The notes under the pieces were generated by a model. The model saw only the letters and a list, made by a program, of their open reading frames with translations. It was not told where the DNA came from and ran no database searches. Both the position numbers and the translations under genes were made by a program. A stretch of DNA of 62,949 bases, the filler included, from Kipferlia bialata (lineage: Eukaryota), in NCBI GenBank assembly GCA_003568945.1. It is 6 parts of 6 records of this genome, joined end to end, with 100 filler letters (N's around TTAATTAATTAA, not from the genome) between each part and the next. Parts side by side here need not be neighbours in the genome. Positions count along the whole stretch, not along the records: positions 11,475 to 22,843 come from BDIP01001248.1; 5 more parts are not named here. One strand, 5' to 3'. Of this stretch, positions 1-62,949 are shown in pieces. Within the stretch, counting starts at the first letter, position 1. Every line of letters starts with the position of its first letter.

Positions 1-147
1 TTTTTTTTTTCCTCCCCCCCCCCCCCCCCCCCCCCCCACCTGGCTCTAATACATAGCCGCCTTCCCCTTTCTCTCTCCCTTTATATTTTTCCCTATCTAT
101 TTTTTCTTCTCTTTGTATACAGTACTCTCAACCCTGATACCCTCAGA

Positions 148-3100
148 CCCCCGCCCCGTTCTCCGGTGGCCACAACACCCACCCCGTCAGCCACTGTGTC
201 AGGTATACATATGTTGTATCTACAAGTATCCATGTATCTGTTTGTCTATATGATACTGATACTAATGTCAGCCTGGGGAGGGAGGGTGTGATGTGCTACA
301 GCACCACGGCCAAGAAGGTATATTTGTACTATTTCTGGGAGTTAGTATCAATTGTATAGATTCACTCTGTACCCTCTCTGCACCATTTCTACAGCTGTAA
401 GGCCAAGGAGGTAGACTACTTCATATATTATAGAAATTCTGAACACACTCGATGCCTGTCAGATTACATATAGATGTATCACCATATTAATATCCCTCTT
501 TCCTTTCTCTTATGTACACTTCGTATATGGGTATATAGTACTCCTCCTCCCTCTTTCTTGATATATATACCCTTACATTTATCCGTATGGATCCTCTGTC
601 AGCTTCTCTCCCTCTTTACTGATGCGGTGAGACCATTGGTATACTATAGCATATGTATGTACTATATGCCTATCTTTAAGAGAGTCCGTTAGATAGCATA
701 TGGGACTTCTTGTAATAACTTACGCGATAGCTGATGGTCTGGGATCACTGGAACACGGAGGCCAGGGGAGAGGAGAACTCTGGGAGAATGGGGTCTCTAT
801 CTCAGAGTGGAGGTAAGTGTATATGTATAGAGTACTCTATATGGGTGTATTGCACTCTCTGTATTGCCCTCCTACTATCCCACCATAAGGTGTTGTGCCG
901 CAGCTCCTGTCTGTCTACAGTGTGCCTTGGGGTATAGCTGACCTCATAGCGATGGAGAGGGTGGGGGGCAAGGTATCTACCGTACAAAGCAAGTAGAGTA
1001 TAGGCATGATACATACACTTGTGTATGTATATTCATGAAGGTATTCTAGGTATATATGCTGGTTCTGTTTGATATGATGGGGGGCAAGGTATCTAAAGTA
1101 TCAACGAAGTAGAGTGCATACACTATGGATATATGTATGACTATTATCCAACTGACTTGCTTGTGTATATGTGTATGTAAATGTTTGATATGCTGTCTCT
1201 GTTTGAGAGGGATTGGGGGAACTTCCTATGCGCCTTATACATGCATTTGTGTGTGTGGGTAGTTATGAGAGTGCATAGTGGAAAGGTGAGTCGGGAGTTG
1301 TTCGTAGATGCATACGTGGAGAGTATTATATTGTCATTCGTGCCCAGGTATCTCATCCCAGGTGCTCTTCCTCATTCTGACCCCCAACTGCACCGTTACT
1401 GTGTACACATATGCCATAGACACAATGGACTTCACAGCCACTCAGCTGGAAGGGCAGAGGTACTGATACTGATACTGACACTGATACTGATACTGATACT
1501 GAAGATGATACTGAAGATGATACTGATACTGATANNNNNNNNNNNNNNNNNNNNNNNNNNNNNNNNNNNNNNNNNNNNNNNNNNNNNNNNNNNNNNNNNN
1601 NNNNNNNNNNNNNNNNNNNNNNNNNNNNNNNNNNNNNNNNNNNNNNNNNNNNNNNNNNNNNNNNNNNNNNNNNNNNNNNNNNNNNNNNNNNNNNNNNNNN
1701 NNNNNNNNNNNNNNNNNNNNNNNNNNNNNNNNNNNNNNNNNNNNNNNNNNNNNNNNNNNNNNNNNNNNNNNNNNNNNNNNNNNNNNNNNNNNNNNNNNNN
1801 NNNNNNNNNNNNNNNNNNNNNNNNNNNNNNNNNNNNNNNNNNNNNNNNNNNNNNNNNNNNNNNNNNNNNNNNNNNNNNNNNNNNNNNNNNNNNNTATAAT
1901 ACTAGTATGTCTGTGTCTGGAGGGAATGCTGGTGCTGCTGGGAGGTATAGTGTATATATACTAGTATATATACATATATATAGTATATAATACTAGTATG
2001 TGTGTGTCTGGAGGGAATGCTGGTGCTGCTGGGAGGTATATTATATGTTTGTGTGTGTGTGTACATCTATTTAATCCTTGTGACCAGTATAAGATGCTAT
2101 AGGGTCGATATTTAGTCGAACTTTGTAGCATCTCCCAGTTTCTTGTGAACTCAATTTACGGCTTCTCTTCTCTTGTTGCCGCTCACCCTAGTCTCCCACG
2201 GTCACTCAGTTGCCTACACCCTCGACCCTGAGAATCTTCAGAAGGTAAAAGAAGATAGAACTGAGCCAGGTTATAATCCAAAGCTTCACAATACTTCACG
2301 CAGTAATTACCACAACTCTCTGTGTTGTAATCAATGTATAGTTGTGATTAGTTTATACCTCTATACCTTGTTCAAAGGCGTAGTTGGTATCCCCACCTCC
2401 AGGATATGGTATGTATATACATGTATTAGTGGGACTAATATATATAGTTTATATAGAGGGAGAGAGTGACTAATCCCAGGGCTTCACCGCAGTGACAGGT
2501 GCCTCTATGACGCTGAGTGCCTATCTGCACGTGTCTCAGGATGAGGTACTGAGTATGTGTACTATATATATCCTCATATATTCAAATATTTGGTATATAG
2601 TTAATACTATATCTTTATATATGGCGCATTCATTTGCTAGGTAGTCCGCCTGGACGTTGGACACACTTCATAATGTGTATCAATACATATATATATATAT
2701 ATGTATATGAGTGTGCCAAATGCACTTGCACCTGGGAAGAGGCGCTACAGTTGTAGAGTAGACTATACATCGGTTGATCTCTCCGTTCATGATTGCTTCA
2801 TCGTGTACCATCGTCACGGATAGTGTAACGACTTGTCACAATGTACTCACTTGTAGGGCGGGCATTCTGCTACAGTTTTCTCGTGCCGCACTGAGCGAGA
2901 CCTGTTTGTACACAGAGGTATAGGATACAGTGTAGAGTGTATAGACTATTCACTATTCAGAGTGTACACTTATAGATAGCCATACTGATGGGTACATGGG
3001 TGTCCTAATCTAGTACCTTAGTGTTGCTATTTGTACTGATACTGATACCCAGCACTAGGTGGAACACCTATAGGTATATCTGGTACTATGGGGCAGGCCG

Positions 3101-4323
3101 CCTCCTCCGCCATGGTTAGCAGGGTCTGCCACTCCTCCTTCAGCCTAGCCGGGGGGTTCACATCTAGGTCTGAGTTCAAGTCCAACTCGGCGCCGATATT
3201 CTTCTCAGGTATCAGATGTTTGATTGATATGCAAATATATATGACACACATATCGATAGTTACCATGTATGTGTATGAACCTCGGAACATGTACTCGTGT
3301 CAGATATGTGGTTGATATGTATGCTATAACGTATTCCTATTGTATACATATATTGGATTGAAATCTTGGTACTCGACACTCTATTCAGGTATCAGTTACA
3401 TTGAATTGGCATCATTTGTTTCTTTCCATATGTAATAGCTACGTGTTTTTGTCTGCTGTTATAGGATCGATGTCAGTGATATGTAAGGGATACTATATAT
3501 GATATATATATATATATATATGATACTATATCTTCCACTGCGGCAACTGTCAGGATGATATGTTCATTGATACTACTTACATGCACATATATATCCATAT
3601 ACTGACGTCAGGATGCCCTCTAGGTGTCATACCTCAAATAGGAGCCGCTCAGGTACAGATGCAGTATCAGTGTCTTGACTATCAGTTGATGATTCAGTAT
3701 CAGTATCAGTATCAGTGCATATAGTACTGATCCCAGGCCCGTGTGCAACTATACGACCCTATCAGTGGCACTCTCTCCCACTCCACTGGGGAGCACGCTC
3801 CTAAGAGGTTGGGCACGTACATCAGGGATATGTCTCTGACTCTATCAGCTAGGCTAGACCCAGGTAATTAACTGGTGGATGTGATTCATTGATGATAATG
3901 ACTATTTCTAAATTAGTAGTAATTTACTAATCCTCCATACTCACTTACAGATCGTTGTCTCGTATTCCTCCAGAACATACAGAGAGGGGGACACCTAGTG
4001 GACTATGAGGTGTCAGTCAACCCAGAGCATTCAGGTACTTCCACAACGAGTGTTGCTTGTGACAAGCAAGTTGCTTGTCACAAGTGTTTGCTGGGACCTT
4101 GTCTACGCTTGACTCTAAATATTGTAGTCATAGCGGCGTCATCGTATATATGTGTATTTACTCCTATTTCCTACCCACAGGCCAAGACGTGGGTGCCTGG
4201 ACCAATCTGTTCATCGAGGAGGAGCAGTATGCCGAGAGGGTTGTTAGGAGACACAAACACAAAATGGAGAGACAGGGAGGGGGGTTCGGTGTGCGAAGGA
4301 ACCCCTTTGGAAGAAGAGGCTAG
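148..4323 (+). CDS. Multi-exon hypothetical protein (5' partial; contains an N gap)
   Basis: Series of GC-richer exons flanked by (C/T)AG and GT. The last two splice in frame: ...DRCLVFLQNIQRGGHLVDYEVSVNPEHS|GQDVGAWTNLFIEEEQYAERVVRRHKHKMERQGGGFGVRRNPFGRRG-stop at 4323. No family recognised. Confidence 0.5.
1462..1534. repeat. (ATACTG)n hexamer microsatellite running into an assembly gap
   Basis: tactgatactgatactgacactgatactg... seen directly; similar short tracts near 3700, 44425 and 55695. Confidence 0.85.
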
Positions 4324-4605
4324 GGAGGAATGAGACAGGGCCTGTCACTGACAGGAGCAGGGTGATGGGTAAATCACTATGTTTCATTTTACACAGTGTT
4401 TAGTATCTGGACGATCGGGAATAAAGTGTAAGATATAGCTATGTAACTGAGGCAGATAGATCTGCCAAGCAGTCAGAACGATATGGAGATAGACTACTAA
4501 GGAAGATTGTTCGGCCTATCTTACATGAGGGAAGTACAAAGCGTCTAGGAACCAGAGCCACACTGTGAATTTCCTGAGTATACAACTATGTCTTGTATCT
4601 TCTAT

Positions 4606-7600
4606 TCACATATCCTTTGAATCGACCCCTACGGTGTTTGACTGGCCACGCACCTCCCGATGCCATCTATCCCTGTTGTCTGTGGCATTGAACAGAAGGG
4701 CAGAGACCAGTGTCACGCCACTCGTCATATCAGTCTGGTGTCAGGGTGTCATACTGTACATACTACCTTTGAACATAATGTACCCACCTGTCTCATGTGT
4801 GACAGTAGCCCTGTCAACAGAGGTATCACTTTGCTCCCAATGAACATGATCTGTGCCACACATGTAGTCTCGCAGGTGCCCCACTCTGATCTAGGCACAG
4901 AGGGTAGACGCCGACACGGCACGATTAGACCTTGCATAAATTGTGGCTTGTGATTGGTTGATAAGTGGTAGTCAGTACCTGCCTTCACCCCCTTTGCCCC
5001 TGACTCAAATGCCTCTTGCATCGCATGGCGCCCAAATCTGGGATGAGACACAATTTGTATATATTACATATAGTGGGCAACAAGTGTTATCGGCGAGAAC
5101 TGGTAAGGTGGGTAGGTGTCTGTAGTACAGACTCTGTACCTAGAAGCCACTTTCCAGGGTCGTGCTGAGTTGCCAACATATGCCGCAGTGACTATAGCAC
5201 TGGCAAGTACTGACTGGGAATGACCTGTTGTGAGGCTGATAATAGCCACAGATGGAGCACTGGCATAAAGTACCATACCTAGTTCACTGTCTGGGTCTGC
5301 TAGGGCACTTGGCAGCACAGCCTCTGCCTTGACTCTATCGTATAGGAACACAGCAGGAGATAGGCGCCTCAGCTGGAAGCAAGTATCTGTGGACAATGTT
5401 GTGCTCATGACTAGTCTCTTTGCAAACGCCACTGCCCCAGCCGGTCCCAGAGATACACCGCACCCAATCAGGACACCGGCTAATAGAGACGCCGCCTGGT
5501 GATCAGTCAATGATTATCGCTCTCACATCTGTATCCAGATGTAGATGGATAGATAGTCACCTGCTTCTGTATGGGACACTCTCTCCCATGCATGGTCACA
5601 ATAGGGTTGTCAGTGCCGCACAGGTAGGCTCTGGTCACCCCAGGGTGGTCCATATTGACAGAGATCACAGACAACATAGTAAGTAGCTGAAGCAGAGAGG
5701 GCAGGACCACGGTTCCACTCTCAGATGCCTGGAATTGATAAGGTGTTTGGGATGTATATCCGTCTTTGCTGAGGGTATACCACATAACTATAATACAATA
5801 CTCTATATACACCACTATACTCAGTCACTTGGAGAAGGGCATTGTCATATTTTCGATACTGGGAGACTTACATGGATCGAGTTGCAAAGCAGTAACGCCA
5901 GTTGCAACGCATCAAGCGTCTGAATTGTATTATGGAACTCGTTCTTGTGATGCATCCTGAGGGAAGTAACAGAGTGCACAGTGTGTGCTACACACTATAC
6001 ATAGACAACAACTGTTGATACCTGTATATGGTAAACAGCACTTTGACCAGGTCCTTGATGTTGATATGCGCTGACAATGGGGTGTGGGCCTCATGCGTGT
6101 AGGCATACATGAAGAGCCAGCCGAAGCCAAATCCACCGAGTTGCTTATCGAGTACACGGGCGTCAAACGCAGTCTCAGTACATGCCCTCTCTAGGGCTGT
6201 ATGGCACTCCCAGTCAGCTGCTGTGAGTATTGAGGTATCTAGAGATAGCTATCAGTCAATCGTGTTTTGCAATAGTACTACGATGGAGATGCCAATATTT
6301 GACTCACCATATAGCATGTAGAAGCGCTTGATCAGGCAGTCTACACAGTGGTCGCAGGAGTTGAGTACCATATACGGTCTAAAAAGGTCACGAGGCAGAG
6401 TGATATGGTCATCTTTCACCGGCTTCAGTGTATGGGGTAGGAAGTAAGACTCCATCTGGCCTCGAGGCATATCCGGCGACCTCACAATACTACGCGATAG
6501 ACAATCGTCTAGAATCAGGCTGCTCGAGGAACTACACACATCTGCGTCAGGTGTGTTAGTTGCAAAGCTACTTTCTGGGGTTACGTGTCTGTCTCTCTTT
6601 CGTAGCATCTTGTTAGGCAGGCGTTGTGCATACCCAGCAACCAGGGTAGGTACCCCCTTGGCGTCATGCCTCACTGCAGACCTGGGGTATGCAAAAGGTT
6701 AAAGAGTTGAACACAAACTGAATTCTGTGTAATTACTCCAGGTTATCACATGACTGTAGACACAAGCAATACTAAGTACCCATATGACTGCATCCTTGCA
6801 TAGGTGCCATTCGGCAGAAGCTGTCTGTAGATGCAGTTGTACTCTCCACTCCCAAAGAAGGCCTCGCTGAAGGCCGTGTACATCTGATGTATCAGTTCAA
6901 CAGTAACAATGATAAATTTCACGTGTAGTGAAAGGTTTACCAATGTCTGAAGAGACTCCTATATGAGAGGAGACAGTAGATGCGGCTTACATTCTGGACA
7001 TCGTCTGGGTGCACGTTAAAGGGAATGGCCACGATCTCCTTGGCCTCTCCCTCCTTGGTGTGTATGCCCAGCAAGTTGAGCCATGCCTTGTACACAGTGA
7101 TGTGGGCCATCAATGGTGCACCTGAAGATGAGAGGAAGACTGTACTTCTCTCTTCGAACGATGAGCTACTAACATACTCAATCTACTAAGGGTAATTCTA
7201 TACAAGGTTAGAGTACTTCAAACTCTTCCACCGGGAGACTTCTAAACAGCTGAGTATTTTGACACACATACCGTCCTGGTGTCTCATGTAGAAACTGGCT
7301 CTCAAGGGTCTCTGGTTGTCACCACATAGACCGGTAGTCACTATAGGTTTTTCCTCTATTGTGAAAGATCCACCATCAGCGTGGTGAGCAAACGCATCAA
7401 TAGGGATGTCTTCCCTGGTATGAGAGCCACCCCACAAGGGGGTACAATACTGTAGCTCAGGTAATGATACCATCCGTAGCAATGCCATACCTTGGGTAGG
7501 GTAGGTAGAAGACCCCGCCTGCGTCAGCGGATATGGGGGACTGTGAGGACTCGGTTGGTTCTGATGAGGGAACAGTGTTGCTTTCCTCGTACTCTTCCGA

Positions 7601-9619
7601 AGTAGTGCAAGGGGACGGCGAGAATATCATAGAGAGTGAGGGACCTGTTAGTGCACTTGTGCCACCACGGGGACCCACTACCACACAGTCTCCTCCCATT
7701 GACATAGACGAGTCTTCCGAGAAAGAGAGTGAGGTCGACGTGTACTCGGGAATGTCGTGATCATAGAGCAGTCTATCTATGGTGCGTCTCAGTTGCTGGG
7801 TGCCCGTGTTACGGGCCCTGCCTGTCAGAGTATATACTTTAATACAGCCATATGTATCTGATGAGGAGGATCACATATGTATCAATACCATACCTGTGTC
7901 CTGTGGGTATTAGTGGTGTCTGTGTCCTGGCCTTGTACAGGCTATGTGTAATCACAGACGATATCAGAGTCTTAACACGGCCGTGCAGAGCACCAAACAC
8001 AGGTTCCGCACTGACACCCTTGGAGTAAGTGGATGAGAGCGACAGAAGTTTAGACGATAAAGCTGATAGAGTACAAGTATTGCTGCGATACTATATACCT
8101 GAAGAGTACCGACCAGATCATCCGCAAGGGTTTCTACATCACACACACACTCCCTACACTCATGGGTACAGTGGCATACCCCGACACACCCACACCCACA
8201 CTCTGGACAGACTGAGGGTGTGCACCACTCCTGCACATCCTGTAGTCGGGTACCTATAGAACGCAGTAGGCGCCTACCACAGGGTAACATATACCGGAGT
8301 GGCCTCCATCGAGATATCCAGAGCAGAAAGTCTAGGTAGAGGCATGTGATACCGCTAATCAGTGGAGTCTGCACAGACTGGGGGGGCTTGTTGAATATGT
8401 CTAACGGAGAGGTCAGTATATGGAGCGAGACACACACAAGCATCCGGTGGCAGTTCTCGGTACTTGGGGGTGCCGCACAACAGGGCATGGAGGTGGACAC
8501 GAGGCTGGTACATGCAGGTATCTCAGCTGATGGCGTCCGTGCTAGCAGTACCCGTGTACGTGCGGCTATGTCGTCTCGCATAAGCGTTGTATACTCCTCT
8601 GATAGGGTCGTCATATTCAGCCTAACGTATCTGATGGTGAAATATGTCACTCCCAAAGAGCGTACAATAATGACTTGAGTGGCAGATCATATGTTTTTAT
8701 GAGTAAAGACCGACTAATACCTGAGGCACTCTCTCGCTAGCAGCTCTGTGGTAGACCAGTCGGTGTGAGGATGGACGCCGTTTCCATCCGTGTAGACACC
8801 TAGGTAGTGGTGCTGTCGATACGCTGACTCAGAGAGAAGGAGAGTCCTTCTCACTAAGTAGTGTGTGTGCAGGGGAGACAATCCTGTCTGTATGAGATCG
8901 ATAAATACCACGACTGTGACTAGGTAGCGTGACAAGTGTGTTGGCACAAGTGATACGCTAGCCACAATAGTACACAGCATAGTGGTGAGCACTGTCCCTC
9001 TCACGGATGACCTCTGGAACAGCCGAGAGCGAGGTACACAGACAAGAATGAAACCTCCATACAGCAAGTACAGTTGGAGTATGAACCCCAATATGATTGG
9101 CAGCGTATCTGGCAGAGGTATTGAGAGACCCAGTATGCTCTCTGTCACATGGCACAGGAAGACGAGGATACAACACACACGTGCACTGACAGACAGTAAT
9201 TGCCCCACTGCTTCTCTAAAGTGAAGCCGAGAGTCAGTGAGAGACGTGGTAAGTACAGCAGTCACCCATGCAAGGACACCTGCAGACAGTGCCAGATGAA
9301 TGGCCACAAGAGCATGAACTGCAAGTAACGGGGTCCCACATAGAGCTGGAGAGTCAAAGACAGGCAGAAGCAGATAGTTATATATATGTTATGCCGTTAG
9401 TGTATATCTTAAGCGAAGAGAGTGATGGACAATGAGGTGTCATTGCATCATCTTATACGAACCTGGAACGACCGCCAGACACAAAGCAAGGTGCTTTAGT
9501 AAAGTGTCCCTGTCCAGTCCCTGCGTGAGTCACGTATAGAGGTCTTGTTGTGTGTGTTATCACTCTGTCGTAAGTTCACCCTCTAATTCACTCACCAGTC
9601 TGCAATGTGGGTGTCCCAT
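4606..9619 (-). CDS. Multi-pass membrane protein with PAS/PAC region and degenerate class I cyclic-nucleotide phosphodiesterase domain (probable pseudo-PDE)
   Basis: Hydrophobic N-terminal exons (8714-9340). PAS-like VHPDD (~7010). PAC-like EYNCIYRQLLPNGTYARMQSYG|SAVRHDAKGVPTLVAGY (6640-6850). PDE-like motifs in the expected order: VNMDHPGVTRAYL, LVMSTT, AAYVGNSARPW, QEAFESG, AQIMFIGSKVIPLL, DNRDRW. Junctions checked near 8720 and 7890 keep the frame. The start codon is tentative. Confidence 0.72.
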
Positions 9620-10122
9620 ACAATGGTCACTGTATGGTTGGGTATCCTCTAGGGGACGTCTGTATGAGAGTGGATAGTATACAGTATGTCTTCTATCAGC
9701 CGGTGTTGTTACTATGAGAGGAGAGAGTGGCTCAACAGTACGTCCGGTGCTCCCTCAACATAGAGATACCCTCTGTCACAGAGGCCATGTACCTATGGTC
9801 CACACTGTAGAGTCTACAGTTCCGAGCCTCACTGATATACTACCTGCCGAGGAAGACCTCAACAAGGGTGTGTCAGACTCTACACCCAGACACAGCATTA
9901 TGGATCACCCAGCCATATACCATAGAACAGTGTATGTACTAATAAATCGTTTACTCCTACTCATTCATTATTGAAAGAAGAAACTGGAACAAGTGGTATT
10001 CTGAGAATACTATACTCAGACCCCTGACCCCTGTTGACCCTGTGATCCTAAACTAGAACCTATAGCTCCTAATAACGGACGATCTATTACCACTAACTGT
10101 GTTCCGGTGGTCTATATCTATT

Positions 10123-10848
10123 CTACTCTAGCATCTGGTAGGTGTTCTGCAGCTCATCCTGTACAATGATGGCACGGCCACCGGGACTGCCTGGTATCAG
10201 TCTGAGAACATCTATTCTGTAAATACACATGTATACTGTCACAGTACAGGAACTACCACACAGCCTCTGATCTTGTCAAGCTCACGCGGGTCATCGGTAT
10301 CCATATAGATATATTGCACACAATGTTGATATGAGTTCATTAGCCGTAAGTTGAATACCTAACTTCTCTTCCTTTTCCAGGATACGTGTGGTATAAGACC
10401 ACCCCACAGGAAGGCTTAGCTTGTCACCAAGGGTGGATAGACCATCGAATGTCAGGTCAGCATCAACCATCTGGGTATATGCCTGCATCCTGGGGTTATA
10501 TATAGATATATACAGATACACACCATTGAATTATAGTGGTAGACTACAGAAACTCAATAGCTGAGCGATAAGATGTTGATCCATAGTATCTATACATAGT
10601 ATATATACATGACATGTATATATACTACATCTAACATGTATAATACATGTTGATCCATAATAGTATACCTATATACAACGGGCTCTGCTCCCTCAGACGT
10701 ATGTGTCAGCTCAAACACCCTGGCCCCCTCATACCACATGTACTCGGTGTCTCTCTCCACAGTCTTCTCAGTGTAGTAGGTGTCTCCAAACATGTCCCAA
10801 AGCTGGGAGTTAACGATTCGAATATATTTATTTATATATATACAGGGA

Positions 10849-10882
<34 letters not shown>

Positions 10883-10968
10883 TCACCTTGAGGTTGATGT
10901 CGGCACAGTACTGCATCTGAAGGTCCCCAAACTGGACAGTGCGCCTCTTGTCGTTGTTGGCTGTGCCC
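10123..10968 (-). CDS. Bacterial-type conserved hypothetical protein (5' partial), spliced
   Basis: Four exons: GTANNDKRRTVQFGDLQMQYCADINLK | LWDMFGDTYYTEKTVERDTEYMWYEGARVFELTHTSEGAEPVVYR | MQAYTQMVDADLTFDGLSTLGDKLSLPVGWSYTTRILEKEEK | LIPGSPGGRAIIVQDELQNTYQMLE-stop. From memory, the pattern (GxxVxEL...MQ...LxLPxGW...QDxLxNxY) resembles an uncharacterised bacterial family. Confidence 0.65.
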
Positions 10969-11119
10969 CTGGTATTAGAAGTATATATATATATACTATA
11001 TTAACATTTGAAATATGACAGAGACACTATATGATAGGGGAAGTCTTGGAGAGAGAATGAGAGAGCGAGATTGAGAATCATATCAATTACAACTGTGCCC
11101 CTGGTATTAGAAGTATCTA

Positions 11120-11157
<38 letters not shown>

Positions 11158-11374
11158 TATAGTTATGATAAAGACACAGCGCAATGATGGCGAGATAGAG
11201 AGGATGAGAGAGAGAAAGCTACTGTCTATTAAATAGACTCTATTTAGGGTAGTGCTCTTGTGAGAAGAATAGAGTGAGAGAGTAGGAGAGAAAACAAAGA
11301 GAGTTAATCACTGCAATAGGAGTGCCGCAGGGGGGGGGGGAGGAGGAGAGAGAGAGAGGGAACAAAGCAACCTC

Positions 11375-11474
11375 NNNNNNNNNNNNNNNNNNNNNNNNNN
11401 NNNNNNNNNNNNNNNNNNTTAATTAATTAANNNNNNNNNNNNNNNNNNNNNNNNNNNNNNNNNNNNNNNNNNNN
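11375..11474. other. Artificial contig-joining spacer (N44-TTAATTAATTAA-N44)
   Basis: Exactly 100 nt with a 12-mer that has stops in all six frames; the same spacer recurs five times. Confidence 0.97.
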
Positions 11475-11780
11475 GCACCATGCAGCGCATCGAGACCAGA
11501 CTGGCATAGTATATGTACTCATATATATATAGCCTTATATACTATACATTGTCTGATACCAGGCACCATGCAGCGCATCGACACCAGACTGGCAGAGTAT
11601 ATGTACTCATATGCGTATACATATATATACATATAGCCATATATATATATATATATATATATAGTCTTACACCAGGCACCATGCAGCGCATCCAGACCAG
11701 ACTGGCAGAGTATATGTACTCATATACTTATACACATATATATATATATAGCCTTATATATATATACTGTCTGATACCAG

Positions 11781-12028
11781 GCACCATGCACCGCATCCAG
11801 ACCAGACTGGCTGAGCTCAAGGTCGGTGGACCAGACTCCCAGGACCAGCACCTGTTCCTGAGGTATAGACATATATATATACATATGGTGTGATATATAC
11901 TGTGCTGTTTTGTGTGTGTGTGCACTAACCACCAGGTCTGCCCTTCTGTCTGTGCAGAGCCTCTCTCTGTCTCTCCCTCTCTATCTCTCTCTATACTTAC
12001 CCCCAGGTCTGCCCATCTGTCTGCGCAG

Positions 12029-12059
<31 letters not shown>

Positions 12060-14475
12060 ATGTATATATATATATATACATATATACTTATCCATAGGTC
12101 TGCCCTCCTCTCTGTGCAGGGTGTCTCCAAGTGGGTCAAGAGTCACGGAGGTAGGAGTCTATCTAAGAGTATTTCTTACACTCAGATGCCGCCAAGGCAG
12201 GTGCCGCCTCTGCCGAGCCTGGTAGTACCTATCTCTCTCTCTCCCTTCCTCTTCTTTTATCTAGTGAGTCATGTGTTAAAGTCCTTTCTAACAATCAGAC
12301 GCCGCCAAGGCAGGTGCCGCCTCCTCTGAGGCAGGCAGTGCCGAGGAGGCCAGACTCACACGCATAGCAGAGGCATGTGCATGGGTCGCCACAGAGGTAT
12401 GGATTATAGTTAACTATATATTATATATATGGGTTAGGATATATATAGATATGAGTAGCAGAGGCATGTGCATGGGTCTCCACAGAGGTATGGATTGTAT
12501 ATTGAATACACATTATACATATATATAAGGCCAGACTCACACGCATAGCAGAGGCATGTGCATGGGTGGCCACAGAGGTATGATATTGAGTATTATACAC
12601 ATGTATATGTATATGTATGATTTGTATTCATTTTTAGTGCATGTACAGGTATACGCATTGCAGTGGCATGTGCATGGGTCGCCACAGAGGTTAGTTGATG
12701 TCAATATATATACACACACACATATATATATATACTATACATAGAGAGAGATATAGTACATATATAGATATGAGTTGCAGAGGCATGTGCATGGGTGGCA
12801 ACTGAGGTATGTTATGTGTCATTGTTATATATGATTTGTTCAGAGCTTTATCTCTCTCTCTCTTACCACTACTGACTATAGGTCCCCCGCACCTTCTTCG
12901 AGGCCATGCAGCTGTTCTGGCTGGTCTACCTGGCTGGCAGGATGGAGGGAGCCAACCTCGGATACAGCCCTGGGTATGTGTATATTAGTGTGTATATAGT
13001 ATATATTATATATATGTGTATATATGTGTGTATGTATCTGGCTGGCAGGATGGAGGGGGCCAACCTGGGTTACTCACCAGGGTATGTGCATATTATGTNN
13101 NNNNNNNNNNNNNNNNNNNNNNNNNNNNNNNNNNNNNNNNNNNNNNNNNNNNNNNNNNNNNNNNNNNNNAATATAGTGTATATATGTGTATATATATGGC
13201 AGGCAGGATGGAGGGGGCCAACCTCGGATACTCACCTGGGTACGCAGATCTACTATTGCTATATATATATAGGTGTTTGAATGCCTTACTCATCCCCAGC
13301 CGTTTCTGCGACTACATGCTGCCCTTCCTGTCCGATATATATATTAAAATATCTATATATTATAGACATATATATATAAATATCTGTATATGAGTATGTA
13401 TTCTTATGCCCCTAACCCCTAGACGCTTCTGCGACTACATGCTGCCCTTCCTGTCTGATATTGGATATGGATTATAAATATACATATGTATGTTTACATA
13501 TATATATATATATATGGGTGTGTGTATATATATGTATACTCTCTCTAGTGCATATACCCCTAACCCCTAGACGCTTCTGCGACTACATGCTGCCCTTCCT
13601 GTCCGATGAGGACAAGGACGAGGACGTGCTGCTGCTCCTCAGGGCACTCAGAGTGAAGGTATACAGTGGCCTCATCTACTGTAGCTAGATAGATATCTCG
13701 TACTTGCATACATACACATATATGATTGTGCTATAGTGTCCTCACCCCCAGATGACTGAGCTCGAGTACGTGGCCAGTTTCAGCTGGTCCGGTCTTGGAT
13801 CTGGGTGAGTGCTCTCTTTGCATATAGACTCATACATCATAGTGATGATACAAATATATATCCTACATACATCGATATTGTGCTCTCTATGTATGTAGGA
13901 TCCTCTGTCTTAGTATAGCCACACTGTCTAACCCACAGCAACAACTACCAGAACCTGATCATCTCTGGCCCCGATAGTAGACTGGCCAGACTCACAGTGC
14001 AGGCAGCCATAGACACACCCACCATCCAGGTAAGGATGTAGTGAACTCTATTGAACTCTATTGAATATCTATAATATACTTCAATTATTGTATACGTGTA
14101 TATACACTACCATTGTATGTACCAACCCCTAGCACACCCTGTCCATCTGGTACGAGAAGGACGCGTACCCTCATTCATATATATACTCTCTATCTACGTG
14201 TTCATAGTATATATATATAACTACTCCGTAGAGTATTCCCTCTTATATCTAGCCCACTCTGTCCATCTGGTACGAGAAGGACGCCTACTCCAAGGAGTTC
14301 CTGGACCTGGCCGTGGACTGTGTCAAGACAGGTAATGGTGCAAAGTAATTATATATACATGTATATGTATATATACATATATTATTTATCTATTATATGT
14401 ATATATATGCATAAACATTTTTGGAGTTCCTGGACCTGGACGTGGACTGTGTCAAGACAGGTGGGGATTGGCATA

Positions 14476-14524
<49 letters not shown>

Positions 14525-17500
14525 CCTTCTAACCCCTAGGCATTGGCTTCCCTGCCTGGTCCAACCTCCCCACCTACTATCTCTCTCTCTATCTCTTTCT
14601 CTCTCTCTCTTTCTCTCCATGTACATATACCTTCTTATGTCAGGCATTGGCTTCCCTGCCTGGTTCAACCTGCCCACCTACATCCAGCACGAATTGGAGG
14701 CATCCAAGAGACACGGGCTGGAGAAGGTCATTACTGAGGAGGTGATCAGAAAGAGAGCAGGTACATATGTGGATATGTATATATATATATTACTAGTATT
14801 CGGTATTTCTACGCAAACCTAATGACTTTGTATGCCTTGTCTATATATGCTTTCTCTCATACCAGCCATGGGTGGATGCACCGAGCCCACCCTGGGAGGC
14901 ATGAGCTATGGGGTGGTACAGGCAGGTAGGGTAGAAGATTAGTATTGTATTATATGTATGTGTACAGTATAACCTACACTGGGTGGCATGATGTATGGGG
15001 TGGTACAGGCAGGTAAGGGAGAGATTTATGATGTATTTCTAAGCGGGTTTTTTACTAAATATACTGTTACAGTCTCACATCCAGGCTTCATCAACCACCT
15101 GAAGCTGTTTGAGCTTGCCCTCTATGGTGACATCGACCCCAGGACAGGCAGGGTGTTCACAGAGGGGGTGGCTCTGCCCCAGACAGTCGAGGTACACATT
15201 GATATATAAGTATACATATAGTCATATTTGTAGATGTATATGTGTGTATACCAGGACAGGCAGGGTGTTCACAGAGGGGGTGGAGGTTCCACAGACTGTG
15301 GAGGTATCTCTTTCTCTCACACACACACATACGCACTGTATACTAATTTCCATTGATTGACATTGACCCAGGGCTGTCAAGGCCAGATACATCGCTGTCC
15401 CTCATATCTCGATCTCTCCATCTCTCTAATATATATATATATATATGTTTGTATATATATCTATGTATATATATATACCCCTCACCCTTAGGACGTCAAG
15501 GCCAGGTACCTGGCTGTCCTTGAGAAGACAGTGCACTGCTGGACACAGTACTGGAACCTGGTATGTATATGTATAGCTATAACATATATACTATATATAT
15601 ACTGTCTTACTGATATTTCTATGGATATACACTGTATATTGGAGAATGTCAGTGCACTGCTGGACATATTTTGTATACACACCTTATCACAGGTCATGGC
15701 TGCCCACAGACAGACCGTGCCCCTTGTGTTCACAAGTGCCATGATCCAGGTATATGACATAGTATTCATAGTATATATATAGTGTATATAGTGTATATGG
15801 TATACATGGTAATTGTTTAGACTGTGCCGATTGTGTTCACAAGTGCCATGATCCAGGTATTGTCTCAGCCTGATTGGTATATATACTAGTATAGTACCTT
15901 CCTATGTGTTGCATTAACCCCAGGACTGCATTGGCCGTGGCAAGAGCATCGATGACGGTGGAGTGGTCATTGGGCACTCTCCCACCACACTCTCAACAGG
16001 TATGTACATGCACCTACGATCTATTATATAAATTCTATTTGTTCTCATATATATACCTCACTCTTGGCATGGTCAATGTGGCACTCTCTCTCTCTTTCTT
16101 TCTCTCTCTCTCTATCTATCTATGTATATACCTCACTTAAGGCATGGTCAACGTTGCCAACTCCTTCGCTGCCCTTGAGTCTCTGTCTGCCGGGGGTGCA
16201 TCCATGGAGGAGATAAGGGCTGCCCTCAAGGTATTGAGTGACCGATACATATAGTAGTATACTATACACAGTAAATAGTGCATAACACCTAACCCCCAGG
16301 CCAACTTCGTTGATGGGGAGGATGGTGCTACCGACTACGAGAGACTCAGACGCGTGGGAGGTATGTATGGATAGGGTATACATGCGCCAAACTCTCAGTC
16401 AGTCTCTACGAGTTGCATATACTCACCCTCAGCCTCTACCCCCAAGTGCGGCATGACTAATATAAGAGTATATACATACTATGCTGTTATTACTATATGT
16501 GTCATGAAAATGATTAATACTCTATACATATTTCCAACCCCCAGCCGCTGCCCCCAAGTGGGGCAACGATGATGACAGGGTGGACACCTGGTTCACAGAC
16601 CTCTTCGACAAGTACTGCAAGGTGTGTATATATACATTATTATATTATATGTATGTATATATATATATATATATATGTGTATTCTACCCATACCATTGCT
16701 GTAGTACTCCTCTGTCTCTTCCTCGCTCTCATTGTTCTGACCCCAGGTCGTCAGGATGTCTCTCTTTACATGTATATGTGTATAACTATGTGCTATCTAC
16801 CATCTGTGGTTCTGGTCTTTCATTTATACATGAGGCACTTACCCCAGGTTGTTAGAAAGCAGACCAACTTCCTCGGAAAGCAGTACGACCCAAGGTATGG
16901 TATATATTACCCTATTTTACCATATTAAATAGTAAATAATGACTGAGTACCCCTTACCCCTGCATGCTGGCCATCTCCACCCACTAGTAACCTACCGTAA
17001 TATCATACCATATTAGCTGTCTTCTGTGTATATAGTTATTGTAGCATTATAGTACTCACCCCCAGCATGCTTGCCATCTCCACCCACGAGCCATTCGGCA
17101 GGGCATGCATTGCATCCCCAGACGGAAGGTACGCGTGTATCTCGGGGAATTTGGTATGCATCTCGTGACTCACCCCAGGCTTGCAGGCGAGACCCTGTGT
17201 GACGGTGTGACCTATATATTCATAGAGCCATATATATTAATATACAATGTGTTATGCAACAGTGTCTCTATACGAGTATATTCACCCCTAGGCTTGCTGG
17301 CGAGACCCTGTGTGACGGTGTGACGTCTCCCTCCAGAGGCACAGACACCCAGGGGCCGCTGGCTGTGCTGCACTCGGCTGGCAAGGTATGTGTATGCATA
17401 TATATATATATGTATACATATGTATGCAGATTACTATCTCCCACCCCCAGGTCGACCACACCCAGATCAGAGGAGGCCTCCACAACATGAGGTGGGGACA

Positions 17501-18444
17501 TCATATATATACAGTGTACATTCACTCTACCAATAGTGTCATTATTTGACCTCGTCACTCTGTATCATTGAAGAAGTGATTGTATATGTAGTATATCTGA
17601 TGCGTAGGTTCCACCCCTCTGCCATTGCCGGTGTCAGAGGCACCAATGCCTTTATAGTATCTCTATCTGATACGTATGTCTTATATATATACAGTATATA
17701 TATGTGTACCTTATGCGTAGGTTCCACCCCTCTGCCATTGCCGGTGTCAGGGGCACCAATGCCATGCTGTCTCTGATCGAGGGGTACTTTGCAAGTGGCA
17801 AGGGGTTCCAGGTGTGTATATTATGTGTGCAGTGCAACTATCCACGTAATCTATATTACTCTGTTCTCACCCCCCAGCTCCAGTTCAACGTCATCCTAGT
17901 TACTGGCCATTCACTCTTGATATAGTGTACTATACTGTATACTGTATGTGTATATACTATATATATATATATAGTATTCTCTATCCTCACTCCCAGCTCC
18001 AGTTCAACGTGATCCCCACCGAGATCCTCCTGGATGCACAGAAGCACCCCGAGATGCACAGGTAGTGTACTAAAGATAGACTGTATATACATATTAATAT
18101 ATATATGCTTGTGTGTGTCTATATTCATTTGTCTGTAGTTATATGGATACCCCGAAGCACCCAGGTTTGCAGTTGACGAATCCCTCTAACCCTCAAGAGA
18201 CCTTCTGATCCGTGTGTCTGGCTTCAGTGCATACTTTGTGGAGCTGTCCAGGGGCGTGCAGGACGAGGTATATAGTGTTAATACATGTGTATTCATTGTA
18301 TATATCTATATAACCTCAGGTCATTGCCCGTACCACCCATGGCAACATCTCGATCTATCTATCTATCAATCAATATATGTGTATAATATATATATATATC
18401 TTGTATGCATGTCTCACCCTCAGGTCATTGCCCGTACCACCCAT
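11781..18444 (+). other. GRE catalytic (PFL-like barrel + glycyl radical) portion of the fusion gene
   Basis: Cys loop GGCTEP and RVSGFSAYF followed by QDEVIART, where stand-alone GREs normally end. Confidence 0.92.
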
Positions 18445-21400
18445 GGCAACCTGGGCCAGGTCACACCCACGGGGGAGAGTGTGGCTCCTAAGGAGGTTGG
18501 TGTATCGTATATATACTATCCATATGAACTATATGGTAATATGAATGCATAGTATAGTATTTGGTATATTGGTGTATTGGTTGTAAGTATTCTAACAGTC
18601 AGGTCACCTCCGCCAAGGGTCTCAAGCCCCGCTTCCCCGGTGCCTCTCTCTCTCCCTCCGCGGGCGAGGCAGTGGTCTTCAACGTGCAGGACTTCTGCCT
18701 AGACGACGGACAGGGACTCAGATCCAATGGTGAGTACACGCTTATTATAACTACACACACGTATATATGAATTTACATATATCTACATATAGTGCAGGAC
18801 TTCTGTCTGGATGACGGACAGGGACTGAGGTCTAACGGTGAGTAGATGTATGATATGTCTATGTTGGTATATATATAGAGAGGATAGAGGAGGGGGAGGG
18901 GGGGTTGGGACTGAGGTCTAACGTTATGATGTGTTTCATATGCAGTATTAGCACAAAAGTACTTCTTTTCTAACCCATTCTTCTTCAAGGGCTGCCCCTT
19001 GCGGTCTATATATATTAGTGTGACTGTAATACATGTGTTTATGAGTCTAACTCATTTGCCTTGTATATGTCTAATAGTCAGTCTTCTTCAAGGGCTGCCC
19101 CCTGAGGTGTGGGTGGTGCGGCAACATCGAGGGAGTCAGGCTGAACCATGCAGACGTCATGGTGGACACGGACAAGTGCAGGTATTGCTATATATATATA
19201 GTGAGAGACTATTATACTATATACTATGGTATATGCGTATATGTATTATACTGATGCATGTATACCATGCCAATGTCTTGGTGGACACCGATAAGTGCAC
19301 CGATAAGTGCAGGTATATGCTGTGGTGTATGTGTCTATGTGTATTATAAGAGAGTCTCACCCTCAGCGGCTGCCACGGCTCCTGTGACTCTGTGACTGCC
19401 TGTACCCATGGGGATATCACCATGGAGGACGGCACTCCCTCAGTGCATTGCAAGGACATTGAGTGCCTCACCAAGGTATATATACACACACACAGTAGTA
19501 TATATATATATATATATAAACATATTTAACACTTAGGCCGCTGCCCAGTGCCACAAGGGCAACCTCAGGCTGTGCGGTCAGATCACCACCCTGCCTGCCC
19601 TCCTGGCCAAGCTGCTCAAGAACAAGCCATTCTACGGCACTAGGTACATATATACAACATATGTAATATACTATATATGTACTATATATAATACAGTACT
19701 ATACTTGTCCTGCTAGCCAGGCTACTGAAGAAAAAGCCATTCTACGGCACAAGCTACAGTATATATATGTATTGTGGTATGTATACTATTTACTATACAC
19801 ACTATTATACAATACCCTCCCTGAGAAGCTACTGAAGAACAAGCCGTTCTACGGCACAAGGTGGGATACGGTATTCATATATACACAATTCTATTCATTA
19901 TGTGAGTGTGTAGCTACAGAATTAGTCTAATATTCCAGAGGAGGTGTGACCCTCTCCGGTGGTGAGCCCCTTGCCCAGCCCTCTGCTGTCTGTATCGTGA
20001 CAGATGAGCTAGTCTCAGCCGGAGTGACTGTGTGCATAGAGACATGCGGACAGTGGGAGTGGACTAAGGAGATCGAGGTATGTATGTATATATACTCTAT
20101 AATACATGTGTAGTATGGGTCCCTGATGCATATACTCTTGCATATTCCTCTCAACCCCCCTCTGACCAGTGTATAGATATGAATAGTACCCCCCCCCATC
20201 TCTGACCCCCCAGGAGTGCCTGGGCAAGATGACAACCATCTTCTTCGACTGCAAGGTATGTACATGCTAGAATATATCCATACATATTCATAATATGTCT
20301 TTTCTCTTACATATGGATGTTTATGCCTATCTGTCGAGTATCTCACCCCAGGCCATCGACTCTGCCCTCCACAAGCAGGCCACTGGCAGGGGCAACGAGA
20401 CCATCCTGGCAAACCTCAAGGTATATTGATCCTTACTATCCTTGTCTCACGTGTATACTGGGTGCCCATGGTCACTTTACCAGGCCTAGTAAGTCCCTAA
20501 CCGTCAGAAGTGTGCCGAACTATGTGTATATATACTGTGAGATACACTCTTATGCTATGTAGTAGTGTGTATCTAACCATCAGAGGTGTGCCGAACTTTA
20601 AGTTATATATATATATATATACTCATATGCTATATGATTGTCCCTAACCCCCATAGATATACTCTGATACTATGTAATAGTGTATCTAACCATCAGAGGT
20701 GTGCCGAGCTCTTCCCCCAGACCCTGGTGGTGTCTGTCCCAGTCATCCCAGGTAGTGTATACTTTACGTAGACTATACTATGCATATATACATGCCTACA
20801 GTGATACCAGGTAGCATACATATGAATGCCTATATATATATATATATACGTATGTAGACACTATGTGTGTGTATCATATATATATGTATACTTTGAGACC
20901 CTGGTGGCGTCTGTCCCAATCATTCCAGGTATACAGGGCAAGCTATAAATACATATACTATATACATATACTATATACATATACTACACTATATGCACTA
21001 TGTACTGTTTTCTAAACCCAGGCCTCACCCTTGGCGAGGCCCCCGCCCTCTCCTCCACCCTGACTGGCTATGGGGTACAGAGGATGAGACTGCTGCCATT
21101 CCACAGCCTCGGAGACTCCAAGGTATTGGACTCTAACCAATCATATATGTCTCTCTATATACTAAGCATATTTCACTCTGTATGTGTTCTCTCTCTCACC
21201 CCCAGTGGGAGCAGCTGGGCGGTGCCGGTCCCTATGCCGGGTGCCACCTTGGGGCCCAGGAGTACGAGGGGGTGGAGGTGAGTATATACATTGTACAGTT
21301 GGATACAGTATATGTGTATAGCATATAATAGTACCTGTTGTGTAGTATATACTGGATGTCACCTTGGGGCACAGGAGTACGAGGGGGTGGAGGTATGGTG

Positions 21401-21538
21401 TATACTTATCCTATGGTGTGTATAGTCTGTAGTGTATGTGTTTATTGTCGCTTGTCTGTATACGCTCTCTCCCTCTCACCCCAGGCCGCCATGGCCCTGG
21501 GGGGTGTCAAGGTGTGCACACACGACGACCTCTGCTAA
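11781..21538 (+). CDS. Glycyl radical enzyme fused to a C-terminal GRE-activating radical SAM domain (5' partial, ~36 exons)
   Basis: Hand-spliced peptide includes PRTFFEAMQLFW, GYSPGRFCDYMLPF, QPTLSIWY, GIGFPAWFN, Cys loop MGGCTEP (Cys codon 14877), APKWGNDDDRVD, SPDGRLAGETLCDG, QLQFNV and glycyl loop LLIRVSGFSAYF (Gly codon 18220). It continues without a stop into VFNVQDFCLDDGQGLRSNVFFKGCPLRCGWC (CxxxCxxC, 19096-19119), a Cys-rich insert, GGVTLSGGEPLAQ, IETCG, FFDCK, PVIPG and LLPFH. Stop TAA at 21538. Confidence 0.92.
18603..21538 (+). other. GRE activating enzyme (radical SAM, long form with ferredoxin-like insert) portion of the fusion gene
   Basis: DGxGxR, FFKGCPLRCGWC, GGVTLSGGEP, ETCG and LLPFH motifs typical of the PflA/GRE-AE family. 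Confidence 0.92.
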
Positions 21539-22281
21539 GGGGAGAGAGAGAGTCACAAGGGTAGGCGTCACGTAGTGCTAAGCCTAGTACTTTGGTAGTG
21601 AGGACGTTATTGAGTGTGTGTGTGGGTTTGTATGTATGATGTGAGAAGAACAAGTGGGGGAGTGTGTGTTTGCACCTGGTGCTGTTCGGTCAGGTGGAGT
21701 TTGCGCCCTCTGCGTTAAACTGTTGTGTTGGAGAGGTGAATGAGAACAGAGAGAATAGATGCGTGTACGGAATATTCAAGTGTTAGTACCAGATAGTAAT
21801 TCTCAGATGTGTGGCAAATGGTGTCAGACTAGTTCAATTAGTCTAATAATGTATATACGTCCCCCACAAGTGATAGACACATAGAAATTTATACACTGGA
21901 TCCTCGTGGAAACAACAACACATACATGGAATGCACTAGAGTAGGTAACACCACACACAAGGTGCTACCACTAGCACCAACCCTCTCCTTCCACGCTGTA
22001 GCACCAGATGTGGTTAGACATACTCATGAGAGTACCAAATGGACTCTTCCACGTACCCGTAGACATCTCTCTCTCCCTCTCCCTCTCTCCCACGCACTAG
22101 GTGTAACGAATACCATGTCCACACCGAGACAGTGAGGGACATCACGAAAGCCTGATCTACCCAATGCATACAGTAGGGAATACCCAATACCTTCGCTTCT
22201 CTGCAAACCCTCTAATACAACGTGCCCTTCGTCATCAAGAGGAAGCACTCTCTCTCTCTCCCTCTCTCTCTCTCTCTCTCC

Positions 22282-22756
22282 CTATAGGAAGTACTCTGGC
22301 ACGGCCCGTCTGGACTGGGACCCTCTGGCATGGAGGGGGGCAGCCTCGAAGACAGTGAAGTTCCTGGTACATTAGTGTATATATATATATAAAGAGAGAG
22401 ATACACTCAAACCCACCTGTTTCTGAACTCGTCCAGCTCCAGGATGGCAGCCACGTTCTTGCACCTGAGGGTAAGTAAATAGCCATGTAACCAGTAGCAC
22501 ATATACAAAAACATGCGACTACATATATATAATACATTATATAATTAGACAATACCTGTAGCAGTAGTTGGGTGCACTCCACACTGCATACATATACTCA
22601 CTATGCTATCTATGTGTATGGTTGTGGGTGTATACCTGTAGCAGTAGTGTATATATATATATGTGTGTATACATTATATAGTATGGTAATACCTGTAGCA
22701 GTAGTTGGGTGCACTCCACACCGTGACCAGCTGGGAGTCAAACATGAACTGGTAGC
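22282..22756 (-). CDS. PPP4C: PP2A-family Ser/Thr phosphatase catalytic subunit, PP4-like (3' end only, three exons)
   Basis: Exons give [75 protein letters not shown] and terminal YFL mark PP2A/PP4/PP6; TVWSAPNY with [10 protein letters not shown] is closest to PP4. Confidence 0.88.
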
Positions 22757-22843
22757 CTGGGGTTAGAGTATGTATACATATACATATACATACACTGAGG
22801 GAGAGAGAAAGGGGGGGGGGGGGGGGGAAAGGACAAAGGGGAG

Positions 22844-22943
22844 NNNNNNNNNNNNNNNNNNNNNNNNNNNNNNNNNNNNNNNNNNNNTTAATTAATTAAN
22901 NNNNNNNNNNNNNNNNNNNNNNNNNNNNNNNNNNNNNNNNNNN
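22844..22943. other. Artificial contig-joining spacer
   Basis: N44-TTAATTAATTAA-N44. Confidence 0.97.
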
Positions 22944-23117
22944 GGAGACGTGTGGCTCTCTGCAGTGCAGAGAATTCACTTTACCCCTGCCCCCCCCCCC
23001 CTCTCCCCCCAACCACGAATTTTCAAACTACGCATATACTATTCTCTATGGGCTATTCCTATCCTATAACTCTCTTATAGACACTTCTCTCCCATCACCA
23101 ACAGCCCCTCTTATCCA

Positions 23118-23150
<33 letters not shown>

Positions 23151-23189
23151 AGTGAGTATATAGATGTATATGAATATATCTAACCTCAG

Positions 23190-26100
23190 TACCTCCTGCT
23201 GTAGTGAGGAAGAGGCTGGCGTCAATGAGCACATCCCCCCTGCACACAGGGCCGAGTACACACGTCGCGAGACCCTCTACAAGAAGAGGACAGCTGCCCT
23301 TGTCTCTTGTCTCAAAGATCTGCAGGAGCAGAGAGACGAACAAGAGGTACTCCTAGCGAGAGATTGTGACAAGTACCGTATCATTCAAAGGACGGTCTGA
23401 TCTTGCGATGTTCATATGTTTTCGTTCTGTTGTCTCTTCTCACTTCCAGAGGCGTTATCAGATGTCCAAGGACAAGCTGGAGGGGTCTAGAGAGATAGCA
23501 ACACAGGTATAGTCCGTAGGATTATATCATTACCGTAGTGTATTATCCGCTAAATCCTCTTCCTCTTTGTCTCTCTCCCCCTCTCTCTCTTACTCCAGTC
23601 CGGTAGATGTCTGGCCGTTGCTGTCATTTCTCTCGCGGACAGAACCGCAGAGCTCGCTAGGGTAGACCAAGCAATGTGAGACGTCAGATGTATATGTATT
23701 CTATGACCAGGGTTCTGACTCAACGTCTTCCCATCTCCACTCCAAGTTGTTATCATAGTACTTCTCTGTTTCTACAGCTGACTTACAGGATGGATATTGA
23801 GTCACAGTATTCTCCCTCTCATGTGGGCTCCCATGCCTATGCACTGGCCAAGATAGTCCGTGACAGATGCGAAGGAATCCTTGCAGCTTCCAAGGACCAT
23901 CTTGCCAAGGTATGAAGAGTAAGTGCAAAGTGCTATTCTTGTATTTATGTCCCAACCCAGGCATCAGACCACGCAGAGGAAGTCATTCTCTTAGAGGATA
24001 GGGGTTTTAGCCAATTGACCAAATACCGGCAGGTAAGAAATGTATTCGACATTATAGTATGTGGTGGTAACCATTGCCTCACATCAGTATATTTTTGCTG
24101 TCGACACCTTCATGAGTGATGCAGAGATGGAGCTGAAGAGAATCCGAGAGGACGTGTTTGCGGACCTCGCTCGGGAGTACATGTCACAGGCTGGACAGAA
24201 GCGTCAGCTAGAGTGGAGGCCTGATTGCCCTCAACCACCCAAGAAGCGTCGCCCGCCAACAGAGAACCCACAGGATGAGGGTGATCTTCTAGGACGTTCT
24301 TCAGGGTCGTTTCTGGATGGATATATGGCTGCTATGAGGGCGGGTGAGGTGGTGGCTATCAGGCCACACTTCGGAGGCTTTGTCTTCTGGGTGAAGGAGC
24401 ACAATAGTATGTCACAGGTCAGTGCTGCTGTGGAAAGGCGCTGGAGAGAAGTACTTGTGGGTAGGGAGTTGCTCAGCATCCGTCTGTCGGCGGGAAGAGA
24501 CTGCAGGGTCACATATCAGTTCCTCTGGGATGCTATAGAGGCCTATGAATACGTGTCCAGCCCAAGAAGGGCTCAGATGGTACGTATACATTCATAGTTG
24601 TATCTAATTCATATCCAATTCATATCTATGCTCAGGGTTGTATTTCTGGTATCCCCGTTGTTTGTCCATCTCATGCTAGGAATATGACATCACAGAGAGG
24701 CCTGACTATATGAAGGGCCTCTTCAGTGCCAAGATCAATGTCATGGATGCTACCCCCTTCCTATATGATGGGACAATGACGATGGATACTGGTGATGTGG
24801 GCAAGTGGATGGCTAGTGTTGCACAGCCAAGGGAGAGTGGTGTAGGACATCTCCCTCTGTTCCAACATTCTCAGGGTATGAGGGGGGGTAGCATGTCTAC
24901 TGTGGAGAGGAAGGTTCCTACAGATATCCTGGATCTCCTCTGCTATGCAGCGGGTGTAGCTGTTGGTGAGACTCTTGACGACTACTGTCATCTGGTCTAC
25001 TCATCTGAGGAAGAGACTGGTATCATTGACTTTCTGTCACAGTGGCTTGGAGGGCCGGCACTACACGTGATAGATGGAGCATTTGGGTGCGCTCCTCTCC
25101 CTCGCCTGTTGATCAGACGGTCAGAGGAGAGCCAGGTATGTCCAACTTCACTTTTCTTATCGAATATTGTTGCTTGGCATCAGAAATCACTGATACTGTT
25201 ATGAATACATATCTTGAAACCACACTGTATTCCACATAAATCATACACCCTCACTTCCAGTGTATCAGCAAAGACACCCTGGATCAGTGGAAGACATTCG
25301 GGATTCCCATTCTTGTTCTCAAGCGCGCCCCTAGTCAGACAGAGAAGAGACCGTCAGAGGTACGCTGTTCCACATACATATATATACATACATATGGTAT
25401 CGCACCATTCCATTGTAAGTTTATGTTGTACACTATTGACCAGACTAAATCTTCACATCTCACTTCAGCGTAGAGGCAATGGCATCATTGGGGTGGCTTT
25501 GGAGGAGTTGCAGCGCTACAGGTTGGAGAGAGGAGATGAGGTAAACACCAAAGCAATACATAAGTGGAAGACGATAACTAATGCCAGGGTTTAGCCACGT
25601 CTCTACTTTGGAACCACAGGGATCGTCAACACATGCACCACCGTCACGTCGGTGTTGACTATACTACCTCCCGTCTTCGGCACCAGGTACTCCTCTCATG
25701 GGTGTTTCGATGTATCTTCACACATATGCCAGGATTGTGTCAATGAGAGAGTATTCCTATGTTGATGTAACCCTAGGCATGTGACCCCCGAGAGGAGATC
25801 CATGACGGACTCTTAACCCAAATGGCCGCAGGAAAGAGGGAGGAGGACTCTGCTCTGGCTGAGAGGAACGTGATGGACAGAGACGCCGCAGACGTCATGC
25901 TGGTTATGCCAGAGAGCGTGACAGATGTCACATGTCAGAGGGACAAGCCACAGAGGCAAAGAGAATCAGCCGAGATCTCGTCCAACGATCTGCGGTCTAT
26001 GATCGATGACCTTGGGGTCCAGTTGGAGGAGCGACAGAAGAGGTGGATGTCTGACGCAGCCGAGCGCGAGCGTCTGCAGGCCTCCGTGACCCAGCTTCAG

Positions 26101-26605
26101 CACGACCTCACAGAAGAGAGAGATGCATCCACTGAACTTAGTAGGGTGGTGGCTAGTGTCACTGAGGAGCGAGACACCCTAGCGGAGGAGGTACAGGACC
26201 TGAGAGTTCAGGCTGAGGGATATCAGAGACATGAGGGCTCAAGCATCTACAGCGAGAGCCACCTTGGAGAGAGAGGCAGAGAGACACCGCGCTGAGATTG
26301 CAGCTCTGCATGAGGCACATGCACTGGAGTATAGGGAGTTAGTTGACTATGAGGCTCGAAGGAGGGAATGTCTGTCCTCGCTCAGAGACACCATTCGCCA
26401 GAGGGATCAGGAGAGAGATAAGGCAAAGCAGAAGTTACAGAGAGTGATCAAGAAGCGAGAAAGGACGTGTCAGGAGTATAGGGCACGTATCGAGATCCTG
26501 CAGCGGGAGCTTGCGAGGTGGGACGAGACCGGTCGTAACATGCTCGAGCCTCTGTCTGAGGCGGACGAAGAGGCAGGGTCTGTAGAGGTAGTAGATGTGG
26601 TATAA
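23190..26605 (+). CDS. Multi-exon hypothetical protein(s) ending in a coiled-coil region
   Basis: Long GC-richer exons (about 24105-24579, 24696-25136, 25779-26605) with short introns and an E/R/L-rich heptad C-terminus. May be more than one gene; the frame changes near 26230. Confidence 0.5.
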
Positions 26606-26728
26606 TTAGCATGGGAGTGAGAATAGGTATGGTTAGTATTTCTGCCTGAGTACTGAAGGTCAAGTAGTAAATGTAGTCAAGAATGTATATTGTGTTCGGT
26701 ACTCTCGCCGAGACTCAAATCTCTAATA

Positions 26729-28660
26729 TCAACTCATTAGTATCGTGACTCTCATAATCCCAACGGTCGCAGTATGATTCTTATGTGAGTCAAGTGGAGT
26801 ACTCTCAGAGTACGCTGAGTCGTCGCCTAAGCTGGCGTAGTCCTCAGAAGACTCCTCGTCCCCATCATACTCCATCCCGGGTACCAGCTGTTCTGTGTCA
26901 TACTCTATCACAGTGACACGGCATGTACCTTCAGTGTCCATAAACTGCAGTGCGTGCCTTAGATACGGGACAGAGGGAGAGAGGGAGAGGGACGACACGG
27001 AGTACAGGAAAGCCGCACTAGCACTCACTACCATGGCATACTTTACCCACTCCCCAGATACAGTATCGTGTAGGTACACAGATACAGAGCTTGTTGCGTT
27101 GACTCCATCTCTGTACCAGTTACATATATCTCTCGCTGATTCAGGGCTGTAGTAGCCGACGAGGTGCCTAGTGCCCAATGGGAACACCCAATGGAACTGC
27201 ACTGGGGTAGGCTCTCCCTTGCTCAGAGTGCGTACTCCACCTGGGAAAGACAGGCGATACATCTTCATTCCAGTCTTTTGATGTCTGCATAGGTAGGCAC
27301 TCTCTCCCTGCTTGACGACTATGAAGGGCTCTTCCCCCCGATACTTGAAGTCCAATCCGGTACACTGCCAGTTGGGTTGCCCAACGCTAGTGTCAGTGTC
27401 AGAATGAGTCAGGTGGCTGATATCCAGACGCCACAGGTGTGCATATTGAGATTGTCTGTTACGCCTGACAGATGGGTAGCCAAAGCAGAACAGAGAGCCG
27501 CAGAGCTCGAACATCTGACCAAAGCACAGACGATGGATATCGTTCCTATAAGGAAAGTCACATACACGCTCAAAGGGGAGAGAGTTCAGGTAGCGACGGG
27601 TCTGGCGTGGTGGGTACTTGATGTGGGAGAAGATGGAGTCTACAGGCAACCGCTCTGTCCTCTTCTGGTGGAACTCTTCCCTGTAGAGGTAACCCCCAGA
27701 GACAACGCAACTGAATGGAATGGTGTAGTTCAGCCCGGTGCCTGACTGAGCCATCTCGCCTGTCACGTGGCCGTCCTCAGAGTCTGTAGTGACAAACAGA
27801 CAGTACCCTGGGTCGTCCTGGGAGGGTGAGTAGGAATAAGTGTAGTGATATATATATATGCAACACTCTCTTACATACTAAAATATATATATATATGAAG
27901 AGTACCCTGGGTCGTCCTGGGAGGGTAAGTAGGGATGGGCCATCCAGTAAGTATACATATCAGAATATTTCAACTCATAAGAAATATAAACACCATCGCT
28001 GAATACTATTTTATGCAACAATGAATATATATATGCAGTACCCAACGTTGTCCTGGAAATAGAACTGGACAAGGCTATATTGGTATACTAGGACATACAA
28101 ATAGAGTTGCAAATCAGGCTCGTCCAGTTACATATATAATGCATATATATATATATATAATGTGTAGTATCGACGTATACTATTTACTATTCTATACTAT
28201 ATTCTTACACTATATTGTGTAGATATAGTGCTGCCCACCTGGCAGTACTCGCCACACACATACACATCGCATATATATACATGCATAGTTTCGCCATACA
28301 CTATACATTAATATACAATATATATGCAATATATACTATTCGTATATATTGCCCACCTTGCAGTGCTCGCCACAGAGCAAGGCGGTGTTGTCACTGAGTG
28401 GCATGCATTGCAGATGGCCCCACATCTCAAGGACATCTCCCAAGGGCTGATCCACAGACTGCATACGTGATTGGGTGATGCGGATCCCAACCTTATCCTC
28501 TTCATACCTGGGAGTGAGTACAGTAGATGGTAAACATATCAGATAACGTGGCAAATATTCCCATGTATCTGCTGGTATTGGAACTATTCTTCGGGAGTCA
28601 CATACCTGGATCGGAACGTCTTGGCAGTGAATGTCCCTGCCAGATAGCCGGAGTAGTCTG
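26729..28660 (-). CDS. Hypothetical protein, possible divergent beta-propeller (probably 5' partial)
   Basis: A 1.09-kb terminal exon (27817-26729) contains the 345-aa ORF and follows a CTCACCCTCCCAG acceptor. Upstream exons lie at ~28355-28507 and ~28605-28660. Beta-rich with an acidic tail. Confidence 0.6.
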
Positions 28661-30467
28661 ACTAGAGGTAAGAGAGAGAAGACTGACTCTCATGAGAAGA
28701 AGTCCTTGAATTGAGAAACAATATCAGTATTTGGAGTTGTAGACTTGGAAGGCAGGGGTTGGGGGGGGGGGGGATGACCGGAGTTGTGGGACTGGAAGTG
28801 AGAGAGACAATACTCACATGAAAAGAAGACTGGCTAGTGCTGGTATTAACACAAATTGGTAAGGAATAGAACGACAAACACAACTGAAGTGAGTGGATTG
28901 AATAGCAAACTACATACATGCTCCTATACATATACATATATGTTCTGACATATTAGTAATACATATATATATGTATATACGTATACACGTATATGTATAA
29001 AATGCATGTACACATGTATACATACATATACACATATGTGTACACAAGAATTATGCCAACACATAAGTTTTGACTCCAATGGGACTTGGGTGGGAGTGGG
29101 GGGGGGGGGGGGTATCACTTCAAAATAACGGTTCTNNNNNNNNNNNNNNNNNNNNNNNNNNNNNNNNNNNNNNNNNNNNNNNNNNNNNNNNNNNNNNNNN
29201 NNNNNNNNNNNNNNNNNNNNNNNNNNNNNNNNNNNNNNNNNNNNNNNNNNNNNNNNNNNNNNNNNNNNNNNNNNNNNNNNNNNNNNNNNNNNNNNNNNNN
29301 NNNNNNNNNNNNNNNNNNNNNNNNNNNNNNNNNNNNNNNNNNNNNNNNNNNNNNNNNNNNNNNNNNNNNNNNNNNNNNNNNNNNNNNNNNNNNNNNNNNN
29401 NNNNNNNNNNNNNNNNNNNNNNNNNNNNNNNNNNNNNNNNNNNNNNNNNNNNNNNNNNNNNNNNNNNNNNNNNNNNNNNNNNNNNNNNNNNNNNNNNNNN
29501 NNNNNNNNNNNNNNNNNNNNNNNNNNNNNNNNNNNNNNNNNNNNNNNNNNNNNNNNNNNNNNNNNNNNNNNNNNNNNNNNNNNNNNNNNNNNNNNNNNNN
29601 NNNNNNNNNNNNNNNNNNNNNNNNNNNNNNNNNNNNNNNNNNNNNNNNNNNNNNNNNNNNNNNNNNNNNNNNNNNNNNNNNNNNNNNNNNNNNNNNNNNN
29701 NNNNNNNNNNNNNNNNNNNNNNNNNNNNNNNNNNNNNNNNNNNNNNNNNNNNNNNNNNNNNNNNNNNNNNNNNNNNNNNNNNNNNNNNNNNNNNNNNNNN
29801 NNNNNNNNNNNNNNNNNNNNNNNNNNNNNNNNNNNNNNNNNNNNNNNNNNNNNNNNNNNNNNNNNNNNNNNNNNNNNNNNNNNNNNNNNNNNNNNNNNNN
29901 NNNNNNNNNNNNNNNNNNNNACTCTGTATACGTCTTAGCGGTGTGCACTGATCCCCCCCCCCCCTTGTGAGCAAACTCCAGCAACTACTATTTCTCTCTT
30001 TCTTCCCTTCTTCTCCCATTCTCTCTTATCAGATACAACAACACTGTAGGACTACTAAGGAATGTATACCTGTCACTCACACATCTCTCTCTCTCTTCCT
30101 TAAACTACAGACTGCAGCATGTCTATGCCCCCCCCCCCCCACACACACACACACCTACCTACATATGGTCACTTGTCCCTCCCCGCCCCCCTACTGACCC
30201 AGTATGATTCAACGTGGATCATGTCTCCCTCTGGCCCTCGCCCCCCCCCCTTTCTAATATGTATTTATGACTGGAGTACTGATATCAGGCTGAAACCTAC
30301 TGTACTCCTGGGCTTCACTCCCAGTATATCAAGGTATGTGTATCTACTCTACTCCTGGAGTGTCATGTTTATCATATCCTTATTACCCGTTTCAGGGCTA
30401 TAACTACCCCTCTTTCCCACAACTCTAATAGAATAGAATTCCGCCAGTGTCTTGGTTGCGATTTTGA

Positions 30468-32410
30468 TGGCTTATCTTAGCGGCATGTTCAACTTCGAGC
30501 GTATGAGTCTTCTCTCAGACCCCGACTATTGGGGGACGAAAGAGTGCTTCGGCTGTTACTGCGGGATTGGCTTCACAGCTCTGCTATGTGTGGGCTTAGT
30601 CTTTGGGGCGGGCGTGTTCATCGTTCACTTCTGCAAGCAGATATATTCCCTGCATGTCATCCGAGTGCTCGACCGGTGGATCTACCAGATGCTCATTATG
30701 TGTGACAATGGGTTCTGGACATGTCTTGGCTTCCTCTTTGGTGAGTAATTGATCTGGTTGATTTCTGGCAGCTCCTCGATTGCATTACGGTTGTGCACTC
30801 CCTACTCACTGGCCTCTTCACATCGTTCTTACCCAGTACAGTGGAAGAGAGTGCTTGTTGTCCTGGGCGCCTGTTTCCACCTGGGAGCAGGTACGTCCAT
30901 GTTCTGTTGTATTCACGTTCGGCACATCTAAAACTCAGTATGTAACCGGTATGAAACTGTTTCTTTCCTTCTTCTGTGGTCAATAATCTCAACTGACTCA
31001 GTGTCGGTCTTCTACGTACCTTTACTGCTACGTGTAGTGTCTGTGCTCTTGAGTGGCCAGCTCCGAGACTGCAGGTAGGAGGCTTCTATGTGACTGTTAC
31101 ATATAAACATACACCGATTCATATGATCCAAAATTGTACTCGTCCAGTCTGATGCCAGATATGCCTCTCCATCTGGGGAAGTCCATGCGGTTGTGATGTG
31201 TGTCTGCTCAAAAGTTGGCGCAGTCAAGTCGGTCAGTAGGGCAGATGAAGTCGCTTGCTTCGTGGCCATATTGCTTGGACTGCTGGCTCTGTGGTGGGTA
31301 GTCAACCTTGAAAAAGGAGATCTCCATCGCAAGGTCAGTGAGCTGCTGATGGGTATGAATCCCCGTTCTAAGCAGAAGCTTCCAGAGTTTGTCTTCAAGG
31401 CGATACCAGCTGTCACATTCTGGGTGATGGTGACGCTAAGAATTGTGGTATACAAGGATAGGGCACCGTGCAATGCTGGGGATCCCCGTCCCATTAGCAA
31501 CATATCGGTCCTCTTCTGCGATGACAAGCACGGTCCTGCTCTCCTCTTCCTCCTATTGTCGTGCTGGCAATTTGCCAGGTATGTGTTGGCTGTCTCACAG
31601 GACATTACTACCGCTACCAAAGAAGATGGACCCTGGAACGATCACAGAAAGAGCAAGAGCTACACCATCGCCGACATGAGGGCCAAGTTCTATGACTTCG
31701 TCATCCACCAGGAGTTGTGTAGAGTAGGATACTGCCAGATCCTCAAGTGCATGGCTGTGACTCTCATTTTTACCCACCACACCTCGGATGACAAGTGGGA
31801 GGGACTTGTGCACCAGGTGTGGGTCGGTGTGCTCACAATCTTGACGTTCCTCACTGGGGTGCTAACAGTGTCAGTGAGGGTCGCTCCGGTTATTAGGAAT
31901 GGAAAGGAGTACAGACACTCCTTAGTCGTCCTTAGGAGTGTGCTACAAATGTGGTGTCAGAACTACTTCTGGCTTGCAGTCTGGGGTCTGGGCTTCTGGC
32001 GTATCAATACCAACAAGCCAACCAAGTTCCTTACTCAGTTCTTCTGTGTGACCTGTGAGTGTGTCACATTTGGCATCATGACCAATATCGACAACGGTCG
32101 TTACCCCATCGATTGGTTAGTGAAGAAGATGAAGGCTGAGCAGAAGAATCGTGCACTAACAAACGAACTCGAGGGAGATGAACGCCCCACCGCACCGGCC
32201 GTGGTTACCTACAATCCCTATTGGGCACCGATGTGGAAGAGCCCCCTGCCCCCTGTGCCCTGCACTTGCCCTGTGCACCTCAGAGACGTGGACCATCCAG
32301 CAGCGGAGCAGTCAGCGGTGGACCTGCCAGTGGTTGAGCAGCAAATGCCAATTGACCGAGCTGCCGAGAACTCTGGAGGCACTTCGCCTGACCCACAGTC
32401 GAGGGAGTAA
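30468..32410 (+). CDS. Multi-pass membrane protein of unknown function
   Basis: 405-aa ORF 31193-32410 with several hydrophobic helices and a Pro/Glu-rich tail. Upstream hydrophobic exons (30468-30740 etc.) end in GTGAGT/GTACGT donors. The start is uncertain. Confidence 0.6.
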
Positions 32411-33403
32411 GGGTCATATCAGTGAGTACACCTTGTGCTGAGAGATGCAGGGATTTTCACAGATTTTTGAGTGTGTATTGGGGCGTCCTGGTGCGACCAG
32501 GTTGCTATATTGAGTCATCAATATAGTCGCAAACCAAGTTCGTTTGATGAATATTAGTTAGACTAAGATAGCAAAAGATGTCACTAATAGTATGTGAGAG
32601 AGAGAGGCGGGTAGTATATGTGATGAGCTCACCTGTGTGGGGTTGTACAGGGACTCGTACATGTAAGGGAGAGAGAGAGAGGAGGGAGAGAATTACAATA
32701 TAGTATATATATATATAAAAAGAGAGAGAGAGAGAAAGAAACAATAGCTCACCTGTATAGAGGTGTACATGTACTCTTTAAGAGTCACTCTTACATAGTG
32801 GTGGGCTGACCTGGCGTAAGGGGGGGGGGGGGCATAGGTGTGATAGTACACTCACCAATATATACAATGTGGAGCAGAGACTATTTACATATTGGACATA
32901 TTGGAATAGTGGAGTAATGGGCAGTAGAGGAGAGGTGAAAACACCTAGGTGACATTCTCTTCATTCATCTCCACACTCTCTCTAAGAAGCCACACTAACC
33001 ATACCATTGTACCCCTCCTGAACTGAAGTGGTGGCATTGTGCCCTGGGTTAGCAGGGTCCACTTCACTCTCGACACGTCCTTTGGCTCCTTTAGCTACCT
33101 CTCTCTCCCTCTCTCTCTCCCTTTCGTAGGTGAGCGGCATTCCGGGTTCTGTTCCCGACCCCTTTACGCTCTTCAGGGCCTCCTGCTTCAGATCCTGGTC
33201 CCACTAATACTGTATATATGGGGCCTATACTATAGAGACCATGGTTCCTGACTCGATTATCAGTTTTGTCTCCACCTTTTGACGTGAACCAAAGGGTGCA
33301 GAGTTGTTTTTGGCAAGTGTGTCCCTTTGACATGTCACACACTTCATCATCTAGGCTTTTCTGAGGCTCCTTCTCTTTATCAGTACTGCAAAAGTCCAAT
33401 AGT

Positions 33404-33843
33404 ATGAGTACTCCAGAGATAGAGGCCCGTAGGAGGAAGAAGAGGGTCAGCAAGCTGATGTCTGTGCTGCTGAGGCACAAGCCGGAGATGGGTGAGTGTA
33501 TATATACTATATATACCAAATACCATATTAGTATGGATACTGACATACTAGTGCTATAGTGTACACTAACATGCTCGTGAGACACCCCACCCCCCAGGCC
33601 TTTCTCCTCTCTCTCTACCACAATATATACACATACTACTGCTCTTCTCCTTACCTCAGCCGGCCTCTTAGCAATTCAGTATGTCTCTATCTGCCTCTTT
33701 CTATTTGATTCTCTGGGTTATCAATATATATCCTTACCCCAGCTGGCCTCACCCTCGACCCCTGTGGTTATGTGTCAGCATCTCTCTCTCTCTCTCTCTC
33801 TCTCCCCTCTTTGTTTACATACATTATTGGCCTAACGCCAGCT

Positions 33844-33877
<34 letters not shown>

Positions 33878-34066
33878 CTCTTTGTCTATATCCATTCTAT
33901 ACCTAACTTCAGCTGGTCTCACCCTGAACCCCTGTGGATGTATGTGTGTCAGTGTATGTCTCTCTCTCTCTCTAATTATATATATATTGTTTTGTCCTCA
34001 CCCCAGCTGGCCTCACACTCGACCCCTGTGGGTATGTGTCAGTGAATGAGATCATAGCCGGAATGG
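33404..34066 (+). CDS. TPT1: RNA 2'-phosphotransferase Tpt1/KptA, N-terminal two exons (3' partial)
   Basis: ATG at 33404; exon 33404-33491 MSTPEIEARRRKKRVSKLMSVLLRHKPEM + exon 34007-34066 AGLTLDPCGYVSVNEIIAGM. This matches the Tpt1 N-terminal pattern SKxLSxxLRH...GLxLDxxG[WY]V. Confidence 0.78.
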
Positions 34067-34244
34067 GTGAGTAGCTTGAGTATATACTGTATATCATATA
34101 GAGTATATGTATTCATATACATACATATGTATAAGGAGAGTCATTCACGTTCATTGTGTGTTGGGTAGTCGCTCTCTCTGAAGTGAATATCTCTTTTGCC
34201 AGTAAGTTTCTTCCTAGATTGCACGTACACATCCAAGATAGTGC

Positions 34245-34295
<51 letters not shown>

Positions 34296-34395
34296 NNNNN
34301 NNNNNNNNNNNNNNNNNNNNNNNNNNNNNNNNNNNNNNNTTAATTAATTAANNNNNNNNNNNNNNNNNNNNNNNNNNNNNNNNNNNNNNNNNNNN
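34296..34395. other. Artificial contig-joining spacer
   Basis: N44-TTAATTAATTAA-N44. Confidence 0.97.
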
Positions 34396-34448
<53 letters not shown>

Positions 34449-34453
34449 CCCAG

Positions 34454-36973
34454 GTGCCCTCCCCATCCTAGGGGGTGCTGCCCACTCGTCATCTCTCAGA
34501 CACCTCAACCTAGGTAATGTGTTGTAGATATTGTATAAGTTGTATATGTTGTTATTTATATTATACTATCTACTATATACAATGTCTATATACGGTATGC
34601 CCACTCGTCATCTCTCAGACACCTGAACCTAGGTAGATGTTGTAGATATTGTATAAGTTGTTATGTATATTATACTATCTACTGTATGCAATGTGTATAT
34701 ACGGTATACCCACTCGTCATCACTCAGACACCTGAACCTAGGTAACATTTCAAGAATATGTATATTTGCATGTGCACACTATACTACTGTATGAGTCTTG
34801 CAAAGTATCCTCATTCCACCATATAGTGTGTGGTTTGAGAATCCCAAAACATCTCCATTCCACCTCATTCAAGGTGACAACGGCCTGGACCACGGTGATA
34901 GTCTGGCGATATCATGCAATATATATGTATATTATATGTATAAATATACACATCCATCACATAGTTTATATAGTATATATATAAATATATATCTAACCCC
35001 CAGGTGACAACGGCCTGGACCACGGTGTTGTGGGGGAGGTAGCAACGGTGCTGGCAAGGAGCAACTTAGGTATGAGTGAAATATGCACAGACATCAACTA
35101 TATATACATGTATATATATCCTTCAATACCTTCTGATCACTCCCTACCACTCACCTACTAGAGTCTCTCAACCTGCATACATACATATATATATATATAT
35201 ATATTCAGAGCACTGTACTCGCCCCCTACTACCACTCACCTCCCAGAGTCTCTCAACCTGGCCAATAACCACATTGGACCCCTATCTGCTGAGGTGAGCA
35301 TCCACATAAATGGCATCAAGATCATTCTAGTATATATATATATATATATATATGTATATCTAGTTCTAGGTTTCAATGTACTCAAATTAACGATACCACA
35401 CTGGTTCTGTTCCAATAGTACACCAATGGCTACTGTATGTATATATTGTGTCCATATATACATATACATATATACCAATGCTTATGTCAGGACCTCGCCG
35501 TTGGCGTCCATATAAAATTATCATGTAAAGATTTGTTAGTATACATCTACATATACAAGGATAGTTCACGGTGATACCAGGACCTAGCCGTTAGTTCATA
35601 GATATTATTTTATATATGTGTATGTGTATCAATGCTTATACCAGGACCTAGACGTTGGCGTTGACATACTCTTCGATATATTATATATGTATATATATAT
35701 GTGTGTGTGTACTTGTGTTTGTGTGGGTGTATCAATGTTTATGCCAGGACCTAGCCGTTGGTTCATATTATTATATGTATATGTATGTTTATTATATGCT
35801 TATGCCAGGACCTAGCCGTTGGTGTGGCAGCCTGCCCCTCCCTGGCCGCACTGGACCTAGGGGTGAGTACATTAATACACGTTATGTATTTGTATGTATG
35901 TATCTATGACAGCACTGGACCTGAGGGTGAGTACATTACTAATAATATATATCGTGTGTTTGAACCATAGATATATACACTTTATAGTCACTTCTTGATC
36001 CCTGGCAGCACTGAGGTATAATACACTCTATATGTATATGTATATGATTATCACATATGTGCCCCTCCCTGGCAGCACTGACTTCGGCGTGAGTGTTGTT
36101 GTGATACTGTTATTGTATTTGAATATGATAACATGTGTATGCATTTATATATGTCAGCAATGGACCTCGGGGTGCGTGGTATAATACGTATATGCTCCTG
36201 AAAGATATTATCTATATCCTGGTGAAGAGTCTAGTGGTAACAATTACGCAATATTGAGTAGGTATCTAATTCCAGGGCTGCAGACTAGAGCACTTTGGCC
36301 TTGTTGTACTGACGCGGGCATTCATAGAGACCAGGGAGAGCCTGAGGTTGGAGAATAGTACTATATCTCATATACATGTATATATTACTATATCAATATG
36401 TGTTTTGAGTCATATTGGCACATGCATTCATAGAGACGAAGGAGAGCGTAAGGTTGTGTGAGTTGTGATTTTTCAAATGTGACAGTATTACTAATCAACA
36501 GGTCCCTTGTCCTCACCGACAACATGCTGGCCTCCAATGCCATCTACAGTCTGTCAGAGTACCTAGTAGGGGCACAGCACTTGAGGGTGCTGAGGTGTGT
36601 GTTGTGCAAATGCACTGGTGTGTAGTATACGTGCACATTATATGCGTGCACATATACATGTGTCAGGAATATGTCTCACCCCAGGCTGAACCGCAACCCC
36701 ATATCCTCCAGTGGTGCATCCCTCCTGGCCAAGAGCCTCGCAGGACTAGGTATATACCTATATATGTATATATATCAACCTGCTGTATGTATATGTATTG
36801 TATTATTTCTAGGCATGATACTTACAAGTTAGACTCCGATGAGAACCTTGCCAAGGGCATGAGGTCCATAGCATACATGAGTATATAAGTGTGTACCAAG
36901 ATGTTTTTATATTCACCTATAGGCTCCGATGAGAACCTTGCCAAGGGCATGCGTCACCCTTGGAAATATATAT

Positions 36974-37009
<36 letters not shown>

Positions 37010-50705: not shown

Positions 50706-53700
50706 ATGTCAAACCTGGGTGGATGGCGTCGTCTAACAAGAGAGAGAGCTATAGAGGAGAGAGAGAGCTATAGAGGAGAGATAATTAGAGAGAGAGTGGG
50801 TGTGTTACTAACCTGGGTGGATGGCGTCGTCTGGCCTCTGGAAGAAACGGAACTCGGGGTTGGAGACAAGCTTGAGAGCAACCTAGAGGGTGAGAGGTAT
50901 TAACTAGTGTGTTGGAGCGATGGTATGTCTGTGGTTTTTAGTGGATGAGTATAACACACAGAGGTATACACTGTATATATATATACAGCTTGTACTCTCG
51001 CAAATATATAAGACAGGTATACATATTATCTGTCCATATACATATATACACACCTGGTGCCCCTTGTCGTCTGGGTGAGCAGAGGTGTCGCGCACACCCA
51101 CACACACACATATATATATTAATATGTATATATACATATGTATAAGGTATACACACACATATATATATATATATATCCATATATACCTGGTGTCCCTTGT
51201 CGTCTGGGTGTGCAGAGGTGTCGCACCAGCCTGGGACAGTGATGGTGGAGGAGATGTCATCCTCCATCTGGTGCTGATATTAGTACAAATGAGAACAGCA
51301 TAGCATGATACACATATATACATAAGGATACAAACATATATGTAGGTGATGATGGAGGAGATGTCATCCTCCATCTGGTGCTGGGGTGAGAAGGGTATAA
51401 TAATAAGCTATGTGTATAAAACAATACAACAAAACACATATACATGCATTGATGTGTGTATAGAGTATGCTACCTTGCGGGAGGGAGAGAAGTCGGGCCT
51501 CAGGAGGAAGTTCCTCCAGGAGCCGTCGGGGGTGATACCCACACGGAGGTAGCCTAAGGGTGAGGAAGATGTGGTATATATGTCAATGTATATACATGGT
51601 ATATGGTATATGGTATATTTGAGTCAATGGGGGTGATACCCACACGGAGGTAACCTTAGGTGTAAGTATAGAGAAGGAGTATACATTGGAAGGCTTCGTG
51701 ATGATCCAATAGAACATAGGGTACAACTATCTCTAACCTGCTCTCATCCTCTTTCCCTTGTACATCATACACCAATATATGAACATAGTATATTGTATAT
51801 CATATCATACATATAGATACATATAGTATACCTGCTCTCATCCTCTTTCCCTTGTACAGCAGCTGGTGGCCTGGCTTTCCGTTGACAATGTCAACAGAGA
51901 ACCTGGTGTGCCAGTCCTCACCCCAGTCGGCCTAGAAGTAAGGATAATAGAAATATAGAACACATACAGAGACATCCTCGGTGGATACATATACATATGT
52001 ACACCAAATACAACACTCATTCACAAACATGTATATATATATATACCTTGTAGAGAGCCTTGAGGGTCAGGACGAAGGTCCTGGCCTCGGCGGGCAGGGA
52101 CCTGAGCCAGGCGTTGTACTCAGGGGTGAAGTAGACCTAGGGTTAGAATATACATAGTATATGATAGTATATATATATTATACTTAGTATATATATGCAG
52201 TGGACCAGGCGTTGTACTCGGGGGTGAAGTAGACGGGTTAGAAATAGAATAGTACATTGGTATCACGAACACATAGTGTCACGTACATCGTCGGGTGTGA
52301 GAGCATATATACATATACATACCAATATATATATATATGTATATGGTATAATATAAACCGTTCTACGTACGTCGTCGGGTGTCAGGAGCTTGATGACGGA
52401 ACCCAGGGACCTGTCGGGGGACAGGATGGCCCTAGGGGTGAGAGAGGGGTCAACATGTATATTAACAACAATATATCAACAAGAATCCCAGCCAAATATA
52501 TACACAATTTCTCTAACGCACCCTCTTTGAACATGAATGTGTTTATGAACATGAAAGTATTCAACAAAAACTCACAAAAGAAAAGGCGTTAGTCGTATGA
52601 GGACAATACCATATTCATATACATGTAATAATATATATTACCTGCTCTTGTGCTCCTCTCTGCCGTCGAACAATGATTCAACCAGACATACATTATACAA
52701 TGAATACAAAATACAATATATATATACATATATATACACTATATACACTATTATACACTATATATGTACATTCATAGAGTATACCTGCTCTTGTGCTCCT
52801 CTCTGCCATCGGGAACGGGACGGTGGTCCTCGAACCTGGGGGTAAGTGATACACACATGAAATATCATACATATGAGCTGTAAACTTGCACTTGGATTTA
52901 GAGTTAATGCTATCATAATATGAAATATTACCTCTCGTAAAGGTTCTTGGCCAGGATCTCCTTGGTTGCCTTGATACCTGTGCCCATATACATACTATTA
53001 TACATAGTATTATTATCTTACTAATGTAGTTAGTTTCTCTACCTCTCGTAAAGGTTCTTTGCCAGGATCTCCTTGGTTGCCTTGATGACTGTGTCCAGGT
53101 CAGACACAAAGTAGCCAGCGTACACAATGGCAGCCTCGATGGGCTGGAATGAGAGAAAGGGTATTAGCTTATATGCACACAATAACTCATAACATCGGGA
53201 AAATGAAAATGATTATATAACTGGGAAGGACACTAGTCTCAAGGGAACTATTGAAGTATATATATACATACATACCTTGGAGATCTCGCTCTTGCCTCCA
53301 CCAGACACAGTGGCTGGCTTGTGGACAAAGAGGGCCCTGGAGATAAGGGGGGCAGAGAGAGGGAAATAGTATATGTATATATATATACATATTGAAAACA
53401 AATATATATGGACAAAGAGGGCCCTGGGGTAAGAGAGAGAGAGAGAGAGAGAATAATGAAGGCGTCAGTGACCCTATATAAATGAGAGTGAATAGAGCGC
53501 TATATATCCACCTTGGGTTTGTGCCGATGAGCTGCCAGACCCTGGTCTTGGAGTTCTTGACCATCTGGACCTACAAGGTTAGAGAGCACATACTAGTAAA
53601 TAATGAATGTATTTAACATTTACACAGGAATATGAATACACACCTGGTATCCGTTGGGCATCATGTAGATGACGTTGGCCTTGAGGGGGGTGGTGATCAG

Positions 53701-54295
53701 CTTGTCTGGACATCAGTATAAGGAAGAGATAGTATATAGTAAATGTGTTAAATGTATATAGTGTATACACAATGTATGTACCTGATTTGAGTGGGGGGGG
53801 GGTGGGGGGAGTGTCATTTGCAAGCAATAGTGCATATATACTGATATACTAATATATACTGTATGTGATCTGTACTATACCTGTGTCTGGGTGGTTCCAT
53901 GTGACATTGCGGTCAGGGATATATTCACATATATTCATATATATACATCATACGGGCACTATATAGATATATGAATATAGACATATATATATATAGTATA
54001 TGGGATATATACAATACATACCTGTGTCTGGGTGGTTCCATGTGACAGTGCGGTCGGGGATGGACATCTTGAGGGACTGGGGGTGAGGACAATACATAAA
54101 CACACACATATATATATATATGTATGCATATACTGTACCTCAGGGGTGTAGATGATCTGGTTCCCGAATCTCTTGTCTGTGCTGCATCCCAGCTCAGCAT
54201 CGTAGTCCATCAGGGGGCCCAGGCAGCGCCTGATATTAGAATGTGTCTAAAAACAGTATAATACATGTACAGAATATAAAAATAGATAGTAATAG

Positions 54296-54327
<32 letters not shown>

Positions 54328-55527
54328 GAATAATATGTATGTATGTATATATGTCAGCATCGTAGTCCATGAGGGGACCAAGGCAACGTCTGATGTTAAA
54401 TATATGTATATATATACTAATATATATACTATATACATATATTAATATATGTCAGCATCGTATTCCATCAGGGGACCAAGGCAACGCCTAGTATTAATAT
54501 ATATAGAGAGAGGTATGTATGTATGTGTGAATGTATGTATCTATGCTTGTGTCAGCATCGTAGTCCATGAGGGGGCCGAGGCAGCGCCTAGCATTAATAT
54601 ATATGTATATATATACTAATATATATACACATTTAAAATATATGTCAGCATCGTAGTCCATCAGGGGGCCCAGGCAGCGCATGATATTAGAATGTGTCTA
54701 AATACAGTATTATACATGTACAGATTATAAAACTAGATTACACTATCGATATGAATGTAAAGTGTTGTGGTGGATTAGGAGGCCAGGGCAACGTCTGTAA
54801 TCAGCATCCACACACACACATATACCATATATATTCTTCTATAAGTATCAAACAATGGACAATGCTACAATGAAAACCTAGAGGTACCTGGTGTTGGAGA
54901 ACTTGGTCTCCCTCCTGGCAATGCGACTGTCCTGAGGGGTAAGAGGGATGTGTTATGTTAGCGACTGCAGAATAGTGCAATTGATGCCAACGTTAATAAC
55001 TACACATACACATATGTATATATATATATGTATATATATAATGACACTGTCGCGTACTGGGTAGAAGGACTGGCCGAGCATGTACGCACAATATATACCC
55101 ATATTCATATCTATACATATGATAACACATATTCTTTGATAAAATATAGTATATACACTGTCACGTACTGGGTAGAAGGACTGGCCGAGCATGTAGGAGG
55201 ACTCAACGATGGCACCACCTGGGAGATTAGAGGATCAGAGAACACCAAATAATATACCAGAGTGAATTGGGAGAATACAAGAGACGGTGATTGGGATAGA
55301 AATGCATAAATACTATCAAGTCTTACCGGCGTGCTCCTCCTCGCAGAACCCAAGGCGGTTGGCAGCGTAGGACAGCATGCCCTTGCACTACAATAAGGGT
55401 GTAGAGAGAGAGAGAGAGATATAGAGAAAGAGGACAGCATGCCCTTGCACTACAATAAGGGTGTAGAGAGAGAGAGAGAGAGATAGAGAAAGAGGACAGA
55501 ATGCCCTTGCACTACAATGAGGGTGCA

Positions 55528-55564
<37 letters not shown>

Positions 55565-55917
55565 AGAGAGAGAGAACTCGTACCTCCTTCTTGGCGTATC
55601 CGAGGTAGGTGTCAGCGATGATGGTGATGATGGTGCCTGGGGTGAGAGGGTTAGAGACCAAGTAAAGAAGAGGAGACAATACCCAGCATACAGACTGATA
55701 CTGATACTGATGACTGTATATAAGAAACACTGCATCATCCGAAAGTGCTGAAGACTAGTACCAACATACCCTCGTGGCGGTAGACCAGCTTGAAGGGAGA
55801 GCCGGAGTGGTACTTCTCGTTCTCGTCCTTGTAGCACATGCCTGGGGGTTAGATAGGGTATATATATATGTATATATATAGACATAGATATATATATATA
55901 TGTATGTATAGACAGGA

Positions 55918-55949
<32 letters not shown>

Positions 55950-56347
55950 TGGTACTTCTCGTTCTCGTCCTTGTAGCACATGCCTGGGGGTAAGAAGAGG
56001 TTCATACCCATACAAAATATATTGAGAGACAGAGAGATAGAGAGAGAGAGACTCTAGCCTCGCAATACAAGCCTGGGGATAAGGGACATGATGACAGGAA
56101 CAGATACATATATATATATATACCATACCGGACTCCCTCTGGTGGGGCAGGGCATCCTCCCACTTGGGAAGGCCAACCTCAACCTAGGGTGAGGATGATG
56201 ATGAGATTGATAACGCGAATTATTGATGAACAGAATGATTCTGAGGCTGGTTGTATACCTTGGTGAGGTCACGGAGGTGGGGGGCGAAGATGATGCAACC
56301 GGTGGTGCCTGAGTGAGTATATAGATATATAGGAGTATTATATAGAC

Positions 56348-56378
<31 letters not shown>

Positions 56379-57049
56379 AGGGCGAAGATGATGCAACCGG
56401 TGGTGCCTGGGTGAGTATAGAGGTAGAGTATGAGAAAGATAGACGGGGGTTCCACAATCAAATGCACACACAGAGAGAGAGAGAGAGAGACTGACCTGCA
56501 AAGTGGGTGGGGTCGAGCATGAGGTCGTTCTCAGGCAGCCAGGGGTCGCCGCCGTTACCGAACACGTGCTAGGGTCAGAGAGAGAAAGAGATAGGAGGCA
56601 TAGTTACCAAACGCATGAAGAGGATGGTAGGAAGAAGGATATACAGTGTGAGACAGCAAGTGACACTGTGCGTATGCGAGAGAGATAGACATATATAGGC
56701 AGCGACTGTACCTCGATGAAGTCGAGGCAGGTGGTAAGGGAGCCAGGAGCAAAGGCCCTGAGGGTAAGTCAAAAGACATCATGAGACACACACCCACATA
56801 CACTTGTCAAAAGTCGAAAGCATCAAATGCATGCGCCATATACGAGAACTACACACCATATTTCCATCTTCTGCTCTGCCTGGAATCCCCAGACACCTGG
56901 GGACACACTCATAAGTATATACACACTATATATATACATATAGTACACTATATACATATAGTACTATACCTGATCTCCATCTTCTGCTCTGCCTGGAATC
57001 CCCAGACACCTGGGGACACGGTGGGGGTGAGGAGAAGGGAGGCCCAGGC
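45840..57049 (-). CDS. Pyrophosphate-dependent phosphoenolpyruvate carboxykinase (PPi-PEPCK / PEP carboxytransphosphorylase), partial at both ends, many exons
   Basis: Spliced peptide [78 protein letters not shown]... then [104 protein letters not shown] and [12 protein letters not shown]. These are recognisable motifs of the Entamoeba/Propionibacterium PPi-PEPCK family. Confidence 0.9.
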
Positions 57050-57181
57050 CTGAAGGTGAGCTATACATGTTAATGAGTATATGTATACAATATGTATGTA
57101 TATATACTGATCCTGGGTCAGTAGGAGGAGGGCGGCCTAGGGATGGGGGGGGGGGCACGTATATACATGCATACAGATATA

Positions 57182-57281
57182 NNNNNNNNNNNNNNNNNNN
57201 NNNNNNNNNNNNNNNNNNNNNNNNNTTAATTAATTAANNNNNNNNNNNNNNNNNNNNNNNNNNNNNNNNNNNNNNNNNNNN
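57182..57281. other. Artificial contig-joining spacer
   Basis: N44-TTAATTAATTAA-N44. Confidence 0.97.
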
Positions 57282-57498
57282 CTTGCGCATGATGTCTGTC
57301 TGCTCATCCTGGTCGCCCATATAAACAACGCCAGTGCTAGAGTCTAGCCAGCAGAGTGGGTTGACTAACCCTTGAGTTTTTGGGTCTGGTCTTTTAGTCA
57401 CTATATGAAAGAATGGTCCCTATTATGCGTGTAGGGTCTACACAGTCATACACGGTGGAGAAGTAAGGCACACCCGATTCACCTCTCTCTTTCACCCC

Positions 57499-59140
57499 AT
57501 GTATCCGGAGATTAACGCTGAACCCGAGCGTGTTCAGGGAGTTATGGTAGCTAACGGAGTGGTGGTGGACCAGTGCACCCCCTCAGTGCATGAGTGCAAG
57601 TGCTGCAGCACTGAGCGGACCCATGGCCTTGAGGCCAAGGTGAACAGGACTGTGCTGGTCTACGCTGTGCTGAGTGTGGTTTTGTGTGTGGTGACAATCG
57701 TGGCGTCCTCTCTGATATCACTGAGTGTCCGCAGCACCACCAAGGAGTACGAGTTGCTGCAGATCATCAACGAGATGTCTACCGCTGTCAACGACAACAC
57801 CAACGCAATGGACACCGTCACTGATGCATACGCCGCCCTCTATGCAGCCATCGCAGCCCTCCAGGTTGATATGGAGGGAGTGTCTGACACCTACCACGCA
57901 CAGAGCCTCACCATCGCCACCCATGACGGTGTCATGACAGGGTATGGGGTACAGCTGGCATCCCTAGCAGACTCTGCCTCTGCCACAGACACTGTCGTTG
58001 CCGCCCTCGAGACCAGGGTGTCTGACGCAGAGACAGTCACTGCCCTCAACACTAGTACAGTCTCTGCCATGGCTGAGAGGCAGGAGGAGACTGCAGAGAC
58101 CCTCACTGCCGTCAGAGACGAGAGTGTCACATCAGCTGCTGTCATGTCCCAGATGCAGAGGGACGTCTCTGCCCTAGAGGGTAGAGTGGATGGGGTTGAG
58201 GACGAACTGGCTCAGGTGGAGGCCGTGCAGGCTGTCCTGTCTACACGCATAGACAGCGTGGAGGCCAAGGAGGCGGACACTGCTCTGACCCTCTCCACGA
58301 TGGCACACTACGATGTGGACATAGCCACCCTCACCTCCCTATACACCACTCTGGATGTTATCTCTAGGGACAATGTGGCCAGGCTGGACACAGCAGTCTC
58401 CACCCAGACAGCACTGACCACCGCCATGGAGGGAGTCCTGGCCACTCAGTCCACCTTCGACACTGAGATTGACTCTGCCGTCTCCACCCTGTCTCTTGTC
58501 CAGGCTGACATGGCTGATATGGACACCAGCGTCACCACCCTCCAGCTGTCGGCAGGCAGCTACACTGACTTTGCCAGAGCCAGGGAGGTGCTGATGCAGG
58601 GCGTCACAGTCAATATCGCGTACTACATTAAGGCTTCTTTACTCCACAGCGGCAGAGGCCCTCCTGGCTGTCCAGGCTGCCTACAGTGGGGTCACTATGG
58701 TGGAGGCGGTGGAGACATCGGTTGGTACCCCGGTCTACAGCAGCGTGCTAGGGGGTGACGACTGGAGCAGTGAGCACAGTCTGACCTACAGGGCTCTCTC
58801 CTACAACACAGGGTGCTGGAGACCCAGACATGACACCGTCGGTCAGTGGATCACGCATGTCTTCAACAGCGTGATGGCCATCGCAGCGGTGGCAACTGCT
58901 GGAAGGCCCACCGCTGACACCTGGACCACCTCCTATGCCATCGAGTACTACAGCCCAGAGGCACAGGCATGGCTGTCGGCAGTGCCTGGCAAGACATCCT
59001 TTGTGGGCAACACCGACAGGAACACCATCGTCGTCCACACCTTCTCAGAGCCCGTGATCTCTGACCGCATCAGGATAGTGGCCCTGGAGTGGCGCAGTGA
59101 CATCACACTCCGCTATGAGGTCTACGCCTGGCAGTACTAG
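57499..59140 (+). CDS. Type II membrane protein: TM helix, long coiled-coil stalk, C-terminal F5/8 type C (discoidin) domain
   Basis: TM segment VLVYAVLSVVLCVVTIVASSLISL and an A/T/D/S-rich heptad stalk. The second ORF has QWITHVF...AVATAGR...WTTSYAIEY...FVGNTDRNTIV...RIRIVALEW...LRYEVY (discoidin pattern). A GT-AG intron 58620-58686 would join the two ORFs in frame. Confidence 0.82.
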
Positions 59141-59273
59141 ACACACCACCCCACTAAATCAACCGTATGCACTGCACATGATGAGTAGATAATAGATGAT
59201 ACCGACATTAGCAATCTATTGTAACGAAATACTGAATGTATAACCATCCCTGAAGTGAGATAACACCACCTCC

Positions 59274-62200
59274 TCACTCCACCTTCTGTCCCTCCTGGGC
59301 CAGGAACCTGAACCCGGCCACGGTGATACAACAGGCCAGGAGGACAAGGGTCAGGCGCTCCCTGGGGGTCAGGAGGATGCAGGTCCACACACACAATATA
59401 TGCCCATGTACATACATACGTATAAAGAGAGCATATGTGGTAGAGATGCGACAGGGATATGTGCTTGTATCTGCGTGCCCTCACCAGAAGTCTGTCATGG
59501 TTGATGCCCCACTGACAAAGGCAAGCACAGTCAGCTTGTTGCCTGTGGTGATGAACATGGACCGGGCAGCCTGGGGTGGGGCAGGGGGGGGGGGAAGGAG
59601 CAAATAAGAGGCTGCAAGGCAGAATATATTCATGAGAGTATATACACATGCCTTGAATGAGGACAGGGATCCAAAGAAGACAGCCCTGCCATGCAGCTCT
59701 GATGCGTTGTCTGCATCCAGACTGCCACAATCGTCTATGCCGCACTCCCCATAGGCAGCGTCGGCCTGGGGGTGAGGGGAGGGTGTATTACTATACGAGT
59801 GGCATGATAATACTAGGGGAATACACGTACTGGCTGCAGCTGGTCATGGAGCAGCAGGGACCCGCTGAGTGCATTGTACACAAAGAGCTCGTCCCCAATC
59901 TCCAGCACCACCGTGTGGGTGGAGTCTGAGAGGGGCTGGGAGGAGACATGCACATCGGCCCCCTCAGGCACAGCGTCCAGCCCCGGCAGGGGGGCACTCC
60001 ACTTGAAGTCACCGTCCTCACTGAGACAGTATATGTCACAGGCTGGGGTCACAAACACCACCAGGGTGTGGGAGAGAGAGGAGGGCGTGACGAAGACAGG
60101 GGGGTGGGCCAGGGGCACAGGGACGGGGAGGTCATAGGGGTCAGTGTCAGAGGCGGTGTGGGGGGAGTAGTTGGACACAAACACCCCTGTCCCTGGGTCA
60201 GCAAGGACTCTAGTCCACTCCACCCTCTCCAGACCATCACCCTCACTAACATCGGCACATATCGCGTAGTATCCATCTCTCTGCCTGGCGTTGAAGTCTG
60301 TGTCGTCGTGGGAGAGGTAGCATGCCAGGACTCCCCCACTGGAGGTAGTGCCCACAGACACACCCTGGGGTGAGGGGGGAGGAGTCTAGAGGTAGATAGT
60401 TATGTACCGAGACAATATACATACTAAAGCCCACCTGCTCAAACGAGAATGACCCCAGCTCCCCCCCTGTGGCTAGATCTAGCATGATGAGGTGGGTGTC
60501 TGACACATATGCAATGGTGTCTGGCTGGCCGTCTGCCTCCACGGCATCCAGGGAGTCCTGCTCCTCAAGGGCTGCCAGGTACCGCATCTCACGTAGCTGG
60601 GCCCTAGGGGTGAGGGTGGAGTGGAAAAACAACAAATAGTGTCATCATGGAGATTGTAAGGGAGAGAGGGTATATATAGGAGAATGCACTGCTGCCCCGC
60701 ACCTTCCCTCCTTGTGCTTCTTCCAGACTGCAGGCAGCCATGTGTCAGAGTCAGAGCCAGGCATGGCCGCCCCATAGGATATGGAAGAGGGGTGCTGGGC
60801 ACGGGACACTGCGGGTGAGGCAGAGTCACAGGACATGAAACCTATAGAGAGAGTGGAATGGTATGGTATGTCCCTACCTGCGAGCCTAGAGGTGTACCCG
60901 TGTGCGTATGGCTTTGCAGTCACATAGGATGATGACAGGAATGTGCCCAGGGTCTTGTGGGCATGGGTCAGACCAGGCCCAGGGGTGAAGGTGCCTGGGG
61001 TAGGGAGAGTAGATATCAGTGGTACCCTACATCCACAGACACTCACCTAGAGTGTCTGAGGCCGGCTTTACCAATGAGAGAGAGAGCACAGGCACCACGG
61101 GGCTGTCCTCAGGGGTCACAGTGGTGGTGACCCACAGAGTGTCAGCAGACACGGCGTCAAAGGCTGGGGTAAGGGATTGATGGAATCGCTCACAACATAA
61201 GGTCCATCCACTATACATAGATGCATATATAACCCTTGACACCCACCTGCAAAGACGTGGCATGGGGGTCTGAGGCTCTGCTGGGAGTACCTGGCAGTGA
61301 CAGAGGCCACTACCACACCCCTCTCATTACGAGCTGGAGTGAGGTACTGGATATCGAATCTGAGGATACAAATGCACATACAAGGTCGAGCTCACCTCCG
61401 TCTGGGGAGGGTGACACTGACAGCTTCCAGCTATCCAGTGAGAACACATCATCCAGGGGCATCACAGAGCTGGGGTGTGAGGGATAGAGAAAAGGAGGGA
61501 GAGAGAGGGAGACGGGACAAATGGCACACAGCTCGACAGCACACCCACCTGATGTCTATGCACCACTTGGGCACGAGGTCCTCTCTGTACAGGCAGAGGG
61601 AGAGAGAGGAGCTGAGGAAGGCCAGGTAGCGGGGCCTCTGCTGGTTGGCCCACACAGTGGGAATGGGGTCAATGCGGCCTAGGGGGTGAGAGACTGGAAA
61701 GGGGGAACGCGATTATAGTATTCACTCTACTCCCACCTGTAGCCATTGCCACCACCGCCCCCACTATGGGAATATCTCCAGACTCAGGGGCAGAGGGGGT
61801 GTCCTCTGACTCATCATCAGCATCATCACCAGTATCATCACTAGCATCATCATCGACACCAGTATCATCACCAGTAGCATCGTCGCCAGTGGCATCGTCG
61901 CCAGTAGCATCGTCACCAGTTTCGTCTACACCGGTACCGCCATCACCAGTATCATCGCCAGCAGTATTATTGTCCCCAGTGTCACTGTCACCAGTATCAG
62001 CATCACCAGTATCGTCTGAGGGGGTTTCATCATCAACGGCTGTACCATCACCCTCTGTCTCAGTGGTCCCATCCCCTGCACTGAGGGAGTCTTCTCCCTC
62101 AACCTCCTTCACCCCCTCTCCCTCTCCCTCTTCTTCACCCTGGTATGTGAGTGCCAGGTCCACCTCCTCCATCTCATATGCCCATGTGTCAGGCACCCCT

Positions 62201-62850
62201 CCCCCCAGCACATCCCCTATGCCCAGGACGTCCTGACTGTCCCTGTTGGCATAGGTGTTCCTGGGGTTGGAAGAGAGGGGGGGGGGGAGTGTGAGAGAGA
62301 GGGAGGAAAGAGGAGTTGAGAGGGAGGAAAGACTCTGACTGGCAAATAGAATGTGCAGCCAGCAGTGTCATAGAACAGTGCCATTATAGTGTCAGTGTCT
62401 ACCTGTAGAAGTGTGTGTCTGCCATGCGTGTGTATGTGTACTCTGTCCACAGGCCTAGCATACCCAGCAGCTGCACATGGGCATTGCCAGCTGGGGGTAA
62501 GAGAAAATAGTCACTATTATATAGTGGGAAGGGGGGGGAGTGAGTAATTATCACTCACACTCCATATGAGGCGAGTCTGACCTGTGTCCTTGTATCCAGT
62601 CATGACATGGGGCAGACGGATGGAATACTCTCTGTGCGTGAGAGAGTATTGTGGGATAAATATACATATATACAACACCCACATGTAGTTCCTGGTCAGG
62701 GACAGAGGAGAAAATTAATATTTATATACACCTAACAAGGTATATACACCCCATGTACATATATACCTGTAATTCCTGGTCAGGGATATGTCCAGGTTGG
62801 CCACAGAGGGGGCAGCCCAGCAGGAGTCATACGTCTCTCTGGGATTAGGG
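59274..62850 (-). CDS. FG-GAP-like beta-propeller membrane protein with acidic insertion and C-terminal TM helix (5' partial)
   Basis: Spliced segments AAPSVANLD, VVAMATGG, LSLCLYREDLVPKW, LIMLDLATGG, VVFVTPACDIYCLSEDGDFKW and terminal ERLTLVLLACCITVAGFRFLAQEGQKVE-TGA (59274). The family assignment is from motif recollection only. Confidence 0.55.
61810..62040 (-). repeat. Coding 15-nt repeat giving (GDDAT/GDDT)n acidic low-complexity region
   Basis: DDTGDADTGDSDTGDNNTAGDDTG...GDDATGDDATGDDATGDDTG in ORF 61669-62211. Confidence 0.85.
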
Positions 62851-62949
62851 AATAACACGGGATGATGGAGATGGGTCATTTCGGAAGAAGAGAGAGAGAG
62901 AGAGGGGGGGGGGGGGGGGGAAAACCCCCAGAAAAAAAAAAAATCCTTT

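What the first reader, a model, noticed from the sequence alone, without database searches (positions are those of the whole stretch)
11781..21538. Eukaryotic glycyl radical enzyme fused to its own radical-SAM activase in one spliced polypeptide
Seen: after the glycyl loop exon (RVSGFSAYF...QDE, 18198-18267), exon 18424-18495 reads VIARTTHGNLGQVTPTGESVAPKE with no stop. Exon 18603-18729 follows in phase 0 (VTSAKGLKPRFPGASLSPSAGEAVVFNVQDFCLDDGQGLRSN) with no in-frame ATG ahead of the activase motifs, so a ~40-aa P/G/S/A-rich linker joins the two domains. Established: GREs and their activases are normally separate prokaryotic genes, and the glycyl domain is the GRE C-terminus. Inference: a bacterial two-gene operon was acquired laterally, fused and filled with ~35 introns, giving a potentially self-activating radical enzyme in an anaerobic protist. 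I cannot confirm that no such fusion has been reported elsewhere.
Basis: partly seen in the sequence, partly recalled or inferred. Interest (0 to 1): 0.93.

Follow-up and report, generated by a model that had tools for sequence, protein, structure and literature searches.

The report
Protist radical decarboxylase fused to activase
This gene of the anaerobic protist Kipferlia is spliced into one message encoding a glycyl radical enzyme joined to its activating enzyme, a fusion already reported from other anaerobic protists, and it likely converts a tyrosine breakdown product into p-cresol.

Summary
The fusion is real but not new. Thirty-six GT-AG exons give one stop-free frame identical to Kipferlia bialata GIQ83960.1. 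One 3,600-nt spliced contig runs from the glycyl loop through a ~37-aa linker into the radical-SAM motif. About 620 nt of the 5' end lie beyond an assembly gap.

The same fusion, same order and clade, occurs in Paratrimastix, Hexamita, Pelomyxa, Mastigella and Rhizomastix. It is published as 'HPAD-AE' (PMC10703272 supplements; Nyvltova 2017, not readable here), and a K. bialata homologue is tabulated in PMC7762791. Both halves group with one prokaryotic GRE-then-activase operon family.

What I add: it is not a canonical HPAD. HPAD's Glu637 and His536 are Leu and Gly in 124 of 124 relatives, no HpdC is found, and the pocket matches indoleacetate decarboxylase except His514 to Gln. It is likely an uncharacterised arylacetate decarboxylase. 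Substrate (most likely 4-hydroxyphenylacetate) and self-activation are untested. Also found: 78 reverse-order activase-GRE fusions and 3 PFL-PFLA fusions.

The parts
11781..21538 (+). Visible 3' part of the GRE-activase fusion gene, 36 exons: 11781-11862, 12098-12150, 12299-12396, 12882-12973, 13571-13658, 13752-13804, 13939-14029, 14253-14331, 14644-14760, 14866-14925, 15085-15191, 15492-15560, 15693-15749, 15924-15999, 16142-16230, 16300-16360, 16545-16621, 16848-16894, 17066-17128, 17292-17385, 17451-17491, 17721-17811, 17997-18061, 18198-18267, 18424-18495, 18603-18729, 19082-19181, 19367-19475, 19537-19643, 19939-20077, 20214-20255, 20352-20420, 20697-20751, 21022-21122, 21206-21277, 21485-21538 (TAA)
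   Evidence: 35 of 35 introns GT-AG, one open frame; equals GIQ83960.1; exon GC about 0.60 against intron 0.37 (near-final model)
11375..11474 (.). Assembly gap/spacer that cuts off the 5' part of the gene (about 620 nt of transcript, about 200 aa)
   Evidence: N runs; NCBI record is 'partial' on an 11,369-nt contig; contig arithmetic
11781..18444 (+). GRE catalytic domain (P0001 residues 1-613), arylacetate-decarboxylase type
   Evidence: PF02901 and PF01228; best NCBIfam model is indoleacetate decarboxylase, below cut-off; GRE barrel fold
14866..14925 (+). Thiyl loop exon, GGCTEP: Cys255 (14877-14879), Glu257, and Gln269 at IAD's His514 position
   Evidence: alignments to HPAD and IAD
18198..18267 (+). 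Glycyl loop exon, RVSGF: Gly591 (18220-18222)
   Evidence: RNA contig
18445..18662 (+). Linker, residues 614-650, split by intron 18496-18602
   Evidence: spliced across in the RNA contig; low pLDDT, no secondary structure; 19-42 aa in the ten fused relatives
18663..21538 (+). Radical-SAM activase domain (residues about 651-954): CxxxCxxC at 19096-19119 (Cys678/682/685), ferredoxin-like insert with 7 Cys, GGEP motif
   Evidence: TIGR02494 202.1 bits over cut-off 174.35; PF04055; motif positions
11475..21393 (+). 31 intronic partial copies (25-54 nt) of the ends of the flanking exons; not part of the protein
   Evidence: skipped by the RNA contig where tested

Best explanation
The gene is spliced into one message encoding a glycyl radical enzyme with its radical-SAM activase tethered at the C-terminus, and the protein likely activates itself and likely decarboxylates 4-hydroxyphenylacetate to p-cresol by an IAD-like hydrogen-abstraction route rather than HPAD's. 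Steps: (1) shown: one transcript, one reading frame, both domains with their catalytic motifs. (2) From established GRE chemistry: the activase [4Fe-4S] cluster cleaves SAM, the 5'-deoxyadenosyl radical takes H from Gly591, and the radical passes to Cys255. (3) Inferred: the linker follows the glycyl-radical domain directly, so activation within one chain or one dimer is plausible, and the fusion fixes 1:1 co-expression of a former operon. (4) Inferred: the thiyl radical attacks an arylacetate held by Trp149, Tyr158, Leu371, Gln269 and an Arg in the missing N-terminus; Glu257 protonates; CO2 leaves. (5) Inferred from orthologues: the substrate is the tyrosine-derived acid, and p-cresol may suppress bacteria. 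(6) Supported by trees: origin by lateral transfer of a GRE-then-activase operon from anaerobic prokaryotes; donor unresolved.
For: Fusion. Same-order fusions at 53-58% GRE identity in Paratrimastix (named 'HPAD-activating enzyme fusion protein'), Pelomyxa and Mastigella, and in Hexamita and Rhizomastix. PMC10703272 supplements list PAPYR_2001 as HPAD-AE with best hit M. balamuthi ANP21964 at E=0.0, and call M. balamuthi the only eukaryote reported to produce p-cresol. PMC7762791 Table S1 marks EC 4.1.1.83 for K. bialata and Trepomonas. Pocket: IAD's essential Arg226, Trp392, Phe/Tyr401, Cys500, Glu502 and Leu616 (PMC9248008) are matched by R in 123 of 124 rows (the gap is Kipferlia's missing N-terminus), and by W, F/Y, C, E and L in 124 of 124. 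AAD shows that 4-hydroxyphenylacetate can be decarboxylated without HPAD's residues or small subunit (PMC13450708). Operon order and trees.
Against: No biochemistry exists here for this protein or its prokaryotic clade. The phenol-binding residues of HPAD are absent, and the nearest characterised enzyme is IAD (37% identity against 33% to HPAD), so indole-3-acetate or another arylacetate is a live alternative. I could not read Nyvltova 2017 and never held the M. balamuthi sequence; its place in this clade is inferred through Paratrimastix. I cannot say whether purified enzyme was assayed there. A Rhizomastix isoform stops just after the GRE (826 aa, P0147), and the Pelomyxa database model lacks CxxxCxxC, so the activase half may not always be used. 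Kipferlia's branch is long in both trees and its ferredoxin insert has 7 rather than 8 Cys. Run X2 is RNA by guess and from the same sample as the DNA.
Confidence: 0.6

Rival explanations
1. Same fusion and self-activation, but the substrate is indole-3-acetate (giving skatole) or another non-phenolic arylacetate, and the 'HPAD' label was carried over by similarity.
For: The best NCBIfam model is IAD for all 7 of 7 relatives scanned and for P0001. The pocket matches IAD at every essential position. His514 variants of IAD keep some activity. No HpdC is found.
Against: All scores are below the IAD cut-off. His514 is Gln in 124 of 124 rows. The clade is separate from the one IAD row in the tree. 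p-Cresol production is reported for M. balamuthi.
Confidence: 0.25
2. It is a canonical HPAD working by the Kolbe-type route with Glu637 and a small Fe-S subunit, as its published name implies.
For: Published name HPAD-AE; database names; Cys-x-Glu and Arg223 equivalents are present.
Against: Glu637 is Leu, His536 is Gly and Ser344 is Leu/Met in 124 of 124 rows. The full-length relatives score 472-592 bits against a cut-off of 1150. An HpdC profile hits only HPAD loci: none of the clade loci, the window or the ten fused proteins. HPAD falls outside the clade.
Confidence: 0.07
3. The fusion is only a co-expression device: the chain is cleaved or activates neighbours in trans, or the activase half is decaying and another activase does the job.
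For: The linker is unconserved, 19-42 aa. A GRE-only isoform exists in Rhizomastix. Kipferlia's activase has the longest eukaryotic branch in the activase tree and an altered ferredoxin insert.
Against: CxxxCxxC and GGEP are intact and the domain passes the TIGR02494 cut-off. The fusion is kept in six named genera.
Confidence: 0.2
4. Two neighbouring genes wrongly joined by gene prediction.
For: Retaining intron 18496-18602 would give a stop 11 codons in; decoy splice sites are abundant.
Against: One spliced contig bridges all three junctions; there is no start codon for a separate activase; orthologues are fused.
Confidence: 0.02

Closest known systems
HPAD-AE fusion of Mastigamoeba balamuthi (ANP21964; Nyvltova et al. 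2017, PMID 27902886, not held) and Paratrimastix pyriformis (PAPYR_2001; PMC10703272 supplements)
   Same: Same domain order, same GRE clade (55% identity over the GRE part and 38% over the activase part to the Paratrimastix protein), anaerobic free-living protist host.
   Different: A fornicate host with at least 35 introns. It keeps a (degenerate) ferredoxin insert as Paratrimastix does, whereas seven other fused rows lack it. The M. balamuthi sequence was not compared directly.
Indoleacetate decarboxylase (IAD, NF033718)
   Same: Arg226, Trp392, Phe/Tyr401, Cys500, Glu502, Leu616 equivalents; short thiyl loop; no small subunit.
   Different: His514 is Gln; 37% identity; below the family cut-off; separate clade; fused activase.
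4-Hydroxyphenylacetate decarboxylase HpdBCA (NF033715, PDB 2Y8N)
   Same: GRE decarboxylase branch, Cys-x-Glu, Arg223; likely the same reaction.
   Different: No Glu637, His536 or Ser344, no HpdC, thiyl loop about 17 residues shorter, 33% identity.
Arylacetate decarboxylase AAD (PDB 7E7L)
   Same: Precedent for making p-cresol without HPAD's residues or accessory subunit.
   Different: Not a close relative: it scores below many dehydratases against this clade.
Other GRE-activase fusions in databases
   Same: One chain carrying both domains.
   Different: 78 of 90 hits are activase-then-GRE, from other GRE clades (20-40% identity over matched stretches; the named ones are prokaryotic), and 3 are PFL-PFLA fusions including Thalassiosira profunda: independent events.

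Membership tests
Glycyl radical enzyme superfamily | Barrel domain PF02901 plus glycyl domain PF01228, catalytic Cys and Gly loops | tested here: met
Glycyl radical enzyme superfamily | Stable glycyl radical installed after translation | not testable with these tools
   needs EPR
GRE-activating enzymes (TIGR02494) | CxxxCxxC, GGEP, score over the curated cut-off | tested here: met
   202.1 bits against 174.35; motifs
GRE-activating enzymes (TIGR02494) | Eight-cysteine ferredoxin insert for two auxiliary clusters (present in many, not all) | tested here: inconclusive
   insert present with 7 Cys and altered spacing; absent in 7 of 10 fused relatives
Protist HPAD-AE fusion | GRE and activase in one chain, GRE first | tested here: met
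Protist HPAD-AE fusion | Same GRE clade as the Paratrimastix/Archamoebae proteins | tested here: met
   M. balamuthi itself linked only through PMC10703272 supplements
Protist HPAD-AE fusion | Single origin of the fusion (eukaryotic rows one clade) | tested here: inconclusive
   not one clade in the free trees; not rejected, p-AU 0.443
Protist HPAD-AE fusion | p-Cresol formation | not testable with these tools
   needs assay
Canonical HPAD (HpdBCA) | Phenol-binding Glu637 (and His536) | tested here: not met
   Leu and Gly in 124 of 124 rows
Canonical HPAD (HpdBCA) | Small Fe-S subunit HpdC | tested here: not met
   profile from 5 HpdC sequences hits only HPAD loci; the rest of the Kipferlia genome could not be searched
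Canonical HPAD (HpdBCA) | NF033715 score over 1150 | tested here: not met
   327 for the partial protein; 472-592 for 7 full-length relatives
Indoleacetate decarboxylase | Arg226, Trp392, Phe/Tyr401, Cys500, Glu502, Leu616 | tested here: met
   the Arg lies in Kipferlia's missing N-terminus and is seen in 123 relatives; one IAD reference row (P0233, over cut-off)
Indoleacetate decarboxylase | His514 | tested here: not met
   Gln in 124 of 124 rows
Indoleacetate decarboxylase | NF033718 score over 1100 | tested here: not met
   472 partial; 692-870 for 7 full-length relatives
Pyruvate formate-lyase | Adjacent Cys-Cys pair (recalled) and TIGR01255 score | tested here: not met
   single Cys in the loop; 92.5 bits against 994.2

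The most novel reading that the evidence does not exclude
The protist 'HPAD-AE' proteins and their uncharacterised relatives in Ignavibacteria, Brocadiaceae, Asgard archaea, Methanoperedens and Bacillota form a fifth class of GRE decarboxylase. It has an IAD-type pocket with an invariant Gln, no small subunit, and H-abstraction chemistry on a phenolic or mixed arylacetate range. The protist version is a natural one-chain, self-activating GRE that fused once and then spread sideways between Archamoebae and metamonads, and it allows cis versus trans activation to be tested directly.
Probability: 0.4. Interest if true: 0.6.

Novelty: new member of a known kind. Interest (0 to 1): 0.33.

Why it matters
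The headline, a eukaryotic GRE fused to its activase, has been in print since 2017, so it does not surprise a specialist. What remains useful: (1) the published name hides a distinct, apparently uncharacterised decarboxylase clade with an IAD-like pocket, widespread in anaerobic sediment and digester prokaryotes; (2) a natural tether makes the poorly understood GRE activation step testable in cis against trans, and a one-gene GRE is convenient for biocatalysis; (3) transcript evidence extends the fusion to Kipferlia and suggests p-cresol or skatole production may be common among free-living anaerobic protists; (4) the grouping of Hexamita with Archamoebae hints at protist-to-protist transfer.

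Tried and rejected
No whole genome is held, so the missing 5' exons, paralogues, HpdC and the upstream pathway could not be searched. No RNA holder was listed on record; X2 is a guess. RNA was laid only on 18190-19190.

Gene model: my first acceptor at 15073 (four extra residues) was dropped for 15085, which matches the NCBI model and the homologues. Boundary slips were corrected.

Reference search: 401 genomes searched for IAD gave 9 matches, none over the IAD cut-off. Of the 7 scanned, 5 were HPADs and 2 were members of this clade.

Trees: the careful GRE tree did not finish, so a quick tree is reported. Eukaryote monophyly and a Kipferlia+Hexamita clade were neither recovered nor rejected (p-AU 0.443 and 0.16). 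Six near-duplicate or partial operon rows were dropped from the concatenated tree. All trees used LG+G4 without the mixture model. No donor can be named.

Structure: the AlphaFold model (mean pLDDT 83) and Foldseek confirm the GRE fold but say nothing on domain docking. No complex prediction was run.

Literature: searches turned up no paper whose title or the passages I read describes this fusion in its main text, the reverse-order fusions, or the IAD-like pocket. The 2026 GRE review has no occurrence of 'fusion' or 'fused'. The library lacks most subscription journals, and bioRxiv supplements were not searched, so this is not proof of absence. The scan's one returned note (e1-1394612) concerns a different protein.
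Full report
OBSERVATION. I rebuilt the gene from the raw sequence. After boundary corrections, 36 exons between 11781 and 21538 give one open frame with 35 of 35 GT-AG introns. With the acceptor at 15085, the product minus its first partial codon is identical to database protein P0001. P0001 is GIQ83960.1, 'glycyl radical enzyme activase, partial [Kipferlia bialata]', on an 11,369-nt contig. That length equals the stretch between the spacers ending at 11474 and starting at 22844. The protein carries PF02901, PF01228 and PF04055 in that order. The activase half passes the TIGR02494 cut-off. The predicted structure shows a GRE barrel, a disordered linker at about 614-650 and a well-folded activase.

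TRANSCRIPT. Two runs from one sample hold the stretch. Laid on 18190-19190, run X2 gives one 3,600-nt contig that covers exons only and skips the three introns at 18268-18423, 18496-18602 and 18730-19081. Its loose ends continue into the neighbouring exons, and DNA run X1 shows no such joints. By record arithmetic 11781 sits at contig position 624 and the stop near 3490. So about 200 N-terminal residues are lost at the gap and the whole protein is about 1,160 aa. X2's RNA status is the tool's guess, and a contig cannot show starts, ends or minor isoforms.

RELATIVES. Searching the activase half against proteins of 524-1670 aa gave 90 hits: 9 with GRE first, 78 with activase first, and 3 with other partners. 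Six of the 9 (including the query) share the GGCTEP clade, the five others at 53-58% GRE identity to the query. The other three are PFL-PFLA fusions, one from Thalassiosira profunda. A search with the Paratrimastix GRE part listed the best 120 of 922 hits; 6 of these 120 are fused. Named hosts of the same-order fusion are Paratrimastix pyriformis, Pelomyxa schiedti, Mastigella eilhardi, Rhizomastix libera and Hexamita inflata. Four further fused rows (P0017, P0096, P0169, P0180) are unnamed; I treated them as probably eukaryotic, which is not shown. No named prokaryote of this clade was fused. In 35 of 37 prokaryotic loci (Ignavibacteria, Brocadiaceae, Asgard archaea, Methanoperedens, Bacillota and others) the activase follows on the same strand, within 150 nt in 32; the two misses end at contig edges. 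The fusion reproduces this operon order.

PRIOR ART. [quoted passage not shown] Its best hit is M. balamuthi ANP21964 at E=0.0, and the authors describe a tyrosine-to-p-cresol pathway ending in the fusion protein. I infer that P0006 is PAPYR_2001 from the identical name. Nyvltova et al. 2017 (PMID 27902886) is not held. That it reported the HPAD-AE fusion in M. balamuthi is my recall; passages in PMC8136499 confirm only the p-cresol claim. PMC7762791 (passages; Table S1 row) marks EC 4.1.1.83 as present in K. bialata and Trepomonas and calls it an ancestral LGT candidate; I saw no mention of the fusion there. Passages of PMC5874029, PMC8003979, PMC3660698, PMC10711303 and bioRxiv 10.64898/2026.07.20.739533, reference-list hits in PMC8537960 and PMC6759080, and a term search of bioRxiv 10.1101/2022.11.24.517819 added nothing on the fusion.

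WHICH ENZYME. NCBIfam ranks indoleacetate decarboxylase first for P0001 and for 7 of 7 relatives, always below cut-off; HPAD is lower and far below its cut-off. I mapped C. scatologenes HPAD numbering from the printed alignment (His536 and Ser344 as substrate contacts are recalled) and used one IAD that passes its cut-off (P0233). Across 124 clade rows the site is nearly invariant: Arg 123, Trp 124, Gly at Ala396/Leu400 124, Phe or Tyr 124, Cys 124, Glu 124, Gln at IAD His514 124, Gly at HPAD His536 124, and Leu at HPAD Glu637/IAD Leu616 124. PMC9248008 (section 7 read) shows that Arg226, Trp392, Phe401, Glu502 and Leu616 are needed in IAD, that His514 variants keep reduced activity, and that the route is probably H-abstraction. 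PMC6181972 (passages) defines the second Glu as the HPAD mark. An HpdC profile hit only HPAD loci. The clade thus fails three HPAD tests and two IAD tests: it works like an IAD-type arylacetate decarboxylase but belongs to neither family. AAD shows that p-cresol can be made without HPAD's residues (PMC13450708, section 5.4 read), which reconciles the pocket with the Mastigamoeba report. I put 4-hydroxyphenylacetate first, indole-3-acetate or another arylacetate second.

ORIGIN. In the activase tree all 10 fused rows group with 24 operon activases of this clade at 98/97. Three further clade rows (two identical) and four HPAD activases lie just outside, and all reverse-order fusions lie further out. 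In the quick GRE tree the fused rows lie inside the prokaryotic clade (SH-aLRT 98-100), apart from IAD and HPAD. A shared operon origin of both halves is supported, with a limited background of about 30 other activases. In the concatenated tree seven rows (Hexamita, three Archamoebae, three unnamed) form a 99/99 group, and these seven also lack the ferredoxin insert. Kipferlia, Paratrimastix and P0180 keep the insert and are unresolved. One eukaryotic clade is not rejected (p-AU 0.443); nor is Kipferlia+Hexamita (0.16). So one fusion with later protist-to-protist transfer is attractive but unproven, and no donor can be named.

MECHANISM. Shown: one message, both domains, motifs intact. From family knowledge: SAM cleavage, Gly591 radical, transfer to Cys255. 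Inferred: self-activation through the 36-37-residue tether, which starts about 22 residues after the glycine; H-abstraction decarboxylation; p-cresol as product and a possible antibacterial. Against: the GRE-only Rhizomastix isoform, the Pelomyxa model without CxxxCxxC, Kipferlia's long branches, and no biochemistry.

SIDE FINDING. The introns hold 31 partial copies of the ends of their flanking exons, in 18 of 36 intronic stretches: 16 of the next exon's 5' end and 15 of the previous exon's 3' end. Of 92 distinct differences from the used exon, 62 are at third positions and 59 are synonymous. This exceeds both 28% (neutral) and 44% (my estimate if the exon also drifts; p = 8e-5). The copies are not independent of each other, so the p-value is generous. 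Fifty-eight similar local repeat pairs lie elsewhere in the window, but their codon signal is weak: 169 of 422 mismatch pairs in phase, against 174 of 324 inside this gene and one third expected. The genome paper passages I saw do not mention such copies, and no title listed concerns them.

VERDICT. Observation confirmed; interpretation partly supported; a new member of a known kind. Interest 0.33, carried by the reclassification of the active site and the testability of cis activation.

Noticed in passing
window 11475-21393 (introns of this gene); similar pairs at about 32600-57000: Introns carry 25-54-nt copies of the adjacent exon ends, many with their own AG or GT, differing from the used exon mainly at synonymous sites (59 of 92 distinct differences). 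They may come from a diverged allele or paralogue by unequal exchange, and they imply splice-site choice among near-identical decoys. The signal outside this gene is weak.
   Followed up: partly
P0005-P0093: 78 activase-then-GRE fusions of about 1,100 aa in at least three GRE clades; named hosts include Promethearchaeota/Lokiarchaeota, Deltaproteobacteria, Desulfomonilia and Clostridia. Seven were scanned together with the PFL fusions; no equivalog assignment for the four reverse-order rows. I found no paper on them.
   Followed up: partly
P0089, P0090, P0091: PFL-PFLA fusions (one from Thalassiosira profunda): an independent eukaryotic GRE-activase fusion in the same order.
   Followed up: partly
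P0180: An unnamed 1,159-aa fused member has a basic, Ser/Thr-rich N-terminal extension that looks like an organelle-targeting peptide.
   Followed up: no
P0170 against P0033, P0106, P0227: The Hexamita inflata protein (4 near-identical copies) groups with Archamoebae at 99/99 rather than with Kipferlia, and shares their loss of the ferredoxin insert.
   Followed up: partly
P0147 / P0227; P0033: Rhizomastix has a GRE-only transcript isoform beside the fused one; the Pelomyxa model lacks the CxxxCxxC segment, possibly a missed exon.
   Followed up: no
L045-L048: HPAD loci in which the activase gene is divergent upstream of hpdB and hpdC follows hpdB, unlike the hpdBCA order of L049 and L050.
   Followed up: no
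window 18268-18423: This 156-nt intron has no in-frame stop, so retention would insert 52 residues just after the glycyl loop; the RNA contig splices it.
   Followed up: partly
window 11375-11474, 22844-22943, 34296-34395, 45740-45839, 57182-57281: Identical 100-nt N/linker spacers show that the window is a chain of separate scaffolds, so genes across them are not neighbours.
   Followed up: yes
window 26729-27877 (-), 31127-32410 (+), 57409-59140 (+), 61669-62367 (-): Long intron-poor ORFs: a 382-aa frame, a 427-aa membrane-protein-like frame, a coiled-coil frame followed by a discoidin-like one, and an acidic Asp/Thr/Gly repeat (labels are my impression).
   Followed up: no

What the first reader, a model, noticed from the sequence alone, without database searches (positions are those of the whole stretch)
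18684..18837. Intronic exon copy differs from the used exon only at synonymous sites (GRE-activase gene)
Seen: exon end 18684-18729 GTG CAG GAC TTC TGC CTA GAC GAC GGA CAG GGA CTC AGA TCC AAT G|gtgag is repeated in the next intron (18792-18837) as GTG CAG GAC TTC TGT CTG GAT GAC GGA CAG GGA CTG AGG TCT AAC G|gtgag. There are seven differences, all third-position and silent. A neutrally decaying duplicate should not show this bias. Inference: the copy comes from a sequence that was under coding selection (a divergent allele or paralog inserted by recombination/repair), is still used by unusual splicing or as a gene-conversion donor, or is a haplotype-stacking assembly artefact.
Basis: seen in the sequence. 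Interest (0 to 1): 0.82.

Follow-up and report, generated by a model that had tools for sequence, protein, structure and literature searches.

The report
Introns archive pieces of other alleles
In three genes of a free-living protist, most introns hold unused half-copies of the neighbouring exon that differ from it mainly at silent positions, likely because they were copied in from other working versions (alleles) of the same gene, which would make them a record of past genetic exchange in a group where sex has never been seen.

Summary
Confirmed: 18792-18837 repeats the exon end 18684-18729 plus its donor, with 7 of 7 differences silent. The gene is a Kipferlia bialata glycyl-radical enzyme-activase fusion. 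The copy is one of 105 half-exon copies, found in 60 of 97 introns of three genes. The one RNA contig skips it. DNA contigs bridge two neighbouring copy-exon pairs at even depth, but not this one.

The silent bias is general. The 0-fold/4-fold divergence ratio is 0.16 for exon versus copy (neutral duplicate 0.53-0.58) and 0.16 for copy versus copy. Copies carry different but valid splice sites and mostly unalignable intron flanks. They also hit invariant residues, so they look dead now.

Best reading (0.6): fragments of diverged working alleles left by one-sided recombination. No donor allele was found.

The geometry matches amphioxus "mirages" (PMC3087553), which this scan has noted before in other animal genomes. 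The allele-like signature is the new part.

The parts
11781..21539 (+). Host gene (5' end cut by the contig edge): glycyl radical enzyme fused to a radical-SAM activase, 36 exons here
   Evidence: Exon model translates exactly to P0002; named for Kipferlia bialata by NCBI; Pfam PF02901, PF01228, PF04055
18603..18729 (+). Used exon; its last 46 nt (18684-18729) are the duplicated part
   Evidence: RNA contig covers it with 0 differences and splices from its donor
18730..19081 (+). The 352-nt GT-AG intron that is removed whole, copies included
   Evidence: RNA joint skipping 352 nt, GT..AG
18730..18791 (+). Used donor plus 62-nt AT-rich spacer; reading through it meets a stop
18792..18844 (+). 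Focal copy: 46 nt of exon end with 7 silent differences, plus an intact donor GTGAGTA; the flank beyond it aligns no better than unrelated introns (score 10, control mean 9.1)
18907..18923 (+). Short re-copy of the focal copy: same silent variants, donor broken
18979..19005 (+). Copy of the next exon's first 27 nt, 2 silent differences, acceptor lost
19082..19181 (+). Next used exon
   Evidence: RNA contig; P0002
34454..43415 (+). Second copy-rich gene (leucine-rich-repeat-like with a coiled-coil-like tail, label by eye); copies in 18 of 21 introns; exon model not checked against RNA or a database protein
45842..57049 (-). Third copy-rich gene, a PPi-dependent PEP carboxykinase; copies in 22 of 41 introns
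   Evidence: model equals P0122 at 921 of 921 aligned residues; PDB 6k31 and 8e1u, E<1e-200

Best explanation
The copy is real intronic DNA that the assembled mRNA skips, one of about a hundred half-exon-plus-splice-site copies, and it was likely left when recombination with a diverged working allele of the same gene likely began in the exon and likely ended by a non-homologous join in the intron. Between diverged alleles the exons would be the only good homology. A broken end would pair in the exon and copy about 100 nt of the other allele across its splice site. It would then be joined back by microhomology, often beside TA, CT or GA runs, without removing the resident half-exon. Later unequal exchanges would add or swap units. 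The product survives only if it is a half exon on the correct side (exon start upstream, exon end downstream), so that one complete exon remains and is chosen. The orphan half is born with allele-type differences (silent sites, another valid splice site, another intron) and then decays neutrally. Shown: geometry, density, silent bias, valid-but-different splice sites, skipping in the RNA contig, damage at invariant residues. Inferred: allelic donors, the repair pathway, exon-definition splicing, and which of the two halves came from the other allele.
For: (1) Exon versus copy: 0-fold sites differ at 73 of 1997 (0.037), 4-fold sites at 121 of 527 (0.230), ratio 0.16. Block bootstrap over 71 arrays gives 0.11-0.22; a simulated same-chromatid neutral duplicate with similar detection gives 0.53-0.58. 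Counting each exon site once gives 0.19, p 6e-10 against 0.5. The bias holds in each gene and for each base. (2) Copy versus copy, where neither is the used exon: 34 of 849 against 58 of 236, ratio 0.16, bootstrap 0.07-0.35 over 22 arrays. One-lineage duplication cannot go below about 0.5 (my derivation). (3) Copies' splice sites differ from the used site at 37% (acceptor, n=55) and 31% (donor, n=48) of positions yet keep consensus scores: 7.8 and 5.0, against 9.1 and 6.3 for used sites and -2.8 and -0.4 for random changes. AG is kept in 48 of 56 and GT in 45 of 49. (4) Intron flanks beat all controls in only 30 of 101 copies; 8 of 45 copy-copy flank pairs reach score 18. Simulation puts the typical flank near 25-40% divergence, against 4% at 0-fold sites. 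(5) One AGC/TCA serine switch. Nine of 28 amino-acid variants occur in homologs (null 18%, p 0.05), for example Q6E where 91% of homologs have E. (6) PMC8516963 (passages): metamonads lack Ku-type end joining, examined fornicates lack Rad51A and have two Dmc1 paralogs, so homologous repair likely dominates.
Against: No donor was found. One search lists no other letters and no second-allele contig in either run over 17400-19470 (with filter holes). There is no close paralog, and the metagenome scans gave 0 matches and 10 distant loci at 27-44% identity. Arrays often hold three flank classes, which needs several very divergent alleles, about 20% at 4-fold sites; no population data exist here to show that. 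The microsatellite signal at the inner junctions is weak (0.51 against 0.46, p 0.004). The statistics rest on three genes picked because they are copy-rich, one of them without an independent exon check, and on short ungapped alignments.
Confidence: 0.6

Rival explanations
1. The copies are still under protein-level and splice-level selection, because they are sometimes spliced in or act as conversion donors or spare parts when an array collapses.
For: A ratio of 0.16 and kept splice consensus are also what current selection gives; private variants are silent-biased too (0.25). The focal copy has an AG just before it and would add 15 residues in frame. The public model P0122 includes one copy as an exon.
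Against: The RNA contig skips every copy in the laid stretch. Inclusion of the focal copy would duplicate a conserved activase motif. Copies carry P186H, A205D, F219S, S264M, L340I and W429C at columns 93-100% conserved. BLOSUM mean -0.43 against a null of -0.67 to -0.63, not significant. No excess of exon-start GT (7 of 36 against 14 of 61) or exon-end AG (25 of 33 against 53 of 64) as recursive splicing would need. A collapse rate high enough for selection to act would erase 23% silent divergence (reasoning).
Confidence: 0.13
2. Ordinary same-chromatid tandem duplicates (plain mirages) that decay neutrally while the used exon gathers silent changes; introns simply scramble fast.
For: The geometry is that of tandem duplication: period 55-177 nt, median 107. 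Some units are young and align through the intron (30 of 101). The nearest copy is the more similar one in 14 of 22 arrays. An earlier scan note (e1-7880682) read a sea-urchin case this way.
Against: It predicts a ratio of 0.5 or more; observed 0.16 with upper bounds 0.22 and 0.35. It also predicts that a dead splice site takes half of the 31-37% differences at random, which the scores exclude. It would need dead copies to mutate about five times more slowly than neutral sites 100 nt away.
Confidence: 0.12
3. The donors were paralogs or homeologs (a hybrid or doubled genome since reduced or made homozygous), not segregating alleles.
For: It gives the same silent bias and foreign introns. PMC5874029 (passage) reports two k-mer peaks, read as diploidy, for this species.
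Against: No close paralog protein and no second version in DNA or RNA contigs over the laid stretch. Three unrelated genes show it, and arrays often have three flank classes, more than one partner genome would give within a decay time of about 4%.
Confidence: 0.11
4. Assembly artefact: two haplotypes stacked in one contig.
For: The focal junction is not bridged by any listed DNA contig. DNA run X1 may be the source of this DNA, so it is not independent. A 39-nt identical repeat across a short N gap at 47599-47692 looks like a scaffold overlap.
Against: One 135-nt contig (17608-17742) and one 131-nt contig (18317-18447) each run from a copy through the spacer into the exon with 0 differences at depth 429-448. 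Contigs over unduplicated exons have the same depth (437-441), and the stretch shared by copy and exon has 888. Arrays hold up to five versions.
Confidence: 0.04

Closest known systems
Amphioxus 'mirage' repeats (Adh3, globins BflGb6 and BflGb9, troponin C, PGBD5); PMC3087553 and PMC3902484, passages read; the original Adh3 paper was not held
   Same: Tandem copies of an exon-intron boundary, both 5' and 3' types; units of about 60-160 nt; many keep AG or GT; splicing is undisturbed; the mechanism is stated to be unclear.
   Different: BflGb6 units are 81-100% identical with concerted evolution. Here the intronic part is mostly unalignable, the splice signals are different but valid, and the exonic part is silent-biased even between copies. 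The density (60 of 97 introns in three genes) and the host (a metamonad protist) also differ. The passages I read report no silent-site test.
Human F7 intron 7 VNTR with silent 5' pseudo-sites (PMC1557585, abstract and outline only)
   Same: Repeated donor sites downstream of the real one stay silent; the most upstream donor is used.
   Different: One homogeneous 37-bp minisatellite, with no foreign splice sites or silent-site signature described in the abstract.
Tandem exon duplication with mutually exclusive splicing, and intron gain by tandem duplication (PMC8373072, PMC9013439, PMC4974935; search listing only)
   Same: Exon sequence repeated in the neighbouring intron; functional duplicated exons would also be silent-biased.
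   Different: No copy here is a whole exon (largest share 73%, median 41%), and the RNA contig shows no use and no new intron.
Aborted homologous repair finished by end joining (one-sided invasion, polymerase-theta-type tandem duplications); recalled, with search listing only
   Same: Gives a tandem duplication with one homologous and one microhomology junction.
   Different: Usually described with a sister template, which gives identical copies; the data here need a diverged template.

Membership tests
Mirage repeats | Tandem duplication spanning an exon-intron boundary, 5' or 3' | tested here: met
   56 upstream copies hold the exon start and 49 downstream copies the exon end; these are the 105 kept of 114 hits
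Mirage repeats | Many, not all, units keep AG or GT | tested here: met
   AG 48 of 56, GT 45 of 49
Mirage repeats | Normal splicing is not disturbed | tested here: met
   One RNA contig with six listed GT-AG joints, all from the full exons; rare isoforms would not show in contigs
Mirage repeats | Minisatellite-like units of high identity including the intronic part, with concerted evolution | tested here: not met
   Not met for the focal copy (flank score 10, control mean 9.1) or for most others; 22 of 101 exon-copy and 8 of 45 copy-copy flank pairs score 18 or more. A minority do fit.
Mirage repeats | Unit number differs between haplotypes or cells | not testable with these tools
   Only one sample is held, as contigs; no second haplotype seen
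Mutually exclusive tandem exons | Whole exon duplicated with both splice sites | tested here: not met
   Largest copied share of an exon 73%
Mutually exclusive tandem exons | Both versions appear in mRNA | tested here: inconclusive
   Only the upstream version is in the one RNA contig; contigs drop rare forms
Recursive splicing sites | AG-GT regenerated at the copy, so copied exons should start with GT or end in AG more often | tested here: not met
   7 of 36 against 14 of 61, and 25 of 33 against 53 of 64
GRE-activase fusion (host gene) | PFL-like, glycine-radical and radical-SAM domains in one chain | tested here: met
   fused homologs in Paratrimastix, Hexamita and Pelomyxa. No substrate-specific NCBIfam cut-off is reached.

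The most novel reading that the evidence does not exclude
The introns of Kipferlia's copy-rich genes are an archive of many highly diverged alleles, captured by a repair route that pairs in exons and exits in introns. One genome would then record repeated outcrossing and about 20% silent diversity in a metamonad, and the same inter-allelic route would explain why exon-edge mirages turn up in marine invertebrates known (from recall) to be very polymorphic.
Probability: 0.4. Interest if true: 0.78.

Novelty: new variant of a known kind. Interest (0 to 1): 0.58.

Why it matters
The origin of exon-edge repeats is stated to be unclear (PMC3087553). The copy-versus-copy silent-site ratio is a simple test that separates self-duplication from inter-allelic capture, and it can be run on any genome with mirages. 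[quoted passage not shown] Several foreign versions of one exon in one chromosome would be sequence evidence of past exchange and of large hidden diversity. The spliceosome here also ignores many good splice sites in 150-650-nt introns, which suggests exon definition in a protist. In practice the copies can mislead annotation: one public model includes a copy as an exon.

Tried and rejected
No whole genome is held, so genome-wide counts could not be made. The sequencing-run search listed no holder on record as RNA; X2 is RNA by guess, and its contig is spliced at GT-AG. DNA contigs gave no cover over part of the focal exon and no listed bridge of the focal junction; a hole proves nothing. The metagenome pattern scan for any allele of the focal peptide gave 0 matches. 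The related-locus scan gave 10 loci at 27-44% identity, none a close relative, and they were not used. Pfam on six single PEPCK exons gave 0 of 6, and Pfam and NCBIfam gave nothing for P0122. Rejected: composition or AT decay as the cause (bias holds for all four bases); detection bias (simulation); recursive splicing; exon-copy gene conversion alone (it would push the ratio towards 1, reasoning); a breakpoint codon-phase preference (none clear). Rows dropped: 9 of 114 hits were removed by eye before counting: one weak match to another exon's copy, two short internal exon pieces, five gapped pieces and one running into a CT repeat. The two internal pieces mean that not every hit is junction-anchored. 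Literature: ten searches listed no paper on such copies in Kipferlia or another protist, or on a silent-site test of mirages. In PMC5874029 'duplicat' and 'allel' occur 0 times. The library lacks most subscription papers, and no supplements were read; the repair-gene table of PMC8516963 bears on whether Kipferlia has alternative end joining.

Full report
Observation. The two stretches align without gaps at an offset of 108 nt, and seven of 15 codons differ, all silently at third positions. The window is a chain of six contigs joined by N-linkers (sequence). A search with the focal exon returned one protein, P0002, 100% identical and named glycyl radical enzyme activase of Kipferlia bialata. 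A 36-exon model translates to P0002 exactly. It is a PFL-like, glycine-radical and radical-SAM fusion with fused homologs in other anaerobic protists at 42-52% identity. For the species, PMC5874029 (passages and methods section) reports 124,912 GT-AG introns and two k-mer peaks read as diploidy; it does not mention duplications.

It is not unique. I built exon models for three genes: the GRE fusion, a leucine-rich-repeat-like gene (label by eye, model not independently checked) and a PPi-dependent PEP carboxykinase. Searching each flanking intron for ungapped matches to the exon gave 114 hits. I dropped 9 by eye and kept 105. Copies occur in 20 of 35, 18 of 21 and 22 of 41 introns. The 56 upstream copies hold an acceptor position and the exon start (14-48 nt); the 49 downstream copies hold the exon end and a donor position (15-65 nt). 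None is a whole exon. The period is 55-177 nt, median 107. The three host contigs have about 3 such duplicates per kb and the other three 0.1-0.3, in step with (TA)4+ runs at 4-5 against 0.2-1.4 per kb.

Real or artefact. Runs X1 (DNA) and X2 (RNA by guess) were laid on 17400-19470. Two single DNA contigs run from a copy through the spacer into the exon with no differences (17608-17742 and 18317-18447). Their depth (429-448) equals that of contigs over unduplicated exons (437-441), and the 38 nt shared by a copy and its exon has 888. The focal junction is not bridged by any listed record, and X1 may be the source of this DNA, so this tests the assembly step only. No other letters were listed, so no second allele was seen. 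The single RNA contig has six listed GT-AG joints, all from the full exons; one removes 18730-19081 whole, and the focal exon matches with 0 differences.

Is the silent bias more than expected? A neutral duplicate beside a constrained exon already gives dN/dS near 0.5, because the exon still gathers silent changes. My simulation with similar detection gives 0.53-0.58. Observed over 105 copies: 153 silent and 89 replacement differences, pN/pS 0.18; 0-fold 73 of 1997, 4-fold 121 of 527, ratio 0.16. The bootstrap over 71 arrays gives 0.11-0.22, and leaving out the focal copy gives 0.16. The bias holds per gene (0.14-0.19), per base and when each exon site is counted once (0.19). The sharper test is copy against copy, where neither is the used exon: 34 of 849 against 58 of 236, ratio 0.16, bootstrap 0.07-0.35 over 22 arrays. 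Serial duplication within one lineage cannot go below about 0.5 (my derivation). The focal 7 of 7 has p 4.9e-4 at 0.5 and 0.023 at 0.18.

The rest of each unit tells the same story. Copies' acceptors differ from the used one at 37% of 14 positions and donors at 31% of 6, yet they score 7.8 and 5.0, against 9.1 and 6.3 for used sites and -2.8 and -0.4 for the same number of random changes (p 3e-10 and 1e-8). Intron flanks beat all sampled controls in only 30 of 101 copies. Eight of 45 copy-copy flank pairs reach score 18, many arrays hold three flank classes, and simulation puts typical flank divergence near 25-40%. So each unit looks like a piece of a gene that worked for a long time in another lineage.

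But the copies look dead now. The 65 distinct amino-acid changes are no more conservative than random (BLOSUM -0.43 against -0.67 to -0.63, p 0.14-0.19), and one is a stop, in a doubtful hit. Against 119 homologs, GRE copies change six residues at columns 93-100% conserved. Nine of 28 variants do occur in homologs (null 18%, p 0.05), as expected if some were once working residues. Recursive splicing finds no support. The focal copy could be spliced in frame through the AG before it, but that would duplicate the conserved activase motif and the RNA contig does not show it.

Mechanism (inferred). Between diverged alleles only exons pair well. Repair that starts in an exon, copies about 100 nt of the other allele across its splice site and is closed by microhomology would leave a full exon plus an orphan half, in either orientation. 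Unequal exchange with further alleles would add units. Inner junctions are slightly richer in dinucleotide runs than other intron DNA (0.51 against 0.46, p 0.004), a weak signal. PMC8516963 (passages) reports that metamonads lack Ku-type end joining, that examined fornicates lack Rad51A and have two Dmc1 paralogs, and that sex has not been directly observed in the group. This makes the route plausible but does not show it. Against it, no donor was found: no close paralog, no second allele in the laid stretch, and no relative in metagenomes.

Comparison. An earlier scan note (e1-7880682) led me to amphioxus mirages. PMC3087553 (passages) describes tandem copies of 5' and 3' exon-intron boundaries that leave splicing intact, with units 81-100% identical, concerted evolution and an unclear mechanism. 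PMC3902484 (passage) adds PGBD5 and troponin C, and PMC1557585 (abstract) the human F7 case. The scan lists 68 such notes in at least 7 other genomes. The Kipferlia copies share the geometry and the silence, but most fail the homogeneous-minisatellite feature, so I file them as a variant and not as plain members. Ten searches listed no report of these copies in a protist and no silent-site test of mirages, within a library that lacks most subscription journals.

Verdict. The feature is real, general in three genes, unused in the assembled mRNA, and more silent-biased than self-duplication allows. Capture from diverged alleles is the best reading (0.6). Continuing selection (0.13), plain decay (0.12), paralog or homeolog donors (0.11) and artefact (0.04) remain. 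Interest 0.58; 0.78 if other isolates confirm the allelic source.

Noticed in passing
window 51380-51336 (- strand): The public protein P0122 includes this upstream copy as a 15-residue exon ([15 protein letters not shown]) just before the real exon start. It is probably a gene-prediction error caused by the copy, possibly true exonisation; no RNA was laid here.
   Followed up: partly
window 45842-57049 (- strand): A gene annotated as hypothetical protein is a PPi-dependent PEP carboxykinase (PDB 6k31 and 8e1u, E<1e-200).
   Followed up: yes
window contigs 11475-22843, 34396-45739, 45840-57181 versus 1-11374, 22944-34295, 57282-62949: Copy density differs ten- to thirty-fold between contigs and tracks TA-run density. 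The copy-rich genes have GC3 of 0.67-0.83. High expression may promote the events; untested.
   Followed up: partly
window 54229-54714 (- strand): Four-copy array in which the farthest copy is identical to the exon start and shares about 94 nt of flank (5 differences over the unit), while the three in between carry other silent variants and other introns, as if inserted later.
   Followed up: partly
window 11475-11815: All three copies of the first GRE exon have Gln where the exon has His; one has Glu at position 6, the residue in 91% of homologs, where the exon has Gln.
   Followed up: partly
window 11781-21539: Glycyl radical enzyme fused to its activase; similar fusions occur in Paratrimastix, Hexamita and Pelomyxa. 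The best family match is indoleacetate decarboxylase, far below its cut-off, so the substrate is open.
   Followed up: partly
window 47599-47692: A 39-nt identical repeat on both sides of a 16-N gap; likely a scaffold overlap, not a real copy.
   Followed up: no
window 57409-58755 and 61809-62029: An intron-free reading frame of 449 codons and an imperfect 15-nt coding-like repeat on the opposite strand.
   Followed up: no
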